NCBI GenBank assembly: GCA_963825605.1
Contig: CAWGTY010000014.1
Span: 117,924 to 181,923 of the forward strand
DNA length: 64,000 nt
Source of the DNA: an uncultured Acidimicrobiaceae bacterium
Lineage (GTDB): Bacteria > Actinomycetota > Acidimicrobiia > Acidimicrobiales > Ilumatobacteraceae
Reading direction: 5' to 3'
Every line of letters starts with the position of its first letter. Within the stretch, counting starts at the first letter, position 1. This document shows, in pieces, positions 1-64,000 of this stretch. The notes below the pieces were generated by a model that saw nothing but the letters and a program-made list of their open reading frames with translations, was not told where the DNA came from and did not search any database. The position numbers were made by a program, and so were the translations under genes.

Positions 1-2262
1 ATTCCTGTACCGCCGCTCGACCGAGGGGCGCTCAGCCAACTCGTCGGGAGCCAGGACACGGACGACGCCGCTCGATGGTACGAGCTCACGAGGGGCAACC
101 CGTTCTTCGCGCTGCAGTTGGCTCGCGCCGGTGTCAGCCCGAGTGACGAGTTCGATCTCGACGATGTCCCGAACGCCGTCCAGACCGCGATCCGAGTCGA
201 GTTCGATACCTTGCCGCCGATCGCGAACGAGGTCGCCGCCGCGGCGGCGGTCATCGGTGACCCGTTCGATCTCGACCTGGTGATGGGCGCCAGCGAGTTG
301 ACCGAGGACGAGGTACTCGACGGGTTGGACCACCTCAGCCTCGGCGGCATCGTTCGCCCGACGGCGACGCCGCGAATCTTCGAGTTCCGACACCCGCTCG
401 TGCGCTCGGCGATCTATCAGGTGACGCCACCGGGTACACGCATCGCCCGCCATCGTCTCATCGCCGAGCACCTCCGACAGCGCGGTGCCGGCCCTGTCGA
501 ACGGGCGCGCCACGTCGAGCATTCGGCGCACCACGGCGACGAGACCGCGATCGATGTGCTCGGACGGGCGGCCGAATCGGTCATCGCGCAGGCACCGCTG
601 AGCGCCGCACGGTGGTTGACGACGGCCCTGTCGCTGCTCCCGGCCGCCGAATCGCCGCGTCGTCGGATCCGCCTGCTCGGGCACCTTGCGAACGCGCACG
701 CTGCGGTCGGCGATCTTGCGAGCGGTCTCGTCGCGCTCCGTCGCAGCCTGTCGATCGTGCCACCGGACGATCATCGTGCGCTGGCCAACGTCGCGATCGC
801 GTGCTCGGAAGGTGAGCGGCTGCTCGGCCAGCCCAAAGTCGCTGCCGACACCTTGCGCACGGCGTACGAGCGGATTCCCGATCGGAACTCGGCCGAGGCC
901 GCCCGGCTCGCCGTTGCTCGATCCGCGAACGCGTTGTACCTGGGCGCCTACGACGACACGCTGAAGTGGGCCGACGAGGCCGTACGGGCGGCCGAACGAC
1001 TCGACGACGACGCTCTCGTCGTCGCAGCCCATTCGGCCCGACTCGCCGGCGCGGCCTTCTCGGGCAGGATCTCAGGCGCCCGAGAGCTGCAGTCGACGCT
1101 CAAGCCGCTGCTCGAAGCGCTCGACGACGACGCGATCGGCCGCCAACTCGACGTGCTCGGCGCCCTCGGGAGCGGCGAGCTGTACCTCGACCTCTACCAC
1201 GACGCCTACGCGCACGCCACCCGAGGTCTCGCAATCGCACGGCGGACCGGACAAACCCACCTGATGCCGATCTTCACGCCGACCGCCGGCACCTCGGCGT
1301 GGATGATCGGCGAGATCGACAGCGCGATCGAGATCCTCGACGACGCCATCGAAGCTGCGAGATCGCTCGACAACGATGCGGTGCTCGCCTGGCATCTGTT
1401 CAACCGTTCGCTGCCCGAGATCGTGCTCGGCGATCTCGACCAGGCGATGCTACTCAGCGAGGAGAGCTGGGCGCTGGCGGAACCGCTGCCACCAGGTTTG
1501 ATCCGGGGCCTGTCGGCTGCCGTGCGCGCCAGCGCGCTGCACGGGATCGGACAACCCGCCGCGGCGATCGAGCTGCTGTACGGCAACGCCGGCGGCCCCG
1601 ACATCGCGTTGATCGGTGGCGGGTGGCGTGGCGTCTGGTACGAGATCGCGGTCCACTGCCACCTCGACCTCGGCGACAACGAAGCTGCGCTGGCCGCGGT
1701 CAAGCGAGCTCGTGCCCTCGCCGAAGCGGTTCCGGTCGATCTCGCAGCCATGACCGCCGATCGGTCGGAGGCTGCGACAGCGATGGCGGCGGGTGACGCC
1801 GATCGGGCGGTCGCGCTGCTCCACTCGGCGCTGGCACGCGCCGAGTCGATCCGCTCGCCCGTGTACGTAGCGTGGTGCCGGGAGCTGCTCGGCCTCGCGC
1901 TCGATGCGACGGGAGACCGCGAGGCCGCCGCGCGGGAGTTGGCGATCGCGTCGGAGATGTCCGATGCGCTGGGTGCAATCCGCCACCGCGATCGCATCGA
2001 TGCCGATCTCCGGAGACTGGGCCGCACCGTTCACCGCCGAACGCGCCCGGGTGCCCACGGGCCCGGCGGCGTCGAGGCTCTGACCGGACGCGAGCTGGAG
2101 GTCGCCGAGCTGATCCGCTCGCATGCGACGAACCGGGAGATCGCGAACCAGCTGTTCCTCAGCCTGAAGACCGTCGAGACCCACATCCGCAACATCTTCA
2201 ACAAGCTCGGCGTCACCTCGCGAGGCGAGATCGCCCGCACGCTCACGGCCCATTCGGGGTGA
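1..2262 (+). CDS. AAA-ATPase/TPR-LuxR family transcriptional regulator, 5'-partial (starts upstream of window)
   Basis: Frame 1 is open from base 1 (…ELTRGNPFFALQLAR, typical GNPF motif after the NTPase domain); FRHPLVRSAIY motif; C-terminal LuxR HTH LTGRELEVAELI…NREIANQLFLSLKTVETHIRNIFNKLGV. Confidence 0.9.
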   Translation: MPVPPLDRGALSQLVGSQDTDDAARWYELTRGNPFFALQLARAGVSPSDEFDLDDVPNAVQTAIRVEFDTLPPIANEVAAAAAVIGDPFDLDLVMGASELTEDEVLDGLDHLSLGGIVRPTATPRIFEFRHPLVRSAIYQVTPPGTRIARHRLIAEHLRQRGAGPVERARHVEHSAHHGDETAIDVLGRAAESVIAQAPLSAARWLTTALSLLPAAESPRRRIRLLGHLANAHAAVGDLASGLVALRRSLSIVPPDDHRALANVAIACSEGERLLGQPKVAADTLRTAYERIPDRNSAEAARLAVARSANALYLGAYDDTLKWADEAVRAAERLDDDALVVAAHSARLAGAAFSGRISGARELQSTLKPLLEALDDDAIGRQLDVLGALGSGELYLDLYHDAYAHATRGLAIARRTGQTHLMPIFTPTAGTSAWMIGEIDSAIEILDDAIEAARSLDNDAVLAWHLFNRSLPEIVLGDLDQAMLLSEESWALAEPLPPGLIRGLSAAVRASALHGIGQPAAAIELLYGNAGGPDIALIGGGWRGVWYEIAVHCHLDLGDNEAALAAVKRARALAEAVPVDLAAMTADRSEAATAMAAGDADRAVALLHSALARAESIRSPVYVAWCRELLGLALDATGDREAAARELAIASEMSDALGAIRHRDRIDADLRRLGRTVHRRTRPGAHGPGGVEALTGRELEVAELIRSHATNREIANQLFLSLKTVETHIRNIFNKLGVTSRGEIARTLTAHSG

Positions 2263-2608
2263 CTCGCACCCAAGGACGTAGAGCTCGGCTCGGCCGACTC
2301 GCACAAGAAGTACAACGACCATTGCGACCACGTCGTGACCCGCTCCGGGTTCTGTTCAAGGTTGCACCCCGATGTGGGGCGTGGGTTCGGCCACGCAGCG
2401 ACCGGGCCGCGACGCAGGCGTGCTCATTCCTCTTCGGTGAGCAAACGCGGAACGTGACTGTCGGTACGCGGCGCATTCAGCATCGGCCTGCAGACACGAA
2501 GAGGCTTCGCCATGCGGCGCCTCGGGTCCTCCGAAGATTCTCGATGGCTGGCCGAGTCATTCGACGGGCGAGCGGCGACAACCGCCAGTTGACGCCTCTG
2601 CCAGCGGA

Positions 2609-3478
2609 TCAGCCTGTGAGTTCCACCGCGAACATGGCGGTGTGGTGCAGTTGATACATCGCAAGCGCCAGCGTGGAGGTGAGCACTGTTGTCGTGATCG
2701 CGCGGCTGGATGCGCCTGGTCGTTCGACGGGTCCGAGCATCGCCTGGGCTCGCGCTGCGATCCCGTGCTCCGCGATCCCGAGTGACGCTTGCGGGTTGGC
2801 CCCAGCGAGTGCGACCTTGGCGATGGTGCGGGCGGCCACATCGCGTGCGGCTCCGGTGTGGACGAGCGCTTCTTCGTCAGCCCAACGTTCAAGCTGGAAC
2901 TCGAGCCGCCTCGTCGCTCCGGCGATCGGCGGGACGAAGGCTGCGGCCAAGAGGCCCAGCAGCTTGAAGCGGTCGTGACGGTGACGTGCGTGGGCGCGTT
3001 CGTGGGCGACGACGAACCCGAACTCCTCGGCGTCGAGGGTTGTGCGGAGTCCTTCGGAGATGGCGATCGTTCCGGCTGGTCCCGGCAGCGTGTAGGCAAA
3101 CACCTCGCTGGTGTCGATGTGAACGATCGGATCGGTGTCTGTGGTTCGGATGCGTCGATGGTGTAGGAGAACCCGGGCCACGCGAACGGCGCCCGAAACG
3201 GCCATGCCGAGCGAGGCGAATCCGATCCCGGCACCGACCGGTCGATGGTCGGGCAGGATGTGCGTCGACCAGTCGGTGATCGGGTTGACGATGCCGGCGT
3301 GCGCGAGGCCGCTCAGCCCGATCAACCAGAGCGTCGGGATCGCAGCAATTCCGACGGCGGTGATCAGGACGGCGTGGCACCGGGCGGCGGCCGCCGGGCG
3401 CAGCCGGCCGAGCCGACGACTGCCGGTCAACGCCACGACGAGGGCCGCGATCAGCGGAAGTGCGACGAAACCGTTCAT
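2609..3478 (-). CDS. M56 family (BlaR1-like) membrane zinc peptidase without a penicillin-binding domain
   Basis: N-terminal TM segments, AYTLPG motif, HExxH (HERAH), downstream ERWADE; 4-bp overlap with the upstream BlaI gene. Confidence 0.85.
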   Translation of the reverse strand: MNGFVALPLIAALVVALTGSRRLGRLRPAAAARCHAVLITAVGIAAIPTLWLIGLSGLAHAGIVNPITDWSTHILPDHRPVGAGIGFASLGMAVSGAVRVARVLLHHRRIRTTDTDPIVHIDTSEVFAYTLPGPAGTIAISEGLRTTLDAEEFGFVVAHERAHARHRHDRFKLLGLLAAAFVPPIAGATRRLEFQLERWADEEALVHTGAARDVAARTIAKVALAGANPQASLGIAEHGIAARAQAMLGPVERPGASSRAITTTVLTSTLALAMYQLHHTAMFAVELTG

Positions 3479-3828
3479 CTGGTGCTCTCCAGGATGGCCG
3501 CGAGTTGGGCTGCGTCAGCGGGATCGAGAACTCGTGCGAAGCCGACGAGCGCGGATCGGCGATCGGACGCGGATTCGAGCACGGTGCGGAGTCGTTGAGC
3601 GGTCAGGTCGGCTTCGCTGCTGACCGGCGAGTACGCGTACGCGCGACCTGTGCGTCGACGCGTGACCAGTCCCTTGTCGCAGAGCCTCGCCAGCACGGTG
3701 GCGATGCTGGTGTAGGCGAGTTCGGTCACCATCACGTCGATGACCTCGCTCGGCGACGCGGGCCGGTCGAACGTCCAGAGTGCTCGCAGGACCTCGGTTT
3801 CGAGTTCGCCGTCGGCTCGTCGTCTCAT
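3475..3828 (-). CDS. BlaI/MecI/CopY family transcriptional repressor
   Basis: GELETEVLRALW…LAYTSIATVLARLCDKGLVTRRRTGRAYAYSP signature; start reassigned to ATG at 3828 (117 aa). Confidence 0.9.
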   Translation of the reverse strand: MRRRADGELETEVLRALWTFDRPASPSEVIDVMVTELAYTSIATVLARLCDKGLVTRRRTGRAYAYSPVSSEADLTAQRLRTVLESASDRRSALVGFARVLDPADAAQLAAILESTR

Positions 3829-4108
3829 GGTGTCGTGGGCGCCTCTTCTGGTTGACCGATCTGGCTGTCGATCGCGTGCGGGCACACGACGGAGATCGAG
3901 AGTACCGAGCAGGCGACGGCAGGGGCGACCGGCGCAGGGGTTTCGGTGCATCAGGCACCCAACGTGGTCGACGGCGTCGGCGGTGTCACCGGGTGCTCAG
4001 ACGAAACGCTCACGTGGGTCGCGGCACGGGAAGCGAGCTTTCTGGTTAGCGTTCGCGCTGATGAGCGTCGTGGCCGCCGCGCCGGCAGCCGAGGGACGAC
4101 ATCGCTCG

Positions 4109-4528
4109 ATGGTCGATTCCCACGACTCGGCCCGTCTCGGCGGTGTGCGATGGATGCTGATCGGCGCGATCGCGATCGGGGTGTTCGTCGGGGCGATGTC
4201 GTGCGCGGCGGGCATGGCGACCGGGAACGGACACGACGCGCACGTCACCGCTGGAGAAGCTCGCGCCGTGGCGGTAGGGCATGTCCACGGTCGGCAGGCT
4301 GTCCCCGCAGCCCACAGTGATTCGACGTGGACGACTCGATCTGACGATGGCAGCAGATCGGTCGCGTTCGAGCAAGGGCATCCGGGATCGGCGTGTGTGA
4401 CCTCGGCACAGCTCCGCATGCCGGACGTGGCCGCGGTGACCGACGTTCGAACGATGACCGTCAACCCGGTCGTCGCGCCGCTCGAACATGCGACCGAGCC
4501 CGAGCCGCCGGTTCCCCGAATCTCCTGA
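4109..4528 (+). CDS. small membrane-anchored His/Cys-containing protein, possible metal-responsive leader
   Basis: Hydrophobic MLIGAIAIGVFVGAMSCAAGMA, scattered His, HPGSAC, C-terminal PEPPVPRIS; ends 39 nt before the cupredoxin start. Alternative start 4154. Confidence 0.55.
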   Translation: MVDSHDSARLGGVRWMLIGAIAIGVFVGAMSCAAGMATGNGHDAHVTAGEARAVAVGHVHGRQAVPAAHSDSTWTTRSDDGSRSVAFEQGHPGSACVTSAQLRMPDVAAVTDVRTMTVNPVVAPLEHATEPEPPVPRIS

Positions 4529-4567
4529 GTTCCAAAGCCCACTCAGATCGAACAAGGAGAAACTCAC

Positions 4568-5026
4568 ATGAAGCGAGCACTCGCGCTCGTGGCCACATCA
4601 GCGGCTGCCCTCACTGCCTGCGGTCACGGCGGCGACGCCACTGACGGAACCTCCGGCGACGGGGTCCGCACGATCGAGGTCGCGATGACCGACATGGCCT
4701 TCACACCCAACCAGGTCGACGCCACCGCCGGTGAGACGGTCACGTTCGTGTTCCGCAACGACGGAGCAGTCCGCCACGAAGCCCTGTTCGGCAATCTCGC
4801 CGAACAAGTAGCCCACCACGCCGAGATGGCCGAGATGGGCGGCGCCCACGACGCAACGGAGATGGGATCGATGCCCCACGAGAACATGACCGAGTTGCAC
4901 TCGGTGATCGTCGAACCGGGCGACACCATCGAGGTGACGCACACCTTCGGCGCGGATCCCACGATGATCGGATGCCACGAAGCCGGCCACTGGGAGGCAG
5001 GCATGAAGATGGACATCAGCCTCTAG
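4568..5026 (+). CDS. cupredoxin-domain lipoprotein (CopI/azurin-like)
   Basis: AAGGAG RBS; lipobox ALTAC; type-1 Cu ligands H (RHE), C-x4-H-x4-M (GCHEAGHWEAGM); His/Met-rich insert. Confidence 0.85.
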   Translation: MKRALALVATSAAALTACGHGGDATDGTSGDGVRTIEVAMTDMAFTPNQVDATAGETVTFVFRNDGAVRHEALFGNLAEQVAHHAEMAEMGGAHDATEMGSMPHENMTELHSVIVEPGDTIEVTHTFGADPTMIGCHEAGHWEAGMKMDISL

Positions 5027-5027
5027 A

Positions 5028-5064
5028 TCGGGTGCGGGCCGGCCGACGGCCGGCCCGCACCCGA
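5028..5064 (+). terminator. perfect 17-bp stem hairpin after the cupredoxin gene (actinobacterial U-tract-less terminator candidate)
   Basis: TCGGGTGCGGGCCGGCC-gac-GGCCGGCCCGCACCCGA starting 2 nt after the TAG stop. Confidence 0.75.
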
Positions 5065-5098
5065 ACTCCCCGGCCAGATGTCGGGGCATCGTGCGGAA

Positions 5099-5117
5099 CT
5101 ACGACACTGCGTCGCAG
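5099..5117. promoter_or_regulatory. imperfect inverted repeat upstream of copCD, possible BlaI-family operator
   Basis: CTACGAC-actgc-GTCGCAG (1 mismatch), ~30 nt upstream of ATG 5150; assignment to BlaI is inference. Confidence 0.3.
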
Positions 5118-5149
5118 CAGCGGCTCCGCTTCGATAGTGTGTCGGTTTC

Positions 5150-6655
5150 ATGACGAACCACTCGAACCGTGTTCGAGTGCGCCTCGCGTTCGTCGCGATG
5201 TGCGTCGCAGCACTCGCAACCCTCGGATGGTCGACGACGGTCTCGGCCCACACCGACTTCGAAGCATCCGTCCCAGCTGACGGCGTCACAGTCGACGGCC
5301 CACTGTCCACCGTGACGGTCGAGTTCACCAACCCAGCCGTCGAATCCGGCGACGGATTCCAGTTGCTCGAACCCGATGGCACCGTCCGCACCCCTGAATC
5401 GCTCGACCCGACCAACGGCACATCGTTCGTCGCGACGTTCACCCCAGCACTCGAGGCCGGCACGTACGGGTTCCGGTGGGAGGTCCAGGCCGGCGACGCC
5501 CACCCGCTCCAAGGATCGTTCCAGTTCACCGTCACGGGCCCGCCCACGACGACGACGGCACCGTCCGCGTCAACGCCGGTCACGTCGGCGCCGGCGGCCA
5601 CGCCGGCGGTGTCATCGCCTCCGACGACAGAGGTTGATCACTCGACGATGGCGATGGACGAGTTCCTGGCGGACACCGACTCACCCGGCCCGTTCTTCGG
5701 TCGTGCGGCCCGCACGATCTCGATGACATCGACGGTGTTCGCGGTCGGTGTCATCGCTGCGCTCGCCTGGGTCATTCGCGGCCGACGCGATGAACTCGAA
5801 CGACTGCGGGGATGGGTGCGCCTCGCCGGGCTCGGCCTACTCACGGGCGGCCTCATGGCGCTGGCGGCACTCGACGAAACCCAGTCAGATCCTCTGACCG
5901 AGATCGTCACGACCAAACCCGGCGTCGCGGCGTTCTTGACGATGGCAGCCGGTGTCCTCGTCGTTGCCGGTTTCGGGTCATCCGCGGGCAGGATCGCCGG
6001 ACTGCCCCGCCCATTGTCCGCCGCCGTGGCGGTCGATGAACTCACCACCAAGCGACCCGAGCGCGCCGCCGAGCCCGACACCGCCCCTGAGAACGGCGCC
6101 CTTCGTTGGGTGCCTGACCGCACGGCAGCGGTCGGCGTGACCGGGCTCGCGTTGGCCCTCGCCGGGTATTGGTTCGATGGACACACCGTCAGTCGGGGGC
6201 CGTGGATCGTGCATGGCGCGGTCAACCTGGTGCACGTCGCAGCTGCGTCGGTGTGGGTCGGGGGTGTGTTCGCGATGACGTTGGTGGCGTGGATGCGAAC
6301 GCGCCGGCGCTCCGAGACCGACCTCGGAGCGATGGTGGTCCGCTTCTCGACGATCGCCGGGATCTCCCTGGCGGCACTCTCCGGCGCCGGGCTCGTCATG
6401 GCGTGGCTGGTGCTCGATGCGCCGGGTGACCTGTTCTCGACCGATTGGGGTCAGGTGCTGCTGGTCAAGGTCGGAGTGGTCGCACTCGCGGCCGGACTCG
6501 GCGGCTACAACCACTTCGTTCTGCGCCCCGCGCTCGAGTCGAGGCGTGACGATCCCGGTCTCGCCGTCCATCTGAGACGGTCGCTGTTGGTCGAAGCGGC
6601 CGTCATGGCTGTCGTCGTCGTCATCACCGCGGTTCTGGTCGCATCGAGCACCTGA
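5150..6655 (+). CDS. copper resistance CopC/CopD fusion protein (YcnJ/CutJ-like)
   Basis: Signal peptide ending AHTDFEASVPADG (N-terminal His of CopC), GDAHPLQGSFQFTV, Thr/Pro linker, CopD TM region with GHT, HVAAASVWVGG, WGQVLLVKV, GGYNHF. Confidence 0.9.
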   Translation: MTNHSNRVRVRLAFVAMCVAALATLGWSTTVSAHTDFEASVPADGVTVDGPLSTVTVEFTNPAVESGDGFQLLEPDGTVRTPESLDPTNGTSFVATFTPALEAGTYGFRWEVQAGDAHPLQGSFQFTVTGPPTTTTAPSASTPVTSAPAATPAVSSPPTTEVDHSTMAMDEFLADTDSPGPFFGRAARTISMTSTVFAVGVIAALAWVIRGRRDELERLRGWVRLAGLGLLTGGLMALAALDETQSDPLTEIVTTKPGVAAFLTMAAGVLVVAGFGSSAGRIAGLPRPLSAAVAVDELTTKRPERAAEPDTAPENGALRWVPDRTAAVGVTGLALALAGYWFDGHTVSRGPWIVHGAVNLVHVAAASVWVGGVFAMTLVAWMRTRRRSETDLGAMVVRFSTIAGISLAALSGAGLVMAWLVLDAPGDLFSTDWGQVLLVKVGVVALAAGLGGYNHFVLRPALESRRDDPGLAVHLRRSLLVEAAVMAVVVVITAVLVASST

Positions 6656-6674
6656 ACGGCCCCGACGATTCCGC

Positions 6675-6706
6675 TTGACCTTCCAGCCGACGGGAAGGTG
6701 TACATG
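6675..6706 (+). promoter_or_regulatory. MerR-type promoter/operator of the copB-merR operon
   Basis: -35 TTGACC (6675-6680), 20-nt spacer holding the inverted repeat ACCTTCC-N8-GGAAGGT (6678-6699), -10-like TACATG (6701-6706); ATG 6 nt later suggests a leaderless mRNA. Resembles the CueR operator ACCTTCC-N7-GGAAGGT. Confidence 0.85.
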
Positions 6707-6712
6707 TAGAGC

Positions 6713-8851
6713 ATGGGCACACACCACGCATCCGATACGGTCGCCGAGCGGACGACCAGGCACGCACACGATCATGGCGGGCAGGCCGAGATCGGACACC
6801 ATCCACATGCCGGACACGAGACCGGGCATGGGCACGACAAGCACGCCGGGCACGACCCGGAGATGTTCCGACGTCTGTTCTGGTGGAACCTTGCGCTGGC
6901 CGTGCCGGTGCTGGTGTTCTCCGAACAGATCCAGGACTGGTTCGGCTACTCGATCGACGGGGGCTGGGCGGAGTGGCCGGCTCCGCTGCTGGGCACGATC
7001 ATCTACCTGTGGGGCGGTCAACCGTTCCTGAAGGGCGCCGTTTCGGAGGTGCGCAACCGGCAGCTCGGCATGATGCTGCTGATCGCGTTGGCGATCACGG
7101 TGGCGTATCTGTCGTCGCTTGCCGCGTCGCTCGGGATCGGTGATCTGAATTTCTGGTGGGAACTCGCCGCGTTGATCGTGGTCATGCTGCTCGGTCATTG
7201 GCAGGAGATGAAGGCGATCGGTCAGGCCCACGGCGCCCTGGCCGCGTTGGCCGAGCTGTTGCCCGACACGGCCGAGCGAGTCGCCGGCGATGGCGCGGTC
7301 GAGTCGGTGTCGATCGCGGAGCTGACCGTCGGTGACGTGGTGCTCGTGCGACCCGGTGGCCGGGTGCCGGCGGATGGTGAGATCGTGGACGGTGACGCCA
7401 GGTTCGACGAGTCGATGATCACCGGCGAGTCGCGCCCGGTCCGCCGCCGGGCACGGGAGCCGGTGGTCGCGGGAACCGTGTCGACCGACTCGTCGGTCCG
7501 TGTCCGTGTCGCTGCGGTCGGCGACGACACCGCCCTGGCCGGCATCCAACGTCTCGTGACCGACGCCCAGGCGTCTCGGTCCCGAACCCAAGCGCTCGCC
7601 GATCGCGCCGCCGCTGCGTTGTTCTACGTCGCCGCCGGCTCCGCAGTCGTCACGATGTTCGTCTGGACGCTGCTCGGCGAGCCGTCCGAAGGCGTCATCC
7701 GAACCGTCACCGTGCTCGTGATCGCCTGCCCCCATGCTCTCGGGCTCGCGATCCCGTTGGTGGTCTCGATCTCGACCGCGACCGCAGCCCGCGCGGGGAT
7801 TCTCGTCAAGGACCGCCGAGCGCTCGAGCGCATGCGCACCGTCGACGTCGTGCTGTTCGACAAGACCGGCACCCTGACCCGCGGGAACCATGCAGTCGTC
7901 GACCACGTCGCCGCCCGAGGCGCAGATGCGGATTCGGTCCTGGCAATGGCGGCGGCAGCCGAGGCCGACAGCGAACACCCCGTAGCCCGTGCGATCGTCG
8001 ACGCTGCCCACGAACTCGGCCTCGACATCGCTGCCGCAACCGGATTCGAAGCGATCCCCGGGCGCGGCGTGACCGCGACCGTCGACGGCACCAAGGTCGC
8101 CGTCGGAGGCCCGGCGCTCCTCGACCAACTCGACCTCACCGAACCCGATGAGATCGCCGAAGCGGCGGATCGCTGGCGCTCCCAAGGCGGCTCGGTGCTC
8201 TACATCGTCGCTGACGGTTCAGTGGTCGGCGCACTCACCCAAGCCGACGAGATCCGCCCCGAGTCGCACATTGCGATCGGCGACCTGCATGAACGCAATG
8301 TCAGAGTCGCGATGATCACCGGCGATGCCCGCCAGGTCGCCGGCGCCGTCGCCGACCAGCTCGACATCGACGAAGTGTTCGCCGAGGTCCTCCCCGCGGA
8401 CAAGGACGCCCAGGTCGCCACACTGCAGACACGCGGTGACCGCGTCGCGATGGTCGGCGACGGTGTCAACGACGCACCCGCACTCGCCCGAGCCGACGTC
8501 GGCATCGCGATCGGCGCCGGCACCGACGTCGCGATCGAATCCGCTGGTGTCGTGCTCGCATCGAGCGATCCGCGCAGCGTCACCGGCGTGATCGACCTCT
8601 CCCGGGCCAGCTACCGCAAGATGATCCAGAACCTCGTGTGGGCAACCGCGTACAACCTGATCGCGATCCCGATCGCCGGCGGCGCGTTCGAGTTCGCCGG
8701 AATCGTCGTGCCGCCGGCCGCCGCCGCCGTCGCGATGAGCCTCTCCACGATCATCGTCGCCGCCAACGCCCTACTTCTGCGCCGCCTCGACCTCCGCCCC
8801 GCGGACTCACCAATCACCACGACCGAATCCGCGACTGCAGGAGCGGCGTGA
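6713..8851 (+). CDS. copB: copper-exporting P1B-3 type ATPase
   Basis: His-rich N-terminus, TGES, CPH in TM6 (IACPHALGL), DKTGTLT, GDGVNDAPAL, YN and MSLST in the last TMs. Confidence 0.92.
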   Translation: MGTHHASDTVAERTTRHAHDHGGQAEIGHHPHAGHETGHGHDKHAGHDPEMFRRLFWWNLALAVPVLVFSEQIQDWFGYSIDGGWAEWPAPLLGTIIYLWGGQPFLKGAVSEVRNRQLGMMLLIALAITVAYLSSLAASLGIGDLNFWWELAALIVVMLLGHWQEMKAIGQAHGALAALAELLPDTAERVAGDGAVESVSIAELTVGDVVLVRPGGRVPADGEIVDGDARFDESMITGESRPVRRRAREPVVAGTVSTDSSVRVRVAAVGDDTALAGIQRLVTDAQASRSRTQALADRAAAALFYVAAGSAVVTMFVWTLLGEPSEGVIRTVTVLVIACPHALGLAIPLVVSISTATAARAGILVKDRRALERMRTVDVVLFDKTGTLTRGNHAVVDHVAARGADADSVLAMAAAAEADSEHPVARAIVDAAHELGLDIAAATGFEAIPGRGVTATVDGTKVAVGGPALLDQLDLTEPDEIAEAADRWRSQGGSVLYIVADGSVVGALTQADEIRPESHIAIGDLHERNVRVAMITGDARQVAGAVADQLDIDEVFAEVLPADKDAQVATLQTRGDRVAMVGDGVNDAPALARADVGIAIGAGTDVAIESAGVVLASSDPRSVTGVIDLSRASYRKMIQNLVWATAYNLIAIPIAGGAFEFAGIVVPPAAAAVAMSLSTIIVAANALLLRRLDLRPADSPITTTESATAGAA

Positions 8852-9264
8852 TGCGCATCGGCGAGCTCGCACAACACACCGGCATCACCACCAAGGCGAT
8901 CCGCTACTACGAATCGATCGGACTCCTCCCAGAACCCGACCGCACCATTTCGAATTACCGCGTGTACCAACCAGATGCGATCGAGCGGCTGCAGTTCATC
9001 AAAGACGCCCAATCCGGCGGCCTCACCCTGACCGAGATCCAATCACTCGTCGACCTCAAGACAGCCGGACAGGCGACCTGCGAGCACACCATCGGTCTGC
9101 TCCACCGCCACCTCGCCGACATCGACGCCCAGATCGCGCAGCTCCGAGCGTCACGAGCGAGTCTCGCTGCACTGGCCGAGCGTGCTGCATTGCTCGACCA
9201 TGCCGAGTGCATCGACCCTCGTCGCTGCCACGTCATCGCCGCAGCCGCCGATCAGCCGTCGTAG
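8851..9264 (+). CDS. MerR family heavy-metal-responsive regulator
   Basis: MRIGELA…TIRYYE-like HTH, NYRVY wing, Cys77, Cys120, Cys126; TGATG coupling to copB. Confidence 0.9.
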   Translation: MRIGELAQHTGITTKAIRYYESIGLLPEPDRTISNYRVYQPDAIERLQFIKDAQSGGLTLTEIQSLVDLKTAGQATCEHTIGLLHRHLADIDAQIAQLRASRASLAALAERAALLDHAECIDPRRCHVIAAAADQPS

Positions 9265-9804
9265 TCCGCGGCCGTGAACTCGGGTACCGGGCGCGCCTCG
9301 GCCTCGGCCTGCGTGGTCGTTTTTGCCGTTGTCGGAGATGTCGTCGGTCAACCAGTCCATCTCCTCGATCTCGCGCTCCTGCGCCGCGATGATCTCTTCG
9401 GCCAGTTCGCGGATGCGCACGTCGACGATCGCGGCCCTCGAGCTCGTCAGGATCGCGAACCGATGATGCGGAGTCATCGCCCGCATGTACGCCTGATCCA
9501 GGACCGTCGTCTGACTGCGCACCAACCACGTCGCGAGCGAGAACACCACGACGCTGCCAGCAACGATCGCCATGTTCACGACTCGGCTCTCACACATGTC
9601 GTGCATGAAACCCGACATGATCACCGCCATCGCCGCGCCCACCGCGAACTTCACGTAGACGCGGGTCCCCGACGGCCGCACATCACCGGGCCGGTACGTG
9701 TCCGCATACGTGAGCGCGAACATTGCCGTCATCGCGGTCGCGATCATCGCCGCGAACCGCCGGTACCTGGCGGAACCCCTTCGATCGGAGCGTTCCGAAG
9801 CCAC
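9252..9804 (-). pseudogene. DUF305 (CopM-like) membrane protein, degenerate with a frameshift near the C-terminus
   Basis: WLVRSQTTV…YMRAMTPHHRFAILTS…IIAAQEREIEEM matches DUF305. Removing one A from the 5-A run (~9320-9324) restores the tail TTTQAEAEARPVPEFTAADYDG-stop at 9252. Confidence 0.7.
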
Positions 9805-9949
9805 GCACCTGCACCACGAGTTCCTCCCGCAATGCCCACGTCAGAGGCGCTCGAACGGGCCGGCACGTCGCGACACCATCCGATGGCACGCCTCGTTCAG
9901 AGTCCTCCCTGGGATCGCTGCCAGTCGCGCCGCTCGAACTGCAGGGCAT

Positions 9950-10999
9950 TCAATGGTCATGACGGTGATGGAGGTCCGGTACATGAGGGTGCGCGTGGAC
10001 CAGCGGACGATGCTCGTGCACGTGGGCATGACGGCCGGTGAACCCGTCGTGGTCGTAGTCGTGGTCGTGATCGTGGTCGTGGTCGTGGTGGTCGTCGTCG
10101 TGAACATGCTCGTGCTCATGAACGATGCCACCGTGACGATGCGTGTGCTCGTGCGCGGATCGCAACGACACCGCGATCCCCGCGCCAGCGATCGCAGCCG
10201 CGGCCACCTGAACCGCCGTTGCATCGTCGCCGAGCAACGTCCAGGCGATCGCGGCACCGATGAACGGAGCGGTCGCGAAGATGACCTGGCCTCGGGCAGC
10301 GCCGAGGTCGCGTGCGCCTTTCACCCACAACGTGATCGAAAGCCCATAGCCAGCGGCGCCGATCGCGAGCGCAGCTACGACGTCCGACAGCGTCGTGCTC
10401 GTGCCCCAACCAGACACCATGAGACCGATCGCCAAGTTGGCGCCGCCGGCGATGACCCCTTTGAGCATCACCACGTGCTCGGGCGCGAGTTGCCCGATGC
10501 TGGCGGTCACACCGTTGTCGAAGCCCCAGGCCACACACGCCGCGATCACCAGCAACGCTCCCGCGTCGAAACTCGCTCCCGGCTGCCACGTCAACATCGC
10601 GCCCGCGATGGTGATGAGACCTGCCGCGCTCCACATCCGTGCGCCGAGATGCTCACGGAACACGACCGCCGCGAGCACGACCGTCGCCGCGAGTTCTGCG
10701 TTCAGCAGGATCGACGCGGTGGCCGGATCCGTCCGGGCCAGACCAGCAACGAGAAGCACGGGCCCGACTGCGCCACCCATCACGACCGCTGCGGAGGCAG
10801 GTCGCCACTCAGCGCGTAGAGCATGGGCCGACGGCGGCCGTCGGAGCGTGACCGGAGCCGCGGCAAATGCAGCACCGACATACAACAACCCCGCCAGTGT
10901 GAACGCGGGCAACGACCCGGCCAGTTCCGCCGCGAGCGGCGCCGAGGCACCGAATAGGACCGCGGCAATCAGGCACCGAACCACGCCAGCACGACTCAT
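9950..10999 (-). CDS. EamA/DMT family transporter with long His-rich C-terminal tail
   Basis: GGAGGGG RBS before ATG 10999; two EamA repeats (ASILLNAELAATVVLA…FRE; FATAPFIGA); tail HEHTHRHG…HDDDHHDHDHDHDH…HAHPHVPDLHHRHDH. Confidence 0.88.
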   Translation of the reverse strand: MSRAGVVRCLIAAVLFGASAPLAAELAGSLPAFTLAGLLYVGAAFAAAPVTLRRPPSAHALRAEWRPASAAVVMGGAVGPVLLVAGLARTDPATASILLNAELAATVVLAAVVFREHLGARMWSAAGLITIAGAMLTWQPGASFDAGALLVIAACVAWGFDNGVTASIGQLAPEHVVMLKGVIAGGANLAIGLMVSGWGTSTTLSDVVAALAIGAAGYGLSITLWVKGARDLGAARGQVIFATAPFIGAAIAWTLLGDDATAVQVAAAAIAGAGIAVSLRSAHEHTHRHGGIVHEHEHVHDDDHHDHDHDHDHDYDHDGFTGRHAHVHEHRPLVHAHPHVPDLHHRHDH

Positions 11000-11316
11000 A
11001 CCCCTCCAGTCTTGCCGGTCACCAGCGGAACCGGGCCCCTTCGTTCGTTCTGGCTCATGTCCTCCGACTTGCTCGAGCCCGACTGGTGGGATGGTCCTTC
11101 GTTGAGACAACAGGTCGGGTGTCACCGGCCCGCTCCCTCCGGCTCCCCACGACGACAGCGCTTCCTGTTACGACGCCACGGCAACGAGCCGAGCCTGACT
11201 GCGAAGGCGCCAACCGCCTGGCACGCATGCGTCATCGCGAAGAAGCCCCTGGTGCGCTGAGCAGATCGGCCCGATGGTGGCGGTGCGGTGGAGCGTTCCG
11301 GCTGCTCGACCTACTC

Positions 11317-11644
11317 GTGGCCGTCCGTCCGTCCGACTACGCGAGCGTGCGGCGACTGACGTCGACGAAGCCGCCGATTACCACCTCGGCGAGGCTGGGG
11401 CGGAGATCGCGTTGCGATTCGTCGACGTAGTCGAACGAGCCGTCGACCAGATCAGTCGCTCGCCGCAATCGGGCAGCCTGCGTTTCTCCTACGAGCCGGA
11501 GCTCCCTGCACTGCGAGTCCGTCCGGTGCCTCGTTTCCGTATCTGGTGTTCTACGTCGTCGGCGATGAAGTCGTGGATCTGTGGCGGATCCTCCACGCTC
11601 GACGAGACATCCCGTCGACGATTGCCGACGACATCGCTACCTGA
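11317..11644 (+). pseudogene. RelE/ParE family toxin, frameshifted, no antitoxin recognised
   Basis: VRLRERAATDVDEAADY…FVDVVERAV…SPQSGSLRF in one frame, then FPYLVFYVV…DLWRILHARRDIP in another; missing C near 11537. Confidence 0.7.
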
Positions 11645-11759
11645 CCCGAGCCTCGGATGACCGCCGACGGACCCGCCATCGGCGACGCACGGTTCGGCGC
11701 GCACAATCGCGCTCAATGCTCGGCCCCGGAGTGACCGAGTTCGGCCACGGCTGCGCTCG

Positions 11760-11990
11760 ACGCAGCCTGGATCGTCACGCCGCCCACGTCGTGTCGACGT
11801 TCATCGCCGGAGCAGCCCGCACGAAGTGGCCGACACGATCGACCGGTTCGGGGTCGCTCGCGGCAGCGGCGGCGCCAGTTACGACGCCCTCATCGCGGCC
11901 ACAGCGATGCATCATGGCGCATCATTGCTCACCCGTGACGAACGGGCAGTCGAGGTCTACGAACGACTCGGTGTCGACGTCATGTGGGTG
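11760..11990 (+). pseudogene. VapC/PIN toxin C-terminal relic
   Basis: GGASYDALIAATAMHHGASLLTRDERAVEVYERLGV is a typical actinobacterial VapC C-terminus; no intact N-terminus. Confidence 0.65.
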
Positions 11991-12089
11991 GCGACCTCAG
12001 CGCAGTCGTTCCTCCGATCGCAACCCGTGCTGCGGGGTCGGGCGCTCGGTCTTCCGACACCAACCGTGGAGCCCTCGACCCGGCAGTGA

Positions 12090-12310
12090 TCCGGCGGGCT
12101 GCTGCGAACGCCACAGCGCCTTCTGCCGATCCCGCCCCGCGCCGTCACCCAGAGCTCGTCGATGATGCGATCGGTGGAGACGACCTCGTTGGCGTGGATC
12201 AGCAGCAACGCGAGAAGCGCTCGCTGCTCGAGGACGCCGAGATCGACGATGTCGGAGTCGCGGACGACCTTCAGCGGGCCGAGCGTTCGGTACCTCAACC
12301 CGTCGCCCCC
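12090..12310 (-). pseudogene. N-terminal OmpR-like wHTH fragment of a SARP/BTAD regulator
   Basis: YRTLGPLKV…QRALLALLLIHANEVVSTDRIIDELW then, after a 1-nt shift, GDGAGRDRQKALW; closely parallels the N-terminus of 49761..54893. Confidence 0.7.
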
Positions 12311-12377
12311 CTCATGCTGGTCTGTCCCGGAAGGGGGTTCTGCCGGTGGCCGTCCATCCCGACACTCAGCCACAGGG

Positions 12378-12396
12378 CACTTGCAGCCCACTTGCA
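12378..12396. promoter_or_regulatory. 11-bp-period direct repeat (candidate SARP/BTAD operator)
   Basis: CACTTGCA-gcc-CACTTGCA between the SARP relic and the GH3 gene; 16/18 identical to 56228-56245. Confidence 0.55.
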
Positions 12397-12573
12397 CAAC
12401 GGTTCGCCTCGAGCCAGGGAAAGCGACTGCCAGAACCGCTGGCTCTGCGGCGCTCGGTGTCGACGGCGGCGACGGACTTCGCAGGCCGCACAGATCCGGC
12501 AGGGAGCAGACCACCGGCCGGTCAGGGAAGAGACGCACCGCTACGGCCCTGGGCCACCTGCAAGGATCGGGAG

Positions 12574-14838
12574 ATGCTGGACATCGATCGGACACTGGGT
12601 GAGTTGTCGTTGGAGGAGAAGGCGTCGCTGGTGTCGGGGTCCGACTTCTGGCACACCGTAGCGGTCGAGCGTCTTGGGATCCCGGCGATCATGTGTTCCG
12701 ACGGCCCGCACGGTCTGCGGGCGCAGATGAACGAAGCCGATCACGTCGGTCTCGCCGGCAGCGTTCCCGCAACGTGCTTCCCGACGGCGTCGGCGATCGC
12801 GTCGTCGTGGGACGTCGAGCTCCTCCGAGAGGTCGGATCGGCGATCGGCACCGAGGCCCGCCGATGGAACGTGTCGATCGTGCTCGGCCCCGGCGTGAAC
12901 ATCAAGCGATCGCCGCTGTGCGGCCGCAACTTCGAGTACCTATCGGAAGACCCGTTCCTCGCCGGCGAGCTCGGCGTCGCCATCGTCGACGGCATCCAGG
13001 CCCAGGGAGTCGGTACGTCGGTCAAGCACTACGCGGCGAACAACCAAGAAGACGACCGCCTGCGCGTCAGCGCCGATGTCGACGAACGCACACTCCGCGA
13101 GATCTATCTACCGGCGTTCGAGCAGATCGTGAAGCGAGCGAAGCCCTGGACGGTGATGTGCGCCTACAACAAGGTCAACGGCGTGTATGCCTCGGAGCAC
13201 CACTGGCTGTTGACCGAGGTTCTGCGCGACGAGTGGGGATGGGACGGTGTCGTCGTGTCGGACTGGGGCGCCGTCCACGATCGTGTCGCTGCGCTGCGCG
13301 CCGGGCTGGATTGGGAGATGCCGCCCGACCTTGCGCGCAGCCCGCGGGCGGTCGTGGCTGCCGCGAGGGCCGGTGACCTCGACGCCGACATGCTCGATCG
13401 CAGCGTGCGGCGGATGCTCTCGATGATCGATCGATCGACGGGTGTCCTCGAGACCGAGGACACCTTCGACGAGACGGCGCATCACGCGTTGGCGAGACGG
13501 GCCGCCGCGGAGTCGATCGTGCTGTTGAAGAACGAGGCCGACCTGTTGCCGATCTCGGAGGGCTCGGTCGCGGTGATCGGAGAGTTCGCCCGAACGCCCA
13601 GGTTCCAGGGGGCCGGCAGCTCACAGGTCAACCCGACACGCGTCGACCGCGTGATCGACGAGCTGGAACGGGCGCTCGGTTCGGATCGGGTGAGGTTCTC
13701 AGCGGGGTACACGCTCGGCGACGACGGCCAAGCGGACGCACGGCTCCGCGAGGAGGCCGTGACCGTTGCCGCGCCGGCCGACACCGTCGTCTGTGTGCTC
13801 GGCCTGCCGGGTTCGTACGAGTCAGAGGGCTTCGACCGGACGCACATGGAGTTGCCCGACGACCAGCTTGTCCTTCTCGAAGCGGTCGTCGCCGCGAACC
13901 CCAACGTGGTGGTGGTGCTGGTCAACGGTTCGACCGTGCGCAGTTCGGACTGGGAGCACATCGTGCCTGCGATCGTCGAGGCGTGGCTCGGCGGCCAGGC
14001 CGCCGGCGGCGGGATCGCCGACGTCCTCACGGGCGCCGTCAATCCCTCGGGACGGCTCGCTGAGACGATCCCGCTCAGGCTCTCCGACGTCCCGTCATCG
14101 CTCAACTTCCCCGGCGACTCGGGCCGTGTCCGATACGGCGAAGGACTGTTCGTCGGCTACCGAGCCCACGACCGGCTCGGCCAGGCCGTGAGCTACCCGT
14201 TCGGCCACGGCCTCTCCTACACGACCTTCGAGTACGACGATGCCACCGTCGACCGGTCGGGCACCGCCGGCGACGGCGACCTGTCGATCACCGTCCGGGT
14301 GCCCGTGTCGAACACCGGTCACCGCGCCGGCGCGGAGGTGGTCCAGGTCTATGTCCGCGATCTCGACTGCTCCGTCGTCCGCCCACCCAGGGAACTGAAA
14401 GGCTTCGCGAAGGTGTGGCTCGAGCCCGGCGAGACCAGCACAGCAACAGTGGTACTCGACCAGCGGGCGTTCTCGTTCTGGTCCGAGCGACTCGAACGAT
14501 GGGTCGTCGAGGCCGGAGACTTCGCCATCGACGTCGGATCCAGCTCCCGCGACATCCGCACCACGGTCACCGTCTCCGTGGATGCTCCGTCGATCGCCCC
14601 GCCCCTCACCGCGATGTCGACGCTGCACGATTGGCTCGCCGACCCACACGGCTCCGCCTCGCTGCGGGCGATTACCGGCCTCGCCCCTCTGCTCGGCCAG
14701 GACGATCTCATCAGCGTCATCGGATCGATGCCGTTGGAAACTCTGGCGTCGTTCCCCGGCATCGGCCTGGACCATCACCAGGTCGCGGAGCTCGCGTCAA
14801 CGACCAACCCGGCTGAACCAGGTTCCCGACCGTCCTGA
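12574..14838 (+). CDS. GH3 beta-glucosidase (BglX-like) with Fn3-like C-terminal domain
   Basis: SDGPHGLR, GRNFEYLSEDP, KHYAANNQE, SDW nucleophile, LLKNE, YGEGLFVGYR, YPFGHGLSYTTF, ELKGFAKV; start set at ATG 12574. Confidence 0.95.
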   Translation: MLDIDRTLGELSLEEKASLVSGSDFWHTVAVERLGIPAIMCSDGPHGLRAQMNEADHVGLAGSVPATCFPTASAIASSWDVELLREVGSAIGTEARRWNVSIVLGPGVNIKRSPLCGRNFEYLSEDPFLAGELGVAIVDGIQAQGVGTSVKHYAANNQEDDRLRVSADVDERTLREIYLPAFEQIVKRAKPWTVMCAYNKVNGVYASEHHWLLTEVLRDEWGWDGVVVSDWGAVHDRVAALRAGLDWEMPPDLARSPRAVVAAARAGDLDADMLDRSVRRMLSMIDRSTGVLETEDTFDETAHHALARRAAAESIVLLKNEADLLPISEGSVAVIGEFARTPRFQGAGSSQVNPTRVDRVIDELERALGSDRVRFSAGYTLGDDGQADARLREEAVTVAAPADTVVCVLGLPGSYESEGFDRTHMELPDDQLVLLEAVVAANPNVVVVLVNGSTVRSSDWEHIVPAIVEAWLGGQAAGGGIADVLTGAVNPSGRLAETIPLRLSDVPSSLNFPGDSGRVRYGEGLFVGYRAHDRLGQAVSYPFGHGLSYTTFEYDDATVDRSGTAGDGDLSITVRVPVSNTGHRAGAEVVQVYVRDLDCSVVRPPRELKGFAKVWLEPGETSTATVVLDQRAFSFWSERLERWVVEAGDFAIDVGSSSRDIRTTVTVSVDAPSIAPPLTAMSTLHDWLADPHGSASLRAITGLAPLLGQDDLISVIGSMPLETLASFPGIGLDHHQVAELASTTNPAEPGSRPS

Positions 14839-14910
14839 AGTCGGCGCGCTCACCTCGGTCGTGCCGAGCCGTGGTTACGCTCGGATCGGGGCCGCGGAGA
14901 GGTGGGCAAC

Positions 14911-15756
14911 ATGATGGACGAACAGGTTTGGCTGATCACCGGGGCGAGCCGTGGCATGGGCGCAGCTCTCGCGTCGGCCGTACTCGCGGCCGGCCACGCG
15001 GTGGTCGCCACTGGCCGTCGGCCCGCAGACGTCGAGGACGCGATCGGCATCTCGGACCGGCTGCTCGTCACAGCGCTCGACGTCACCAGCGCGGATCATG
15101 CCGAGGCTGCGGTCGGCGCTGCGGTCGATCGGTTCGGCCGAATCGATGTGCTCGTCAACAACGCCGGGGCTTCGTTCAAGGGCTACTTCGAGGAGATGTC
15201 ACCGGCCCAGGTCGAACAGCAGTTGGCCGTCAACCTGCTGGGTCCGATGAATCTCACCCGTGCGGTGCTGCCGGTGATGCGCCGCCAGCGATCGGGTCAC
15301 GTGATCTCGATCTCGTCGGGAGCGGGTTTGATGGGCTTCGAGTTCTCGTCGGTGTACGCCGCGTCGAAGGCCGGATTGGAGGGCTGGATGGACGCCCTCG
15401 CACAGGAGGTCGAGCCGTTCGGCATCCACACCACGATCGTCAACCCAGGCTTCTTCCGCACCGGTCTTGCGAGCCCAGAATCACTCGTGTGGCCCGACAT
15501 CTCGATCGACGACTACGCAGAACGTAGCGCTGCTCAGCGGGCATGGTGGTCGGCGCAAGACGGCAACCAAACGGGCGATCCGGACAAGCTCGCCGCCGCC
15601 TTGCTGACCATCGCAGACGAAGTTCCCCCACCGCGACGCTTCATCGCCGGCGCCGACGTCATCGCACTGGCTCGACGCAAGGTGCAGCGTCTCGAAGATG
15701 ACATCGAGTCTCACCGCGCACTGTCTGAATCGCTCACCTTCGACCAGCAGCACTGA
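14911..15756 (+). CDS. SDR family NAD(P)-dependent oxidoreductase
   Basis: ITGASRGMG, DVLVNNAG, catalytic YAASK; GGAGAGG RBS. Confidence 0.92.
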   Translation: MMDEQVWLITGASRGMGAALASAVLAAGHAVVATGRRPADVEDAIGISDRLLVTALDVTSADHAEAAVGAAVDRFGRIDVLVNNAGASFKGYFEEMSPAQVEQQLAVNLLGPMNLTRAVLPVMRRQRSGHVISISSGAGLMGFEFSSVYAASKAGLEGWMDALAQEVEPFGIHTTIVNPGFFRTGLASPESLVWPDISIDDYAERSAAQRAWWSAQDGNQTGDPDKLAAALLTIADEVPPPRRFIAGADVIALARRKVQRLEDDIESHRALSESLTFDQQH

Positions 15757-15793
15757 CGTCGGCGCCGCAGCGTGCGCGCGGCGATGCACTGGC

Positions 15794-17447
15794 TCAGGCC
15801 GATGATTCCGCGTCGTCGCCACGAAGCGCGTAGATGCCGTAGGCGAAGCCTTCGGCCACGGCGGAGTCGCCGGTGATCTGGATGCCGCACGCCAGGAGCG
15901 GGGTCGCTCCGGCCAGTTCGGTTGCGGCGAAATCCGCTGGCCGCTGCCGTGGGTTGACGAGGACCAGATGGGTGCTGCCCCGGAGGTACACGAGCGGATA
16001 GCCGGCGTGGAGTGTGCGGGTGCTCGATCGTGTCCTCAGCGCCGGTGTCGACCGGCGGAGGGAGGTGAGCCGTCGGACGAGCTGCAGGGTCGAGTCGGGA
16101 TCACCTTCTTGGGCCGTGACGGTTGGTCGATGTGGGTCGGGATCGATGGGCAGGTACAGCACGGATGAATCCGCTGTCGAGAATCCGGCGTTCGGTCCGT
16201 CATCCCATTGCATCGGGGTCCGGCAGCCCGCTCGGTTGTAGCTGGCGTTGCAGATGGCGCCCTCGACATCGGGCATTCCAGTCAGGTATCGCATGCCGAT
16301 CTCGTCGCCGTAGTAGAGGCACGGTACGGATCCCCAGGTGAACAGAAAGGTCAGGGCGGCGCCGAGCTGTTCTGCGGTTCGCGGTCCGCAGCAGAGCCGG
16401 TTGAAGTCGTGGTCGGCGGTCGACATGATCACCGATCGGGCTGGGTCGTGGCCTCTGACCTGGTTCCACCGATCGATGAAGAGGTGCGGGCTTGCCTGCA
16501 CCTTCGGCGTCGAAGAACGGGTCGCGCTGGTCGTGGAACGGGAGCATGCCAGCGAAATGGTTGTCGAAGAGGCTGGCGTGTTCGGCGTGGATCACGAGGA
16601 AGAAGTCGGCGTGAAAGGCAAGCCGGGCTCCCGTGCGGGGTTCGTGGCCTTCGGGCACGATGACCGCCGACGGGTAGGCATCTTCGAGCCATTCGCGAAT
16701 CTCCCGCCAGACCGCCGTCGAGGCCTCCTGTCCTCGGACCATGTCGCTGTCGTCCTTGACCAACGAGAAGGCCATGTCGATTCGGAATCCGGCGACACCC
16801 CGGTCGAGCCAGAACGCCATGATGTCCTTGAGTGCTTGACGGTTCCGGCGGGGGCCGGGATCGTCGACCGTCGACCGCCACGGTGCGTCCGCCGAAGCAT
16901 CCGTCCAACCGAAATCGAGTGCCGGTTGCTCGTCGTAGAAGTTCTTCAGGTACCAACCCTGACGGGGCCCAGACGATGCCACCCAGGCCGGCGTGCCCGG
17001 TGTGTCGCTGTGCCACTTCGTCGTCGGAGGATCATCGCGCCAGACGTACCGGTCTCCCTCGGGGTCGGGCCCGTCAGCGTGCAGCTCCCGTTGGAACCAC
17101 TCATGTTCGATCGAGGTGTGCCCAGCGACCAGGTCGAGCAGCACCCTGATGCCACGTCGGCCAGCCTCGCTCACGAGTTCGACCATGTCTGCGTTGGTTC
17201 CGTACCTGGAGGCGATCGTGAGGTAGTTCGACACGTCGTAGCCCGCATCCACGAACGGGGAGGCGAAGCACGGATTGAACCAGATGGCGTCGACCCCCAG
17301 CGACGCGATGTAGTCCAGCCGGTCGGCCACGCCGCGCAGGTCACCGACGCCGTCACCATCCGAATCGGCGAAGGACTGCGGGTAGACCTCGTAGAGCACG
17401 GCGTCGGCCAACCAGTCGGCGCCGTCGGCCAGCTCGTTCACTGGCAC
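15794..17447 (-). pseudogene. GH13 alpha-amylase family glycosidase (alpha-glucosidase/TreS-like), split by one frameshift
   Basis: YEVYPQSFADSDGDGVGDL, DAGYDV, DLVAGHTS, GFRIDMA in 16200..17447; DHD and LYYGDEIGM, RTPMQW in 15794..16501; shift at ~16485-16492. Confidence 0.8.
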
Positions 17448-17523
17448 ACGCTACTCAGGCCGCGTTCCTCGCGCTGACGCTGCCGGCGTGCGCACTACGT
17501 CGCAACTCCTGGGATCGGAGCGG

Positions 17524-17650
17524 ACAGTGACGACGGTGACCGGTGCAGCGGGTGACATCGGCCGTGCGGTGGTAGCGCTGATTGCGGCGCGCGGATGGTC
17601 GCTCGCGCTCGCGGATCGTCCTTGCCGCGCAGACGGCCTCGAGGAGACGA
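17524..17650 (+). pseudogene. SDR N-terminal (Rossmann) fragment
   Basis: [28 protein letters not shown]…GLEET, with no catalytic domain following. Confidence 0.5.
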
Positions 17651-17889
17651 ACCGTGACCGCATCGTCACGACTACCTCGCGGCCCAGCCCGTCGACTCGC
17701 GAACGATCAGCTCGACTGGCTGCCGGCGCGACGACGCAGCGCCCGCGTCGACGAGCGTTCGAACCGTCTCGACGGCCATGCGCGGCGCGACGATTCCGCA
17801 CCCGCACGGACAGATCTACGCCTACGATCACATCCCCAGCCGCCCTCGACGACGGCTCGAAGCGGCCCGGTCTCCTGATTCCGAACCCG

Positions 17890-18080
17890 GCGACCGTCGC
17901 GCACGACCAGGTGGAGGCGATGACGATGGGTGACCGGGTCGCTGTGTTGAAGGACGGCTATCTGCAGCAGGTCGACACCCCGCAGAATCTCTACGACCGG
18001 CCCAACAACGTGTTCGTGGCGGCGTTCATCGGTTCGCCGTCGATGAACCTCTACGAATCGACGCTGTCGATCCGCGACAA
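17890..18080 (+). pseudogene. MalK/MsiK sugar ABC ATPase internal fragment
   Basis: [49 protein letters not shown]; Walker A and signature motifs absent. Confidence 0.75.
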
Positions 18081-18180
18081 CTTCTCTACGGCCGAAGGGG
18101 TTCTCTCGTCGATCGAGGTGAGCGGCATGAGACGATTTCCGTCCCGAGAACGGTCGGTCTCGACGAGAACGTGCTGGTGG

Positions 18181-19098
18181 TCACCGGAAGATGTCGAGGG
18201 GGAAGTGCAGTGACACGAGCCAGTTGGGTGCATCCACGACCTCGCTGATCCGCAGGTTTGCCGCAGTGCTGCACAACAGGTATGCGTCGGCCGGTTCGAG
18301 CCCGCGGTTCGCTCCGAGCCATTCGATCATGTAGCGGGTAGCGGTGCGGGCATTCTCGTAGAGGTCGGGGCCGTGAGCAGTCGTGATGTGCACTTCTGAA
18401 TCCGAAAGTGCGGGTCTGCTCCTGCGCCGGGCTTGGAACTCAGCGATTTCGAGGTCGTGGCGCACGGACAACCTGATGGTCGCCGTCATGGGCGATTCCA
18501 CACCGGTCCCGCAGACCTCTCCGTCTCCTTGCGCAGCATGACAGTCGCCGATCGAGAACAGCGCACCGTCGGCGTGGATCGGCAGCCATGCCGTCGAGCC
18601 GCCAACGAGATCTCTCGTGTCGAGGTTGCCACCGTTGGAGCGAGGGGGAAACGTGTCGAGGCGGCCGCTCTCGCGCGGGGCGACACCGATCACGCCGGGA
18701 AACGGTTCGGCGGGTAGTTCGATTCCGTCCGCGAACCTGCAGATCGCACCGTCGAGCTCCCAGTGGTGAAGGTGTGCCGAGTCGAAGTCATCGGCCAACA
18801 ACCCGAAGTGTGGAATGTGGCCACTCCAACCCCAACCCTTGTGTTCCATCTTCAAGATGTCGATCTCGAGGGTGTCGCCCGGGCGTGCACCCTTGACGAA
18901 GATCGCCCCGCTGAGCGCGTGCGCGAGACTCGGATCGGCAGCAGCGAAGTCGTCGTCGGTCCATGTTGGTGTCACCTGGCCGATCGGTTCTGCGCACTCG
19001 ACGACCACCACGTCGCCCGACTCGATCTCCAGTCGGACATCGACCTCGCGATCCCAATACGCATGGGTCACATTGTCGTTGAGGTGGTGTTCTGTCAT
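18181..19098 (-). CDS. acetamidase/formamidase family protein
   Basis: [57 protein letters not shown]. Confidence 0.92.
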
Positions 19099-19506
19099 CC
19101 CGGTCCCCGTGATGGTCGTCGCTTGAAGCAGACGTTGTCGATCGCCAGCCTATTCAGGTCGATCGCGGCTGCCCGCCGACACCGGCCAGGAAGTGCCAGT
19201 TCGGCGATCGAGGCGGAAGTTGTCCTACAAGGTCCAGCGAAGGTCGGTTCGGGCTTCTGACTGAGGTGCGGTGCGGCTCGATGTCGTCGGTGGGCCGAAC
19301 CGCCCACCTCGCCGGATCAAACTCGACGGAGACGCTGAGCGCCGGCCATCTCGATTGGCAACCGTCACGAGCCGCGCTCGGTCGGTGGCCGCCGCCCGCG
19401 TAGACCGTCGCCCAGTCCACGTTCGCGGAGCATGCGGCAGAACGCAGCGCCGAGGCCGCGACGGAACGGTGGATTTCCATCCCAGCCGTTTCGGTGACCG
19501 GATTGT

Positions 19507-20943
19507 TCATTCCGACGGAACTGCGAGTTGATCGGGTGAAGCGCCGGTGAAGCGCAGCGCGGGATGGCTCCGATCGCCGGGGGAGAGGATCGTCGTCTTC
19601 ATCGGGAGCGCCAGGACGGAGGTGGCGAGGCCGCCGATCAGGATCAGCCACCAGATGTGGTCGAAGGCTGCGAGTGCTGACACCTGGCCGGTCGATGCGC
19701 CGAGGAAGGCGATGGTGAGCGCGACACCGAATGTGCCGCCGAGCTGGCGGCCGGCTTGGAGGGCGGCGCCGCCGACGCCGCGGCGGTTCTGGGGCAGGGA
19801 CTGGGCGACGACGCTGGCGAGTTGCGGGAACACGAGGCCGACGCCGACGCCGCTGAGCAGCATCGACGGGAGGTAGTCGCGTACGTAATCGACCTCGGGT
19901 CCGAGCATGACCAGGCGATACAGACCGCTCGACGCGTACAGCACGCCGCCGAGGAGCAGGATCGGTCGTTGACCGATCCTGCCGGCGAGCTTGCCGGCGC
20001 GGGGCGCGATCAGGCCGACGACGATCGGTCCGGGGGCGACACCGAAACCGGCCTGGAGGATCGACCATCCCCAGACCTGGGTGAGGAACAGGATCGAGCC
20101 GAAGAACAGCGCCGAGAATGCCGTGCCGAAGACCAGCATCGCGAGGTTGGCCCATCTGAAGTCGGGGATCTCGAACAGTTCGAGGTTCAGGACGGGAGCG
20201 ACGCTGCGGCGTTGGTGGGCGATGAAGGCGACCATGGCGGCGATGCCGGCGAGGGAGACGCCGAGTGTGCGGGTCGAGACCCAGCCGACGGCGTCGGTGC
20301 CGACGACGGCGTACGACAACAGCCCAGCGGCGGCGGCGGCGAGCGTGACGCCGATCGGTGACGGGATGCGGGTCTCGGGGTCGGATGATTCGTGCAGCGC
20401 AGACCGCCCTGCGACGACGGTGTAGGCGCCGACGGGGAGGTTGATGAAGAACGCCCATCGCCAACCGAGGGCTTCGACGATCGCCGCGCCGAGGGTGGGG
20501 CCGAGGGCGCCGGCGACTGCGCCGGCGGCACCCCAGATCGCGACGGCGCGCGGCAGTTGGTCGTGGGCGAAGGCGTGCATCACCAGCGCCAGTGACGACG
20601 GGATCAACGCTGCGGCGCCGGCTGCTTGGACGATGCGGAACACGATCAGCAACTCGGCCGTGGGTGCCAGACCGCACGCCATCGACGCCGCCGTGAACAC
20701 CGACGAGCCCGCCAGGAACATGCGACGGTGGCCGATCCGGTCGGCGACCTTGCCGGCTGGGATCAACAGCGCGGCGAACACGATCGTGTAGGCGTTCAAG
20801 ACCCACGAGAGCTCCGACGCCCCGGTGTCGGCGAACGTCGCCGAGATGTCGGGGAACGCGACGTAGAGGATCGTCGTGTCGAGGAACGTTGCCAGCGTGG
20901 CCAACGACGCGATCAGGAGCGTGCGGTTGGAATGGCCGAACAC
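19507..20943 (-). CDS. DHA2 (EmrB/QacA) family MFS transporter
   Basis: FLDTTILYVAFPDI, WVLNAYTIVFAALLIPAGKVADRIGHRR, WRWAFFINLP; start set at GTG 20943 just after the thioesterase stop. Confidence 0.9.
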   Translation of the reverse strand: MFGHSNRTLLIASLATLATFLDTTILYVAFPDISATFADTGASELSWVLNAYTIVFAALLIPAGKVADRIGHRRMFLAGSSVFTAASMACGLAPTAELLIVFRIVQAAGAAALIPSSLALVMHAFAHDQLPRAVAIWGAAGAVAGALGPTLGAAIVEALGWRWAFFINLPVGAYTVVAGRSALHESSDPETRIPSPIGVTLAAAAAGLLSYAVVGTDAVGWVSTRTLGVSLAGIAAMVAFIAHQRRSVAPVLNLELFEIPDFRWANLAMLVFGTAFSALFFGSILFLTQVWGWSILQAGFGVAPGPIVVGLIAPRAGKLAGRIGQRPILLLGGVLYASSGLYRLVMLGPEVDYVRDYLPSMLLSGVGVGLVFPQLASVVAQSLPQNRRGVGGAALQAGRQLGGTFGVALTIAFLGASTGQVSALAAFDHIWWLILIGGLATSVLALPMKTTILSPGDRSHPALRFTGASPDQLAVPSE

Positions 20944-20948
20944 GACGG

Positions 20949-21764
20949 TCAGCCCGTTGCCGTCAGACGCGTCTGGAACGACTCCGCGACGAGAGTGCCG
21001 TCCTGCGTGGCGATCACGCCGTGCTCGACCGCCAGGCCGCCGGTCGACGTCTCGATCGAGAACATCCCGATCAGCCACTCGTCGACACCCAGCACCACCG
21101 ACGGTCGATGGATGTGTGTCGTCAAGTCGATGCTGACTCCGCCGGTCGGAGCGTCGAGCCGAACGAACGCCGGCGGCGGGAACCAATCGCTCAACATTGC
21201 CAGCCACGATGTGTCGACCCGCCGACCGTGGAGCGGTCGCACGTAGCCGCGAACGATCGCGCGATCGCCGCCAGCGGACGGGAGGCCGGCGGGATCGAGG
21301 AGACCGTCGACACGCTCGAAGTGAGCGACCGGACCGCCATCGATTCGCACGCACTGGTCGACCGGCGGAAGACCCACCCGCGCCGGCGTGCTCCACTCGA
21401 CTCCCGTACGCGGCGTCAGCAGCGTCAGTCGACTCGTCAGCAACGGCCGGTCGTTCTGGCTCAGCTCGGCGATCATCGTCGTCATCGATCGTCCCCGACG
21501 CACCTCCCGGACCGACAACGTCGCCTCGCCGACCTCCCCGGTGCGCATGAAGCCGGTGGTGAGCGTGCGAACGGACCGGCCGGGTGCGAGCACCTCTGCG
21601 CCCCTCACCGCCAGCGCGCACATGTACCCGCCGTGGACACCCACCAGAGCAGACCAGCCGGAATCGAGCGCGACCGAGAACTCGCCGTCGCGGCCGAGGA
21701 TCGGTGTGAGCGCCGTTGCCCGGTCGAAGTCCGTTGCGACACACGCGCTCGTCAGTTCTGTCAT
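20949..21764 (-). CDS. double-HotDog acyl-CoA thioesterase family protein
   Basis: VHGGYMCALA, VRTLTTGF, SIDLTTHIH, QDGTLVAESFQ. Confidence 0.85.
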   Translation of the reverse strand: MTELTSACVATDFDRATALTPILGRDGEFSVALDSGWSALVGVHGGYMCALAVRGAEVLAPGRSVRTLTTGFMRTGEVGEATLSVREVRRGRSMTTMIAELSQNDRPLLTSRLTLLTPRTGVEWSTPARVGLPPVDQCVRIDGGPVAHFERVDGLLDPAGLPSAGGDRAIVRGYVRPLHGRRVDTSWLAMLSDWFPPPAFVRLDAPTGGVSIDLTTHIHRPSVVLGVDEWLIGMFSIETSTGGLAVEHGVIATQDGTLVAESFQTRLTATG

Positions 21765-21783
21765 GCAACTCATCCTGACAGGT

Positions 21784-21804
21784 TGAGTCTCGTGACGCAA
21801 CTCA
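21784..21804. promoter_or_regulatory. inverted repeat in the 54-nt divergent gap, probable HxlR operator
   Basis: TGAGT-N11-ACTCA, next to a -10-like TATGAT (21807-21812) lying 6 nt before ATG 21819 (leaderless). Confidence 0.5.
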
Positions 21805-21818
21805 CGTATGATCGAGGC

Positions 21819-22295
21819 ATGCGCAAGGCATCGTTCGCCGAGATGAACTGCTCGGTCGCCCAATCACTCGAGATCATCGGCGAATGGTGGACACTGCTGA
21901 TCCTGCGCGACTGCTTCTTGGGCATCCGCCGTTTCGACGACTTCGTCGACCGGCTCGGCATCTCCCGCAACGTGCTCAGCAACCGACTCGACAAACTCGT
22001 CGACACCGACCTGCTCGAGCGCCGACCCTACGACGAGGCCCGCGGCCGGTTCGACTACGTCCTGACCGACAAGGGCCGGGCCTTGTGGCCCGTGCTGACC
22101 GCACTGCGCCAATGGGGCGACGAATGGATCGTCGGCGAAGGCAACGAACCGATCCTGATCGAACACCGCGACCACGGCCACGCAGTGATCGCACAGATGA
22201 CCTGTGACGTGTGCGGCGAACCACTCGACGCACGATCCGTCCGCGCCGTGCCCGGCCCCGGCGCCAGCGGTAGTCCAGCCGTACAACTCGGGTAG
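21819..22295 (+). CDS. HxlR family winged-helix regulator
   Basis: MNCSVAQSLEIIGEWWTLLILRD…RRFDDF…LGISRNVLSNRL…YVLTDKGRALWPVL. Confidence 0.92.
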   Translation: MRKASFAEMNCSVAQSLEIIGEWWTLLILRDCFLGIRRFDDFVDRLGISRNVLSNRLDKLVDTDLLERRPYDEARGRFDYVLTDKGRALWPVLTALRQWGDEWIVGEGNEPILIEHRDHGHAVIAQMTCDVCGEPLDARSVRAVPGPGASGSPAVQLG

Positions 22296-22454
22296 CAGGA
22301 GCGATCCCCAGACCCGTCAGTCGGCAGCGGTCAATCCGCGGGAGGTCGCAGGCGCCCGCTTCCGGTTCCTGAGCGGGTCGAGACGCCGAGGTCGGGGTGG
22401 CGCCAATCGTTGGTCTCCGGTCGTCCGATGCCTTCTCTGATCGAATGGGAACCC

Positions 22455-24083
22455 ATGACTACCCGTGGGCGTCCAACGTGCATGCGCATGCGGGCTCTCG
22501 TCGTCGGACTCGCCTTGGCCGCTGCGGGTGCGAGCTGCGGTGGGAGCGACCCGGACGACGCCACTGCGCCTTCGTCCACGACGCAGTCGACTGGCGGTTC
22601 GGAGCCGGCGTCGTCGCAGGACTCTGACTTCGCCGGGGGTGTCGATGGGCCGGTGATGTTTGCTCCGGGCCCGCCGACCGAAGGCGGCGAGGACGCGTTG
22701 ATCGAAGGCGTCTTGGTTCTCGACGGTGATTGCCTCTTTGTCGGTGACGGCGCGCCCGGGACGCGGTTCGCTCTCCTGTGGCCGTTCGGTACAACCTGGG
22801 ACGCCGACGCTCAGGAGGTCGTGGGCCGAGACGGCACCCGGATGGCGATCGGGTCGATGCTGTCGGCCGGCGGTGGGTACGGGTCGCCTGAGGCTCTCCG
22901 GCATCTGCTGGACGACGACGCCCTTGCCGAACGCGCCGATGCGTGCGCGGAGGGCGAGTTCAGAGAACTCGCCCACGTGCAACACTCGATCTCGACCATC
23001 GAGGCCGGGTCGTCCGCCGAGCCATCGGACGGCGAGAACGAGTCGTCGAGCACCGGATGGCAGCAGTTGCCCGATCCTCCGTTGAGCGCTCGTTCCGCAG
23101 CGGTCCTCGCCGATCTCGATGGTCGCATCCTCGTAACGGGCGGATGGGAGCTTCTCTGCCCGCCCGGTGCGGACTGCGTGATCGACGACGTCACGAGATT
23201 CGTTGATGGTGCGGTCTTCGACCCCGACGAGAACAACTGGGCGCCGATCGCGCACGCCCCGGTCCCACTCGTCGGCGGCGCAACGACGTCGAGCGGGACC
23301 GATCTCTACGTCGCTGTCGCATGTGTCGGCTTGGCGGGGTGCGTCGACGAGACGGCGGTCCTGCGGTACCGCAGCACCGCAGACGAGTGGAACGTCCTTC
23401 CGGCGCCCGATCTCCTCCCCTCACCGATGCTCACCACCCTGTCCGACGGCACCGTGATCGCATTCGGCGGCAGCGACGAACAGGGCGAGTCACCCGACTA
23501 TCGACTCGTCGACGACTCCCGCTGGGAGTCCCTCCCTGATGATCCCCTGCCCGCGGTCCACGACCGGTTCGTCCTCGGTGACGGTCAGCAGATCTTCGTG
23601 TTCGGCAGCCCGATCGATGGTGACCGGCCGACCAAGCTCGGCGCCGTGCTCGACGTCGGCAACGGAACGTGGACAGAGCTCAGCGCCTCCAACGCTGCCG
23701 GCTACCAGGTCTGGGCTGGCGACGACGGGTTCTACCTCAACCCGCACTTCGGACCGTCCGTCGAAGGCGGCGTGTACGACCCGAGCACCGACACCTGGGC
23801 CGAGTTCCCTGAACCACCGACCACGGATTCGTGGCGTAACGACATGGCGGGCATCCTGCTCGGTCGAGACGCGACGTACGAGTACACATCCGGCTGGGTT
23901 CGAGATTCGACCACCGACCGGTGGATCGAGATCCCGCCACGTCCCGGCGCTGCGACCGAGGGCGAGTCGATCACGAACGTCGGACGCCGTCTCGTTGTGC
24001 ACGGCGGACAGGTCTGGACCGGCGAACAAGGCCGGCTCCTCACCGAAGTGTGGACCTGGACCCCGCCATCGGGCGAGGGCTGA
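22455..24083 (+). CDS. lipoprotein with N-terminal beta domain and Kelch-like propeller
   Basis: Lipobox GASC; EGVLVLDGDCL…LLWPFGT domain; repeated W-x-x-LP-x-P-P-L / GGW / YDPSTDTW Kelch-like blades. Start uncertain (22455/22482/22488). Confidence 0.7.
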   Translation: MTTRGRPTCMRMRALVVGLALAAAGASCGGSDPDDATAPSSTTQSTGGSEPASSQDSDFAGGVDGPVMFAPGPPTEGGEDALIEGVLVLDGDCLFVGDGAPGTRFALLWPFGTTWDADAQEVVGRDGTRMAIGSMLSAGGGYGSPEALRHLLDDDALAERADACAEGEFRELAHVQHSISTIEAGSSAEPSDGENESSSTGWQQLPDPPLSARSAAVLADLDGRILVTGGWELLCPPGADCVIDDVTRFVDGAVFDPDENNWAPIAHAPVPLVGGATTSSGTDLYVAVACVGLAGCVDETAVLRYRSTADEWNVLPAPDLLPSPMLTTLSDGTVIAFGGSDEQGESPDYRLVDDSRWESLPDDPLPAVHDRFVLGDGQQIFVFGSPIDGDRPTKLGAVLDVGNGTWTELSASNAAGYQVWAGDDGFYLNPHFGPSVEGGVYDPSTDTWAEFPEPPTTDSWRNDMAGILLGRDATYEYTSGWVRDSTTDRWIEIPPRPGAATEGESITNVGRRLVVHGGQVWTGEQGRLLTEVWTWTPPSGEG

Positions 24084-24274
24084 CAGCGCGTGACACGCGC
24101 CCGCTCGCCGTCGTGCAGCCGCACAGTCCGGAGCCTGCTGGTGGAGCGTTTCGCAGCGCTTGCGATCATCCCTGTCTCAGAACGCGACCCCGCGCGCTGC
24201 ACTGCCGGGGATGCGTTCGCGAAGCGCCCGGTACCGGCGACTTCGAATGGCCGAGGGAATCCTTGCCGACGAAT

Positions 24275-24302
24275 GTCATACGCAATAGGGTTGCCGTATG
24301 AC
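24275..24302. promoter_or_regulatory. inverted repeat overlapping the mazE start, probable TA autoregulatory operator
   Basis: GTCATACG-N12-CGTATGAC; the right arm contains ATG 24298. Confidence 0.65.
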
Positions 24303-24549
24303 GATGCTCAGTTTCAGAGTCGACGACGATGAGGCGGCAGCGGCCCAGCGCTGGGCAGACGCGCTCGGCATCGACAAGTCCGAGTTGCTCCGCGAGGCGC
24401 TGCACCGTCACCTCACCCGACTCGCATCCGAACACGACGCCGAAACCTGGCTGGATCAGCCACTCACCGACGACGAGTCAGCGATCGGCCAGATCGCCGA
24501 GTGGGGACCTGCCGAAGACTGGGCGGACTGGTCCGATGCAACGCGGTGA
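24298..24549 (+). CDS. mazE: ribbon-helix-helix antitoxin (MazE2-like)
   Basis: MLSFRVDD…KSELLREALHRHL RHH; acidic tail WGPAEDWADW; overlaps the toxin start. Confidence 0.9.
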   Translation: MTMLSFRVDDDEAAAAQRWADALGIDKSELLREALHRHLTRLASEHDAETWLDQPLTDDESAIGQIAEWGPAEDWADWSDATR

Positions 24550-24844
24550 GGTGTGGTTCGCGGCGACACCCGGCGGCGATCGCCCCGTACTCGTGCTCAC
24601 CCGAGACCCGGTCGCCGATCGCATCGGATCCGTCGTCGTGGCGGCGGTCACGCGCACCGTCCGAGGACTCGTCTCCGAACTCGAGCTCACAGCGACCGAC
24701 GACGGCGTCCCAACGGATTGCGTCGTCAACTTCGACAACATCCACACGATTCCGAGAGACGCCTTCCGCCGACACGTCGTCAAGCTCGAACCCCCGCGGC
24801 TGGCTCAGGCCTGCCGACGCCTGCGCGATGCCACCGGATGTTGA
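24536..24844 (+). CDS. mazF: MazF/PemK endoribonuclease toxin (MazF2-like)
   Basis: MQRGEVWFA…RPVLVLTRD…VVVAAVTRTVRG…CVVNFDNIHTI; 102 aa from ATG 24536. Confidence 0.92.
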   Translation: MQRGEVWFAATPGGDRPVLVLTRDPVADRIGSVVVAAVTRTVRGLVSELELTATDDGVPTDCVVNFDNIHTIPRDAFRRHVVKLEPPRLAQACRRLRDATGC

Positions 24845-25227
24845 GAAGGCTCCACCCGCCCGGCAATCGCGGCCCGAGAGACTCGACCGGCCGCTCGGGA
24901 ACCTCCCCGCAGTCGGTCAGGCGCGGATCGTTGGAGTGCCGCACGGAACGCGACCACCGACAGTGCCCCGTTCGGCGTTGGCAATCGGGACCATGCAGCG
25001 TTCGGCTTGGGTCGGAGCGCGCGGGCGATGAGAACCTGGCTGGCGCGTTACGGCGCTCGCATTGTGGACGTCGCCCCCGCGTCGTTGGTGCGCGTGTTTG
25101 CCCCATGTGCCCGCAATCCACCTGGACTGTCGCGATCATCCGGGACGTCTGATCTCGACAGGTGAAGGGGGTGGGCGATGAGTTGGTCGCCGTGTCTGGT
25201 CCGGGAGGCCGGTCGAACCTTCCGATC

Positions 25228-25510
25228 ATGTCCATCCTCACATCGAGCACCCGATCACCGACTTCGAGACCTGGGCGACCGCCTTCGACCGATTCAGCGA
25301 CGCCCGCCGCGATGCAGGTGTGTGCGCCCGACACATGCTGACACCGGTGGACGACCCGAGCTTCGTCGTGGTCGATCTCGAGAACGACACCGACGAGGCC
25401 GCGCTCGCGTTCCGAGAGTTCCTCCGGACAGTGGTCTGGGCAGTTCCCGAGAACGCCCCGGCGCTCGCGGGGGACCACATGCAGTCGAACTCAGAACCGA
25501 GCGCCGGTAG
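25228..25510 (+). pseudogene. small conserved actinobacterial protein (ferredoxin-like/ABM-type), frameshifted after codon 4
   Basis: MSIL then, after a missing [29 protein letters not shown]…[13 protein letters not shown]…[22 protein letters not shown]. Confidence 0.55.
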
Positions 25511-25700
25511 CGACGCCGGCGACATGCCTTACCACCGATCGGTGACGAGACCCGAGCGCTCGGGTTCGGCCGTTTGCGAGCGGGATCTCGGAGCTGCTCG
25601 AGTCAGCGCCCCTCCCGAGCTGTGCTGGATGACGTGGCAAACAGCGGTGACGAGGTCGACAGCTGACGCTGCCGACCTCGTCACCGGTTGTGGATCGGAG

Positions 25701-27257
25701 TCAGTTGACCGTGCCGACCGGACCGGCCGGTGCCGGGATGTTGTACTTCCCGGGCACCTTCTTGCCCTTCACGCCGTTGACCGACTCGGTCGAGTACGCG
25801 TAGGTGAGCACGGAGAACGCGACTGCATCGCTGTTCACGTCGAGCGCGTGCAGGCTGATGTTGTCGAACGTGTCGCACGCGAGGTGGTAGCAGGGGTCGT
25901 ACTGATCTCCCGCAGTGCCTCCCCAGATCGCAACCTGCTCGGCCGACTTCAGGCCCTCGGCACCGGTGAACAAGCCACCGGCCGGGATGTCGTTGTTGAT
26001 GAAGGCCTGGTAGTCGCTCCGGCCGCTGAAGGCGGAGTCGGCGTACGGTTCGCCGACCGACGTGTAGAACGACTCGAAGGTGTCTTCGATCTGGATCGAT
26101 CCGTCCGGCACGTCGACCGGCGCCGGGAAGCCCGACTCGTCACCGTCGTAGACACCGAACACGTAGTTCGGTGAGCCGATCATGTCGAAGTTGAGGTACA
26201 GCGCGATCCGGTCGAGTTCGTCCGGATCGAGACCGTTGACGTAGGCCGTCGATCCGACGAGCCCGCTCTCCTCAGCACCCCACCATGCGAAGCGCAGCGT
26301 GTTCTCTGGCTTCAGTTTGCGGATCTGCTGGGCGACCTCGAGCAGCGCCGCCGATCCGCTGCCGTTGTCCTGGATGCCGGGGCCACGCGGTACCGAGTCG
26401 AGGTGAGCGCCGGCCATCACGACATTGTCATCGTTCTTGCCGGGCAGCTCGGCGATCACGTTCTTCTGGGGCCGGCTCTCGGGCGGGTCGATGCTGACCA
26501 ATGCCGTCGATCCGCTCTGGGCGAGCGACTGCCCCTCGGGGAAGCCGGCACCGACCATCGGGATCCCGATGTTGCTCGGCGACCCGTCCGGCAGATTGGC
26601 GGCGTTGCCGCTCACGGGTCCTTCTCGACCAGGGGTGCCCTGATTGAAGATGATGATCGCCTCGGCCCCGGCGGCCTGGGCATTGGTCGCCTTCTCCGAG
26701 AAGAAGCAGAAACCGCGTTGGACCAGCGCGATGTCGGACGATCCACTGAAGTCGAGTCCGACGAAGTCGGTCGCCTCGCAGCCGCTGGTGCTCGCCCCCG
26801 GGTTGCCGATGGAGAGATCGACCGGGATGACTTGTCCGGTGACCTCTCCGAAGCCGGTTCCGGAGAACGAACCGGTCTCGTAATCGGCCGTGACCGGCGT
26901 GAGCTGGGTCAGGAGCCCCGGCGGCGTGTAGATGAACGGGAACTCGTTGATCGTCACGTTCCACCCGGCGGCCTCCAGGGTGTCGGCGACGTACTGGGCG
27001 CTCTGGTCGTACCCTGGTGTGCCGGCGGCACGGTTGCCGCCGTTGGCGTCAGCGATCGCCTGGAGCGCCGCCTGGTGTTCGCGCACCCCGTCGACGCGCA
27101 CGCACTCGAGCAGTTTTTCGTAGGTGTTGTTGTTGCGGGAGTCGCAGCCCGTCTGCGACGGACCTGCGTTGGCCACAGCCGGTGGGATCGCGGTCAGCAA
27201 GAGCGCCGCGCCGGCGAGCGCTGGCACGCATCGCCTCCTTCGTAGATCGAACGTCAT
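25701..27257 (-). CDS. secreted M28 family aminopeptidase with PA domain
   Basis: Signal peptide, [12 protein letters not shown] domain ([11 protein letters not shown]), [43 protein letters not shown]; start ATG 27257. Confidence 0.92.
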
Positions 27258-27685
27258 CGTTTTCTCCCTCACTTGTTTGGGCGGCCACCACCACCCTGGG
27301 CGGATCACCATCCGGGAGGACGGCGCAGACCGACCGTATCCCCCGCAAGTCGACGGTTCCAGTGGTATCCCGAATGGCTCTGGCAGGTCGTTGCACGAGG
27401 CGGGCAGTATGTACGCTGCTGCTGAACGCCGGAGAGCTGCGCGTAGCGCGTGCCGGCCTTGTCGCTGAGACCGATCCGCTCGAGCAGGTCCGAGACGTCG
27501 ACCGGGTCCGGGTACATGGCGGGCGAAGGTCTCGACCACCTCCCGCACCATCACGCGATCCTGGAATCTGCTCGCCTGCAGCTGGACCCCGAGACCTGCC
27601 ACCCGCCAGATCGACCGATCGGTTGATCGAACAAGCCACCTGGTGGTCGATGTGTGATTCTGGCGGGATCGTCAGGATCGAGGAC

Positions 27686-28234
27686 ATGACGAATCGACTC
27701 ACCATCCACCGTTCCACAACCTCAGCCGGGCACGCCGCTGCGCCGCTCGATCAGAAGCCTGGTCGACCGGTGTGGGCAGCCCGCGTCGCTCAGGTCCTGA
27801 CGGGGGCACTCGGCTTGTTCTTGATCTCGTCGGGGGCTGCCAAGTTCGGCGGCGGACACGTCTTCCAGTACGTCGAGCACCGATCGGGGATCGACATCTT
27901 CCACCCGTTCGCGAACCATGTCGTCGGTGTCGCCGAGGTGATGGCCGGGGTGCTCGTGCTGTTGCGTCGTACTCGGTTTGCGGGTTCGATGATCGCATCG
28001 GTCCTGATGGTCGGCGCCGTCGTGTTCCACCTCTCGCCCTGGCTCGGCGTGTCGGTGCCCACCGGACTCACCGATGGTGCGACCGCGCCGTGGTCCGCCG
28101 ACGACTTCGAGGCCACGACCACCGCCGTGCCGTTCGTCCTCGCGATCATCACCGGCATCGGCTCCCTGCTGCTTCTGCACAGCGCGTGGCGCACCCGGAC
28201 CGGCACGTCGACCACGACCTTCCCGGCCGAGTGA
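27686..28234 (+). CDS. DoxX-like membrane protein
   Basis: Four hydrophobic segments, GAAKF, VGVAEVMAGVLVL, GAVVFHL; GAGG before ATG 27686. Confidence 0.7.
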   Translation: MTNRLTIHRSTTSAGHAAAPLDQKPGRPVWAARVAQVLTGALGLFLISSGAAKFGGGHVFQYVEHRSGIDIFHPFANHVVGVAEVMAGVLVLLRRTRFAGSMIASVLMVGAVVFHLSPWLGVSVPTGLTDGATAPWSADDFEATTTAVPFVLAIITGIGSLLLLHSAWRTRTGTSTTTFPAE

Positions 28235-28314
28235 GTTGGGCGATGCGGTACCGGCCAGAGCGCTCCGATCGGATCGGTACTCTCGGATACGGGACGCTTG
28301 AGGGAGGGCCGGCC

Positions 28315-29490
28315 ATGGTGAACGAGCGCAGTCGGCGAGACGCTCCGGTCGGCCGGCTGCCGCGCGTGTGGTCGGCGGTCGCAATCGCGAGCGTGCTGGC
28401 CGGCCTCGTCATGACGTTCGATCCCGACTTCGGCAGCGTCGGCTCCACCGTCGTGACGCTGATCCCGTTCCTCCTGCTCCCGATCATCGGGATCGCGGCG
28501 CTCAGCCTGCCCGAGCGAGGTCCGTCGTCCGGGTTGACAGTCATGGCGATCATGGCGATCGCCGGCTGGGCCGTCCTGGTCGTCGACGACGACCGCTGGT
28601 CGATCCTCACGTTCGCGCTGCTCGGGCTGTGCTTCTCCGTCGAAGGAGTGATCGGCGTCGTCCTGGCGCTGGCCGCCACCACGATCTGGACAGCCGCGTG
28701 GATCGACGACGGCGTCGACGGCTGGCGGCTCCTCATCCCGGCAGCGGTGTTCGGCGCCGGCGTCGTGCTGTGGTCGACGCTGCGGCGCGCGGAGATCGAG
28801 AGTGCGGCGCTCGCCGCACTGCTCGAGCGGCTCGAGTCGACGCAGGCCGAGCTCGCGGCGGCCGAGCACGAGCGCGGCATGCTCGCCGAGAGGGCCCGCT
28901 TCGCCGGGGAAATCCACGACACCCTCGCCCAAGGCTTCACCTCGATCGTGGTGCTGGGCCGAGCCGCCCGACGCACCGGCAACCCCGCTGATGCACTGCT
29001 CGAGATCGAGACCGTCGCCGAGGAACACCTCGGGGCGGCACGACGACTCGTAGCTGCGGCGGGGCCCGCCGATCTCGAGTCGCTGTCGCTTCCCGACGCG
29101 ATGCGCCGACAGCTCGATCGCACGATCGACCCTGCCCGTACGACCGCGCACTTCGCCGTCGACGGCGTCGCGACCCACCTGCCGGCCGAGGTCGAGGTCA
29201 CACTGTTCCGCGGACTCCAGGAGACACTGCTCAACATCCGCAAGCACGCCGAGGCGACCATCGTGCACGTCACCCTCAGCTACCTCGGTGACCTCGTCGC
29301 ACTCGACGTCCGCGACGACGGACGCGGCTTCACCAATGGAGCCGTCGCCGACCACGGCGACCTCACCGGTGGGCAAGGGCTCCGAGCGCTGCGGCATCGA
29401 GCCGAGACCCTCGGCGGTGCGCTCACGATCGAGCCAACGCCTGCAGGCGGCGCAGCGGTGTCGCTGCAACTACCGGCGGTGACGTCGTGA
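28315..29490 (+). CDS. HisKA_3 sensor histidine kinase (NarX/DesK-like)
   Basis: N-terminal TMs, ERARFAGEIHDTLAQGF H-box, QETLLNIRKHA N-box, DDGRGF, GQGL. Confidence 0.92.
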   Translation: MVNERSRRDAPVGRLPRVWSAVAIASVLAGLVMTFDPDFGSVGSTVVTLIPFLLLPIIGIAALSLPERGPSSGLTVMAIMAIAGWAVLVVDDDRWSILTFALLGLCFSVEGVIGVVLALAATTIWTAAWIDDGVDGWRLLIPAAVFGAGVVLWSTLRRAEIESAALAALLERLESTQAELAAAEHERGMLAERARFAGEIHDTLAQGFTSIVVLGRAARRTGNPADALLEIETVAEEHLGAARRLVAAAGPADLESLSLPDAMRRQLDRTIDPARTTAHFAVDGVATHLPAEVEVTLFRGLQETLLNIRKHAEATIVHVTLSYLGDLVALDVRDDGRGFTNGAVADHGDLTGGQGLRALRHRAETLGGALTIEPTPAGGAAVSLQLPAVTS

Positions 29491-30119
29491 TCACCCTGTT
29501 GATCGTCGACGACCATCCGATCGTGCGCAGCGGGCTCGCCGCGCTCCTCGGCGCCGAGGACGACATCGACGTCATCGGCGAGGCCGGCAACGGAGCCGAC
29601 GCCGTCGCTGCCGCCCTTGCGCTCCGGCCGTCGGCGACGCTGATGGACCTCCGCATGCCCGGCGTCGACGGCGTCGACGCGATCGCCCAGATCACGGCCG
29701 AGTGGCCCGACGCCGCGATCGTCGTCCTCACCACCTACGACACCGACGAGGCGATCGTCAGAGCGATCGAAGCCGGCGCCTCCGGTTACCTCCTCAAGGA
29801 CGCACCAACCGAATCGCTGCTCGACGCAGTCCGACGCGCCGCAGCTGGTGAGACCGTGCTCGCCCCACCCGTTCAACGCCGCCTCGTCCAACGGGTTCGC
29901 GACCCCGAGGCAGGTGCGCTGTCCCAACGAGAGATCGAAGTCCTGCGCGAAGTCGCGTCCGGCCAGACCAACGCCGAGATCGCCGACCAACTCCACATCA
30001 GCCAGGCGACCGTCAAGACCCACCTCCTCCACATCTACGGCAAGCTCGGCGTCACAGACCGAGCCGCCGCCGTCGCCCGCGCCTACGAGACCAGCATCCT
30101 CTCCCGACGCCACGGCTGA
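29487..30119 (+). CDS. NarL/FixJ family response regulator
   Basis: VDDHPIVR, LMDLRMP, GYLLKD, LuxR HTH; GTGA overlap with the kinase. Confidence 0.95.
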   Translation: MITLLIVDDHPIVRSGLAALLGAEDDIDVIGEAGNGADAVAAALALRPSATLMDLRMPGVDGVDAIAQITAEWPDAAIVVLTTYDTDEAIVRAIEAGASGYLLKDAPTESLLDAVRRAAAGETVLAPPVQRRLVQRVRDPEAGALSQREIEVLREVASGQTNAEIADQLHISQATVKTHLLHIYGKLGVTDRAAAVARAYETSILSRRHG

Positions 30120-30624
30120 CATCGGCCGGGTTTCCGACGCCAGACCCGGCCCCAGTCTGTCCGCGCCGGGCCCCCACGGCGAGGCGGCAGGAAGCACCAG
30201 CGGGGGTCCACCCTCCCGCGTCGATCATGTACAACTCCGCTGCGACGGCCACACAGTGCTTGCTTGGGTCGCCATCCGCCGCTGCCGGGCACGTGCACGA
30301 CTCAAAGCATCTCGCAGCGGCCCCGCGTTACCGAGCAGGCAGACGTCGAGACCGCTCCGATCCAAGTGCCGATCTCGCGTGCGGCCGGCGAGGCCCCGGC
30401 CACGAACGTCTTCGGGCGGTGGGTTGCGCCGGTTGTGGCCGAGACCAGGTACGACACGGGTCGTTGGGTGTCAAGGCGCTTCGACGTCGTGCGGCCCTGA
30501 ACTGCTGCGCTCTCGGTCGTCGCCACCCGCTGGCCCGAACCGGTCGTTCGTAGCGACTCCACGGTCCTGGAGCGGCACTCGGGTTGGAACCACGTCACCG
30601 AGAGCTGTCAGCCACGGTTGGACC

Positions 30625-31473
30625 TCAGTCCAACAGCACGTCGTCTCGACGGCCGGAGCGCTCGTAGTGGATGGGGAGGACCTTGCCGTACAGCTGACGG
30701 CACCGTTCAGGGGTCGCCACCATGTCGGGCTGATCGACGTAGGAGAAGATACCGACGTAGCGTGGGCGAGCTCCGGCGAGGGGAGCGACACGGTGCAGGC
30801 TGTGTCGTCCGAGGAAGATCTGTAGGTCGCCCGGCTCGAGTATCAGGGTGCGGACCCGGTCGGAGGTGCCGTCGAGTACGTGGGTGACCGCGTCGAAGTG
30901 TTCATCGTCGGCGGTGCGGATGTTCGGCGCGTACTCGAACTCGCCGCCATGCTCTGCGACTTGGATCGCGAGCGTCACGGTGTAGTCGTTGGTGTCAAAG
31001 TGCCACGGGAAGCCGGGGCCGGCCCCGGCGCTGTTGATGATCACGTCGGCGAGCGGGTCGGCGTAGCGGTGGAACGGGTCGGCTTGGAGGCAGTCGCGGA
31101 TGAACTCATCGAACCCTGGCGTGTCGTAGACACCCCGCAGCGGGCTGCCGGCGACGAAGCGGTCGGCCGCGACGAACGCGTTCGACCGGTCGTAGAACCG
31201 GCGCGCCGGATGCCCCTTCGGCAGTGCCTCGTCGTCGTGGGTGAAGTAGGCGTTGGTGCGGGTGTAGGAGCGATGGGCGTGGGGCGCGACCGCGTCGGCC
31301 TCCGCAACGAGCGCTGTGACGCCCGCCGGGGTGAGGATGTTCTCCACGACCGCGCACCCGTCAGCCGTCAGCTCGGCGCGCACCCGCGACACCAGCGCCG
31401 CGTACTCGACGCTGTCGGGCCGGTCAATCGGGATCGCGTCGGCGTCGAGGAAGGGGTTGCTGGCACGAATCAT
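30625..31473 (-). CDS. 2OG-Fe(II) oxygenase of the HalD/BesD-like family (HxD, probable hydroxylase)
   Basis: FPWHFDTNDY, GGEFEY, LEPGDLQIFLGRHSLHRV; start ATG 31473. Confidence 0.75.
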   Translation of the reverse strand: MIRASNPFLDADAIPIDRPDSVEYAALVSRVRAELTADGCAVVENILTPAGVTALVAEADAVAPHAHRSYTRTNAYFTHDDEALPKGHPARRFYDRSNAFVAADRFVAGSPLRGVYDTPGFDEFIRDCLQADPFHRYADPLADVIINSAGAGPGFPWHFDTNDYTVTLAIQVAEHGGEFEYAPNIRTADDEHFDAVTHVLDGTSDRVRTLILEPGDLQIFLGRHSLHRVAPLAGARPRYVGIFSYVDQPDMVATPERCRQLYGKVLPIHYERSGRRDDVLLD

Positions 31474-31957
31474 CGGTTTGCTCCCAACGCACCGTAGCCG
31501 TCGACTCGAACCGGTGGCTGTTGTTCCGTCCGAGCCGAAGAGTCGCTTCCGAGCGTACTCAACCTCGGTGCTGTGGACCCTTCCCCCGCTCAATCGAGGC
31601 TGCGCGACGGGGTCGCGGGCGCGCTCGTCGGTCGGTTCGCGAAGGCGGAGGCATCCTCGGTATCGCCGCTCGTACGCCACTGCCGCGGTCCGGCCGTCCA
31701 AGCCAGAGCGCGGGGACGATGTCGACGTCGCGAGGTCGAGCTCTGCGTTGGCTACCGCATCGACCACACGTGCATCGAGGGTCGCCGATGAGCCGGGCTC
31801 GAGTGTCTCGACGCCGTGACGGAACTGCGCCGGCGAAACGCAACCGGGTGGGCTGCGAGCGGGTGTCGGCCCTCAGGAGCCGGCCACGGTCCGTCGTCTC
31901 AGCGGGGACCGTGTCCGACTCCGGGGCGTGGGAACACCGACGTGGTTTGGCGGACCC

Positions 31958-32737
31958 TCACGCGATGTCGAGGCGGTGGGCGAGTGAGCGGTAGTCGTCG
32001 GCGCGGAGGACCGAGCGCGCGAGTTCGACCACGCCGGCGAACGCCTCTGCGGGTGCGCTGGAGTGCATGGCGGAGAGGAGGTCGAAGCGGTCGTCGATGT
32101 TCATCGCCGGCAGCATCAACGCGAGCGACTTGACCATGTCGTCGGCCGGGATCGACGACACGATGGCCACGTTCAACTCGACGGTTGCGTCGACCCCGAT
32201 CGCCGCTTCGAGGGCCGGCATGAGTACCCGCTCTTCGATGTCGATGTGGGTGAGGTACTCGCTGACGAATCGAGCCAGGTCGAGGTGCAGCAGGTGGACG
32301 TCTCGCCTCGCTGTCGCGTTCGATGCCTCGAACGAGACTGCCATGTCGGCGATGCGGGCGATCGTCCGGTCGAGCGCGAGGTGGTCCTGCTCGATCCGCT
32401 CGGCGAGCACGGGCAGCTCGCGTTCGAGGACCGGTTGGATGAAGGCGTCCTCGTGATGGGCGTGTCCTTCGAGCAAGGCATGCGTCGCGACGACGTGATC
32501 AACCAGTGCGCGTACGCCGTCGCGTTCGTGGGGGTCGACCGTCCCCGCCCGTTCGACGACGGCGAACAGCTCGCTTCGGATGCCCTTGTGGACGTCGCGA
32601 TACAGGTCGACGGCGACGAGGCCGAAAGTGTCGGATGCCGGCGACCACGCGGTCAGCGGGCTGGGGAGCGTCCGGGGGTCGTTCGAGCGAGTTCTGTCAA
32701 CGACGCTGGTGTCGGCGTCGGCGTGGGTCATGGTCAT
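31958..32737 (-). CDS. hemerythrin-domain protein
   Basis: DVHKGIR, HAHHED, EQDH, YLTHIDIEE His/Glu di-iron ligand pattern. Confidence 0.85.
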   Translation of the reverse strand: MTMTHADADTSVVDRTRSNDPRTLPSPLTAWSPASDTFGLVAVDLYRDVHKGIRSELFAVVERAGTVDPHERDGVRALVDHVVATHALLEGHAHHEDAFIQPVLERELPVLAERIEQDHLALDRTIARIADMAVSFEASNATARRDVHLLHLDLARFVSEYLTHIDIEERVLMPALEAAIGVDATVELNVAIVSSIPADDMVKSLALMLPAMNIDDRFDLLSAMHSSAPAEAFAGVVELARSVLRADDYRSLAHRLDIA

Positions 32738-32881
32738 GGTGGTGCCTTTCTGGTCTCGGTGGCCCGCTTGTCGGACCCCACCCCACGATGACGGCTCTCA
32801 GCGTGCGCCGTTCCTGAAAACGTCGTAGCGTTATCGGCACTTGTCCCACACCAACCGGCACGGAATCTGAAACGGGACCGC

Positions 32882-33352
32882 ATGGACGGCGATGACTACT
32901 TCGCAGCACTGTCGTGCCTGCTGGACGACGGTGTCGGGTTGCTGATCGGAACCAGCGACGCCAATGGCGTGCCGCGCGCTGGTCGGGGATGGGGCGTCCG
33001 CATGGACGACCGGTTCCTCCGAGTCGTCATCGGCGCCGACGATCCGATCCTGGTCGCCAATCTCGATGACGGACACGTGGCCGTGACCGGTGCCGACGTA
33101 CGTCGACTCCGGTCGGCGCAGCTCAAAGGGCGTGTGGTTGCGGTCGGGGAGCCCGACGACGAAGATCTCGCTGCCGCCGATGAGCACACCGCGGCGTTCT
33201 TGACAGCGATCTTGGAGACGGACGGAACCGAGTACGAGCTGACCAGCCGCATGTTGCCGCGTCGGATGCTCACGGTCGTGGTCGAGGTCGACGAGGGGTT
33301 CGATCAGACCCCGGGCCCGATGGCTGGTGCCCCGATCCCGGAGTCGAGATGA
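32882..33352 (+). CDS. stand-alone FMN-binding split-barrel (PNPOx-like) protein
   Basis: IGTSDANGVPRAGRGWG, NLDDGHVAVT, RSAQLKGRV, FDQTPGPMAG; ATGA overlap with the next gene. Confidence 0.75.
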   Translation: MDGDDYFAALSCLLDDGVGLLIGTSDANGVPRAGRGWGVRMDDRFLRVVIGADDPILVANLDDGHVAVTGADVRRLRSAQLKGRVVAVGEPDDEDLAAADEHTAAFLTAILETDGTEYELTSRMLPRRMLTVVVEVDEGFDQTPGPMAGAPIPESR

Positions 33353-34752
33353 TCGACATCGCTGGACCGGACCAGTCGAGTGAGGAGCAACTCACGCTCG
33401 CTCGCCTCCAACGCTGCTACGAGGGCGGGGTCCCCGCGGTCGTCTGCACAGTTGACGCAGAGTGTCGTCCGAACATCACCTACATCTCGCGGGTGCACCA
33501 GGTCGACGAGAACCGGGTGGCGATCTCGAACCAGTTCATGTCGAAGACGTCCCGCAACCTCGCGGTCAATCCGCTGGCCAGCCTGTTGCTCATCGACCCG
33601 GTGACCTACCAGGAGTTCCACCTGCAACTCGTCTACGAGCGCACCGAGCGTCGCGGCCCGGTGTTCGAACGGCTGCGCGACGATGTCGATCAGCTTGCCG
33701 AGGACATGGGCTTGCACGGGGTGTTCAAGCTGCGCGCTGCGGACATCTTCCGTGTCATCGGCATCGCCTCGACGCAGCCGAGTCATCGGGAACCGGAGCC
33801 ACACGACCATCCACCGACGCGCTCGCTCGACGCGCTCGCCGAGTTCGCCCTGATGATCGACCGCTCGTCCGAACTCGACACGGTCATCGACACCGCTGTC
33901 CGGGGCATCGACACCGTACTCGGCTATCACCACGTCTCGCTCCTGCTGCTCGACGAGAGCAGTTCACGGCTCTACACGATCGCGAGCCGAGGTTTCGAGG
34001 ACGCCAACATCGGTGCCGAGGTCACGCTCGGGGACGGAGCCATCGGCCGGCCACTCGCACGGTGTGCCGTGCACCGGACATCCGGGCTGCGGCAGGCTGC
34101 CAAGTACTCGCGGAGCATCCGACGCTCGTTCGAGGAGTCGGGCCTCGACGCCGGGTCGGTCCTCCCGCTCCCGGGTCTCGCAAATGTCGACAGCCGCATC
34201 GTGGTGCCGATTCGGGGCCTCGGGCAGCTGATCGGCGGGATTGTCGTCGAAGAGCAACGAGTCGCAGCGTTCACTCAGGTGGACGAACACGTTCTCACCG
34301 CAGCGGCGACGATGCTTGCCGGGGCGATCGAAGCCGCGGTCGGAACCGAACGGGACGCCCCGGCGCCAGAGCCCGAGCCACGCGGGACGACACCGCCACC
34401 CACCCCGACGGTCGACGCGATCACCATTCGACACTTCGCCGTCGATGGCAGCGTATTCGTCGAAGGCGACTACCTGATCAGGGGTGTCGCCGGCCGGATA
34501 CTCCGGGCGCTTCTCGCGACGCACCTCAGCACCGGTCGCGTCGACTTCACCAACCGGGAGCTCCGCCTCGACCCGTCGTTGGATCTCCCCGGCTTCAAGG
34601 ACAACTTGGAGAGCCGGCTCACACTCCTCCGGCGGCGACTCGACGAACGATCGGCGCCTTGCCGGATCGAGAAGACCGGCCGCGGACGTTTCCGCCTCGA
34701 CGTCCTGCACCCGATCCTCCTCGACGACGTCGACGACCGCACGACGGCGTGA
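33349..34752 (+). CDS. split-barrel + GAF + winged-helix one-component regulator
   Basis: N-terminal PNPOx-like (PAVVCT…PNITYIS…AISNQFMSKTSRNL), central GAF (LLLLD…LYTIASRG…GDGAIG…VPIRGLGQLIGGI), C-terminal wHTH-like (GVAGRIL…FTNRELRLD…NLESRLTLLRRRL…EKTGRGRFRL). Confidence 0.8.
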   Translation: MIDIAGPDQSSEEQLTLARLQRCYEGGVPAVVCTVDAECRPNITYISRVHQVDENRVAISNQFMSKTSRNLAVNPLASLLLIDPVTYQEFHLQLVYERTERRGPVFERLRDDVDQLAEDMGLHGVFKLRAADIFRVIGIASTQPSHREPEPHDHPPTRSLDALAEFALMIDRSSELDTVIDTAVRGIDTVLGYHHVSLLLLDESSSRLYTIASRGFEDANIGAEVTLGDGAIGRPLARCAVHRTSGLRQAAKYSRSIRRSFEESGLDAGSVLPLPGLANVDSRIVVPIRGLGQLIGGIVVEEQRVAAFTQVDEHVLTAAATMLAGAIEAAVGTERDAPAPEPEPRGTTPPPTPTVDAITIRHFAVDGSVFVEGDYLIRGVAGRILRALLATHLSTGRVDFTNRELRLDPSLDLPGFKDNLESRLTLLRRRLDERSAPCRIEKTGRGRFRLDVLHPILLDDVDDRTTA

Positions 34753-34960
34753 CGCCGCGTCGACTCAGCCTCGATCCACAGATTGGGATCTGGCGATCGG
34801 GTGTCGGTGGCTGGAATCGGACGATCCCGCGCTGTTTGCCGGCGTGACGCCCGGGATTCTGCGTGGTGAAGTGTGTGTTCGGGTGTGTGTGGGTGCCGGA
34901 GGCGGCCTCGATTCGCGGTCGGGTCGAGCGCCCGATGACGGGCGTTCGCCGTCCGTTCGC

Positions 34961-35362
34961 TCAGCTCGTGGAGAGCATCGCCAACGGTGCGAGCGGCACG
35001 ATGCCTTCCGCCTTCGCGGCCAGCGTCGGGTCGATCGTGATGAGTGCGTCAGCCTGGAGTTGGCACACCGCGAGATACTCGGCATCGAACGTCGTGTCCC
35101 ACCCGTTGGCGCGTGCGATCTTCCACGCGGTGCGACGTGACACGCGATCCCCGAGTAGCCGCATCTTGAGCTCTGTGAAGCGCTCGTGGTGCCGGAACGC
35201 AGCTTCTTCGGTGATGTCGCCGTTGCGCACTTCGTCGAGCAGCAGGGACAGCGCTTGGGAGCGGATGAGATTGGGAGCCACGAGTTGATGATCAGAATCG
35301 ATGTCGAGGTCGTTGGCAACGATATGGAGCAAGGTCCGAGCGTCGATCACGTACCGGGCCAC
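34961..35362 (-). CDS. PIN-domain (VapC-like) protein, orphan
   Basis: YVIDA, DAEYLAV, ITID acidic PIN residues; no small antitoxin gene upstream. Confidence 0.75.
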   Translation of the reverse strand: MARYVIDARTLLHIVANDLDIDSDHQLVAPNLIRSQALSLLLDEVRNGDITEEAAFRHHERFTELKMRLLGDRVSRRTAWKIARANGWDTTFDAEYLAVCQLQADALITIDPTLAAKAEGIVPLAPLAMLSTS

Positions 35363-35447
35363 GTGCCCACCGTACATCCGGGGTCGGCGACCTCGAGCAG
35401 CGCCGCCGATCCGGCTGGTGGCATCCTCGTCGGTTCACCGCGGCCGG

Positions 35448-35790
35448 TCAGCTCGCGGGGTCGTACTGGAACGCGCGCAGTTCCTGCGCGCATCGGCAGG
35501 CGACTGCGTTCTTCGCTGCCCATTCCAGTGCCGGCTCGCGGGAGGGCAGCTCGAGCACGTTGTAGCCACCTTCGATCTCCTTCGTCTGCGGGTACGAGCC
35601 CTCAGTCACGGTCCCGTCGCCGGCGACCAGGACGAGCGGAACGTTCTCGTCGATGCCGCCGCCGAACACCCAAACCCCGGCGTCCTTCGCCTCTTGCACG
35701 ACGGCGTGCGCCGAATCCGCGACCGCCTTGCAGATCCTCGTCGGGAACGACCATTGCACCACCGGGGAAGGAGATCAGGTATTTCGTCAT
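35448..35790 (-). pseudogene. YciI/DGPF-like protein, frameshifted
   Basis: MTKYLISF…EDLQ then AVADSAHAVVQEAKDAGVWVFGGG…EGSYPQTKEIEGGY; extra A near 35727. Confidence 0.75.
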
Positions 35791-35932
35791 CGCAACGGCT
35801 CCTCTTTCGCGCCATCGGGATCTGCCTCATCGTGGCCGATGAGCGCGCCCTACGCAGTAGACGGACCGCCCCCACGGTCGACGGTCGATCGCTCGCCTCG
35901 TGTTCGTCGGCGACCGTCGGGAGATAGGCCGG

Positions 35933-36097
35933 TCAATGATTCGAGACCGGTGGTGTGGCTGCCGTCATGCCCGGCGGCACCTGAGTGGTGACGACCCAGC
36001 GGTGCTTGCCGATCTTGCGGTCCCGGCGGAACCCGGCACGTTCGAAGGTCGAGAGCACGCCGTGGAAGAGGAAACCGGCCGGCGCAGCGTCGGCGGC
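35933..36097 (-). pseudogene. C-terminal relic of a GNAT acetyltransferase
   Basis: Start-less frame GFLFHGVLSTFERAGFRRDRKIGKHRWVVT preceded by an in-frame TGA; resembles the C-terminus of actinobacterial GNATs. Confidence 0.45.
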
Positions 36098-36103
36098 TCA
36101 CGA

Positions 36104-36700
36104 TCAGGTCGACGGGGCGGAGCTCTGGAGCGGTGGTCGCGAGAGCCGGTCGTCGCTCGGGAGGACCCGGGCGTCGATCCCGGCTGCACGGGCTGCGGCG
36201 ACGTTGACGGGCGAGTCGTCGATGAAGCACACCGCGTCGTGTTGCATTGCATCGGTCAGCGGCGCGAACGCGGCCGGGTCGGGCTTGGCGACGCCGAGTC
36301 GATCGGACACGAGCACGCGTTCGAACCGGTCCGCAATGCCGAATCGTTCTAGCCGTGGGAGCAGCCAGCACGAGCGGTGGTTGCTGAGCATCCAGAATCG
36401 CCGGTCGCCAGTGGCGACGAAGTCGAACAGGGGACCCGGCTCGAAGCCGAGCTCGAGGTCGGCCGACAGCTGGGCGGGGGGATCGCCCGGGAAGAGCGCC
36501 GCCCACATCTCGGCCTCCGAGGTGCGTCCCTCCCAGAAGTCGAGCCGCAGTGTCGTGCGCCACTGCTTCCAGACCGTGACCGGGTCGTCGCCTCGCTCGA
36601 GCGCCCGCCTGCGCACGAAGGCCGGGAACGCCCGGTTGAAGACGACACCATGGGCGTCGAGCACGACGATGTCGGCGTCACGTGGCGCCGGCGGGGTCAC
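36104..36700 (-). CDS. HAD-IA family hydrolase
   Basis: Motif I LDAHGV, motif II LSNH, KPDP, motif IV FIDD; GTGA overlap with the upstream kinase. Confidence 0.82.
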   Translation of the reverse strand: MTPPAPRDADIVVLDAHGVVFNRAFPAFVRRRALERGDDPVTVWKQWRTTLRLDFWEGRTSEAEMWAALFPGDPPAQLSADLELGFEPGPLFDFVATGDRRFWMLSNHRSCWLLPRLERFGIADRFERVLVSDRLGVAKPDPAAFAPLTDAMQHDAVCFIDDSPVNVAAARAAGIDARVLPSDDRLSRPPLQSSAPST

Positions 36701-37605
36701 GCTGCGACCTGCTCGAGTCGGGTGACGATCTCGCCGACGAGATCCTGGGTCATCGCCGTGGCTTCGGCGATGTCGATTGTCGGTACCCCACCGGCGTGCG
36801 CCTGTTGCTGGAGGTGCTGTTGGATCATCTCGATCCGGTCGAAGCCGGCCACGTGTCGCTCACCTCGACGCAGTGGTTCGTCGGCTTGGCGTCGCTCGAG
36901 ATTCCGACGGTGAGAGGAGGTCGGTGCCGTGACCAGCCGCTCGACGACGACCGGCCGTGAGGGATGGTCGGTCAGTGCTGCCGCCAGCGAGCCGGGTGTG
37001 AGGTGGACCCCCTCGGCGATCATCGAACGGTGCTCGGCGGCGAGCCGGCTGGCGACTGCTGCCATCGCGTTGGAGACGGCGTTGCACTGCCGGTCGAAAT
37101 CGGCGAACGGGTCGGGTTGGTCTGGTTCGATCAACTCGAAGGTGGAGGTGTGCAGTTCCGGCAGGACAGCGTGGGGGACGACGGTGCGCAGGACCTCTCG
37201 GATGGCGTCGGTGGTGACGAGACGCGTGATCTCGAGGCGGACCGCCAGCCGGGTCGCGAGGGTGCTCTTGCCGACGCCCGGCGCACCGGTCAGGACGATC
37301 ACCACGGGTCGGCCGCTGCGCCTTGCCGCCCGCCACGCCAACCAGCGGTCGGTGATCGGCCCGCCGCCCGGGTGGGCGCGCATGATCTCGCACGCCGTAC
37401 GAACCAAGTCATCGGCATCGTGACGTGCGGCGCCGTCGTTCTCGATCGTTTCTTGTACGAGGAGCGCCAGTCGGTACGCCTCTTCGGTCGGGATGCCCGT
37501 CGCCAACAGGCTGGACGCCATGATCCCGCGCGAGAACGGGAGCACCTCGCCCTGCCGATTGGTGATCATCAGGTTGGGGTTGTCGAAGGCGAGATCGGTG
37601 GGCAT
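36697..37605 (-). CDS. ATP-cone + P-loop kinase, 2-phosphoglycerate-kinase-like
   Basis: LPFSRGIMASSL (ATP-cone-like), GAPGVGKST, VTTDAIREVLR, ELHTSTF, IAEGVHLTP; start ATG 37605 directly after the upstream TGA. Confidence 0.75.
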   Translation of the reverse strand: MPTDLAFDNPNLMITNRQGEVLPFSRGIMASSLLATGIPTEEAYRLALLVQETIENDGAARHDADDLVRTACEIMRAHPGGGPITDRWLAWRAARRSGRPVVIVLTGAPGVGKSTLATRLAVRLEITRLVTTDAIREVLRTVVPHAVLPELHTSTFELIEPDQPDPFADFDRQCNAVSNAMAAVASRLAAEHRSMIAEGVHLTPGSLAAALTDHPSRPVVVERLVTAPTSSHRRNLERRQADEPLRRGERHVAGFDRIEMIQQHLQQQAHAGGVPTIDIAEATAMTQDLVGEIVTRLEQVAA

Positions 37606-37606
37606 G

Positions 37607-39019
37607 TCAGCTCCTGGTGAGTTGGACCGGCGTGTCCCGCAGAGTCCAGTCCGGGTACTTGTGGGGTGGTCCCTCGGCGAGCTCGGCGACCCCGTCACGG
37701 ATGTCGACGATCTTGGGAAGCGGGACATCGGGATCGCCCGGGATACCGGCGAGGCGTTCGGCGAGGTCGTCCGGGAATTCGTCGAGCAGACTGGCGACGA
37801 GGCGCTGTTCCTGGGTCGGGAGGTAACAGCGGGCGGCGTCGGTGACGCCGGCCAGCGCGCGCCGGAGGTGGGCGACCACGTCGATCTTGGTCGGCTTGCC
37901 CAGCACGAGTCCTTCGAGCAGCGCGGTGACGTCGTGGGTGCCGAGTTTGCAGGAGTTGCACTGGCCGCACGACTCGACGTGCAAGAAGCGCGACACCTGG
38001 TAGGCGACGTCGACCATGTTGCGAGAGTCGTCGTACACGATGAACCCTGCCGAACCCAGCCCGCCACCCGCACCGGCCAGCCCCTCGTACGAGACGGGGG
38101 CGCCGAGCGCTGCGGCCGGCAGGACGGGGTTGGCGACACCCGACAGCACGGCCTTGATCGACCGACCGGGACGAGGGCCGTCAGTGAGCTCGCGAATCAG
38201 CTGATCGAGGGGTGTCCCGAGCGACACCTCGGCGACGGCGGCGTGGCGCACGTCGCCGGTCATCGTGACGATCGTCGGCCCGGGCGACACGCTGGTGCCC
38301 AGTGACCGATACCACGCCGCGCCGTGGCGGCACACGAGCGCGACATGGGCCAGCGTCTCGGCGTTGTTGACGACGGCCGGATTGGAGCTCGGTATGGCTG
38401 GACCACCAGGCGAGTCGTCGACTCCTGCTGACCAGCCGAGCTGGGGACCGGTGGTGTACAACCCGTAGAGATACGGCGGGATCTGGCGGGGAAGCGGATC
38501 GTCACCCTCGATCACCTCGAGCAGCGCCGTCTCTTCACCGAACAGGTAGTGGTCGGGACCCTCCACGACCGAGACGTCGAGTCCCTCGAGCCAGCCAGTG
38601 GAGTCGAGTTCCGAGATGGCACCTCGGATCCGATCGAGCTGCTCGGTGTACGTCGCCTTCGTGGCCACGACGACCCGCCGCGCCCTGACGGCATGGGCGG
38701 CGATCAGGGCGCCCTCGATGACGGCGTACGGGTTGACCCGCAGCAGCGCCCGATCCTTGAACGTGCCCGGCTCACCCTCGGCCGCGTTGACGACGACGAA
38801 GCACTCGTCGTCGTCGCCAATCGAAGCCAGGACGCCGGCCCACTTGCGCGCCGCGGGGAACCCGGCCCCTCCTCGCCCGCGCACGCCGGCCTCGCCGATC
38901 AGTGTGATCACGTCATCGCCCGTCATCGTCCGGGCGTGTCGAAGCCCGTCGAGGCCGCCCGACTCGACGTAGTCGGAAAGCGCCAGGAGTGGCTCAGTCA
39001 AGAGAACCTCAGAACTCAC
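37607..39019 (-). CDS. stand-alone NuoF-like FMN/4Fe-4S oxidoreductase subunit
   Basis: GVRGRGGAGFP, NAAEGEPGTFKDR, YLFGEETALL, NNAETL, SLBB region, ESCGQCNSC…RCYL cluster motif. Confidence 0.88.
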   Translation of the reverse strand: MSSEVLLTEPLLALSDYVESGGLDGLRHARTMTGDDVITLIGEAGVRGRGGAGFPAARKWAGVLASIGDDDECFVVVNAAEGEPGTFKDRALLRVNPYAVIEGALIAAHAVRARRVVVATKATYTEQLDRIRGAISELDSTGWLEGLDVSVVEGPDHYLFGEETALLEVIEGDDPLPRQIPPYLYGLYTTGPQLGWSAGVDDSPGGPAIPSSNPAVVNNAETLAHVALVCRHGAAWYRSLGTSVSPGPTIVTMTGDVRHAAVAEVSLGTPLDQLIRELTDGPRPGRSIKAVLSGVANPVLPAAALGAPVSYEGLAGAGGGLGSAGFIVYDDSRNMVDVAYQVSRFLHVESCGQCNSCKLGTHDVTALLEGLVLGKPTKIDVVAHLRRALAGVTDAARCYLPTQEQRLVASLLDEFPDDLAERLAGIPGDPDVPLPKIVDIRDGVAELAEGPPHKYPDWTLRDTPVQLTRS

Positions 39020-39024
39020 ACCTC

Positions 39025-39043
39025 AATCATAATAGGCATGATT
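39025..39043. promoter_or_regulatory. AT-rich inverted repeat upstream of the NuoF-like operon
   Basis: AATCAT-N7-ATGATT within an AT-rich patch (39020-39070), 5 nt upstream of the start codon; regulator unknown. Confidence 0.5.
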
Positions 39044-39195
39044 CAAAACCGCTATCACAGATATGAGATCAGGTGGACGCTGACCTGTGTCCGGTCCGTA
39101 CATGCCGGTCGTCTCCGAGGAGACGCGAGCATCGCGCGCCTCGACGGTCACGAGCGGCGCTGACCCGCAGCACGGTCCGCGACGGTCGGATCGGT

Positions 39196-40014
39196 TCAGG
39201 CCTCGTCGACGAGCGCCACGCCCACACGGCCGAACCGTACGACCGCATGTTCGGCGAGGGCGAAGATGAAGATGATGATGCCGGCCATCTCGAGACTCTC
39301 CTCGATGGTCTGGTAGGCCACAGACGACACGTTGCCGCTGCCCTCCGACTCGACGACGGTGCCGCCCAGCATCTCGATCCCGATCGCGCCGCACACGTAG
39401 ACGCCACCCGCGACGAGGAACAGCCTCGCAATCCTCGGCGGGAGTCGCCGCAGGAACGGCACGTAGATCGCGAGGAACAACAAACCGGCGGCGCCGTACG
39501 GGATGACCCAGGCATAGAACAGGATCCCCGAGGTGTTCAGCGCGTTCCGGGTGGGCTCGATCAGCTTCTCGTGATAGGACAGCATCTCGTCGATCGAGAG
39601 GAACACGAAGACGGCGGCGAGTCCGATCCAGTGGCGGAGGTCGGGATCGCTGCGTCGGGCCGTGCCGGTCGCGATCAGCGAGGCGAGCACGGCGCAGAAG
39701 AGGATGGCGAGCGCCGAGTAGTACGCCGGGATTCCGGTGTCCGAGCCGAGGCTGAACGCGTTCAGGAGCCCGAACAGGCCATCGTTGCCGGTGGCGAAGC
39801 GGATGGTCTGCATCACCAGGTGGATGACGACGAAGCCCGATGCCACCGCGGCGAACGCGCGGGCGAGCAGGACCGGTCCCGCCGAGACAAAGACGTCGAC
39901 GAACACGATGCGCTCGGGCCCGTCCCGGTCACCGGTGTGAGGTTGATCGAACTCGGTTGCCACCGCCAGACCGCCCTGAACGTATGGATAAGCGACCGGC
40001 GACGAGTCGGGCAC
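39196..40014 (-). CDS. uncharacterised multi-pass membrane protein
   Basis: About 6 TM segments with W…FVFLSIDEMLSYHE, AWVIPY, GAIGIEM and EESLEM conserved-looking motifs; start uncertain. Confidence 0.65.
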   Translation of the reverse strand: MPDSSPVAYPYVQGGLAVATEFDQPHTGDRDGPERIVFVDVFVSAGPVLLARAFAAVASGFVVIHLVMQTIRFATGNDGLFGLLNAFSLGSDTGIPAYYSALAILFCAVLASLIATGTARRSDPDLRHWIGLAAVFVFLSIDEMLSYHEKLIEPTRNALNTSGILFYAWVIPYGAAGLLFLAIYVPFLRRLPPRIARLFLVAGGVYVCGAIGIEMLGGTVVESEGSGNVSSVAYQTIEESLEMAGIIIFIFALAEHAVVRFGRVGVALVDEA

Positions 40015-40194
40015 CGCCTCCGCCCCGCACTATCCCGAATCAGCCCGTCAGGAACATTCTCCTGAACTTGGTCCACGCCATGCAAGAGCCAGGGGACGCC
40101 GCCGGCTCGGCGTCGAGCGGCTGCCCTCGGACGATCGAGAGCCCGGGCGGTGGGCCCGGGCTCTGGATGTTCGCTGAGGATGGCTGGTCTCAAC

Positions 40195-41088
40195 TCAGTT
40201 GGAGTCTCGCCGGTACAGCAGGAGTGTGCCGATGGTGAGGCTGATGAGTGCGTAGCCACCGAAGATGAGGGCGTACCGGGGGCGATCGAGTTGGTTGAGA
40301 ATGGCCACTGGCGGCTCGAAGTTCGGGCCGGCGTCGAGGAGTCGGTAGCCGGCGCTGAAAGGCAGGAAGTGGCGCACGGTCTCGGGTAGCGCCGGTGCGA
40401 ACAGGCTCTCGATGACGAACGACCACATCAGCAGACCGGTGATCGCTCCGGCGGTGTGGCGGGCGATCATGCCGACGCCGAGACCGATCAGGGCGGACAG
40501 GGCAATGTACAGCAGTGCCCACAACGCCCGGGACGTGAGGGCGTTGCCGTCGCCGAGCGCGACGCCTCCGAGTGCGGCGCCGCCGAAGCCGGCGATCATG
40601 CCGGTGGCACCCAGCGTGAGACCGACGAGTGTCGCGGTGATCGTCTTGGCTGTCACGATCACCCAGCGAGCGGGCTGCGCGGTGAGCGCGACCGCCAAGG
40701 TGCCGTGCTGGGCTTCGCCGGTGAACATGAGGATCCCGACGACGGCGGCCAACATGGCCACCAACGGCAGTGGGTAGATGAACAGCTCGGCGGCCCTCAG
40801 AGTCGGGTCGGTGTTCGTCGCCGCGAGGACGGCGGCGATGAGGGCACCGATAACGCCGGTGAGGACGAGGATCACCTTGTTGGCTCGGAGGGCGGTCAGT
40901 TTGATCCACTCGCTTCGCAGCGCAGCGGGTACTGCTCGCGCATCGTCGGAGCGGGTGCGGACCGCTGAGCGGTCGCCAGCGGTCGGGGTGATGGCCGGGT
41001 CGGCGATGGTCGTGTTGGTGATGGCCGGGTTGGTGATGGTCGGGTCGGCGATGGTCGGGTTGGTGATGGTCGAGTTGGTGATGGTCAT
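40195..41088 (-). CDS. ABC-2 type transporter permease
   Basis: LRSEWIKL, GILMFTGEAQHGT, RWVIVTAK, six TMs; N-terminal pentapeptide repeats. Confidence 0.88.
   Translation of the reverse strand: MTITNSTITNPTIADPTITNPAITNTTIADPAITPTAGDRSAVRTRSDDARAVPAALRSEWIKLTALRANKVILVLTGVIGALIAAVLAATNTDPTLRAAELFIYPLPLVAMLAAVVGILMFTGEAQHGTLAVALTAQPARWVIVTAKTITATLVGLTLGATGMIAGFGGAALGGVALGDGNALTSRALWALLYIALSALIGLGVGMIARHTAGAITGLLMWSFVIESLFAPALPETVRHFLPFSAGYRLLDAGPNFEPPVAILNQLDRPRYALIFGGYALISLTIGTLLLYRRDSN
40990..41088. repeat. 15-bp coding minisatellite, 6 full copies plus 1 partial
   Basis: Units GATGG(T/C)CG(G/T/A)GT(T/C)GG(T/C) at 40990, 41005, 41020, 41035, 41050, 41065 and 41080; encode TITNS-TITNP-TIADP-type repeats. 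Confidence 0.9.
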
Positions 41089-41128
41089 GGTTCTGTCCTT
41101 CTGAGCGATGAGTCGTTGGGATGGAGGA

Positions 41129-42025
41129 TCAGGCGGAGGCGAACTCGGCTGAGGTGCCGGTCATGTCGAGGAGGGTGTCCTCGAGCGACGGGATGGTCTC
41201 GCTGAGCTCGTCGAGGCGGATGCCGTGCTCGAAGGCGAGTCGCGACACGGTGGCCTTGGTGGCACCGCGGATGACGAGCCGGTTGCCGGTGGTCTCGATG
41301 GTGACCTGCGGGCCTGCCAGCACACGCGTGAGGTCGGCCGGTCGGGGTGTTTCGGCGACGACGGTCGCTGCTTGCCGTGAGGCGATGGATTCGACGGTGT
41401 CGGATGCCAGGAGCTTGCCGCCGCCGACGACGACGAGGTCGTCGGCGAACATGCTGAGTTCGCTGATGAGGTGACTGGACACGAACACGGTGCCACCCCG
41501 ACGGGCGAAGTCGGTGAGGTGACGACGCAGCCAACGGATGCCGTCGGGGTCGAGTCCGTTCGACGGCTCGTCGAGCAGCAGGACCTGAGGGTCTCCGATG
41601 AGGGCGCCGGCAAGGGCGAGGCGCTGGCGCATTCCGAGGGAGAATCCGCCGGTGCGCTGGTCGGCGGCCGATTCGAGACCGACGTCGACGAGGACGTCGT
41701 CCACGCGGGACGCGGGAATGGAGCTCATGGCGGCCATGGCTCGGAGGTGGTTGCGGGCGGTGTGGCCGGGGTGCATGCAGCGGGTGTCGAGCACGGAGCC
41801 GACGAGCCTGGCCGGGTGCCGCAGATCGGTGTAGCGGACGCCGTCGTAGCGGACTTCGCCCTCGTCCGGGCGGGTGAGGCCGACCATCATCCGCATCGTG
41901 GTCGACTTGCCGGCTCCGTTCGGTCCGACGAAGCCGGTGACTCGTCCGGCGGCCACGGTGAATGTGAGGTCGGCGACCGCGGTGCGGTCCCCGTAGTGCT
42001 TGGTGAGTCCGGTGACGGTGATCAT
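41129..42025 (-). CDS. ABC transporter ATP-binding protein
   Basis: GPNGAGKSTT, FSLGMRQR, LLLDEPSNGLD, SSH; start ATG 42025. Confidence 0.95.
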   Translation of the reverse strand: MITVTGLTKHYGDRTAVADLTFTVAAGRVTGFVGPNGAGKSTTMRMMVGLTRPDEGEVRYDGVRYTDLRHPARLVGSVLDTRCMHPGHTARNHLRAMAAMSSIPASRVDDVLVDVGLESAADQRTGGFSLGMRQRLALAGALIGDPQVLLLDEPSNGLDPDGIRWLRRHLTDFARRGGTVFVSSHLISELSMFADDLVVVGGGKLLASDTVESIASRQAATVVAETPRPADLTRVLAGPQVTIETTGNRLVIRGATKATVSRLAFEHGIRLDELSETIPSLEDTLLDMTGTSAEFASA

Positions 42026-42360
42026 GAGGTTGCTGCTCCTGGTGAGTGGTGATGGGGTTGGTTCTGAATTTCGTTGGGACGTTCGATGGCCGCTTCCGGA
42101 GAAGCGGGGGTGAGCGAGATCAGCGTGATGCCGAGGTCCCGAAGCTTCTGGAGCAGTCCGTGGAGCGCGGCTTGGTCGACGACGAATCCGCGGATGACGG
42201 AGGTCCCGTCGTTCTCGCAGGTGAGGGTCAGTCCGTCGAACCACGTCGACCACCGTGATCCGAGGTGTCCGCCGACACGGATCTCATAGTGCTGGGTGGC
42301 CGCCTGTTCAGCGATGGAGTGCCGGGTGGCCGGCTCGTTCGTGTGGTCGTCTGTGCTCAC
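42022..42360 (-). CDS. small conserved protein typical of MalT-type regulator cassettes
   Basis: YEIRVGGHLGSRWSTWFDGL…VDQAALHGLLQKLRDLGITLISL; ATGA overlap with the ABC ATPase. Confidence 0.8.
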   Translation of the reverse strand: MSTDDHTNEPATRHSIAEQAATQHYEIRVGGHLGSRWSTWFDGLTLTCENDGTSVIRGFVVDQAALHGLLQKLRDLGITLISLTPASPEAAIERPNEIQNQPHHHSPGAATS

Positions 42361-42392
42361 GAAGACGAACGTACGGACCGACCTGGTGAGCG

Positions 42393-42426
42393 CACATCAC
42401 ATGATGTGGTGATCTTCGTGGTGATC
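42393..42426. promoter_or_regulatory. palindrome plus direct repeats, candidate MalT-type regulator binding site
   Basis: CACATCA-ca-TGATGTG (42393-42408) overlapping GTGGTGATC at 42406 and 42418. Confidence 0.5.
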
Positions 42427-42449
42427 AGTGTGAGGCAGATCGGGCCGGA

Positions 42450-42475
42450 TCAGAGACCCAGTTCAGAGACCCAGT
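42450..42475. repeat. exact 13-bp tandem duplication of the MalT gene 3' end
   Basis: TCAGAGACCCAGT at 42450-42462 and 42463-42475, duplicating the last codons and stop. Confidence 0.85.
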
Positions 42476-45129
42476 TCAGCGGCGCGGGTCACCGCTTCGC
42501 GGCGGTTCGTGGCGCCGAGCTTCGTGTAGATGTGCTTGGTGTGGGTCCGCAGCGTGTTGAGTGAGACGTGGAGCTCGCGGGCGACGTCGGGCCCGGTGAG
42601 GTCGCTGCGCAGGAGGCGGAGGACGTCGAGTTCTCGTTCGCTCAACTGGTCGGGGTCGCCGACGCGGGTGTGACGAGCGTGTGTCGACCGTCCCGTCCCG
42701 AGGATTCGTGCGGCGTGTGGGTCGCTCGCGGCGAGCGGGCGGAGCAAACCTGCCGCGGCCGGCGCGACACCGAGGATCGACCGCACGTAGCCCTCCGGCT
42801 CGGCCCGATCCAGCGCTTCGCGAAGAGAAGCAGTGGCGGAAGCCCTGTCGCCTGACGCCTGCCGGGCGAGCGCCAGGAGCACGAGGATCTCGATGCTGCT
42901 ACCGAGGCGGTGTCCGTCGTCGGCAGCGGCGAGGAGCCGCTCGAGGAGGCCGGTCGCCTGTTCGACGGCTCGAGCTGAACCTCGGGCGAGGAGCAGACCG
43001 GCGAGTGTGACGTGTTCGAACTCGCGGACGTAGGTGAGTTCGTCATCTGCGGAGACACCGTGTTCGTCGGCCCATCGTTCGCCGGCCCCGAGGTCGCCGA
43101 GCTTGACCTCGACCCTGGTCCTCTGGGCGCTGACTGGTCGGACGTTGGGGGAGTAGTCCGTGTTGTAGTGCGCTTGGGCTTCGGTGAGCATCTCGAGCGC
43201 TCGGTCGAGGTTGCCGTGGGCTTCATGGAGCAGTGCGGTCGCAACTCTCCAGCGATAGGCGTGCTGCGGGAGGCCCATGTGTTCACCCAGCTCGGCGCTT
43301 GTCCGAAGGTGCTCGGCAGCGGTCTCGAGATCGTTGCGCTCGACGGCGAGCACTCCGAGACCTGCGTGCATGTCGGCTGCGCCGCGCACGCCGGGGTTTG
43401 CGGCGGTGTGGCGGAGCGCAGAGTCGAACGTGCGGTGCGCGTCGTGCAGGCGACCCTGGGTGATCTGGATGTCGGCGAGCGCCAACGAGCAACCCATGAC
43501 ATCGGCGATGTAGTCGCCGAGTTCGAAGCAGGCGATCGATTCGATGTAGCGGCTGCGTGCGTCGTCAAGTTCGCCTCGGTTCCAGTGCGCCAGGCCGAGT
43601 AGCGCCGCGGCGGCGCCGCGTTGGAGGTGGTCGTCAGCGCCGATCAGATCGCGGACGCGCTGAGCGTGCTCGATCGTCCCGGCGGTGTCGCCGGCAAGGA
43701 GCGCGAGTCCGGCCCGATGCACTGCAGCCATGGCCGGCAGACGGCGGTACGCGACCTGGTCGAACACGATGGGTGGATCGGTGCGGATGAGCCATGAGTC
43801 GATGATCTCGAGCAGCGGGTCGAGGTCGTCGGTGTTGCCGTTCGCCATTCGGGCTCCGACGAGCGCCATGGCGAGAACCGGTCGATCGATGTAGAGGTCG
43901 GCGGGGAGGGTTTCGAGCCAGGTCCGCAGCTGCAACTCCTGGCGGGCCTGCTGCATGGCTCGCGCGTTCAGTTCGATCAGCTTCGCGGCGCGCTCGTGGT
44001 CGCGAGCAGCGAGCGCGTGGACGATGGCTTCGATGGGCTCGCCGTTGTCGGCGTACCAGTCGCTCGCCCGACGGTGCAGCTCTGGAACGCGGTCGGGCCG
44101 CTCGTCCAGGAGCCTCGCCCGCACGACATCCCCGAACAGGTGGTGATACCGATACCAGGTGCGGCGATCGTCGAGGGGAATCACGAACAGGTTCGTTCGC
44201 TCCAGCTCCTCGAGGATTGCCCTGGCGTCGGGCTGGCCGGTCATCGCGGCACACAGCGGGCCCGTGAGCCGGCTCACGAGGGAAGTGTCGAGCAGGAAGT
44301 CCCGGATCGGTGCGGGCTGGCGTTCGAGGACCTCGTCGGTGAGGTAGTCGAGGATGAACCGGTCGTCGCCGGCGAACTCTTCGATGAACGACACCGGGTC
44401 GCTGCGGCCCTGCATCGACAACGCCGCGAGCTGCAAGGCGGCGATCCATCCCTCGGTACGGGCTTCGAGCACGTCGACATCGGGCTGGGTCAGGGTCAGT
44501 TCCATCGCGTCGTTCAGGTACTCGGCGGCCTCGGATGCCGTGAAGCGCAGGTCGGCCGCTCGGACCTCCAGCAGATCGCCGCCTGCCCGTAGCGAAGCGA
44601 GCGGGAGCGGCGGATCGGACCGGGTGGCAATCACCAGACTGAGCTGAGGTGGGAGATGCTCGAGCAGGAACGCGACGGAGTCGTGGATCTCGGGCGCGTC
44701 GATCACGTGATAGTCGTCGAGCACCAGGACGATGTCCTGAGAAGCAGTCTCGAGATCGTTGATCACAGTGGCGACGACGGACTCCAAGGATGCTCCGGGA
44801 CGATGCAGGAGGGCGTCGGCCTCTTCGCTCAGGTCGGAGGTGACGGTCGCGAGCGCAGCAGTCACGTAGGTCCAGAACTGCTCGGGGTCGTTGTCGCGCA
44901 CGTCGAGGGACAGCCATGCGGTGGTGTGATCGTCGGCGTACCAGTCGGCGACCAGCGTGGACTTGCCGAAGCCAGCAGGAGCCGAGACCAGCGTCAGAGC
45001 ACGAGGTCCGCTCCGGGTGGCGAGATCGCTGAGTCGAGGTCGAGCCACAAGGGTGCGGCGTCGACGCGGTGGGTGCAACTTCGAGGTGAGCAGCACGATC
45101 CCCTCAGCCGCTGGATCGGCGGACGTCAT
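42463..45129 (-). CDS. MalT-like STAND ATPase/TPR/LuxR regulator
   Basis: LLTSKLHPP, APAGFGKST, LVLDDYH, TEGWIAALQLA, WYRYHHLF, C-terminal LuxR HTH; start ATG 45129. Confidence 0.93.
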   Translation of the reverse strand: MTSADPAAEGIVLLTSKLHPPRRRRTLVARPRLSDLATRSGPRALTLVSAPAGFGKSTLVADWYADDHTTAWLSLDVRDNDPEQFWTYVTAALATVTSDLSEEADALLHRPGASLESVVATVINDLETASQDIVLVLDDYHVIDAPEIHDSVAFLLEHLPPQLSLVIATRSDPPLPLASLRAGGDLLEVRAADLRFTASEAAEYLNDAMELTLTQPDVDVLEARTEGWIAALQLAALSMQGRSDPVSFIEEFAGDDRFILDYLTDEVLERQPAPIRDFLLDTSLVSRLTGPLCAAMTGQPDARAILEELERTNLFVIPLDDRRTWYRYHHLFGDVVRARLLDERPDRVPELHRRASDWYADNGEPIEAIVHALAARDHERAAKLIELNARAMQQARQELQLRTWLETLPADLYIDRPVLAMALVGARMANGNTDDLDPLLEIIDSWLIRTDPPIVFDQVAYRRLPAMAAVHRAGLALLAGDTAGTIEHAQRVRDLIGADDHLQRGAAAALLGLAHWNRGELDDARSRYIESIACFELGDYIADVMGCSLALADIQITQGRLHDAHRTFDSALRHTAANPGVRGAADMHAGLGVLAVERNDLETAAEHLRTSAELGEHMGLPQHAYRWRVATALLHEAHGNLDRALEMLTEAQAHYNTDYSPNVRPVSAQRTRVEVKLGDLGAGERWADEHGVSADDELTYVREFEHVTLAGLLLARGSARAVEQATGLLERLLAAADDGHRLGSSIEILVLLALARQASGDRASATASLREALDRAEPEGYVRSILGVAPAAAGLLRPLAASDPHAARILGTGRSTHARHTRVGDPDQLSERELDVLRLLRSDLTGPDVARELHVSLNTLRTHTKHIYTKLGATNRREAVTRAAELGL

Positions 45130-45226
45130 TGCTCGGCAGACCTCGGCCGTGAGGCACAGACCGGCGCGGGCCATTCGGTCGAGGGTTGCTGCGATGGACG
45201 CGATCGCACCGCCGGGTTCGTCGTCA

Positions 45227-45820
45227 TCATCGGGCACTCGTGCGACGAGGCGCGGCGCGGACGTGCGCCCGTTCGCCGGGTCGGCTGAGGATGCTGAGGA
45301 TCTCGACGGGTTGATTCCCGGCGGCACCGAACCAATGGGGGACCGCGGTGTCGAACTCGGCCACCTCACCGGACTTCATCGTGATGTCGTGGCCCCCGAG
45401 CAGTAGTCGCAGCTCGCCGCTGAGCACGTACAACCATTCGTACCCGTCGTGCGACTTGAGTCGGGGACGCTTGTGCTCGGGTGGGATCAACACCTTCCAC
45501 GCGTGCATCCCGCTCGGCTGCTCGGTGAGAGGCACGACCGTGCGTGTTCCGCGCCGGTGGGGCCGGGGCCGGATTCGCGGATCGCCGACCTCGGGGGCAC
45601 CGACGAGTTCGTCGAGCGCAACGGAATACGCCTGAGCAATCGGGAGCAACAGTTCGAGGCTCGGCTTGCGTTGCCCCGTCTCGAGACGCGACAACGTGCT
45701 CTTCGAAATTCCCGTCGTCTTCGACAACTCGATCAGCGTCAACCCGCGCTCGGTCCTCAACTTGCGCAGACGGCCGGCGACCCCGGCGAGCACACTCGTC
45801 GCTTCCGGGGCGGCCGTCAT
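45227..45820 (-). CDS. XRE-family HTH + cupin transcriptional regulator
   Basis: LRKLRTERGLTL…ISKSTLSRLETGQRKPSLELL; HDGYEWLYVLSG…FDTAVPHWFG. Confidence 0.92.
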   Translation of the reverse strand: MTAAPEATSVLAGVAGRLRKLRTERGLTLIELSKTTGISKSTLSRLETGQRKPSLELLLPIAQAYSVALDELVGAPEVGDPRIRPRPHRRGTRTVVPLTEQPSGMHAWKVLIPPEHKRPRLKSHDGYEWLYVLSGELRLLLGGHDITMKSGEVAEFDTAVPHWFGAAGNQPVEILSILSRPGERAHVRAAPRRTSAR

Positions 45821-45839
45821 CGAGCAATTCAACATCGGA

Positions 45840-45855
45840 TTCCCGGAACCGGCAA
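45840..45855. promoter_or_regulatory. imperfect palindrome between the divergent XRE and MFS genes
   Basis: TTCCCGG-AA-CCGGCAA. Confidence 0.4.
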
Positions 45856-45909
45856 CGAAAGTTGTGGCCGCCACCGGAATCAGCGCACCGTCGCTCCAGG
45901 AGGTTCGCG

Positions 45910-47214
45910 ATGAGCAACACAGAGAGCCGGCAACCACAAGGCCCGGCCGCCATCGGAGAGACGCGGTTCGCCGCCTTCGGCGCCCGGAACTTCCGGCGCT
46001 ACTTCATCGGCCAGATCATCTCGAGCGTCGGCTCATGGACACAGGCGCTCGCGGTCACATGGCTCGTCCTCGATCTCACCGACCGCAGCGATCAACTCGG
46101 GATCGTCATGGCCCTGCAGTTCCTCCCGATGCTGCTCCTCGGCGCTCCCGCCGGCGTCCTCGCCGACAAGGTCGACAACCGACGCCTTCTCATCGCGACC
46201 TCGGCATCGTCGGGTCTCGTCGCGCTCGGCTTCGGGGCGATGGTCGCAACCGGCCACACCAGCATGTGGGCGATCTACGCGCTCACGACGATGCTCGGCC
46301 TGCTGCTCGCCATCGAACGCCCAGCGATGCAGGCAATCCTGTTCCAGCTCGTCGGCCCCGACCTGCTCCCCAGCGCGGTGGCCGCCAACAGCACCATCAA
46401 TTCGATGTCCCGCTTGGTCGGACCGGCGCTCGCCGGAGCACTCATCGCCGGATTCGGCGTCGGAGCGTGCTTCGCCGTCAACGCCGCCTCATACCTGGTC
46501 GTGATCGGCGCCCTGATGCGCCTCCGACGAAGCGAGCTGATCGACCGTCCGTTCCTCGGCCGAACCAAGGGGAAGCTGCGCGAAGGTTTCGCGTATGTTC
46601 GAAGCCAGCCAGACGTGCGCCGACCCCTGCTCGTCATGGCCGTCGTCGGCACCATGGCCTTGAACTTCCAGACGACGTTCCCGTCCATGGTCCGATTCGA
46701 ATTCGAACTCGGCGCCGGATCCATCGGCACGGCGATGAGCGTCAGCGCGATCGGCTCGATCCTCGGCGGCATCTACATCGCCGGCGTGAAACCGGACTCA
46801 CGTCGCACGCTCGGCATCGTGCTCGCAGCATTCGCCACAACGTGCATCACCCTTGCGCTCGCTCCCGGATACTGGGCCTTCGTCGCCTTGAGCATCCCAT
46901 TGGGGTTCGCGTCCGCATCGTTCCAATCGGTCGACACGGTCGTGCTCCAACAGGCCACCGAACCGTCGATGCAAGGACGGGTCATGGCGCTGCAACAGAT
47001 GGCCTGGTTCGGCAGCACCCCGATCGGTGCGCTCCTGATGGGATGGATCATCCAGATCTCATCCCCACGGGTGCCCTTCGCTGTCGGCGGCCTCGCAGCG
47101 CTCGCCTGCGCCACAGCAGTGCTGATGGTGCGACACACCGATGCGACCAACGAAATCGGTGCGGACGTTCCGTGTCCGGATGGAGTTGCAGTCGTTGCCC
47201 CAGCGGTGGCTTGA
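45910..47214 (+). CDS. MFS transporter (MFS_3/macrolide-efflux-like)
   Basis: RNFRRYFIGQIIS, GVLADKVDNRRL, RLVGPALAG, MQGRVMAL; GGAGG RBS before ATG 45910. Confidence 0.9.
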   Translation: MSNTESRQPQGPAAIGETRFAAFGARNFRRYFIGQIISSVGSWTQALAVTWLVLDLTDRSDQLGIVMALQFLPMLLLGAPAGVLADKVDNRRLLIATSASSGLVALGFGAMVATGHTSMWAIYALTTMLGLLLAIERPAMQAILFQLVGPDLLPSAVAANSTINSMSRLVGPALAGALIAGFGVGACFAVNAASYLVVIGALMRLRRSELIDRPFLGRTKGKLREGFAYVRSQPDVRRPLLVMAVVGTMALNFQTTFPSMVRFEFELGAGSIGTAMSVSAIGSILGGIYIAGVKPDSRRTLGIVLAAFATTCITLALAPGYWAFVALSIPLGFASASFQSVDTVVLQQATEPSMQGRVMALQQMAWFGSTPIGALLMGWIIQISSPRVPFAVGGLAALACATAVLMVRHTDATNEIGADVPCPDGVAVVAPAVA

Positions 47215-47399
47215 CGACGCCGCAGGCTTCTGCGCGCTTCACGTCGTGGAAGCTTCAGCGCACCCGGACCAGGTGTGGTGAACGATCGCATGAGCAGTCG
47301 ATGGAAACATCCTCGTTCCAGGCTGAGAACACGATCGATGGTTCATTCGCCAGATTGCGCCTCTGGCCAGCTGTTTCGCTCGTCAGGGCGTCACCGGTC

Positions 47400-47422
47400 C
47401 GTGCCTCACGCGCTGAGGCACG
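47400..47422. repeat. perfect 9-bp inverted repeat/hairpin 57 nt left of the att core
   Basis: CGTGCCTCA-cgcgc-TGAGGCACG; contains the AGGCACG motif also seen at 57543/57554. Confidence 0.6.
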
Positions 47423-47479
47423 CCGGCCCCGGAGGAGAGGTTCACCGCAAGCGGCCAGCTCATCTACCAGGGGTTTTTC

Positions 47480-47524
47480 GAGCGGATGAGGGGAATCGAA
47501 CCCCCGTATTCAGCTTGGGAAGCT
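47480..47524 (-). mobile_element. att-type duplicate of the 3' half of tRNA-Gly(CCC), copy 1 (not a full tRNA)
   Basis: Minus strand AGC-TTCCCAA-GCTGAATAC-GGGGG-TTCGATT-CCCCT-CATCCGC-TC: anticodon loop, T-arm and acceptor 3' strand only; D-arm and 5' acceptor strand absent. Confidence 0.88.
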
Positions 47525-47594
47525 TCTGAGGTCTGGACGCCACACGGGGTTTGACCTGGTAGTAAGCGATTCCGACGTGCGCCGTTCGATCGTC

Positions 47595-47613
47595 CGTGCA
47601 ACCTACGTGCAAC
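47595..47613 (+). repeat. 11-bp-period direct repeat, candidate integrase arm-type site (left arm)
   Basis: CGTGCAAC at 47595 and 47606. Confidence 0.65.
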
Positions 47614-47672
47614 TACGAAGACTGGGCCCGGGAGGGCGACAGCGGTGATCGCCAGCAAGCGGGTGCGGAGTC

Positions 47673-48833
47673 TCAGCTCGCCGAGCGGTCGGTGACGAGT
47701 ACGTCGAGGATCTCGGCGGCTCGCCATCGGAGTTGGCCGCGGGGGCCGTCGCTCGCTTCGGTCAGGATTCCGAGATCGGCGAGGAGGCGGAGTGCCGCGA
47801 GTGCCGAGGGGCGGGTGATGTCGAGACGACGTTCGACCACTCGTGAGGTGAGCACCGGCTGTTCGAATGCGAGCTCGACGAGCTGGTTGGCCGATCCGCG
47901 TGTCGTGTCTTGCACCATCGACCGGTACCGCTCGCGGAGGTCTGTGAGCTGTTCGGCGCGTCCGACGGCGTCGGTTGCTTGTGTCGTGACCGCGTCGAAG
48001 AACAGCGACAACCAACCGTCGAGATCGCCGCGTTCACGCACACCCTGGAGCGCCTCGTAGTAGAGGTCGCGGCGCTGCTCGAAGTAAGGAGAGATGTAGA
48101 GCAGTGGTGCGGCAAGCCGGTCGCGCACGACGAGGAAGAACACGACGAGGAGTCGCCCGAGTCGCCCGTTGCCGTCCAGGAACGGGTGGATGGTCTCGAA
48201 CTGGTAGTGGAGCATGGCTGCTTGGACGAGCTTCGGCATCGGGGGTTCATCGTGGACGAATCGTTCGAGGTCGTCGACGAGGTCGCCGAGCGCGTCCGGG
48301 GGTGGTGGGACGAACCGTGCGGTCTCGATCGTCGCGCCGGGCGCCCCGATCCAGTTCTGCGTGGATCGGAACTCGCCGGGTTGGCGCTCTCGACCGCGGA
48401 CGCCGGCGAGGATGATCGCGTGCATCTCTCGGATCAGTCGTGCGCTCAGCGGCAGGGTCGCGAGTCGCTCGAGACCGGTTTCGATGGCGGCGACGTAGTT
48501 GATGACCTCCTCGACGTCGGGGCCGGCGGGGCGATCGTCGGCCTCGGCGTCGTACACGTCGGTGAGTGATGCCTGTGTGCCCTCGATGCGGGTGGATGCC
48601 ACTGCCTCTCGGCGGAGGTACGGGCCAACCAGCAACTGTGGGTGCGGGAGCAGTCTCCCGGCGCCGGCGAGCCGGCCGAGTGCGGCCTCCGCGTTCGCCA
48701 TAGCAGAGACATTGGCCGCCGAGATCTGGACCGTGCGTGGGATCGGGTTCGGCAAGTAGGCCACGTACCCGTGTACGCCCGGTGTTCTGCGTGCCTCGCC
48801 GAAGGGCGTCGAAGCGTAGGCCGCTGGGTCCAT
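47673..48833 (-). CDS. Fic family protein (class II, internal inhibitory helix) with C-terminal HTH-like region
   Basis: HPFLDGNGRLGR active-site motif; N-terminal STRIEG inhibitory motif; PGEFRSTQNWIG. Confidence 0.92.
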   Translation of the reverse strand: MDPAAYASTPFGEARRTPGVHGYVAYLPNPIPRTVQISAANVSAMANAEAALGRLAGAGRLLPHPQLLVGPYLRREAVASTRIEGTQASLTDVYDAEADDRPAGPDVEEVINYVAAIETGLERLATLPLSARLIREMHAIILAGVRGRERQPGEFRSTQNWIGAPGATIETARFVPPPPDALGDLVDDLERFVHDEPPMPKLVQAAMLHYQFETIHPFLDGNGRLGRLLVVFFLVVRDRLAAPLLYISPYFEQRRDLYYEALQGVRERGDLDGWLSLFFDAVTTQATDAVGRAEQLTDLRERYRSMVQDTTRGSANQLVELAFEQPVLTSRVVERRLDITRPSALAALRLLADLGILTEASDGPRGQLRWRAAEILDVLVTDRSAS

Positions 48834-48939
48834 TCGGCCAGGCTAGCCGTCTCTAAAGAAACTGACCGTTCGCTTTCGAGTCGTGTCGGGACTGGCAAGG
48901 AACCCTGCGGGTCGCTTCGGTCACCGAACTCGGCGCGGC

Positions 48940-49768
48940 CGTGAGTGTCGGGGTTGCCAGCCGCGCTCGTCGAGGAGCTTCTGGAGGTTGCGCTTGGGCT
49001 TGTGGGTGGTCCGCGCGACCTCGACGATCGCCTCGAAGCGTTCAGGTACCTCCGCCGCCGCGGCGAGTCGTTCGACGCGTGCCATCAGCTCGACCGCGGC
49101 GGCGTACGCCTGGTTGTACTTCGCGTCGGCGAGATCGAACGCCAGCAGGGTCGCGTCCGGCGACTCGACGACGTCGGGTGTGACTCGGTCGATCCGGAGG
49201 AGCAGTTCGCCGGTCGATCGGTTCTCGACGACGAACGGTGGTTGTCGTCGGCGGTCGCAACTCCTGGGAGATCGAGCGATCCCATGACGAGGGAGTCCGA
49301 GAACGCCTCGACGCGCTCGGTCCCCACCTGCGAGTCCAGCTGCCCGATCACGGCGCCGGTGTCCGGATCGATCAGCGCGAACTGGCCGTCGCCCTGGCGC
49401 AGGAGCTCCGTTCCGTCGTCGGAGGCGACGAAGTTGTCGGTGCCACCCGGGAGCGTCAGGCACACCCGGAGACGGGATCGATGTCACAGCCGGCGAGCTG
49501 GGTTCGTCCGCCGGTCAGCGGCCGGTACAGCGACCACGAGCTCGCCACCCGGGCCTCGCCCAGCGGGTGGGCGATCACGAAGCGGTCCCCGGCGAGGGCA
49601 GTGATCGGTTACTGGCCGACGACGGGCTGGCCGACGAACGCCCCCCCCGGTCGCCAGATCGAACAAGACGACGTGCGGCTCCGAGCCGGCGAGATCGACG
49701 GCGACGAAGGCACCGACGTGCTCGCTAGCGCTGATCGTGCCGACGCCGACCGCCCGGTCCTCAGTCAC
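48940..49768 (-). pseudogene. mosaic of relics: beta-propeller-like fragments and a SWIM-protein-like C-terminal fragment
   Basis: Short frames with FALIDPDTGAVIGQL and VVLFDLATG; LADAKYNQAYAAAVELM…RTTHKPKRNLQKLLD; no single long ORF. Confidence 0.35.
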
Positions 49769-52700
49769 ACGCGCGGCGTTGAGGCTCGTCGCCGGGGATG
49801 AGACGTTCCCATTCCTCCGATGTGAGCTCGCGGCTGGCGACCGCGCAGGCGCGCTCGACCCAGCGATCCGGGTCGAGCGGTACCCCGATCAGCTTGCCGG
49901 CCGTGCCCATCCAAAGCACGTCCGTCGACGCGTCGAACCAGCCCGGCTCGCCGACGAAGGTCCCGGTTCCGCTCCAGACGACACCCATCGGTTCGGCACG
50001 TTCGACGTCGAGGAGGCGAACGGTGCCGTCGATGTAGGCGAGCGCCACCACCGAACCGTCGCCGCTGAACCCGAAGTTCACGACCCGTCCGGTCACGCCG
50101 AGGTCCGTCACCTCGCCGGTCGGCACGTCGACGAGCACGGTGCGCGCATCGTCGGAGCCCATCACGAGCGTCGACCCCGTCGGATCGAGCGCCATCTCGT
50201 ACGTGAGGGGCGCGCCGGTCTCGACGTCGCCGGTCAGCTCCCCGTTCGCGGCGTACGCCCGGAGCACCCCGTCACGATCCGACACGAGCACGCCGCCGTC
50301 GGGTGTCGGGTGGGCCGCGATCGCCTCAGTCGTCTCGACCGTGAGGACGACCTCGGGATCGCCGCGCTGGAGGCGCGCGAGCGTGACCTCCTGTTGGCCG
50401 TCGGGCCGTTCACCCACCATCGCGAGCAGGTCGCCGTACCTGGTCGCCATCAGCGTGCGCCCGTCCAGCGGACCTCGCACGCCGGGGACGCTGCCCAGGT
50501 ACAGCCGGTCGGCCAGGCGCCCGTCCTCCCACCGCGCCGCCACGAACTCGCGCGACATCGCCCACACCCCGTCGGGCTCGGGGTAGGCGACGAGGGCCTG
50601 GAACCGGGAACCATCGGCATCGGTCAGCTCCGGCGACGAACGTGCGCCGGTCGCGAGCTCCACGACCTCGAGGGTCTGGCCGGGGATGTCGAGTGCCGCC
50701 GCCCGGCCGTCCGTGAACGCGACGTGGGCACCCGGATCGACCGTCCACGACCGCTCGACGAGCGCGCTGCCAGCGGGGTCGTAGACGACGATCACGTCCG
50801 GGAGGACGACCACGATCAGCCCGTCGGGCCGGATGAACGCATCCTCGTAGTCCTGGAGCGGCAGCAGGTCGGTGACCGCACCGGTCGCGGGATCGACCCG
50901 GAGCACGCCGCTCGGTGAGACGGCCATGATCGTCCCGTCCGGGCTCACCGATACGTCCGAGAACTCCACACCTGGTTGGGACGTGAGGTCGTGCACGATC
51001 GCACCGGTCGCAGGATCGATCACCATGATGCGACCGCCGAGGAAGCCGGCGACCAGGTTCCCGGCTCCCTCGTCGAACGCGAGCGCCGCTGCTCCGTCGG
51101 GTGTGTCGAGCTGGACGAGCACGTCGGCGGTGTCGGCGTCGGCGATCACGAGTCGTCCGTCGCCCTCGGGCGCCTCCGGCCGCGCAAACCCGACGGCGAA
51201 CAGCGACTCGTCGGCGTTCATCGTGAACGAGATCTGGAGGTCGTCGGTGATCGGTTCGCCGATGATCTCGCCGGTCGTGGCATCCCGCACCGTGACCGAG
51301 TCGGGCTGATCGAAGTCGAGCAGCCCGGTCACCACGAGGATGTTCCCGTCGGCGGTGCTCCAGAGCGGGAAGGTCGGCTCGTCGACCGGGAGCTCACGCT
51401 CGAAGTTCGGGCCGGTCCACAGGCGCGACAAGTCGACGGCGACGGCGACGGCGATGCCGCTGGGGCCGTTGCGCGCGCCCAACGCACACGGTGCCGGCGC
51501 GGGGATCTCGTCGAGCACCTCACCCGACACCGGATCCCGGCGCACGATCATCCTGTCGACGCTGACGACCTCGGACCCTTCGCGGAGGAAGAAGCTCGGC
51601 CCGCAGTCGCTGACGAGACGGTCGCGGGTGAGCACCCGGTTCGAGATCGTCGCTCCGCCGAGGGCATCGAGGATCGCCGTGTCGGTCGCACGACCCGGCG
51701 AACGACGGTGGGCCTCGAGGGCGAGCAGGAGCGCCAAGGGTGGGTCGTCCGCCTTGACGGCCGCGGCACGACTGATCAGCGTGGCGAGGTCCGCTTCGTC
51801 GGCGGCCACGGTCGCGGCCTCGGCAGCGGCCTCGGCCCGCTGCGTCTGGAGGTCGGCCCGGTTGCGCTCCTCGACGGCGATGTCGGCCTGGGTGACGGCG
51901 TCCGCCGCCGCGGCTTCGGCTCGGACGGTCTCCTCCTCGGCGCGCTGTCGCTGGACGACGGCGAACGTACCGGCCGCGAGTGCGAGCACCAGTGCGGCGC
52001 CGATACCTACGACGAGTCGACGGAGGCGCCTGATCCGGCGTCGTTCCTCGACCCGCTCCATCTCCGATCGGGCGAACGACTCCTCGAGGAAGGCCCGCTC
52101 GTGCGTGGTCAGACGCACCGGGGCTCCGTCGATCCACCCGTCGTACCTCGCCAGCCGGTTGCCGGCGAGCAGGTCGCCGGGATCGCGGCCACGCTCCGAC
52201 CAATCGGCCGCTGCGGCGGCGAGCTGGCGCTGGGCCACGACGTCCGCCCGCCCAGCGTCGACCCAGCCCGACAATCGGCTCCATTCGGAGAGCAGCGACT
52301 CGTGCGCGACCTCGACGGTCGGCGCGCGGGTGACGGGGTCGCGGTCGAAGGTGAGCAGTCGGTGACGGGCGAACTCGTCGATCACGTGGGTCGAGTCGGC
52401 GCCGGCCGCCGCGGCGACCTCGCGGACGAGCGCTCGGCGACGGGTGGCGGCCGATCCGTGGCCGAGCGTGACGAGGCGCAGGAAGACCTCGCGCGCCGCG
52501 TCTCGCTGCTCGTTCGTCAGCGACTCGTAGATCTCCTCGGCTCGTCGTGCCAACGCGCCCCCGACGCCGCCGACGTCGCGATAGCTCTCGACCGTGATCG
52601 TCGACCCGGTGCGCTGCTCGAACAGCTCAGTCAGCGCGTACTGCATGAGCGGCAGCCCGCCGGGCTGGCCCGACATGTCGGCGGAGATCGCCGTGACGAC

Positions 52701-54893
52701 GCCTGGTTCGAAGGCCACGCCGACCGACGCGGCCGGCGTGGTGATGGCACGCTCGAGCTCCTGCGGGTTCATCGGCGTGATGACCTCGGTGCCGATCCGG
52801 ACGAGCTCGCCGAACCCGGGATGAGCGAGTGGCTGATCGAAGAAGTCGGCCCGCAACGTCATGACGAACTTGACGGCGGAGTGCCGTGCGGTCGTGGCGT
52901 CGACCACGGCGGACATGAACGCTGCGGCCACGTCTCGTGGCACCTGGGAGAAGAGCTCCTCGAGCTGGTCGATGATGACGACGACGTGGGATGTGTCGTC
53001 GGGTGCGACGAGCTCGGCCGTTGACGCGATGCCGTCGGTCCGCATCCGCTGGGCCAGGTCGGTGGGCGGGTCGATGGCGACGGAACGCATCGCGTCAGCG
53101 AGCTCCTCGAAGGGCTCGCGCCCAGGAGTCATCGACACGACGAACCACTCGTCGGAGGCTGGAATCGCACGTAGCCGGAGGGCGGGGATCAGCCCGGCGC
53201 GGACCACGCTGGACTTGCCGGACCCGCTCGGGCCGACGACCACGACGAACCGTCCCTTCGGGCCGGCGTAGCCGAGCCGCGCGAGCAGTCGCTCGACGAG
53301 CCGCTCGCGACCGAAGAAGCGCTGCGCATCTTCCTCGTGGAACGCGCGGAGTCCCCGGTACGGGTTCGGCGACTCGTCGGCCTTGACCGTCACGACCTCG
53401 CCCCAGGCGGCGCTCAATTCCCTCGCGAACGTCGCCGCGTCGGGGCAGCGATCGGTCGAGTCGGCGCGTCGGTTGCGCTCGATCAGCTCACCGGCCGCGC
53501 TTCGGGGATCGGCACCGCCGACGAGGAGGTCCGCCAGCTCCGCAAGAGCGGTGATGTCGGAGGCCACGGTCGGTTCGACCGTCGATTCGCGGTCGTGGCG
53601 GTCGTCGCCGTCGCGAGCGGACAGACCGAAGTCGGCGAGATAGGCGTTGCCGTCGCCGTCGAGCAGGACGTTGCGAGGCGTGATGTCGCCGTGCGCGATC
53701 CCGAGCCGATGGGTCGCGGTGAGCGCGGCCCCCACCTGTTCGATGATGCGGGCGGCGGTGTGCACGTCGAGCGGACCGCCGCGCAACGTCTCGTCGAGGC
53801 TCCCGCGCCCGAACCTTCGCATCACCAGGAACGCGCGGCCGGGTTCTCGCCAATAGTCGTAGACGGGGACGATGGCCGGATGCTCCAGGTGCGCGACGAG
53901 GCGAGCTTCGGCTTCGAATCGTCGGATGAAGTCAGCGTCGTCGGCGAGCTCCGGGCGCACCACCTTGATCGCCACCTCACGTCCGACGGAGGGTTGGAAC
54001 GCGCGATAGACGTCGCCCGTGGCGCCGACGCCGATCTTGTCGCGCAGTTCGTACCCGCGGACGGACAGGCCGTCGTTCGTGCTGCCGGTCGCCGGCGCCC
54101 CGGTCGGGAGCCGCAGGCGTGGGTCGTCGTCCAGGACCTGTCGTTCGAGCTCGACGAGTTCGGCGGACGGGTCGAGACCGAGCTCCTCGCCGAGGTACGT
54201 GCGTCGGTCGCCGAAGGCGCGCAGAGCATCCGCCTGGCGGCCGGACCGGTGGAGGGCAAGCATCAGGAGTGCCGTGAACCGTTCGTGTGACGGGTGGAGC
54301 CGAACGAGGCCGTCCAGTTCCGCGATCAGGTCACGGTGCCGCCCCGTGCGGAGATCGGCGTCGATTCGATCGCCAGCCGCAGCCAGTCGCCGTTCCTCGA
54401 GCCGTGCGATCTCGGCTGCCGCGAACTGTTCGTAGGTGAACTCCTGGAGTGCGCGTCCGCGCCAGAGGGCGAGGGCCTCGCTCAGGACGAGCGACGCCGC
54501 ACCGGGGTCGGCGTCGAGCAGCGCACGTCCTTCGCGGGCGAGTGCGTCGAATCGGTGCGAGTCGACGCGTTCGGGGTCGACCACGAGCACGTAGCCCGGC
54601 GGCCGCGTGAGGAGGACCGAGCCGTCACTGCGCTTCTCGCGACCGGGTTCGAGCACCGACCTGAGTCGCGAGATCTGGACCCAGAGGGCGTTCTGACGGT
54701 CAGGGCCCGCATCGTTCCCCCACAGCTCGTCGATGATGCGGTCGGTCGAGACCACGCGATTCGCTTCGATCAGCAACAGCGCCAGCAGCGCACCCTGGCG
54801 AGCGCCGATCCCCAGCGAGCGGCCGCCGCGACGGACGTCGAGCGGCCCGAGCAGCCGATACTCGATCGCGTCCTTCCCGATGTCCTCACTCAC
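49761..54893 (-). CDS. giant multidomain regulator: wHTH-BTAD, Ser/Thr (pseudo)kinase, nSTAND1 NTPase, TM helix, WD40-like propeller
   Basis: YRLLGPL…ALALWRG (SARP/BTAD); GxGxxG, VAIK, HGD, DFG (kinase); NPYRGLRAF…FFGRE, GPSGSGKSS, IDQLEELF, LPLMQYAL, VAHESLL (nSTAND1); hydrophobic VVGIGAALVLALAAGTFAVV; C-terminal W…AC…LT…EW. Start GTG 54893. Confidence 0.9.
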   Translation of the reverse strand: MSEDIGKDAIEYRLLGPLDVRRGGRSLGIGARQGALLALLLIEANRVVSTDRIIDELWGNDAGPDRQNALWVQISRLRSVLEPGREKRSDGSVLLTRPPGYVLVVDPERVDSHRFDALAREGRALLDADPGAASLVLSEALALWRGRALQEFTYEQFAAAEIARLEERRLAAAGDRIDADLRTGRHRDLIAELDGLVRLHPSHERFTALLMLALHRSGRQADALRAFGDRRTYLGEELGLDPSAELVELERQVLDDDPRLRLPTGAPATGSTNDGLSVRGYELRDKIGVGATGDVYRAFQPSVGREVAIKVVRPELADDADFIRRFEAEARLVAHLEHPAIVPVYDYWREPGRAFLVMRRFGRGSLDETLRGGPLDVHTAARIIEQVGAALTATHRLGIAHGDITPRNVLLDGDGNAYLADFGLSARDGDDRHDRESTVEPTVASDITALAELADLLVGGADPRSAAGELIERNRRADSTDRCPDAATFARELSAAWGEVVTVKADESPNPYRGLRAFHEEDAQRFFGRERLVERLLARLGYAGPKGRFVVVVGPSGSGKSSVVRAGLIPALRLRAIPASDEWFVVSMTPGREPFEELADAMRSVAIDPPTDLAQRMRTDGIASTAELVAPDDTSHVVVIIDQLEELFSQVPRDVAAAFMSAVVDATTARHSAVKFVMTLRADFFDQPLAHPGFGELVRIGTEVITPMNPQELERAITTPAASVGVAFEPGVVTAISADMSGQPGGLPLMQYALTELFEQRTGSTITVESYRDVGGVGGALARRAEEIYESLTNEQRDAAREVFLRLVTLGHGSAATRRRALVREVAAAAGADSTHVIDEFARHRLLTFDRDPVTRAPTVEVAHESLLSEWSRLSGWVDAGRADVVAQRQLAAAAADWSERGRDPGDLLAGNRLARYDGWIDGAPVRLTTHERAFLEESFARSEMERVEERRRIRRLRRLVVGIGAALVLALAAGTFAVVQRQRAEEETVRAEAAAADAVTQADIAVEERNRADLQTQRAEAAAEAATVAADEADLATLISRAAAVKADDPPLALLLALEAHRRSPGRATDTAILDALGGATISNRVLTRDRLVSDCGPSFFLREGSEVVSVDRMIVRRDPVSGEVLDEIPAPAPCALGARNGPSGIAVAVAVDLSRLWTGPNFERELPVDEPTFPLWSTADGNILVVTGLLDFDQPDSVTVRDATTGEIIGEPITDDLQISFTMNADESLFAVGFARPEAPEGDGRLVIADADTADVLVQLDTPDGAAALAFDEGAGNLVAGFLGGRIMVIDPATGAIVHDLTSQPGVEFSDVSVSPDGTIMAVSPSGVLRVDPATGAVTDLLPLQDYEDAFIRPDGLIVVVLPDVIVVYDPAGSALVERSWTVDPGAHVAFTDGRAAALDIPGQTLEVVELATGARSSPELTDADGSRFQALVAYPEPDGVWAMSREFVAARWEDGRLADRLYLGSVPGVRGPLDGRTLMATRYGDLLAMVGERPDGQQEVTLARLQRGDPEVVLTVETTEAIAAHPTPDGGVLVSDRDGVLRAYAANGELTGDVETGAPLTYEMALDPTGSTLVMGSDDARTVLVDVPTGEVTDLGVTGRVVNFGFSGDGSVVALAYIDGTVRLLDVERAEPMGVVWSGTGTFVGEPGWFDASTDVLWMGTAGKLIGVPLDPDRWVERACAVASRELTSEEWERLIPGDEPQRRACD

Positions 54894-54945
54894 GTCGACC
54901 CCCGAGTCGCCTTCATCGTGCCACGGTCCCGTCCGGTTGGCCGGC

Positions 54946-56166
54946 TCAGCCGGACGGGACGAAGCCCGGCGTGTCCACGTCGATCGCCACGAGCGCCGGC
55001 CCGACACCGGTGCTGAACGCCTCGATGTTCGCGAGGTTGGTCGCGTACAGCGTCAGCTCGGTGCCGCCGATCCCGAACGCGATGCTCGCCGGCAGGTCGA
55101 GCCCAGCAGCGGCCCCCTCCGCCAGCGTCTCGATGCTGCCGTCCAGGCCGACCCGCCGGATGGCGCTCCCGCCGACGTCGGCGACGTAGACCCGTCCGTC
55201 GGCGCCGAGTGCGATGCCGTCGGGGATGATGCCGCCGTCGACGATGGTGCTGACCTCGCCCGGGCTGCCGTCGTCCAGCACCGGGATCGCGACGAGTGAC
55301 ATGCGTTCGGTCACGGCGGCGTACACCGTGCCGTCGCCGAAGGCGACGCCGTTGACCCCGGCCGGGGTGCCGAGCCCGAAGGCGCCGGTCCCACCGAGGG
55401 CCTCGTCCTCGAGCCACTTCTCGACGGTGCCGTCGGGGCCGATTCGCCAGATCGCACCCAGCGGAGCAGCCTCGTCGCCGTTCGACCAGAAGTCGGTCAC
55501 GTACAGGTTGCCCAGGTCGTCGAAGGTCAAGGCGTTGGGAATGGCGATGTCCTCGGTCCCGGCGAGCCGGGTGGCTGCTCCGGTTCGGCAGTCGAACCTC
55601 CACACACCGGTCGCCGCGCCGGCGTGAACGGCGCCATAGACGTTGCCGGCGTCGTCGACGGCGAGGCCGAGGAGGCCGAAGATCCCGGCCCACTCGAAGC
55701 CAGGGACTACGCCGAAGTCCTCGTACTCGCTCGCTCCGGGCGCGAGCTTGAGGAGGCGACCCTGATCGACGAGGGTGACGAAGACGTTGCCTGATCGGTC
55801 GACGGCCACGCCCTCGGCGAACTCTCCGGCGGCGGGGTCGAGCGCGGCGACGATGCCGGCCGGCTGGGTGGCTTCGTTCGGCGTCGGTTCCGGACACGCC
55901 GGATCCGGCTCCGTCGTCGGCGGAGCCGTGGTCGGTGGAGCCGTCGTCGGTGCGCTCGTCGATTCGACGGCGGGCTCGGTGCCGGCCGTCGTCGTGGCGA
56001 CGGTGGTCGAGGCTGCGGCGACGTCGTCGGTCGCATCCGTGTCGGCGGTGATCGCCGTCGTGACGGCGTCCGCGGTTGCCGGCTCGTCGTCGCCGCCACA
56101 GGCGGCAGTCGCCACGATGAGCGCGACAGCGGCGGCTGCGCCCGTGAGCCCGTGAGATCGGTTCAT
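54946..56166 (-). CDS. SMP-30/gluconolactonase/LRE family lipoprotein
   Basis: Lipobox TAAC, Thr/Pro linker, six-blade motifs AEGVAVD, PNALTFD, VNGVAF, PDGIAL, PASIAF; start ATG 56166. Confidence 0.85.
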   Translation of the reverse strand: MNRSHGLTGAAAAVALIVATAACGGDDEPATADAVTTAITADTDATDDVAAASTTVATTTAGTEPAVESTSAPTTAPPTTAPPTTEPDPACPEPTPNEATQPAGIVAALDPAAGEFAEGVAVDRSGNVFVTLVDQGRLLKLAPGASEYEDFGVVPGFEWAGIFGLLGLAVDDAGNVYGAVHAGAATGVWRFDCRTGAATRLAGTEDIAIPNALTFDDLGNLYVTDFWSNGDEAAPLGAIWRIGPDGTVEKWLEDEALGGTGAFGLGTPAGVNGVAFGDGTVYAAVTERMSLVAIPVLDDGSPGEVSTIVDGGIIPDGIALGADGRVYVADVGGSAIRRVGLDGSIETLAEGAAAGLDLPASIAFGIGGTELTLYATNLANIEAFSTGVGPALVAIDVDTPGFVPSG

Positions 56167-56227
56167 GGTCTCGTCCTTCCCTCCGGTCCCGAACCGTTCG
56201 GAACACGAGGGTGATCGTCCCCGAGTC

Positions 56228-56245
56228 CACTTTCTGCCCACTTGC
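56228..56245. promoter_or_regulatory. 11-bp-period direct repeat, candidate SARP/BTAD operator of the SMP-30/STAND operon
   Basis: CACTTtctgccCACTTgc, ~60 nt upstream of ATG 56166; 16/18 identical to 12378-12395. Confidence 0.55.
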
Positions 56246-56289
56246 GTGCATCTGCCCAGCTCAGCCGGGTTGTGGACGACGCGACGGCG

Positions 56290-57108
56290 GGGATTACGCC
56301 GACGAGATCGTCCGCTCCGGCTTCCCTGCTATCCGGCAGTTCGACGGTCGGTTGTTGAGGGCGCAGTTGGACGGATATCTCGATCGGATCGTCGAGCGCG
56401 ACTTCGAAGAGCTCGGACAGGTGGTGCGCAATGTGGGGGCGTTGCGACGGTGGCTGACGGCGTTCGGTGCGGCGACCTCGACCGTTGCGTCCTACGACGT
56501 GATCCGTGATGCAGCGTCGGCCGGTGAGGCGCAGAAACCGACCAAGCGACGACGATCCCGTACCGTTCCACGCTCGAACGCCTCTGGATGATCGACCAGG
56601 TGCCGGCGTGGTCGCCGACTCGGAACCGGTTGCGTCGGCTCGCGGGCGTCTCCGGTCCACCAACTCGCAGATCCGGCACCGGCGGTTCGGCTGCTCGGGC
56701 TCGAAGCCGATGCACTCGTCGGCGGGGCCGACGGTTCGGCGCGAATCCCGCGCGAAGGTTCGTTGTTCGGTTCGATGTCCGAATCGCTGGTCACGCAGTC
56801 AGTTCGCGTGTACGCCCAGGCGAACGAGGCACACGTGTCGCATCTGCGAACACGCGGCCCGTACGCTTTCCAGGTGTGGCGGCGAACGAGAGATCGACCT
56901 GATCGTCGAACGCGGCGACGGACGAGTCGTTGCGCTCGAGGTCAAGCTGTCGGCTGCGGTCGTCGACGCCGACGTTCGACACTTGCACTGGCTCGTAGAC
57001 CGACTCGGCGACGAACTCCTTGACGCAGTGGTCGTCACGACTGGACCAGAGTCCTACCGTCGCAGCGACGGCATCGCGGTCGTCCCGGCTGAGGTGATTG
57101 CGCCGTGA
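56290..57108 (+). pseudogene. AAA_14 + DUF4143 ATP-binding protein, 5'-truncated with multiple frameshifts
   Basis: SGFPAIR…YLDRIVERDF; LADPALA-like segment; ESLVTQSVRVYAQA; EIDLIVERGDGRVVALEVKL spread over three frames. Confidence 0.8.
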
Positions 57109-57187
57109 GGGCAGCACAGCCGGATCAACTGGTCGTTGGTGTCGGAGTGCCCCGCGCCCGGGTGAATCAGGATGAACGCAGTTCCGA

Positions 57188-57206
57188 CGTGCAACATCCG
57201 TGCAAC
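57188..57206 (+). repeat. 11-bp-period direct repeat, candidate integrase arm-type site (right arm)
   Basis: CGTGCAAC at 57188 and 57199; same motif and period as 47595-47613. Confidence 0.65.
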
Positions 57207-57377
57207 AACGGGCTCGTTAAACGACCGCTCTGGCATGCGGCGCCTCAATTGTCTGACGCCGTGACCTGGTCGAACGTCGGGAGCGACATCTCGCTCAGCG
57301 CTGAACATCAGCCTCATGACCTGCCCTGCAGCTGAGAACGATCTGCCCCGGTAAGGTCGCTGCTACCAGGGCCAACA

Positions 57378-57422
57378 GAGCGGATGACGGGAATCGAACC
57401 CGCGTTCTCAGCTTGGGAAGCT
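57378..57422 (-). mobile_element. att-type duplicate of the 3' half of tRNA-Gly(CCC), copy 2 (not a full tRNA)
   Basis: Minus strand AGC-TTCCCAA-GCTGAGAAC-GCGGG-TTCGATT-CCCGT-CATCCGC-TC; 5' half absent. Confidence 0.88.
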
Positions 57423-57542
57423 GCCCGACGGGTAGGCGCGTCGGTGCAGCGTGAGGCACATCATGCCTGCTCAGCGGCGGTTTCGGAGTTGGCGACGAGT
57501 ACACACAGGTCCGCACCATTGCGCCCTGTTCCGCGCTGCTCT

Positions 57543-57560
57543 AGGCACGAACCAGGCACG
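57543..57560 (+). repeat. 11-bp-period direct repeat, candidate arm-type site of the adjacent element
   Basis: AGGCACG at 57543 and 57554, ~120 nt right of att copy 2. Confidence 0.5.
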
Positions 57561-57575
57561 GCGGCCCCACCGTGC

Positions 57576-58052
57576 CTACCGAGGCGGTGGGGGCGGGATC
57601 GGCGCGATGGCCGATTGGGCGCGGGCGATCACGGTGTCGGTGAGGTTGCTGAACTGGTCGAGCTCGGCGTCGGTCGGCTCGATCAGGTCGGAGGGGTAGT
57701 TGGTCTTGTGGCGGAGGTCGCGGAGCTCGTCGAGCTGCGCCCACTCGGTGCGGTTGACGAGTTGTACCCCGTACGCGTAGTCGACCACGGCGACGTGGGC
57801 GCCGGGTCGGTTGGCGAACCGGAGTCCGCGGGCCGCCGCGACGGCGCTGATCGCGAGCCGTGCAGCTTCGTGGAGGTTCGAGATGACCGGGAGCCGGAGG
57901 CCGTCGTCTCGGCACAGCTGCGCGGTCTTTCGGAACTCGCGCGCCGACGCGAGCGTGCGTGTGCCCTCGCGCCGTCGGTGGGCACCGCTGCCGGGAACCG
58001 TGTGCATCGCGTCGCGGATCAGCGCGTCCACGTCGGTCGGGCGGCCACTCAC
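57576..58052 (-). CDS. HEPN-domain protein (putative toxin)
   Basis: LHEAARLAISA, PGAHVAVVDY, LDELRDLRHKTNY; GTGA overlap with the upstream MNT gene. Confidence 0.7.
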   Translation of the reverse strand: MSGRPTDVDALIRDAMHTVPGSGAHRRREGTRTLASAREFRKTAQLCRDDGLRLPVISNLHEAARLAISAVAAARGLRFANRPGAHVAVVDYAYGVQLVNRTEWAQLDELRDLRHKTNYPSDLIEPTDAELDQFSNLTDTVIARAQSAIAPIPPPPPR

Positions 58053-58612
58053 GAGTCGTCGCCTCGTGTGATGACCGGCACCGAGCCTTCCCTCAAGTTG
58101 GTGAGCTGGTCGTGATCTGGCGGAAGGACCATTTGGTCGACGGTGAGGCCTGTGGCGGCTTCGATCGCGGCGCGGTGCTCGGCGAGGGTGAACCGGGTGT
58201 GGGTCGAGCTGACGACGACGAGATCGAGATCGTTGGGTGGTGGGCCGGGCTCGCCGTGGAATCGTGCCGCCCACGATCCGTGGATGAAGACCTCGTCGAC
58301 GCCGGCGACGTCGACGTACTCGTCGCGCACGATGTGGGGCGCCCCGGCCGCATACGCAACGAGCTGGCGAAGCGCGTCGGTGTACGGAGCATCGGCGGGC
58401 CGGACGACCTTGGCACGCCCGACCTCTTCCATCGTGACGATCCCGGCCTCGGCGAGGCGCGCCAGCTCGCGAGCCACGGTCGGCTGGGAGAGCCCGAGCC
58501 GACGTGCGAGCTCGCTGCCCGACGCCGGCCGACCGAAGAACACCTCGGCGAGCAGTTGCGCCTGCGTCTCCGACCGGAAGATCGGAAGCAGCTCTGGCGC
58601 AGCAGTCGGCAT
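58049..58612 (-). CDS. winged-HTH + minimal nucleotidyltransferase (MNT), putative antitoxin
   Basis: LLPIFRSETQAQLL…SELARRLGLSQPTVAREL (wHTH); FIHGSWAAR…PNDLDLVVV (GS…DxD). Confidence 0.85.
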   Translation of the reverse strand: MPTAAPELLPIFRSETQAQLLAEVFFGRPASGSELARRLGLSQPTVARELARLAEAGIVTMEEVGRAKVVRPADAPYTDALRQLVAYAAGAPHIVRDEYVDVAGVDEVFIHGSWAARFHGEPGPPPNDLDLVVVSSTHTRFTLAEHRAAIEAATGLTVDQMVLPPDHDQLTNLREGSVPVITRGDDS

Positions 58613-58620
58613 ACCTGGAG

Positions 58621-58662
58621 TATATGCACATTTCGAGTGATATTGCTAGGAATGCGCATGTA
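58621..58662. promoter_or_regulatory. AT-rich imperfect inverted repeat upstream of MNT-HEPN (autoregulatory operator candidate)
   Basis: TATATGCACATT-N18-AATGCGCATGTA (10/12 complementary), 8 nt upstream of ATG 58612. Confidence 0.5.
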
Positions 58663-58906
58663 TCACCGGATCGCGGAGTTACGCACTTCCCGGCGTACGT
58701 CAGGAAACCGAACGGCCTCTCGTTCTCACTGCCCCACACAGTTGCACCAATGGTGTGAGCGGCGTTCGCGCTCGGAGGATCTGAGCTTGGCAGGTGCCTC
58801 GGCGAGGGTTCGGGGAGGGTTTCGTGTCTGGGGGTGGCCTCTGGACACGCGCTGGGCACGGCGGACGGGCGAGTTTGGGGGATGGATTCTCGTCATGGTC
58901 ACCGGC

Positions 58907-59131
58907 ATGGCACGAGACCGGAACACCTCGCCACCGAGCAGCGATCCGACGTGCCGCGTGATCGTCGATGTGACACGGCTCGCCGACGAGCTCGGCGTGA
59001 ACGTGAGCTTCGTGCGTCGTCTCGTCTGGGAGCGACGCATCCCGTACTTCAAGATCGGCAAGCTCGTCCGTTTCGATCTCGCCGAGGTCCACGACTGGCT
59101 CGACCAAAGCCGTGTCGAGGCTCTGCGCTGA
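58907..59131 (+). CDS. excisionase-family (HTH_17) DNA-binding protein
   Basis: DVTRLADELGVNVSFVRRLVWERRIPYFKIGKLVRFDLAEVHDWL; alternative start GTG 58958. Confidence 0.8.
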   Translation: MARDRNTSPPSSDPTCRVIVDVTRLADELGVNVSFVRRLVWERRIPYFKIGKLVRFDLAEVHDWLDQSRVEALR

Positions 59132-59485
59132 CTCGCGAGGCAGCAGCGCGGCGCGTACAACTCACGAGGCCGAAGGCAGCGCACTTATCAACGCCACGGG
59201 CGCGCACTTCGCCGGTTGTCGGGCGCGGTTCCGGAGTGCTCCGGGCGCGATACGAGCGGGTGGGCTGCTGGAGAGCGAGGCGCGATACGTGCCGTTCAAG
59301 AGCGGTTTGGCCCCCTCCGGCGAGGCGCGATTATGCGCTACCTCAGCAGCAGTCGAAGCTCCAACAGCGCGCCGGCACTGCAGCGCGCCAGCGAACGACC
59401 TGGCCGGTGATTATCGCGTTGCGAGAGCTGGGGATAGGAGACTGCGGCTCGCTGCGAATTGCACTCGAGCGGACGAGGACCGCGA

Positions 59486-62026
59486 TCAGGTTGGGGCCGG
59501 CGGCTCGGTCGGTGTGGTTGCGGGATTGTTGGTCGCGGCGGCTCGCAGGGCGAGTTGCGTTCGTGAGTGCACGTCGAGCTTGCGGTAGACGCGTTGGAGG
59601 TGGCTTTCCACGGTTCGGCGTGAGATGAACAGAGTCGCCGCGATCGCGTTGTTCGATGCTCCAGTTGCTGCGAGCCGAGCAACGTCTCGCTCGCTGCGGG
59701 TGAGTCGTGTCCACGTCGACTCCGTTGGGAATCCTGTGAGCAGGCGCGACGCGACACCGGACGTGAGGTCGTCGATCGCAGTCAGTGTCGGGACGCCACG
59801 ATGCAGCATTCCGTCCTCCGGTGGCGTCGCGTCGGTGTGGCGTCGAAGCGACGGTCGTGGCCAGGGGTGAGCTCCGCAGTTGAGGCGAATCGTGTCAGAC
59901 AGTCCGGTCGAACGCCGAGCAGCCTTCTGATCACCGAGAGCCGCGGCGAGCGCGGCAAACCCGTCGAGCCCGTCAGCGGCACGGAGTCGGTACCCACACC
60001 GAACCGATTCGCGAATGGCCTGCTCGTACGCCTGATGTGCCTGGCGAGTCTCACCCCCAGCGAGCGCAGCGTCACCGAGCAGCAGACGAGCGGCCACGCG
60101 GTGTGCGCTCAAGGGGACCGTGTCGGCGAGCGCCACGACGTCGGCGGCGGTCCGCAGCATCCATTCCCAGTTGTCTCCGACCGGCGCAGACGCGGCGAGC
60201 CTCGTCCGCACCGTGAGACGCGTCCGCCAAGCGAGTGAGCGATCATCGCCCGGAACGGTGCCGTCGAACGACGGTTGGGCTGCGACCTCGACTGCGTATG
60301 TCTCGGCTGCAAACTCGGTCACGAAGTCGACGAGTCCGGTCAGTTCGTCGCGAAGTTGCCTGGCGAGCGCAGCAGCCTCCGCGGTTCGGCCCCGCTCGAG
60401 TGCGACCCAGGCGAGTTCGACCGAGCTGGCATGGGCGGTGTACGCGTCGTGCTGTCGTCCCCAATCGACGCACTGCCGAAAAAGGTGTTCGCACCGGTCG
60501 AGGTCACCTCGTGCGAGCGCGACCTGCGCGAGCTCATGGGTGGACTGCCAGACGAAGACTTGATCGTCGGTGACATCTCGCCCCGCAGCGATGCTTGCCT
60601 CGGCGGCGCGTTGCGCCCAGTTCAGATCGCCTGCGTCGTACGCGAGCGCCGCTCGGATCGATTCGATCCGGCATTGCAGCCCCGCAGGCGAACCGGCACG
60701 GACGGCTGCCTCGTCGGCCCGATCCAGCAGGTTGCGCGCCTGCTGGAGCGATGCGCACTCCGCCGCTGCGAGTGCGGCACGTCGCGACGCGTCCGCTTCC
60801 AGCCTCGCGTCGACCCCGGGCGCCGCGTCGAGCGCGGCAACCATCAACGTGACCAACTCCAGGTTGCGCATCCGATCGTGCATTGCGATGAACAGTGCGT
60901 CGGCGAGGTGCAGTGCGAAGGGGTGTTCCTCGCGCACGGCAATCCAAGCAAGATGGGTGAGGTTGTCCAGTTCTGCGCCGACGAGGGACGCGGTGGCCGG
61001 GTTGGCCGCGACCTCGTTTCCGATGCGGCGCGCCCAGCCCACAGCACGGTCGAGCACGTGGTGGAAGGATCCGTTGCGGTGGAGCAGCCGAATAGCGGCG
61101 TCGCGCACGGGTGGGAGTAGGTCGAACCGTCGACCGTCGGGGTACGCGAGACCGATCTCGATCAGCGCCGCCACCTCACGCTGCGCAGCATCGAGCGGTC
61201 GGCCGGCGAGCGCCGCTGCGAAATCGACGGAAGTCGCGGACGACGTCAGGCCGAGACATTCGAAGAATACGATCGTCGCTGGGTCGAGGAGAGCCAACGA
61301 CCTTCCGATCGAAACCTCCAGCTCCGGTGCAAGTGTCGGGATTTCGGTGTCGGGATTTCGGTCGATTCGTTCAATCGCCACATCGTCATCGGCGTCGATC
61401 CGGCCGGTCACGGCGATTCGACGACCGAGCAGCTCGATCGCGAGTGGCAAACCTCCGGTGCGAGCCACGACGGGCTCGAGTTCGGCTGCCGATGGAACGT
61501 CCCCGGCCCCGTAGAGGTCGAGCACGGCGCGAAGCAGGCGCCCGGACTCGCCACCGGTCGATGTTGGTTGCGGATCCAACTCGGCGGTCGACAGCGCCCG
61601 GAGTCGGGCAACCGGCGTGACCCCGCTCGCCCGTCGTGTGGTCACCAACAGCCAGACGCCGGCGCGGCCGGTGGGGAGACGCTCGACGAGGCTGTCGACG
61701 CCGGTGAGATGCTCGACGCCGTCGAGCACCAGCAGCACGCACTGGCCGTCCAGCGCCGCGCACGCCGCATCAACCGGGTCTTCCCCCGGAAGGACCTCCC
61801 CGCCGCATGCTGCCGCCACGGTCGTTGCGAGGTGGTCGATCGTGTCGATCGCCTCGGCATCGGTCCACACCACGGGGCGACCGCTGGCGTCTGCCACCGC
61901 GGTCACCAGCGCTGACTTTCCGATCCCGCCCGGGCCCACCACAACTGCACGCCCGCAGTCACGAAGCATTTCCGACACTGCGTCGATCTCTGCGTCCCGG
62001 CCCACCAACCGAACAGCGCCACGCAT
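59486..62026 (-). CDS. ATPase (NB-ARC-like)/TPR/LuxR family regulator
   Basis: LVGRDAE, GPGGIGKS, LVLDGVEH, GGLPLAIEL, C-terminal LuxR HTH LTRSERDVARL…ISRRTVESHLQRVYRKL; start ATG 62026. Confidence 0.9.
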   Translation of the reverse strand: MRGAVRLVGRDAEIDAVSEMLRDCGRAVVVGPGGIGKSALVTAVADASGRPVVWTDAEAIDTIDHLATTVAAACGGEVLPGEDPVDAACAALDGQCVLLVLDGVEHLTGVDSLVERLPTGRAGVWLLVTTRRASGVTPVARLRALSTAELDPQPTSTGGESGRLLRAVLDLYGAGDVPSAAELEPVVARTGGLPLAIELLGRRIAVTGRIDADDDVAIERIDRNPDTEIPTLAPELEVSIGRSLALLDPATIVFFECLGLTSSATSVDFAAALAGRPLDAAQREVAALIEIGLAYPDGRRFDLLPPVRDAAIRLLHRNGSFHHVLDRAVGWARRIGNEVAANPATASLVGAELDNLTHLAWIAVREEHPFALHLADALFIAMHDRMRNLELVTLMVAALDAAPGVDARLEADASRRAALAAAECASLQQARNLLDRADEAAVRAGSPAGLQCRIESIRAALAYDAGDLNWAQRAAEASIAAGRDVTDDQVFVWQSTHELAQVALARGDLDRCEHLFRQCVDWGRQHDAYTAHASSVELAWVALERGRTAEAAALARQLRDELTGLVDFVTEFAAETYAVEVAAQPSFDGTVPGDDRSLAWRTRLTVRTRLAASAPVGDNWEWMLRTAADVVALADTVPLSAHRVAARLLLGDAALAGGETRQAHQAYEQAIRESVRCGYRLRAADGLDGFAALAAALGDQKAARRSTGLSDTIRLNCGAHPWPRPSLRRHTDATPPEDGMLHRGVPTLTAIDDLTSGVASRLLTGFPTESTWTRLTRSERDVARLAATGASNNAIAATLFISRRTVESHLQRVYRKLDVHSRTQLALRAAATNNPATTPTEPPAPT

Positions 62027-62040
62027 CGCGCCGAGTGTAG

Positions 62041-62060
62041 TTGCGTAGCGGATTGCGTAG
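62041..62060. promoter_or_regulatory. direct repeat in the LuxR/VOC divergent region
   Basis: TTGCGTAG at 62041 and 62053. Confidence 0.4.
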
Positions 62061-62147
62061 TTCCCCCGATGCGAGGCACCCGTCCGACGGCGCACGGTGG
62101 ACACGTCACCGTCCATTCCGGCCCGTCCCCGAACGAGGAGCGAATCC

Positions 62148-62666
62148 ATGTCACCTCTCAGGAGGACCCCTGTTGTCCACTTCGGTCATGTTGCGCTGAT
62201 CACGCCGGATCTCGACCGAGCTCGACAGTTCTACGAAGACGTGATCGGTCTACGAACGATGACGATTGACCATCCGCATGCCGCTCCATTCCGCCGCCTG
62301 GCCGCGCTCGCCGACGGAAGCGACGACGGGACCATGGCGCTCCTCCTGTTCGAAGTGCCCGGGTTCAACCCTGGGGTGGCCGACGACTTGATCGGTCGCC
62401 GCGGTCGCATCGATCACCTGGCGTTCGTCGCCGCAATCCGCAGCGAGTTCAACGCGATCGTCGCCCGACTTGTCGACGCCGGTGCATCGAGCGGTCGCGT
62501 CGACACGGTTGGGCCCACCCTGTCGGTGTTGTTCGTCGATCCCGACGGCGGACACCACAACATGCACACGCCAAATCTCGAATGGGTTCCCGAGGCCACC
62601 ACCGACGTCATCGACGCCGAGTTGACCGCACGTGTGCTGCGCACCCCAACGGTTCGAACACATTGA
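62148..62666 (+). CDS. VOC/glyoxalase family protein
   Basis: HFGHVALITPDLDRARQFYEDVIG, IDHLAF, LFVDPDG; GAGGAG RBS before ATG 62148. Confidence 0.85.
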   Translation: MSPLRRTPVVHFGHVALITPDLDRARQFYEDVIGLRTMTIDHPHAAPFRRLAALADGSDDGTMALLLFEVPGFNPGVADDLIGRRGRIDHLAFVAAIRSEFNAIVARLVDAGASSGRVDTVGPTLSVLFVDPDGGHHNMHTPNLEWVPEATTDVIDAELTARVLRTPTVRTH

Positions 62667-62777
62667 CATTCGAAGGCCATCACCTGACTCCCATCCGTAC
62701 CTCTGCCGAGAATCGCACGCCAACCGAAAAGCTCATCGCCCGAATCCCTCATCAACCACACCGACTGGAGTCATGCC

Positions 62778-63689
62778 ATGCGACATCGAATCATCACCGA
62801 CGACTCGAACCCCGCAATTCCGGGTCGACGAAACAACCGCCGGCGCCGATTCGGCAGCGCAACGCTGGTGATCGTCGCCGCGGCGATCAGCGCGTGCGGT
62901 AGCGACGACGACTCGACTGCATCGAGCGACTCTGCGCCCGTCACGCCTGCACCAGCCGAAACATCGGCACCAGCGGAGACGTCGGTACCTACCGAGGCGC
63001 CCGTACCCGCCGAGACGTCGGCACCGGTCGAGTCGGCGGGCGGCGGCGACGACGAACTATGCGCGTTGGCGCAGGAGATGTTCGAGATGGAGGATCTCCC
63101 GAGCGCTGCAACGCTCGAGCGGTACCAGTCCCTCGCTCCGAGCGAGATCGAAGCCGCCGTCGACCTCGCCTCCGGTGAGCTGATCGGGGCTGGCGACGAC
63201 GTGGTCGCACAAATCAACGCCGTCGGAGACGACGAGGTCGAACAGGCGATCGACGAGATCAACGGGTGGGAGGAGGAGAACTGCGGCATCCCGCACTCGG
63301 AATCCGCGATGTTGCCGCCCGGTGCGACGCGAGACATCGATCCCGCTGCCACCCGGGTCGACGTGACGGCCTCCGACTTCGCCTTCGAGGTCGGAGACGT
63401 GGCTGCCGGGCGCACCTCGTTCGTGATGACCAACACCGGCGTCGAAGCGCACTTCCTCGCCATCGTCAAACTCGCCGACGGCGTCACACTCGAGCAGTTC
63501 ATGTCGTCCGACGACGACAGCCTCGCCGAGGGATTCTGGGAGACCGGGATCGGCGCTGGAGGCGGCGACGAGGAAACGATCACCTTCGACGTCGAGCCAG
63601 GCAACTACGCCATGGTCTGCTTCTTGCCGACCACGGACGGCACACCGCACGCAATGCTCGGAATGACACGCGAGTTGACCGTCTCCTGA
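62778..63689 (+). CDS. lipoprotein with Pro/Thr linker, helical domain and C-terminal cupredoxin-like domain
   Basis: Lipobox ISAC; FVMTNTGVEAHF…EPGNYAMVCFLPTTDGTPHAMLGM giving His, Cys, His, Met ligands. Confidence 0.75.
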   Translation: MRHRIITDDSNPAIPGRRNNRRRRFGSATLVIVAAAISACGSDDDSTASSDSAPVTPAPAETSAPAETSVPTEAPVPAETSAPVESAGGGDDELCALAQEMFEMEDLPSAATLERYQSLAPSEIEAAVDLASGELIGAGDDVVAQINAVGDDEVEQAIDEINGWEEENCGIPHSESAMLPPGATRDIDPAATRVDVTASDFAFEVGDVAAGRTSFVMTNTGVEAHFLAIVKLADGVTLEQFMSSDDDSLAEGFWETGIGAGGGDEETITFDVEPGNYAMVCFLPTTDGTPHAMLGMTRELTVS

Positions 63690-63775
63690 GACGGAACGAA
63701 TCCCATCCATTCACATCAGTCCACCGCGACGGAATCCCCTGGAGGAGTCGGGTGACAAGCATCAAGGAGGTCATC

Positions 63776-64000
63776 ATGTCGAACGTCGTCATGTCGAACG
63801 TCGGGAACGGGTTGCGGGCGGCGGGAGCGTCGATGGCGCTGGTGATCGCCATCGCGGGCTGCGCTTCCGACACCGACACGGCCACCGACAGTGCCGGGGA
63901 TGAGTCCATACCCGTCACGGTTCCGGCCTCGTCGGACGGCGAGGTGTTGGTGCTCCAGATTGGGACGAACGATCCCGCTGACTCGCCCACTGCGCCTGCA
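63776..64000 (+). CDS. lipoprotein, 3'-partial
   Basis: AAGGAGG RBS, signal peptide with lipobox IAGC; frame open to the window end; MSNVV/MSNVG 15-nt duplication at the start. Confidence 0.65.
   Translation, partial: MSNVVMSNVGNGLRAAGASMALVIAIAGCASDTDTATDSAGDESIPVTVPASSDGEVLVLQIGTNDPADSPTAPA

Follow-up and report, generated by a model that had tools for sequence, protein, structure and literature searches.

A hemerythrin-like gene and two overlapping genes, which encode a small split-barrel protein and a 467-residue multidomain protein, lie back to back in the window, the 64,000-nucleotide stretch of DNA analyzed here. The arrangement raises the question of whether the overlapping pair controls the hemerythrin-like gene and, if so, from which DNA site. 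An earlier note on this DNA had proposed such control, by a cofactor-based sensor made of the small barrel and the barrel of the regulator. Our analysis favors the reading, to which we assign a probability of about 70%, that the 467-residue protein is a one-component activator that, with an obligate barrel partner, drives a hemerythrin promoter without a -35 box. All three open reading frames were found where the earlier note had placed them. Their features are as follows.

31958..32737, minus strand: hemerythrin-like gene, 259 aa, predicted regulatory target (Pfam PF01814 and conserved di-iron ligands)
32882..33352, plus strand: small stand-alone split-barrel protein, 156 aa (AF2 model, Foldseek and gene pairing)
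33349..33352, plus strand: ATGA stop/start overlap of the small and large genes, translational coupling (read in the sequence)
33349..34752, plus strand: large gene, 467 aa, with PNPOx-like barrel, GAF and C-terminal domain
33397..33771, plus strand: regulator domain 1, PNPOx-like split barrel, aa 17-141 (Pfam PNPOx_N and Foldseek)
33826..34356, plus strand: regulator domain 2, GAF, aa 160-336 (Pfam GAF and GAF_2, PDB profile, Foldseek)
34420..34731, plus strand: regulator domain 3, predicted OmpR/PhoB-like winged-helix output, aa 358-461 (AF2 topology; outside all Pfam families)

Products of the three genes

The hemerythrin-like protein was matched by the HHE cation-binding domain model PF01814 (E = 4e-10, 40.7 bits against a cut-off of 25.3). 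This match and the minus-strand position bear out the claim of a di-iron hemerythrin divergent from the small barrel gene. The protein consists of the HHE di-iron domain and a conserved C-terminal extension of about 80 residues. The alignment of 32 orthologues gave the di-iron ligand set H50, H92-x3-E96, H119 and H164-x3-E168; no substitution occurs at H92, E96, H119, H164, E168 or E169, and at least 90% of the sequences have H50. Among proteins of solved structure, the hemerythrin domain of FBXL5 is the closest relative (E = 4.5e-11, about 155 residues). An AAAGG ribosome-binding site is located 9 nt ahead of the ATG. Membership in the RIC/YtfE/DnrN iron-sulfur repair proteins was rejected, as the protein scored 17-19 bits against NCBIfam equivalog cut-offs of 204-300.

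The small open reading frame scored 13.6 bits against the PNPOx-like sequence model PF01243, below the cut-off of 28.1. Its AlphaFold2 (AF2) model, in contrast, is a split barrel (pLDDT 91, pTM 0.86). Foldseek detected 112 PDB fold matches at E <= 1e-3 (best, 3e-8), and the best folds were HupZ, MSMEG_3380 and Rv2074 (E = 3e-8 to 1e-6); the leading matches include an F420 reductase. A PDB profile search matched 2htd (E = 1.4e-3). Thus, the fold of the PNPOx-like barrel assigned in the earlier note was confirmed, though the sequence stays below the Pfam threshold. Q80, K82 and a C-terminal QTPGPxAG motif are invariant. QLKG and QTPGPxAG are the small barrel's own invariant motifs, distinct from the regulator's barrel, to which its similarity is weak (hhalign E = 1.5e-4, probability 52%). 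The translational coupling described previously is present as the ATGA overlap.

In the large protein, PNPOx_N (PF01243) was detected at residues 29-89 (33.1 bits, cut-off 28.1). With Foldseek, this barrel matched HupZ and FMN-binding proteins at target TM scores of 0.73-0.77 (HupZ, 0.75-0.77, with an rmsd of about 3 A). A motif, S-x-Q-F-x-S-K-T-x-x-N-x3-N-P, is conserved in it, and the residues K66-T67...N70...N74-P75, judged from sequence, are compatible with a binding site for FMN, F420 or haem between the two subunits of a dimer. The GAF domain was matched by PF01590 at residues 175-327 (28.8 bits, cut-off 22.4) and by the PtsP GAF domain 3ci6 in a PDB profile search (E = 1e-12), with a Foldseek target TM of 0.8. 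A linker of about 20 residues joins it to the C-terminal domain. Pfam detected no Response_reg domain in the regulator; the barrel and GAF make up the N-terminal part in place of a two-component receiver. An NO sensor of the NorR type (GAF-AAA+-HTH) was rejected, since no AAA+ or Sigma54_activat match was found with Pfam.

For residues 358-461, AF2 predicted, mostly at pLDDT >90, three strands, helix 1, a strand, helix 2, a loop, helix 3 and a hairpin. This order of elements is that of OmpR/PhoB effector domains. Comparison with the OmpR DNA-binding domains of this genome by hhalign gave a weak match (P = 0.01, probability 4%), in which helices 1-3 fell in register, as did the wing; an earlier hhalign run had given a 31-column match only (E = 0.024). 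No Pfam match to the domain was obtained with the full regulator or with 26 isolated C-terminal domains of family members. Its HMMER profile found no OmpR-family chain and no significant match among PDB sequences. A scan of the whole genome with PF00486 (Trans_reg_C) detected 31 copies, and the regulator gene was not among them. The top 50 matches of a whole-regulator fold search were all GAF, phytochrome or barrel structures, none of them for the C-terminal domain. Thus, the predicted topology agrees with the winged-helix-like output claimed before, but a Pfam or PDB sequence match does not accompany it. The C-terminal domain alone led to 888 clusters at 50% identity. One cluster protein (P0233) carries it after a STAND-TPR module, and another carries it as a tandem pair. 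In MalT-type regulators, the DNA-binding domain stands after a STAND-TPR module.

Family breadth and gene neighborhood

The regulator family comprises more than 2842 proteins, with relatives in more than 543 species of at least six phyla, and its taxa include Acidimicrobiia, Chloroflexota, Acidobacteriota, Proteobacteria, Myxococcota and Bacteroidota. Its hosts include Acidimicrobiia of soil and freshwater as well as Cupriavidus, Thauera and Acidovorax, with Cupriavidus pinatubonensis JMP134 and Acidovorax delafieldii 2AN among the cultivable carriers. Within the window's own genus the distribution is patchy, with one intact copy of the system in 19 genomes. Database names of the family are generic: "GAF domain-containing protein", "adenylate cyclase" and "PNPOx superfamily", the latter two from JGI. 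Literature searches, accessions included, yielded no published characterization of the architecture or of the proteins, in agreement with the earlier statement that no characterized regulator has this architecture.

In 79 of 80 species loci, the large gene is immediately preceded by the small barrel gene; the remaining locus is truncated. Among 75 orthologous pairs the two genes overlap in 48, by 4 nt in 40. Two independent natural fusions of the small and large proteins were found (P0220 and P0230), plus L090. The supposed co-occurrence thus holds for the two barrel genes as an obligate, mostly overlapping pair that is fused in two lineages.

A hemerythrin gene adjoins the pair in 63 of 85 loci (47 divergent, 16 convergent). 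Among 20 genomes whose locus is without hemerythrin, no hemerythrin orthologue was found genome-wide in about 13. Examples of hemerythrin-less cases come from Noviherbaspirillum, Thauera, Albimonas and Chloroflexota. Thus, hemerythrin is not an obligate part of the system; the expected co-occurrence of all three genes stands as a linkage in two gene orders but not as a rule. Clustering of the flanking open reading frames revealed no shared neighbors beyond the trio, save lineage-local ones. Seven proteobacterial loci share E1 dehydrogenase genes, and a few members of the Acidimicrobiia have a GGDEF gene nearby.

Repeats and promoter of the hemerythrin gene

A gap of 144 bp separates the hemerythrin gene from the small gene. 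The hexamer CTTGTC, which the earlier note had put forward as possible binding sites, occurs there twice, at 32767 and 32840. However, the window contains 18 copies of it where 22 would be expected, the number of repeated hexamers in the gap is compatible with chance (5, compared with 3.0 in shuffles; p = 0.22), and the site pair is common only to a 91%-identical relative. CTTGTC was therefore rejected as the operator. The motif search in orthologous intergenic regions, in contrast, disclosed a conserved array of 11-bp-spaced repeats at the hemerythrin promoter. In the window, the elements are as follows.

32806..32851, minus strand: candidate operator, four direct repeats with 11-bp spacing, read towards the hemerythrin gene (position weight matrix)
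32844..32850, minus strand: repeat R1, TGTGGGA
32834..32841, minus strand: repeat R2, AGTGCCGA
32824..32829, minus strand: repeat R3, GCTACG
32811..32819, minus strand: repeat R4, TTTCAGGAA
32785..32790, minus strand: candidate -10 hexamer of the hemerythrin promoter, CATCGT (inferred by cross-clade alignment)

Four repeats with 11-bp spacing were found about 20 nt upstream of the hemerythrin -10 box in both the divergent and the convergent layouts. The repeat models cross-validated between clades at 41 of 41 and 16 of 16 loci (57/57). In the window's lineage the two distal repeats are degenerate. The 46-nt matrix, trained on genomes other than the window's, which is the only one scanned whole, gave 32806-32851 as its single best match in the 5.24-Mb genome (score 19.0, 10.5 million positions). 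The window's operator is weak, with a score of 19 against the typical 40-50, and with a matrix built from proteobacteria only it was not the top-ranking site of the window's genome. The array lies 30 nt from the ATG of the small gene.

The aligned counterparts of the candidate -10 hexamer CATCGT are CACGAT in Acidimicrobiia and TAnnnT in proteobacteria; in each case the hexamer follows the last repeat at a distance of about 20 nt. A -35-like hexamer was not detected 16-19 nt upstream of the -10 box in any clade, and a scan of 31800-35000 for the sigma-70 consensus found no complete promoter. These results fit dependence on an activator.

In about one-fifth of the loci hemerythrin is missing, and the operator there precedes genes for other redox proteins, namely an FAD oxidase, a cytochrome c and an ODP-type di-iron protein. 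In Noviherbaspirillum galbum, a hemerythrin gene translocated elsewhere in the genome retains the repeat array (L125). Regulation of hemerythrin by the pair, as envisaged in the earlier note, is thus backed by the obligate pairing, the linkage and the conserved promoter array, whereas hemerythrin turned out not to be obligatory and CTTGTC not to be the operator.

Proposed mechanism, alternatives and comparison with known systems

In the mechanism that we infer, with a DNA-binding C-terminal domain, positive instead of negative control, a heterodimer, a cofactor and a signal, the 467-residue protein would be a one-component transcription factor. Its input would be the PNPOx-type split barrel followed by GAF, and its output a divergent OmpR/PhoB-like winged helix without a receiver. 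It would work with the 156-residue split-barrel protein from the overlapping upstream gene, most probably in a barrel heterodimer that contains flavin or haem as cofactor. In this model, the four direct repeats would be bound head-to-tail by the winged-helix domains; the last repeat lies at the usual position of a -35 box. From there, the regulator would activate transcription of the FBXL5-like di-iron hemerythrin on a redox, O2/NO or iron/haem signal. Since the array covers the promoter region of the regulator's own operon in the divergent layout, autoregulation is likely.

The strongest competitor concerns the small barrel, which may instead act as an enzyme or antagonist: it would produce, degrade or sequester the ligand that the large protein senses, such as haem or a flavin derivative, or else titrate the large protein itself. 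Its closest folds, haem-binding or -degrading HupZ and F420/FMN reductases, its own invariant motifs and its weak similarity to the regulator's barrel speak for such a role. However, the translational coupling in most lineages and the two independent covalent fusions favor a stoichiometric complex of the small and large proteins. Furthermore, barrels of the PNPOx type dimerize obligately and bind the cofactor between the two subunits. We therefore regard an enzyme or antagonist as unlikely, if the most serious of the alternatives. Somewhat less probable is repression, in which the same proteins and operator would block RNA polymerase by occupying the -35 region until the signal releases them. 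The array does overlap the position of the -35 box, and where the genes are divergent it extends over the promoter region of the regulator as well, at 30 nt from the ATG of the small gene. Against this stand the lack of a -35-like hexamer in any clade and of a complete sigma-70 consensus promoter in 31800-35000. Direct repeats of one orientation that abut a promoter without a -35 box are, moreover, the arrangement known from promoters activated by PhoB and SARP proteins.

The hemerythrin might also be a sensor, an FBXL5-like iron/O2-sensing protein that feeds back on the pair in a three-protein circuit. Its nearest relative of solved structure, the hemerythrin domain of FBXL5, senses iron and oxygen, the C-terminal extension of the window's protein is conserved, and the linkage to the pair outlasts gene rearrangement. 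We consider this circuit improbable, because many genomes have the pair without such a hemerythrin, and the operator before unrelated genes in hemerythrin-less loci fits an interchangeable output. By far the least credible alternative is a metabolic or haem-handling enzyme complex, in which the C-terminal domain would not bind DNA and the repeats would serve another factor. It would account for the lack of a significant sequence match of this domain to any DNA-binding family, and the JGI names carry no regulatory meaning. However, the repeat array tracks the neighborhood of the pair across phyla and gene orders, and the best-scoring site of the window's genome is the array beside the pair. The OmpR-like predicted topology and the modularity of the domain, found after STAND-TPR in one protein, also argue against it.

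The activator reading thus remains preferred. A broader claim, for which we see the odds as even, is that these proteins form an undescribed, phylum-spanning class of one-component regulators. In this class, a flavin/haem barrel sensor, a heterodimer of the free subunit and the regulator's N-domain, would act together with GAF on a new branch of receiver-independent OmpR-like outputs without a Pfam family, and the regulon would be one promoter whose redox-metalloprotein output is exchangeable. Bacteria sense their state chiefly through one-component regulators. If true, the reading points to an unrecognized O2/NO/iron-responsive circuit, and it would open the physiological role of FBXL5-like hemerythrins in bacteria to direct genetic study. 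Since cultivable hosts exist and the candidate operator and promoter are placed, by sequence comparison, to base resolution, the hypothesis is directly testable.

Among known systems, the PhoB/OmpR family (PF00486) shares with the regulator the predicted order of sheet, helix 1, strand, helix 2, helix 3 and wing, as well as the weak in-register profile match. As with PhoB at pho boxes, the putative target is a set of 11-bp-spaced direct repeats in place of the -35 box, at a promoter with a candidate -10 box only. In contrast to PhoB/OmpR, the regulator has no receiver or phosphorylation, its input is a split barrel plus GAF, its sequence is too divergent for PF00486, and it would need a separately encoded partner. 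The SARP proteins (wHTH-BTAD; ActII-ORF4, AfsR) also have a receiver-less winged helix of the OmpR type, which acts on direct repeats of 11-bp period adjacent to the -10 box of the target. The SARP winged helix is joined with STAND NTPase-TPR modules in large regulators, as the regulator's C-terminal domain is in P0233. However, the SARP domain is N-terminal, whereas the regulator's domain is C-terminal; the regulator has no BTAD, and hhalign to the SARP domains of this genome was not significant (E = 0.7).

For the pairing of sensor and output, NorR-NorA and YtfE offer a functional analogy, in which an NO-responsive GAF regulator controls a di-iron hemerythrin-like protein. NorR differs as a sigma-54-dependent GAF-AAA+-HTH protein, whereas the regulator has no AAA+ domain, and the hemerythrin scores about 19 bits against YtfE/RIC cut-offs above 200. 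FBXL5 is the best solved sequence relative, with a matching H/E di-iron ligand pattern, but it is a eukaryotic F-box domain that acts via protein stability, whereas the window's protein is bacterial and stand-alone and has another C-terminal extension. HupZ, HutZ, HugZ, Rv2074 and MSMEG_3380, dimeric cofactor-binding split barrels, are the best structural matches of both barrels (identity 15-22%); these are enzymes or haem-binding proteins without DNA-binding or GAF domains. Against this background, the system would add a new type of sensor, in which a split barrel is paired with a partner barrel from a gene of its own, and a new OmpR-like DNA-binding branch independent of phosphorylation.

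Module genes and their neighbourhood

Three open reading frames are present in the window at exactly the positions assigned to them in the earlier note, and the stop codon of the small gene overlaps the start codon of the large gene.

31958-32737, minus strand: hemerythrin gene, 259 aa; Pfam hemerythrin HHE domain, E 4e-10, above threshold
32882-33352, plus strand: small barrel gene, 156 aa; PNPOx_N at 13.6 bits, below threshold
33349-34752, plus strand: large regulator gene, 467 aa; PNPOx_N at residues 29-89 and GAF at 175-327, both above threshold
33349-33352, plus strand: stop/start overlap ATGA, TGA of the small gene over ATG of the large gene

This overlap is as expected from the translational coupling that had been proposed for the two genes. 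No match to the last ~115 residues of the large protein was detected in Pfam and NCBIfam.

In a word-indexed protein search, more than 2842 relatives of the large protein were found, all with the same full-length architecture. Their public names do not go beyond "GAF domain-containing protein" or "adenylate cyclase". When one genome was scanned for each species, the protein was detected in at least 543 species. The family occurs in Acidimicrobiia (Ilumatobacteraceae, Microthrixaceae, Aquihabitans), Chloroflexota, Acidobacteriota, Myxococcota, Bacteroidota and many Proteobacteria, including Cupriavidus, Thauera, Noviherbaspirillum, Acidovorax and Albimonas.

HMMs of the three window proteins were used to count gene neighbourhoods in 85 fetched loci. 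In 79 of 80 species loci, the small barrel gene directly precedes the large one, and the 80th locus is truncated. The two genes overlap in 48 of 75 pairs, by 4 nt in 40 of those. The hemerythrin gene adjoins the pair in 63 of the 85 loci. It is divergent and upstream in 47 (mostly Acidimicrobiia), as in the window, and convergent and downstream in 16 (Proteobacteria, Acidobacteriota). All neighbours beyond the trio vary from locus to locus. Thus, the expected co-occurrence of the three genes holds for the small and large pair and partly for hemerythrin, which is missing from the remaining loci. Since the linkage of hemerythrin persists through the change in gene order, these comparisons are good evidence that it is functionally tied to the regulator pair.

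Within the window's genus, the intact system was detected in one of 19 genomes, and the others carry divergent fragments (44-50% identity). This patchiness suggests that the system was acquired by transfer or is often lost. In three of these genomes (G005, G009 and G017; loci L007-L014), regulator copies 44-50% identical to that of the window are split across several frames or contain in-frame TGA codons. These copies may result from misassembly, be pseudogenes or represent another lineage of the system.

Other reading frames surround the module in the window. Downstream of the hemerythrin gene, 30625-31767 (minus strand) encodes a HalD/PhyH-like Fe(II)/2-oxoglutarate-type dioxygenase (Pfam HalD, E 3.5e-10), whose true start probably lies far inside the maximal ORF of 380 aa; other loci have no conserved copy of it beside the module. 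A weak PIN-domain ORF (34961-35377, minus strand, E 0.06) and a YCII-domain ORF (35448-35762, minus strand) lie just downstream of the regulator and are not conserved in related loci. Upstream of the region, at 27772-30119 (plus strand), a putative histidine kinase ORF overlaps the start of a 210-aa ORF that by eye resembles a NarL/LuxR-type response regulator; in other genomes the two are unrelated to the module.

Barrel proteins and output domain

The small protein was modelled by AlphaFold2 from a 53-sequence alignment (pLDDT 91, pTM 0.86). With this model, Foldseek gave 112 PDB matches at E <= 1e-3, all of them PNPOx-type split barrels, the best being HupZ, the F420 reductase MSMEG_3380 and Rv2074. 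Thus, the earlier assignment of a split barrel was right, although the sequence model misses it. For the large protein (pLDDT 89.5, pTM 0.85), superposition of the N-terminal domain on HupZ and FMN-binding barrels gave target TM values of 0.73-0.77, and that of the middle domain on the PtsP GAF domain gave 0.8.

A search with the C-terminal domain recovered two proteins, P0220 (648 aa) and P0230 (638 aa), each of which joins a small barrel in frame to an entire large protein. Since the two comprise one protein of proteobacterial type and one of Acidimicrobiia type, the fusions had independent origins. The same fusion is visible in the DNA of a Lautropia locus (L090, 3434-5380). As Rosetta-stone evidence, these fusions support an interaction between the small and large proteins. 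The first ~85 residues of the small protein matched the regulator barrel in hhalign (E 1.5e-4, probability 52%), which is compatible with the two being distant paralogues. PNPOx-type barrels dimerise and bind their cofactors at the dimer interface, so a heterodimer of the two barrels would be the simplest reading.

The output domain had been described as winged-helix-like. Residues 358-461 of the large protein are predicted to form three short strands, a helix, a strand, a helix, a loop, a helix and a hairpin, which is the element order of OmpR/PhoB effector domains. The prediction fits this description. By sequence, HMMER found no match for the domain in Pfam or among PDB sequences, and a PF00486 scan of the window's genome returned 31 other copies without the large regulator gene. 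Alignment by hhalign with OmpR domains from the same genome placed helices 1-3 and the wing in register, weakly (P = 0.01). Because the sequence kinship is weak, we suppose that the domain works like an OmpR-type winged helix, without assigning it to Trans_reg_C.

The C-terminal domain alone retrieved 888 clusters at 50% identity, most of which have the standard architecture or are fragments. In P0233 (852 aa), it follows a STAND NTPase-TPR module, which is the place of the DNA-binding domain in MalT-type regulators. P0150 (249 aa) consists of two tandem copies and nothing else. By these arrangements, the domain appears to be a mobile output module without a Pfam family, and both proteins fit a DNA-binding domain acting as head-to-tail dimers on direct repeats.

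Repeat array and output genes

In the divergent loci, the regions between the hemerythrin and small genes have obvious motifs in common. The convergent loci carry these motifs as well, ahead of hemerythrin and not ahead of the regulator genes. In the orientation facing hemerythrin, the array has four direct repeats with 11-bp spacing (rough consensus TTAGGAA / TCTTAGCA / CTTACG / TTTCAGGA). About 20 nt separate it from a putative -10 hexamer, which is TAnnnT in Proteobacteria and CACGAT or CATCGT in Acidimicrobiia. No -35-like hexamer was detected at the proper distance from the -10 in the aligned hemerythrin promoters, and no complete sigma-70 consensus promoter in a scan of 31800-35000.

Since seeding and training of the first matrix used one set of sequences, cross-clade validation was performed over about 9 kb per locus on both strands; the window was left out of all training sets. 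A matrix from the 16 convergent loci only had its best match upstream of hemerythrin, in the correct orientation, in 41 of 41 divergent loci. The reverse test gave 16 of 16. Thus, the proposed motif search in orthologous intergenic regions did reveal an operator candidate, the 11-bp repeat array. The CTTGTC pair put forward in the earlier note was rejected, because this hexamer occurs at chance frequency and is common only to a 91%-identical relative. CTTGTC lies within a 17-nt direct repeat (32767-32783 and 32840-32856, CTTGTCGGACCCCACCC and CTTGTCCCACACCAACC, 76% identity, 73 nt apart), of which one copy closely follows the putative -10, while the second shares bases with the distal repeats. 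We leave it as a lineage-specific curiosity.

With the combined matrix, the top of 10.5 million positions in the window's 5.24-Mb genome was 32806-32851 (minus strand), inside the 144-bp gap. From this single top match, the genome appears to hold one operator site, fitting a local single-promoter regulator. With a proteobacteria-only matrix, the window site was not ranked first in this genome. The window's array is weak, 19 bits versus 40-50 typically. Its promoter-proximal repeats are good (TTTCAGGAA, 32811-32819; GCTACG, 32824-32829), and the two distal ones are degenerate, similarly to the closest relatives (L001, L002 and L004).

A clear hemerythrin orthologue was found elsewhere in only three of 20 genomes whose locus lacks hemerythrin. 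In one of these, Noviherbaspirillum galbum (L125), the translocated gene retains the repeat array in front. Many hemerythrin-less loci have a good array near the pair, ahead of a different gene (L066, L067, L073, L077, L070, L083, L094, L069, L026 and L071).

Genes preceded by the array in loci without hemerythrin
Four Chloroflexota loci and Albimonas: FAD_binding_4 oxidase
Two Thauera loci and one Burkholderiales MAG: small c-type cytochrome
L026: ODP-family metallo-beta-lactamase-fold di-iron protein
L071: small COX1-like/DUF2871 membrane protein

In locus L064, the large and hemerythrin genes are separated by a DUF2871-like gene (weak Pfam match, E 0.0045). Among solved relatives, the hemerythrin best matches the FBXL5 hemerythrin domain, which senses iron and oxygen (E 4.5e-11), with YtfE a distant second. 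The di-iron ligands of the hemerythrin are invariant. Judged from these annotations, the output gene seems interchangeable, yet always encodes a redox or metal-cofactor protein, which points to a signal related to O2, NO, peroxide, iron or haem.

In three Noviherbaspirillum loci (L080, L082 and L093), an array at about 5326-5463 lies right after the regulator 3' end and points back into the regulator. No hemerythrin gene is present there, and E1 dehydrogenase genes come next. This array may be left over from a convergent hemerythrin gene that has since been lost.

Proposed regulation and known regulators

We consider the following model as a whole probable (about 0.7). The large protein, together with its barrel partner, would bind the four repeats and recruit RNA polymerase to the hemerythrin promoter, which lacks a -35 element. 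Activity would be controlled through a cofactor of the two barrels, through a GAF-domain ligand, or through both. Activation rather than repression, the heterodimer, and the identities of cofactor and signal are what we infer. As the family spans many Proteobacteria, which mostly lack F420, FMN/FAD or haem is more likely than F420 as the family-wide cofactor. Since the window array ends 30 nt before the ATG of the small gene, the promoter of the regulator operon must overlap the array, and autoregulation is likely.

No study of this barrel-GAF-C-terminal-domain architecture was found in a literature search that also covered protein accessions from cultivated members, in agreement with the earlier remark that no characterised regulator of this kind was known. 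Class II activation is established at pho boxes and SARP targets, and the same mode is proposed for the hemerythrin promoter. Both one-component regulators and OmpR-like activators acting at direct repeats are already known kinds; the novelty lies in the design of the sensor, in the free barrel subunit as an obligate partner and in an output domain without a Pfam family.

Follow-up and report, generated by a model that had tools for sequence, protein, structure and literature searches.

A conserved kinase-HAD hydrolase cassette of the 2-phosphoglycerate kinase family, headed by a lineage-specific NuoF-like gene in an uncultured Acidimicrobiaceae bacterium

Do three tightly packed genes coding for a NuoF-like flavoprotein, a kinase of the 2-phosphoglycerate kinase (2PGK) family and a hydrolase of the HAD superfamily form one redox-controlled system, or is there a smaller conserved unit among them with a role of its own? 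The question is raised by a stretch of 64,000 nucleotides from an uncultured Acidimicrobiaceae bacterium, the whole of which is called here the window. No description of the kinase-HAD pair, nor of the trio that it forms with the NuoF-like protein, was found in the literature. ORF calls and translation delimit the three genes, all on the reverse strand: the NuoF-like gene (positions 37607-39019, GTG start aligned with ATG in two relatives, 470 aa), the P-loop kinase gene (36697-37605, ATG start, 302 aa) and the HAD-IA hydrolase gene (36104-36700, GTG start, 198 aa). The original prediction of a 1-nt spacing and a 4-nt overlap is borne out by the ORFs and by the junction sequences. The NuoF-like/kinase junction reads TGAcATG, a 1-nt gap with an AGGAG 7 nt upstream, and the kinase/HAD junction reads GTGA, an overlap of 4 nt.

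A promoter-like element (GTGATA-18 nt-TATTAT, positions 39029-39058, reverse strand) is found 5' of the NuoF-like gene. It is the sole sigma-70-like match in the segment 35400-40200, where 0.3 would be expected, and its -10 box ends 10 nt ahead of the GTG start; the mRNA of the NuoF-like gene may be leaderless or carry a very short leader. The AT-rich stretch around it is conserved 5' of the NuoF-like gene in relatives; it aligns in the window and in loci L049 and L051, with L019 aligning in part. No terminator-like site and no Rfam family was found in the trio region. A riboswitch or other known RNA upstream of the trio is rejected, as nothing beyond a sub-threshold snoRNA match was obtained.

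What is conserved as a functional unit is the kinase-HAD cassette, made up of two translationally coupled genes. Kinase and HAD genes are adjacent in all 13 loci carrying a kinase more than 50% identical to that of the window, a contig of Anaerolineae among them, and HAD identity drops in step with kinase identity across these loci. Both are read as a single 511-aa ORF in genome G015, one case from an incomplete MAG that may be an indel error. No HAD-kinase fusion was found in a library of 1.84 billion proteins, in which the longer matches are distant DxG-type HADs fused to HD-domain or GNAT modules. The pair is patchily distributed, occurring in 6 of the 25 genomes examined from the genus, and its flanks are variable. 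Neighbours that recur are an Mrp antiporter, a class-III aminotransferase and a MarR-like regulator, each in three loci, while a P-type ATPase and Usp lie beside the pair in one related group of loci. These recurrences are loose and too weak for a pathway assignment.

The kinase is a member of the 2PGK family, and homology points to 2-phosphoglycerate (2-PG) as its putative substrate. Its best NCBIfam matches are 2PGK models aligned over residues 16-300, namely NF008994 (E 3e-56, 191 bits, under the curated equivalog cut-off of 603) and NF003259 (E 3e-53, 181 bits, under the cut-off of 343). These matches uphold the earlier assignment as 2PGK-like and rule out an unrelated P-loop kinase family. 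The more precise label of ATP-cone 2PG kinase is supported by NCBIfam in its 2PGK part and has to be softened in its ATP-cone part, given that the Pfam model PF03477 has no match to the window kinase at E<=0.1 and faint matches only in homologs. The N-terminal domain (approximately residues 13-97), about 85 aa long in both the 2PGK HMM alignment and the AF2 model, is diverged and ATP-cone-like, and the P-loop of the kinase domain is GAPGVGKST (residues 107-115). PDB matches of the AF2 model (pLDDT 89) are generic NMP/shikimate/gluconate-kinase folds only; sequence and fold searches returned no close solved structure, just generic P-loop kinases. Metagenomic homologs of the kinase number 326 at E<=0.001, several of them labelled 2-phosphoglycerate kinase by JGI.

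Kinases from the same class of bacteria, at 30-38% identity, adjoin a protein that matches the cDPG synthetase (cDPGS) of Methanothermus fervidus (PDB 8ORK) with E 1e-103. They provide the most informative comparison, which had been overlooked in the original prediction. In the tree the HAD-coupled kinases form the sister clade of the bacterial cDPGS-coupled 2PGK clade, the split having 100/100 support. None of the HAD-coupled kinases adjoins cDPGS, and the HAD holds the partner position that cDPGS has in the sister clade. All six genomes of the cDPGS-coupled clade, controls for the same query, have cDPGS. Among six genomes of the HAD-coupled clade, five lack it (G000, G002, G013, G014 and G015), and the search in the sixth, G016, gave just a weak 27-bit match (E 1.6e-6) taken as unrelated. 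The same query, positive in the six controls, did not find cDPGS in the genome of the window, which is 98.9% complete; this extends to the genome what had been noticed for the locus, and a cDPG pathway for the pair is rejected because cDPGS is not present. Both kinase clades keep the P-loop together with R123, D133, R136, R140, H152 and S154, as well as R187, H201, H232, R239, R246 and R250, a common set compatible with a similar anionic substrate. The HAD-coupled kinases differ from the cDPGS-coupled clade at R172, R193, H214, E222 and R223, with R172, R193 and R223 as extra residues.

The HAD matches PF00702 and TIGR01509, the latter with 40.5 bits for a cut-off of 29.4, in agreement with the HAD-IA phosphatase proposed earlier except that its canonical second Asp is missing, a point that had escaped attention. 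Motif I is LDAHGVV, with Asp15 as nucleophile and His17 where the second Asp is expected, so that the DxD of HAD-IA motif I reads D15-A-H17. Motifs II (S106-N-H-R), III (K139) and IV (D161-D162) are present. An alignment of 40 close homologs has D15, N107, H108, K139, D161 and D162 invariant, S106 in more than 90% of the sequences (Thr in one) and His17 in 39 of the 40. His17 may not be mechanistically essential: at its place, two positions past the nucleophile Asp, the next-nearest HAD clusters have Q, C or D and the wider family has G. The AF2 model (pLDDT 92.9) shows a Rossmann-like core and, inserted behind motif I, a helical cap; in this clade the cap is rich in Trp and Arg, and a conserved S-N-H-R comes after motif II. 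Foldseek matches the model to 3cnh, YihX and the sEH N-domain (E down to 8e-12), the nearest structures being Deinococcus radiodurans 3cnh (motif DIG) and Escherichia coli YihX (motif DLG). The HAD clade is a natural variant with His in place of the general acid/base Asp and with the other phosphoryl-transfer residues retained.

Homology of the two proteins suggests that the pair most likely makes, and then dephosphorylates, a bisphospho-acid resembling 2,3-bisphosphoglycerate (2,3-BPG). The kinase would transfer a second phosphate from ATP onto 2-PG or a very similar small phospho-hydroxy-acid to yield a 2,3-BPG-like compound, from which the Mg-dependent HAD would then strip one phosphate. 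The conserved basic residues R52, H108, R109, R119 and R128 of the HAD would fit a polyanionic substrate (R109 comes from the consensus only). The cassette would be self-contained and gated by nucleotides, running either as a make-and-break cycle or as a one-way phospho-isomerisation. We tentatively favour the overall picture of a conserved kinase-HAD cassette acting as a make-and-break system of the 2,3-BPG type, with the NuoF-like protein as a lineage-specific add-on, and give it a little less than an even chance.

Several observations weigh against this picture. The kinase is far below both curated 2PGK cut-offs in a family that has members with other substrates, and a kinase and a phosphatase working on the same compound look futile. 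The role in which 2,3-BPG would be expected first, that of cofactor for the dependent PGM, is excluded in bacteria that have the independent mutase only: neither G000 nor any pair-carrying genome of the genus has the cofactor-dependent PGM TIGR01258, the cofactor-independent mutase TIGR01307 is present in the pair-carrying genomes of the genus, and a supply of 2,3-BPG as cofactor is rejected on these grounds.

The cassette could also act on another phospho-metabolite, the HAD attacking a downstream product and not that of the kinase itself. The compound might be an inositol phosphate (the kind of substrate proposed for plant LPA1), an isoprenoid precursor bearing a phosphate, by analogy with the mevalonate-3-phosphate 5-kinase of Thermoplasma, or else a phosphorylated sugar, nucleotide or cofactor. 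The position of the kinase under the equivalog cut-offs speaks for such a substrate, in a family that includes the mevalonate-3-phosphate 5-kinase model NF008996, as does the link of LPA1, a plant 2PGK homolog, to phytate synthesis. The five residues at which the HAD-coupled kinases depart from their sister clade, and the presence of the glucose-1-phosphate phosphatase YihX among the nearest HAD structures, point the same way. We nevertheless hold this reading to be possible but rather unlikely: the 2PGK models outrank all other matches by 30 orders of magnitude, most of the charged active-site candidates are common to the cDPGS-coupled kinases, and genes for inositol, isoprenoid or sugar metabolism are not recurrent near the pair in the loci examined.

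The third member of the operon is well defined as a protein. The domain search bears out its NuoF-like nature with Complex1_51K PF01512 (126 bits) and NADH_4Fe-4S PF10589 (52 bits), and TIGR01959 gives 269 bits, under its cut-off of 559. An FMN/NADH-binding domain and the four cysteines of an N3 cluster are present, the aligned motifs being GRGGAGFPAARKW for the FMN site, AEGEPGTFKDR for the NAD(H) site and CGQCNSC...C for the N3-type cysteines. The protein also has a family-specific insert of about 23 aa and a C-terminal extension of about 50 aa. NfnB, NuoF and HydB are its best PDB matches (E down to 4e-62). It was thought to lack a NuoE, NuoG, hydrogenase or formate dehydrogenase partner, and indeed none of these genes lies within about 6 kb of the trio. 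The two NuoE domains of the genome are both taken, one lying in the nuo operon of contig C7 and the other in a fused 623-aa protein on C1; a NuoE partner elsewhere is rejected, since both domains belong to other NuoF copies.

The NuoF-like gene is a lineage-specific first gene of the operon, accessory to the conserved pair, because it is adjacent to kinase and HAD genes in 5 of the 13 loci (four in operon order and one, L021, divergent), absent from genome G002 and standalone elsewhere. The genome of G002 is complete, comes from the same genus and has the pair; in G015 the NuoF-like ortholog lies on a different contig from the pair, and orthologs with 88%, 66%, 60% and 53% identity are found beside unrelated genes. 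The loci with operon order make up one kinase subclade of moderate support (83/90).

Whether the three proteins nonetheless form one system, in which the NuoF-like protein would sense or transfer NADH electrons and control a 2,3-BPG shunt, depends on how this arrangement is read. The synteny is neither unique to this genome nor a product of chance, as four further genomes or contigs, with differing flanks, show the same three-gene order. None of the three outcomes that the original prediction had named as refuting it was encountered. The genes are probably translationally coupled in the window, L019, L049 and L051 despite these differences, and they stay adjacent in the divergent arrangement of L021. 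Identities of the NuoF-like protein and the kinase co-vary (94/80/77/64% for the former and 92/79/73/60% for the latter), and no NuoE is free for this NuoF-like copy. Against a single system stand the eight of 13 kinase-HAD loci without an adjacent NuoF-like gene, the pair of G002, the separate contig in G015 and the standalone orthologs; moreover, no chemistry is known by which a NuoF module would be linked with kinase or phosphatase action. We consider such a system unlikely, and the redox protein that the original prediction made a part of it lies outside the conserved system. A redox-controlled shunt is possible in one sub-lineage at most, because the NuoF-like gene is missing from those eight loci and from G002 and its orthologs are standalone.

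Under the favoured make-and-break picture, the NuoF-like protein would be a separate, mobile, NuoE-independent NADH:acceptor flavo-FeS module. Its gene would have been placed ahead of the cassette in one sub-lineage of the genus and would have co-diverged with it since. The trio would be co-transcribed there and is probably translationally coupled, and a redox input, if any, would be lineage-specific and not essential to the cassette. The locus thus described adds one context to an unexplained family of NuoE-less NuoF-like flavoproteins.

A bolder version, which we regard as doubtful, makes of the cassette an ATP-driven, Mg-dependent, one-way bypass of PGM that would be gated by adenine nucleotides via the ATP-cone and, in this lineage, also tied to the NADH pool via the NuoF-like protein. 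It would run from 2-PG through 2,3-BPG to 3-PG, or with the reverse regiochemistry, and would serve bacteria having only a Mn-dependent, cofactor-independent mutase. If this is true, bacteria would have an equivalent of the red-cell Rapoport-Luebering shunt, assembled from unrelated folds.

A toxin-antidote or defence module, in which a Zeta-toxin-like small-molecule kinase poisons and the phosphatase of the overlapping gene reverses its effect, is very improbable: the patchy distribution in 6 of 25 genomes, the variable flanks, the overlap of the two genes and faint Zeta_toxin Pfam matches in several kinase homologs would suit it, but PADLOC yields only P-loop-level noise (matches to the P-loop segment of the kinase at E ~1e-3, none for the other proteins), the ATP-cone-like domain and full-length 2PGK homology suggest metabolism, mobile-element genes do not flank the cassette, and the cassette is fused or frameshifted in one lineage.

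The bacterial 2PGK family consists of two partner-defined clades, one with cDPGS and one with the HAD, and a product is known for the cDPGS-coupled clade only. The annotation "2-phosphoglycerate kinase" in the absence of cDPGS should not imply cDPG synthesis. As a clean two-enzyme system, the HAD-coupled clade lends itself to assay, with a new bacterial use of 2,3-BPG-type metabolites as a possible payoff, or a new substrate for the family that controls plant phytate via an unexplained reaction.

The closest known systems are the 2-phosphoglycerate kinase and cDPGS of M. fervidus and the bacterial cpgS-pgk2 clusters, whose kinase is of the same family and two-domain layout as the window kinase with its diverged N-domain. 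The window kinase matches the NCBIfam 2PGK models over the full length and has many putative active-site residues in common with the cDPGS-adjacent kinases. It differs by its separate clade, its 30-38% identity, its scores below the equivalog cut-offs and its HAD partner. The mevalonate-3-phosphate 5-kinase of Thermoplasma (NF008996) and plant LPA1 belong to the same P-loop kinase family, in which substrates other than 2-PG occur; the match of the window kinase to NF008996 is far weaker (E 6e-6) and covers the kinase domain only (query residues 102-278), and no common gene context was found with either. The HAD has the core and cap fold of the HAD-IA group of YihX, D. radiodurans 3cnh and BT2542 (TM ~0.7-0.76), which also lack the second Asp, but these have Gly at the motif I position where the clade of the window has His in 39 of 40 sequences and is coupled to a kinase gene; its S-N-H-R and its Trp- and Arg-rich cap set it apart as well. 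The NuoF-like protein keeps intact the FMN, NAD(H) and N3 [4Fe-4S] motifs of NuoF, HoxF, HydB, NfnB and FdsB; it differs from them by its missing NuoE/NuoG partner, its sub-threshold TIGR01959 score, its insert and C-terminal extension, and its occurrence as a single gene in many unrelated contexts. A bisphosphate metabolite is made and hydrolysed by paired activities in the Rapoport-Luebering shunt (BPGM) and in PFK-2/FBPase-2, whose phosphatase parts are histidine phosphatases with folds unrelated to HAD. The logic proposed for the kinase-HAD cassette would be the same, as a functional analogy and not by ancestry.

On the minus strand, a NuoF-like gene (39019..37607, 470 aa, GTG start), a gene of the 2-phosphoglycerate kinase (2PGK) family (37605..36697, 302 aa, ATG start) and a HAD gene (36700..36104, 198 aa, GTG start) form a trio in a window of ~67% GC, whose contig C14 belongs to a 5.24-Mb genome of 98.9% completeness; the names carried by close homologs suggest an Ilumatobacter-like member of the Acidimicrobiia. 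The predicted ORFs and the junctions TGAcATG (1-nt gap) and GTGA (4-nt overlap) bear out the tight packing proposed in the original prediction. AGGAG is located 7 nt 5' of the kinase start, and the GTG of the NuoF-like gene aligns with the ATG position in two relatives. An AT-rich block 5' of this GTG, kept in relatives, holds the sole sigma-70-like match of the region, GTGATA-18-TATTAT, which ends 10 nt before the start, suggesting that the mRNA lacks a leader or has almost none. Searches of the region for Rfam families and terminator-like sites found neither. Upstream lie genes of an ABC ATPase (374 aa), an ABC-2 permease (297 aa) and a 272-aa polytopic membrane protein lacking Pfam matches (39196-42253, minus strand), parted by 176-180 nt from one another and from the NuoF-like gene and not kept beside the trio elsewhere; they are directly preceded by a 968-aa MalT/LuxR-type STAND regulator gene (AAA_16, TPR_MalT, GerE; 42463-45369, minus strand).

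The kinase had been predicted to be an ATP-cone 2PGK. Its top matches by far are indeed two NCBIfam 2-phosphoglycerate kinase models (E 3e-56 and 3e-53, residues 16-300), but both scores are far under the curated cut-offs and the Pfam ATP-cone is not detected, Pfam giving only generic P-loop families. The 2PGK family also holds a mevalonate-3-phosphate 5-kinase model, which matches at E 6e-6. An AF2 model (pLDDT 89) places an N-domain of ~85 residues ahead of a P-loop kinase domain. Foldseek retrieves nothing beyond generic NMP, shikimate and gluconate kinases, and no solved structure of a sequence relative was found.

The third gene product is a HAD-IA hydrolase (TIGR01509 above cut-off) with motif I LDAHGVV. 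D15, N107, H108, K139, D161 and D162 are invariant in 40 close homologs and S106 (Thr in one), R52, R119 and R128 nearly so. These conserved motifs and a confident AF2 model (pLDDT 92.9), whose pocket is strongly basic, indicate an intact phosphoryl-transfer machinery in which a His peculiar to the clade replaces the acid/base Asp of canonical phosphatases. This His17 is kept in 39 of the 40 homologs; in a library of 1.84 billion proteins the nearest clusters have H at this position, followed by Q, C or D, and the family at large has G. Among solved structures the nearest are D. radiodurans 3cnh (DIG) and E. coli YihX (DLG), which likewise do without the second Asp. Library matches of the HAD profile include distant DxG-type relatives (LDxGGV...LSNHR; P0401, P0410, P0480, P0464) fused to N-terminal modules of HD-domain-like or GNAT type.

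Kinase and HAD form a conserved, co-evolving cassette, to which a NuoE-less NuoF-like gene is attached lineage-specifically. Kinases >50% identical to that of the window are found at 13 loci, the window included (L019 in genome G013, L020 in G002, L021 in G016, L022 in G015, L023 in G014, L039-L042, of which L041 is an Anaerolineae MAG, and L049-L051). All 13 have an orthologous HAD gene directly 3' of the kinase, usually with a 4-nt overlap, and HAD identity to the window's protein (43-89%) declines in step with kinase identity. As several of these loci derive from MAGs, their sequences may contain indels. In G015 the two genes share one 511-aa reading frame (L022:8523-10058): immediately ahead of the customary ATGA overlap the sequence departs by 1 nt from L042 and L023, which reflects either a genuine gene fusion or an indel that arose in assembly. 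In G014 (L023:8568-9469) tblastn aligns the kinase ortholog as two segments that overlap and differ in frame, next to an intact HAD gene; the apparent frameshift marks a pseudogene or is a sequencing error. The HAD-coupled kinase clade is rare in reference genomes (6/25 in the genus, 2/401 in a phylum-wide sample). Its neighbours recur loosely (Mrp antiporter, P-type ATPase with Usp, SbtA with PII, MIP, MarR-like regulators); this ion-transport and stress context could point to salt or pH stress but defines no pathway.

We tentatively privilege, at slightly below even chances, a glycerate-type chemistry for the pair. The kinase would turn 2-phosphoglycerate (2-PG) or a close analogue into a 2,3-bisphosphoglycerate (2,3-BPG)-like bisphospho-acid from which the HAD would then take off one phosphate, resulting in a nucleotide-gated make-and-break cycle or a one-way phospho-isomerisation. 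That the pair acts on a different substrate is a less probable reading, although one of some weight. A kinase product feeding cofactor-dependent phosphoglycerate mutase was rejected, this enzyme being absent from every pair-carrying genome of the genus; all have the independent mutase.

A functional tie of the pair to the NuoF-like protein in this lineage is rather unlikely. This protein has Complex1_51K (126 bits) and NADH_4Fe-4S (52 bits) domains, scores 269 bits against TIGR01959 (cut-off 559) and aligns with intact FMN, NAD(H) and four-cysteine N3 motifs; its family differs from a canonical paralog by a ~23-residue insert and a conserved C-terminal extension of ~50 residues. Its PDB relatives, such as NfnB, NuoF, HydB, HoxF and FdsB, are all multisubunit. 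The predicted lack of a NuoE partner was confirmed: the only NuoE domains of the source genome belong elsewhere, in the nuo operon on contig C7 and in a 623-aa protein on contig C1 (154015-155082; L002, L044). In the latter a NuoE-like 2Fe-2S domain is joined to a canonical NuoF module, making it a third Complex1_51K copy beside that of C7. The NuoF-like gene adjoins the pair in 5 of the 13 loci, divergently in L021. The search for the trio's synteny recovered its order in L019, L049 and L051, with the same 1-nt gap where called and flanks that all differ from one another and from the window's. On the kinase tree these four operon-order loci form one subclade with moderate support (83/90), whose sister is L020 plus L050, with the pair only, L021 being the next branch. 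NuoF-like identities (94, 80, 77 and 64%) run parallel to those of the kinase (92, 79, 73 and 60%), pointing to an adjacency that is old within the sub-lineage. The gene is nevertheless dispensable to the pair, and its proposed membership of a conserved system did not hold: no ortholog was found at E<=1e-100 in the complete, pair-carrying genome G002, and G015 keeps a 75% ortholog on a contig other than the pair's. Further orthologs (88, 66, 60 and 53%) lie beside class II ribonucleotide reductase, an Na/H exchanger or nothing recognisable. The 88% one, nearest outside the operon-order loci, follows a class II (B12-dependent) ribonucleotide reductase gene after 81 nt, with NrdR nearby (L045:178-8413). 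Reductase for cobalamin enzymes is one candidate role. In the 93%-identical relative (L049:1017-5231) the trio is preceded by a class V FBP aldolase/phosphatase, an ArsR-LMWP arsenate-reductase-like fusion, GAPDH and an MFS transporter, resembling the gapdh-arsJ arsenate-resistance layout. A toxin-antidote role of the pair is highly improbable and finds no support in PADLOC.

Database names for parts of the trio are generic. Full-text literature searches found no paper describing the pair, the trio or the HAD-coupled kinase clade, in line with the original failure to recognise the combination from any described pathway. Kinases of the same class with 30-38% identity to the window's adjoin neither a HAD nor a NuoF-like gene. 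Their conserved neighbourhood reads homoserine dehydrogenase, threonine synthase, ApgM-type PhosphMutase, a 475-aa protein, kinase and rho, some loci having also a calcineurin-like phosphoesterase. The 475-aa protein matches the cyclic-diphosphoglycerate synthetase (cDPGS) of M. fervidus (PDB 8ORK, E 1e-103). This cDPGS-2PGK pair, with the cDPGS homolog directly 5' of the kinase gene and the two set between rho and a block of hom, thrC and the PhosphMutase gene, occurs in many Acidimicrobiia and other phylum members (L052:2071-8696 in G292, L053-L063, L004); cDPG is usually described as archaea-only. The ApgM/PhosphMutase family (L052:2071-4599 and equivalents), which TIGRFAMs calls a proposed homoserine kinase, steadily neighbours a 2,3-BPG-making kinase, and one may ask whether it uses 2,3-BPG as phosphoryl donor. 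A search with the cDPGS homolog finds it in 6/6 genomes of this kinase clade and not in G002, G013, G014, G015 or the source genome; G016 gives a 27-bit match only, taken as unrelated. Some 2PGK-family kinase is carried by 225 of the 401 phylum-wide genomes, 223 of them matching at E ~1e-46 or weaker. The HAD-coupled kinases are sister to the cDPGS-coupled 2PGKs, from which they split with 100/100 support. Both clades share the P-loop, R123, D133, R136, R140, H152, S154, Q173, R187, E191, E198, H201, H232, R239, R246 and R250, to which the HAD-coupled clade adds R172, R193, H214, E222 and R223.

Follow-up and report, generated by a model that had tools for sequence, protein, structure and literature searches.

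The window (the whole 64,000-nt stretch of DNA that was analysed) contains two direct repeats of 45 nt, at 47480-47524 and 57378-57422, which are identical at 41/45 positions and lie 9898 nt apart from start to start. Each repeat corresponds, on the minus strand, to a tRNA-Gly(CCC) 3′ half: it starts with the last 3 nt of the 5′ strand of the anticodon stem, enters the loop TTCCCAA (anticodon CCC) and takes in the variable loop, the T arm and the 3′ strand of the acceptor. A first-pass annotation of this DNA had described tRNA 3′ halves repeated from the anticodon loop, and we recover them at the same coordinates. ARAGORN detects no tRNA inside the 64-kb window and a single tRNA-Gly(CCC) genome-wide, at C14 c[207700-207771] (window-equivalent 89777-89848, minus strand). 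This intact gene lies 32.3 kb further right in the orientation of the repeats, the side and direction in which that annotation had placed it. The mapped tRNA and fragments also establish the order that it had proposed (tRNA, element A, att, element B, att), and both the repeats and the tandem islands are confirmed. The features of the region are as follows.

47292-47479, minus strand: conserved module of ~190 nt directly downstream of fragment 1, beginning GAAAAACCCCTGGTAGATGAGCTGGCCGC
47480-47524, minus strand: fragment 1, a displaced tRNA-Gly(CCC) 3′ half; attR core of element B
47525-47620, minus strand: distal (P) arm of element B, with the pair GTTGCACGTAGGTTGCACG at 47595-47613 and the block CTACCAGGTCA
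47673-48833, minus strand: Fic/DOC cargo gene with Fic_N and HTH domains (Pfam)
48921-49604: uncertain coding region with open reading frames on the minus (49085-49465) and plus (48945-49604) strands and no family match
49761-55007, minus strand: 1748-aa cargo protein with SARP (Trans_reg_C and BTAD), kinase-like, nSTAND1 NTPase and WD40/beta-propeller domains (Pfam)
54946-56241, minus strand: 431-aa SGL/NHL beta-propeller cargo gene upstream of the STAND gene; not a recombinase
56270-57108, plus strand: pseudogene of a DUF4143-type ATPase, truncated at the 5′ end (no AAA domain), with at least 3 frame changes
57188-57377, minus strand: tRNA-proximal (P′) arm of element B, long type, with the blocks CCCTGGTAG, CGTTCTCAGC and CCAGGTCAC and the pair GTTGCACGGATGTTGCACG
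57378-57422, minus strand: fragment 2; serves as attL core for element B and as attR core for element A
57423-57560, minus strand: P (distal) arm of element A; its arm repeat, GTGCCTGGTTCGTGCCTAGA at 57540-57559, differs from that of element B
57576-64000: left 6.4 kb of element A, including a wHTH-nucleotidyltransferase/HEPN pair (57576-58612)
59486-62149: LuxR-type STAND regulator of element A

The two fragments match the intact tRNA-Gly(CCC) at 43/45 and 39/45 positions. Among the four differences between them is a compensatory swap in the T stem (GGGGG/CCCCT in fragment 1, GCGGG/CCCGT in fragment 2; the intact gene has GGGAG/CTCCT), so each fragment is a foldable tRNA half and not a product of random decay. 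Chance is excluded because the variants of the 45-mer are native or element-borne tRNA-Gly(CCC) 3′ halves in related genomes. The T stem of fragment 1 is that of the native tRNA-Gly(CCC) of congeners, and the whole fragment is identical to the 3′ half of intact tRNAs in four genomes (G017, G006, G037 and G049). Fragment 2 carries the core pattern GAGAACGCGGG...CCCGT of a family of elements recognised by GTTGCACG arm repeats, and is identical (45/45) to the core of such elements elsewhere (100% to L072 by blastn, also L044-L049). No RNA family was detected in 46500-58500 (Rfam, E <= 0.1), the tRNA halves being too short to score.

Cargo and arms of element B

Element B occupies the 9.85 kb between fragments 1 and 2 (47525-57377), and its cargo is defence-like and regulatory. 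The Fic/DOC gene matches the SoFic anti-phage defence model over its full length (PADLOC, E = 2.8e-110, profile 6-358 of 361). The SARP-kinase-nSTAND1-WD40 giant (nSTAND1 match E = 1e-118, Pfam) is accompanied by its beta-propeller partner and has homologues, at 50-61% amino acid identity, in same-arm elements of two other genera (L072 and L074). A longer open reading frame at 54890-56251, overlapping the beta-propeller gene at 54946-56241, was rejected as lying in the wrong frame, with an Arg-rich translation.

No tyrosine recombinase was found in 47525-57377 by a six-frame scan with PF00589 or by tblastn with 20 of the genome's own integrases, and Pfam identifies no recombinase domain among all open reading frames of the element. 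Integrase, excisionase, relaxase and coupling-protein domains are likewise absent from these reading frames, which is the gene loss that characterizes cis-mobilizable elements (CIMEs, considered below). The first-pass annotation had reported that element B encodes no integrase, which these three approaches bear out; it had extended this to the array, where it does not hold, because element A keeps a truncated integrase next to the tRNA. In intact relatives the integrase holds the position that is occupied here by the DUF4143 pseudogene (E = 2.7e-17, 63 bits for the spliced reading). Short minus-strand reading frames in 56100-57400 were considered as an integrase remnant and discarded, since tblastn with 20 integrases gives no match and the six-frame translation corresponds to the DUF4143 pseudogene on the plus strand.

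Arm-type repeats of the form GTTGCACG-N3-GTTGCACG are present as a pair at each end of element B, and the 5.2 Mb genome has no other such pair. The P and P′ arms alike have the GTTGCACG-N3-GxTGCACG pair that defines the family. In the P arm the pair lies 75 nt upstream of the CCCAAG in the core, and the same 75-76 nt spacing recurs in 13 other loci; in the P′ arm the pair GTTGCACGGATGTTGCACG (57188-57206) is 171 nt from the core, a spacing type seen in 11 other loci. Element B therefore retains attL and attR, as a CIME does, with the 45-nt core and an arm pair at both ends in the family-typical 171/75 nt spacing, and the claim that it keeps both arms holds. From the position and conservation of the GTTGCACG repeats we infer that they are bound by an integrase.

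Sequences flanking element B

Element A comprises the 32.4 kb between the tRNA and fragment 2 (right end at window-equivalent 89776). Its left part also carries a glyoxalase-fold gene and a cupredoxin-like gene, and the remainder contains IS256- and IS3-type transposases, the toxin-antitoxin genes MazF and Phd/PIN, and a XerC-like gene. The GTGCCTGGTTCGTGCCTAGA motif family of its distal arm recurs beside the intact tRNA, where it marks the P′ arm of A, and G037 and G049 have it in A-type elements that bear an integrase. The integrase fragment beside the tRNA covers only residues 20-257 of a 378-aa homologue, is 60% identical to the integrase at tRNA-Gly(TCC), has no detectable PF00589 catalytic domain, and is separated from the tRNA by a partial IS110 transposase. 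No conjugation genes were seen in either neighbour of element B.

On the other side of element B, the ~190-nt module behind fragment 1 contains a hairpin, CGTGCCTCA-N5-TGAGGCACG, at 47400-47422, followed by more conserved blocks. The same module follows three more tRNA-Gly fragments on the unplaced contig C3 and is absent elsewhere in the genome (nhmmer, alignment and hairpin search), and a similar one lies behind the distal fragment in the congener G037. Both of the 3′-half duplicates counted in the first-pass annotation are real, and the array probably goes beyond these two, fragment 1 having an arm of another element type behind it. We read the module, from its sequence and placement, as the putative P′ arm of a third ('C-type') element, and the occurrence of this arm behind fragment 1 suggests that the array probably extends leftward. 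C3 and C16 overlap by 15 nt but were not joined, because C16 starts with a tmRNA gene cut at its 3′ end. Comparison with G014, G015, G048 and G049 gave only scattered matches for the left boundary. On this side of fragment 1 even the closest congeners are non-syntenic, and comparison with them revealed neither a native flank behind the tRNA nor a left end of the array.

Relatives of element B and the history of the array

As a unit, element B occurs in 0 of 39 congeners, in line with the earlier reading of it as a mobile element and not core sequence. In three of these congeners (G017, G006 and G018) the tRNA is present with other sequence behind it, and the island is thus missing from this site in relatives. 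The intact or fragmentary status of the tRNA in all compared loci was taken from ARAGORN. The same core and arms are found across the Ilumatobacteraceae, in related genomes and in metagenomes (seven public MAG loci and 13 metagenome contigs with core and arm pair). The pair is present in 13 of 251 family genomes, representing 10 of 61 genera, and within its own genus in this genome only. A viral origin was discarded, as the three att patterns have zero matches among IMG/VR viral contigs.

In intact relatives a 371-aa tyrosine integrase directly adjoins the arm pair, convergent with the tRNA. The integrase of these autonomous members ends 20-35 nt from the pair, and an HTH_17 excisionase-like gene is often present. 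The full-length integrases P0002, P0004 and P0016 all face tRNA-Gly(CCC) convergently, and their stop codon is closely followed by the reverse-complemented pair. Element B lacks the 371-aa integrase that otherwise typifies the GTTGCACG-arm family. Among the relatives there is a decay series from the integrase-bearing L078, where dcd adjoins as it does in this genome, through L073, in which the integrase is frameshifted, to L071, which retains the last 50 integrase codons only. The P′ arm of the integrase-bearing relatives is short, with the pair 108-109 nt from the core, whereas that of element B and of the integrase-less relatives is long (161-183 nt). Given this difference in arm length, element B did not simply arise by recent deletion from the observed integrase-bearing form. 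All five complete elements with a long arm (5/5) are without an integrase: element B, G054 (11 kb), G056/L062 (2 kb, with one P450 gene), L066 (1.5 kb) and G233 (10 kb). Element B is a member of a previously undescribed family whose elements usually travel without an insertion enzyme of their own. A stack of islands marked by tRNA halves, with the insertion enzymes lost or broken, is an ordinary scar of bacterial genomes; element B adds a new family member to this known kind of feature.

When tyrosine-integrase islands integrate, the attP core of the incoming element, a copy of the tRNA 3′ half, recombines with the tRNA gene; the copy brought by the element completes the tRNA, and the prior 3′ half is displaced downstream as a fragment. 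Each element of the present array would have recombined its attP core with tRNA-Gly(CCC) in this way, pushing the older 3′ half downstream. Because fragment 1 has the genus-native T stem, fragment 2 the core of B and the present tRNA the core of A, the cores suggest that element B was inserted first and element A later. An element of the third type probably preceded element B, given that its arm follows fragment 1.

We consider it likely that the locus is a tandem accretion array at the sole tRNA-Gly(CCC) of this Ilumatobacter-like member of the Acidimicrobiia, with element B as a non-autonomous, CIME-type component, and that the array is most likely frozen. The absence of an integrase or excisionase-like gene, the defence-like and regulatory cargo and the DUF4143 pseudogene in the integrase position all argue that element B is non-autonomous and of CIME type. 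Mobility of element B would require a cognate integrase, acting in trans or brought in by an element that inserts beside it. This genome encodes no cognate integrase (the best matches are 40%, on C10, and 48-51%, to the truncated A integrase), which together with the truncation of the A integrase makes it most likely that the whole array is now immobilized. On this sequence evidence, element B is probably immobile here.

A possible, though doubtful, alternative is that element B comes from an independent lineage of non-autonomous cassettes, which have a long P′ arm, span 1.5-11 kb and may carry any cargo, and which are routinely moved by the integrase of short-arm helpers, either in trans or after side-by-side accretion, and that the present genome merely has no helper. 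This overlaps with the stranded CIME-type reading, the sole difference being that the lineage is actively propagated. The uniform absence of an integrase from the long-arm elements fits such a lineage, and their long P′ arms are on average only 55% identical yet share four near-invariant blocks, including the pair, which argues for selection on the sites. In addition, one P arm is found with different downstream contexts and core variants (L061 versus L065; L066 versus L069), and the distribution is patchy (10/61 genera). However, long-arm elements and short-arm integrase elements occur together in none of the genomes examined. Where a genome has a long-arm element, its one or two arm pairs are the only ones present; element B, moreover, holds a multiply frameshifted pseudogene, and neither an excision product nor an empty site was seen. 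The first-pass annotation had offered two readings, a satellite mobilised in trans or a decayed element, and either may still apply. That the long P′ arm is common to the integrase-less lineage favours a non-autonomous lifestyle; the frameshifted pseudogene in the integrase position and the missing cognate integrase favour a stranded element. Tentatively, the Ilumatobacteraceae may run a two-component system of gene capture anchored at tRNA-Gly(CCC), with short-arm helpers and maintained, integrase-less long-arm cassettes shuffled between genera. Short-arm elements may supply the 371-aa integrase and the excisionase; the cassettes, a lineage of their own, may bring docking sites only and be moved by the borrowed integrase. 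They measure between 1.5 and 11 kb, and their cargo may be as little as one P450 gene or as much as a Wadjet-like or SoFic/STAND defence set. Element B would then be a cassette waiting for a helper.

It is very unlikely that the ~170-nt 'long P′ arm' is native host DNA downstream of tRNA-Gly(CCC) in some members of the family, for example a promoter or operator to which a host protein binds, with the genes behind it marking a generic insertion hotspot. Although the module lies directly behind an intact tRNA, with unrelated genes and no integrase, in L044, L046, L047, L049 and L066, it also lies behind tRNA fragments (L048, L062, L064 and L067), and five elements have the pair again at their far end, 75-76 nt upstream of another tRNA fragment, which makes them closed att-bounded units. 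In L078, L082 and L083 the identical pair directly adjoins a dedicated integrase at its stop codon, and within its own genus this genome alone has the pair. The paired arms largely refute a native host origin.

More improbable still is that element B is autonomous by means of an unrecognized recombinase. The small region at 48921-49604, which matches no family, could harbour one, but every large open reading frame encodes something else (Fic, STAND, beta-propeller or the DUF4143 pseudogene) and the relatives whose att architecture is identical rely on a canonical tyrosine integrase. The homologous G233 element has only the STAND gene in common with B, leaving no conserved candidate recombinase. 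An origin of the repeats without site-specific recombination, as debris of a tRNA pseudogene or by segmental duplication, would account for the bare presence of partial tRNA copies and is refuted by their direct orientation with the intact gene, their identical start nucleotide in the anticodon stem, the compensatory T-stem variants, the matched arm repeats that flank them and the lack of any duplication of flanking sequences.

CIMEs and tandem accretion were defined and reviewed, with a three-step history, from ICESt1 and ICESt3 of Streptococcus thermophilus (PMC5704250). Element B resembles a CIME in being bounded by attL and attR without integration or transfer genes. By contrast with the ICESt1/ICESt3 CIMEs, the host here belongs to the Acidimicrobiia, in another phylum, the target is tRNA-Gly(CCC) and the integrase of the neighbour is truncated, so that no functional element adjoins element B. 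The arm type of B moreover recurs in a whole set of elements that lack an integrase, and B is therefore no isolated product of deletion. The locus also shares an intact tDNA with displaced 3′ fragments in direct orientation, the anticodon-loop crossover class and several islands per tDNA with the tRNA/tmRNA genomic islands and tandem arrays catalogued by Islander, in which each tandem member needs its own integrase (PMC4383910). Element B has no integrase and element A only a fragment, such that this array would be missed or merged by the Islander algorithm. In the tycheposon islands of Prochlorococcus, serial integration at one tRNA pushes older elements inward (bioRxiv 10.1101/2020.12.28.424599). 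Partial tRNAs, fragmented integrases and cargo left by successive integrations are common to both systems, whereas tycheposons have their own integrase and replication modules, of which element B has neither, and lineage, host and arms are unrelated.

Element B is not an integron cassette, since its boundaries are tRNA halves with direct arm repeats and no IntI-like gene is present at the array, and it contains none of the integrase, replication, packaging or interference domains of a phage satellite (PICI/P4-like). The pSAM2/SLP1-type elements of actinomycetes have a tyrosine integrase and an excisionase-like HTH gene next to attP, with an att identity segment that extends from the anticodon loop to the 3′ end of the tRNA gene. 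These elements are autonomous, with replication and transfer genes, whereas such genes were seen neither in element B nor in the short loci with a cognate integrase.

The array shows how accessory DNA, mostly defence-like and regulatory, piles up at a single tRNA gene in an actinobacterial family that is abundant in the environment and little studied, and the order of insertion can be read from the sequence because each displaced tRNA half retains the T-stem variant of its donor. If helper propagation is true, the family would add an actinobacterial example to the tRNA-gene cassette-stacking systems of other lineages and would provide a small, well-defined integrase/att pair for testing. Island finders that require an integrase would miss or merge elements of this kind. 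They can be found directly by their att signature, which combines the core with GTTGCACG pairs at 75-76 nt on its upstream side and at 109 or about 170 nt on its downstream side.

Displaced tRNA-Gly(CCC) halves and array order

Two 45-nt direct repeats, 41/45 identical and 9898 nt apart from start to start, lie at 47480-47524 and 57378-57422, exactly where the first-pass annotation had placed them. Read on the minus strand, both begin with the last anticodon-stem bases (AGC-TTCCCAA-GCTGA...) and continue through the loop (anticodon CCC), the variable loop, the T arm and the acceptor 3' strand, in agreement with the proposal that they reproduce tRNA-Gly(CCC) from the anticodon loop to the 3' end. 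The T stems show compensatory differences (GGGAG/CTCCT in the intact gene, GCGGG/CCCGT in fragment 2, GGGGG/CCCCT in fragment 1), indicating that each of the three copies is a real tRNA half. ARAGORN detects no tRNA gene inside the 64-kb window, which spans C14:117924-181923. When it was run on the whole genome, the sole tRNA-Gly(CCC) gene of the source assembly (5.24 Mb, 16 contigs, 68% G+C) was found to the right of the window in the same orientation, as predicted, and the expected order of tRNA, element A, att, element B, att is recovered with fragments 2 and 1 as the att sites.

Features of the array, from the intact tRNA to its distal end (window positions unless marked C14)
C14 c[207700-207771], window-equivalent 89777-89848, same strand as the fragments: intact tRNA-Gly(CCC)
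C14 175346-207699, 32.4 kb: element A, between the tRNA and fragment 2
57540-57559: distal arm repeat of element A, GTGCCTGGTTCGTGCCTAGA
57378-57422, minus: fragment 2
47525-57377, 9853 bp: element B, between fragments 2 and 1
57188-57206: P' (tRNA-proximal) pair of element B, GTTGCACGGATGTTGCACG, 171 nt downstream of fragment 2
~56270-57108, plus: DUF4143 ATPase pseudogene of element B, 5'-truncated and multiply frameshifted
within element B, minus: Fic protein (full-length match to the SoFic defence model, E = 2.8e-110)
within element B, minus: 1748-aa SARP/kinase-like/nSTAND1/WD40 protein
within element B, minus: 431-aa SGL/NHL beta-propeller protein
47595-47613: P (distal) pair of element B, GTTGCACGTAGGTTGCACG, 75 nt upstream of CCCAAG in fragment 1
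47480-47524, minus: fragment 1

Fragment 1 is identical to the native 3' half of four congeners (G017, G006, G037 and G049), and fragment 2 matches the core of the GTTGCACG-element family at 45/45 positions. The present tRNA 3' half is unlike either fragment and abuts the arm of element A. In the standard model, the 3' half that completes the tRNA gene is donated by the incoming element. Read under this model, the core variants suggest that element B would have inserted first, into a native-type tRNA, and element A afterwards. The islands are probably immobile at present.

The array is probably larger than the two fragments first described. A search for further copies of the 45-mer, as the annotation had advised, returned three more tRNA-Gly(CCC) 3' fragments, all on the minus strand of contig C3 (27677-27721, 19388-19432 and, at the contig end, 33648-33675; loci L001/L002). 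A 190-nt module that follows fragment 1 (47292-47479) recurs after each of these three fragments and has no other copy in the genome; P arms of this third element type are also present in the related genomes G048, G049 and G057. Contig C3 (33.7 kb) lacks an integrase and has genes for transport, metabolism and STAND regulators. A portion of the contig shares 96.6% identity with the tRNA-Gly(CCC) island in G014, the closest congener.

Element A and its possible integrase

Element A starts on the tRNA side with a conserved hairpin and a GTGCCTAG repeat, followed by a partial IS110 transposase and then an integrase fragment. This fragment spans only residues 20-257 of a 378-aa homologue (60% identity), the intact integrase beside tRNA-Gly(TCC) on contig C10, and has no detectable catalytic domain. 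The C10 locus (C10:430825-438954, L077) is an ordinary 8-kb island, with the integrase at C10:437687-438748 and a 3' fragment at its distal end. The island's arm repeat, GTGCCTACAGCGTGCCTGGA, belongs to the same motif family as the element A arms (GTGCCT repeat motif), which raises the possibility that the C10 integrase works on element A in trans.

Elsewhere in element A lie transposases of the IS256 and IS3 families, a XerC-like recombinase, MazF and Phd/PIN toxin-antitoxin genes, and GNAT, PadR and beta-lactamase-like genes; the part within the window holds a LuxR-type STAND regulator and a wHTH-nucleotidyltransferase/HEPN pair. The latter, at the distal end (57576-58612), consists of a nucleotidyltransferase gene matching the PADLOC candidate PDC-M05A (E = 2.6e-37) and an adjoining weak HEPN ORF, and is likely to be a toxin-antitoxin or defence pair. 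The XerC-like recombinase (312 aa, C14:194162-195100) has near-copies with 66-96% amino acid identity at three or more other genome sites, including C7:425007, C5:28361 and C8:1622, and is probably part of a transposable unit present in several copies rather than the island's integrase.

Element B and the GTTGCACG att/integrase family

As the annotation had held, element B encodes no integrase, with a recombinase domain in none of its ORFs, and keeps both arms, with one pair of arm-type repeats at each end. These are the only such pairs genome-wide, and single GTTGCAC heptamers occur at chance rate (562 observed versus ~569 expected). From their conservation and placement, the pairs would be integrase-binding sites. 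Element B is accessory DNA: 39 other species of the genus, searched at the DNA level, yielded no copy, only paralogous STAND-domain matches of at most 71% identity, which refutes the idea that the 9.9 kb is stable core sequence. To the left of the array, window 7500-47479 is mosaic in the closest species too; across the tRNA, from dcd onward, synteny is conserved. In the congener G049, the sequences flanking window 40758-46906 are directly adjacent, with 85% identity on either side, indicating that this 6.1-kb stretch is an indel with no connection to the tRNA fragments; it encodes a MalT/LuxR STAND regulator and includes most of an MFS transporter gene.

Public genomes were scanned for a tRNA 3' end followed by 160-190 nt and then the pair. 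Seven MAG loci, from Ilumatobacter or Ilumatobacteraceae, fitted this pattern. In each, a conserved arm of ~170 nt comes after the tRNA-Gly(CCC), intact or as a fragment, and the genes behind the arm are unrelated (IS21; MscS; Schlafen-like ATPase; LysR; P450; beta-lactamase-like plus SARP-kinase); none of the loci has an integrase. Searching metagenomes for the P arm together with the core added 13 further contigs. The pair is present in 13 of 251 sampled family genomes (10 of 61 genera) and, within the source genus, in the source genome only.

Complete elements with both arms, none with an integrase
Source genome, 9.9 kb: element B
G054, 11 kb: Schlafen-like ATPase and DUF2397/DUF2398 Wadjet-type genes
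G056/L062, 2 kb: single P450 gene, itself inside a tandem array
L066, 1.5 kb
G233, 10 kb: homologue of the element B STAND protein (50-61% amino acid identity)

The P450 unit of L062 (metagenome contig Ga0115572_10002035, 11692-13716; same as L048) lies between full P' and full P arms, is bounded by two tRNA-Gly fragments within a longer tandem array, and is the smallest single-gene 'cassette' of the family. In L066 (metagenome contig Ga0105047_10067970), the element sits between an intact tRNA and a different, integrase-bearing element with four copies of its own arm repeat, GGTGCGAT; at least four arm-repeat families thus use the tRNA-Gly(CCC) core.

Integrase remnants accompany the pair in two related genomes: in G107 (L073) the pair is followed by a frameshifted integrase, and in G077 (L071) only the last 50 codons are left. 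With the L073 protein as query we recovered full-length homologues (366-372 aa, 60-80% identity) with Integrase_N_phage, SAM-like and catalytic domains, encoded convergently with tRNA-Gly(CCC). From the stop codon, 20-35 nt lead to the reverse complement of GTTGCACGGATGTTGCACG and 109 nt more to the tRNA; an integrase convergent with the tRNA beside the pair is the arrangement of the autonomous form. In L083 an 83-aa HTH_17 (excisionase-type) gene lies immediately upstream of the integrase, and in L078 dcd lies across the tRNA from it, as in the source genome. The source genome has no cognate integrase, its best matches being the C10 integrase (40%) and the truncated element A integrase (48-51%).

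The distance from pair to core is always 75-76 nt in the P arm and takes two values in the P' arm: 108-109 nt in every locus with an integrase or its remnant (L071, L073, L078, L079, L082 and L083), and 161-183 nt in every integrase-less locus, including element B. The integrase-less members of the family are a distinct arm lineage. Conserved blocks named alongside the GTTGCACG pairs are CCCTGGTAG, CGTTCTCAGC and CCAGGTCAC. We keep as a possible, if doubtful, reading that element B comes from a lineage propagated in non-autonomous form, mainly because the long arms retain near-invariant blocks (CCCTGGTAG-AT; CGTTcTCAGCTTTT...AaGCTGA; CCAGgTCAc; the pair) despite a mean pairwise identity of only 55%; otherwise element B would be a plain fossil. 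A phage satellite is rejected, and the att patterns are absent from IMG/VR viral contigs; an integron is dismissed, as neither attC nor IntI is present.

The interpretation as an integrase-island array at tRNA-Gly(CCC) is supported, with the intact tRNA, order, arms and integrase absence all as predicted. Element B and the array structure fit the published definition of a cis-mobilizable element (CIME; attL and attR kept, own integrase absent) in a tandem accretion array (PMC5704250), and the array fits the general picture of tDNA islands and tandems (PMC4383910) and of the stacked Prochlorococcus elements with partial tRNAs (10.1101/2020.12.28.424599). The feature is of a known kind; the att/integrase family is newly delineated in Acidimicrobiia.

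Other tRNA and tmRNA sites in the genome

A join of contigs C3 and C16 through a 15-nt overlap proved spurious, as C16 begins inside a tmRNA gene. The contig start truncates that gene (C16:1-376, L076; Rfam RF00023, E = 3e-26) at the 3' end, and no tmRNA gene is detected genome-wide by ARAGORN; the break in the assembly was probably caused by an island at the tmRNA 3' end. Genome-wide, a motif containing CCTGGT/ACCAGG (often AAACCCCTGGTAGAT) directly follows about 12 tRNA genes with an integrase alongside (for example at C6:197663, C7:410666 and C9:641848), and appears to be a core-proximal site that the local integrase families share.
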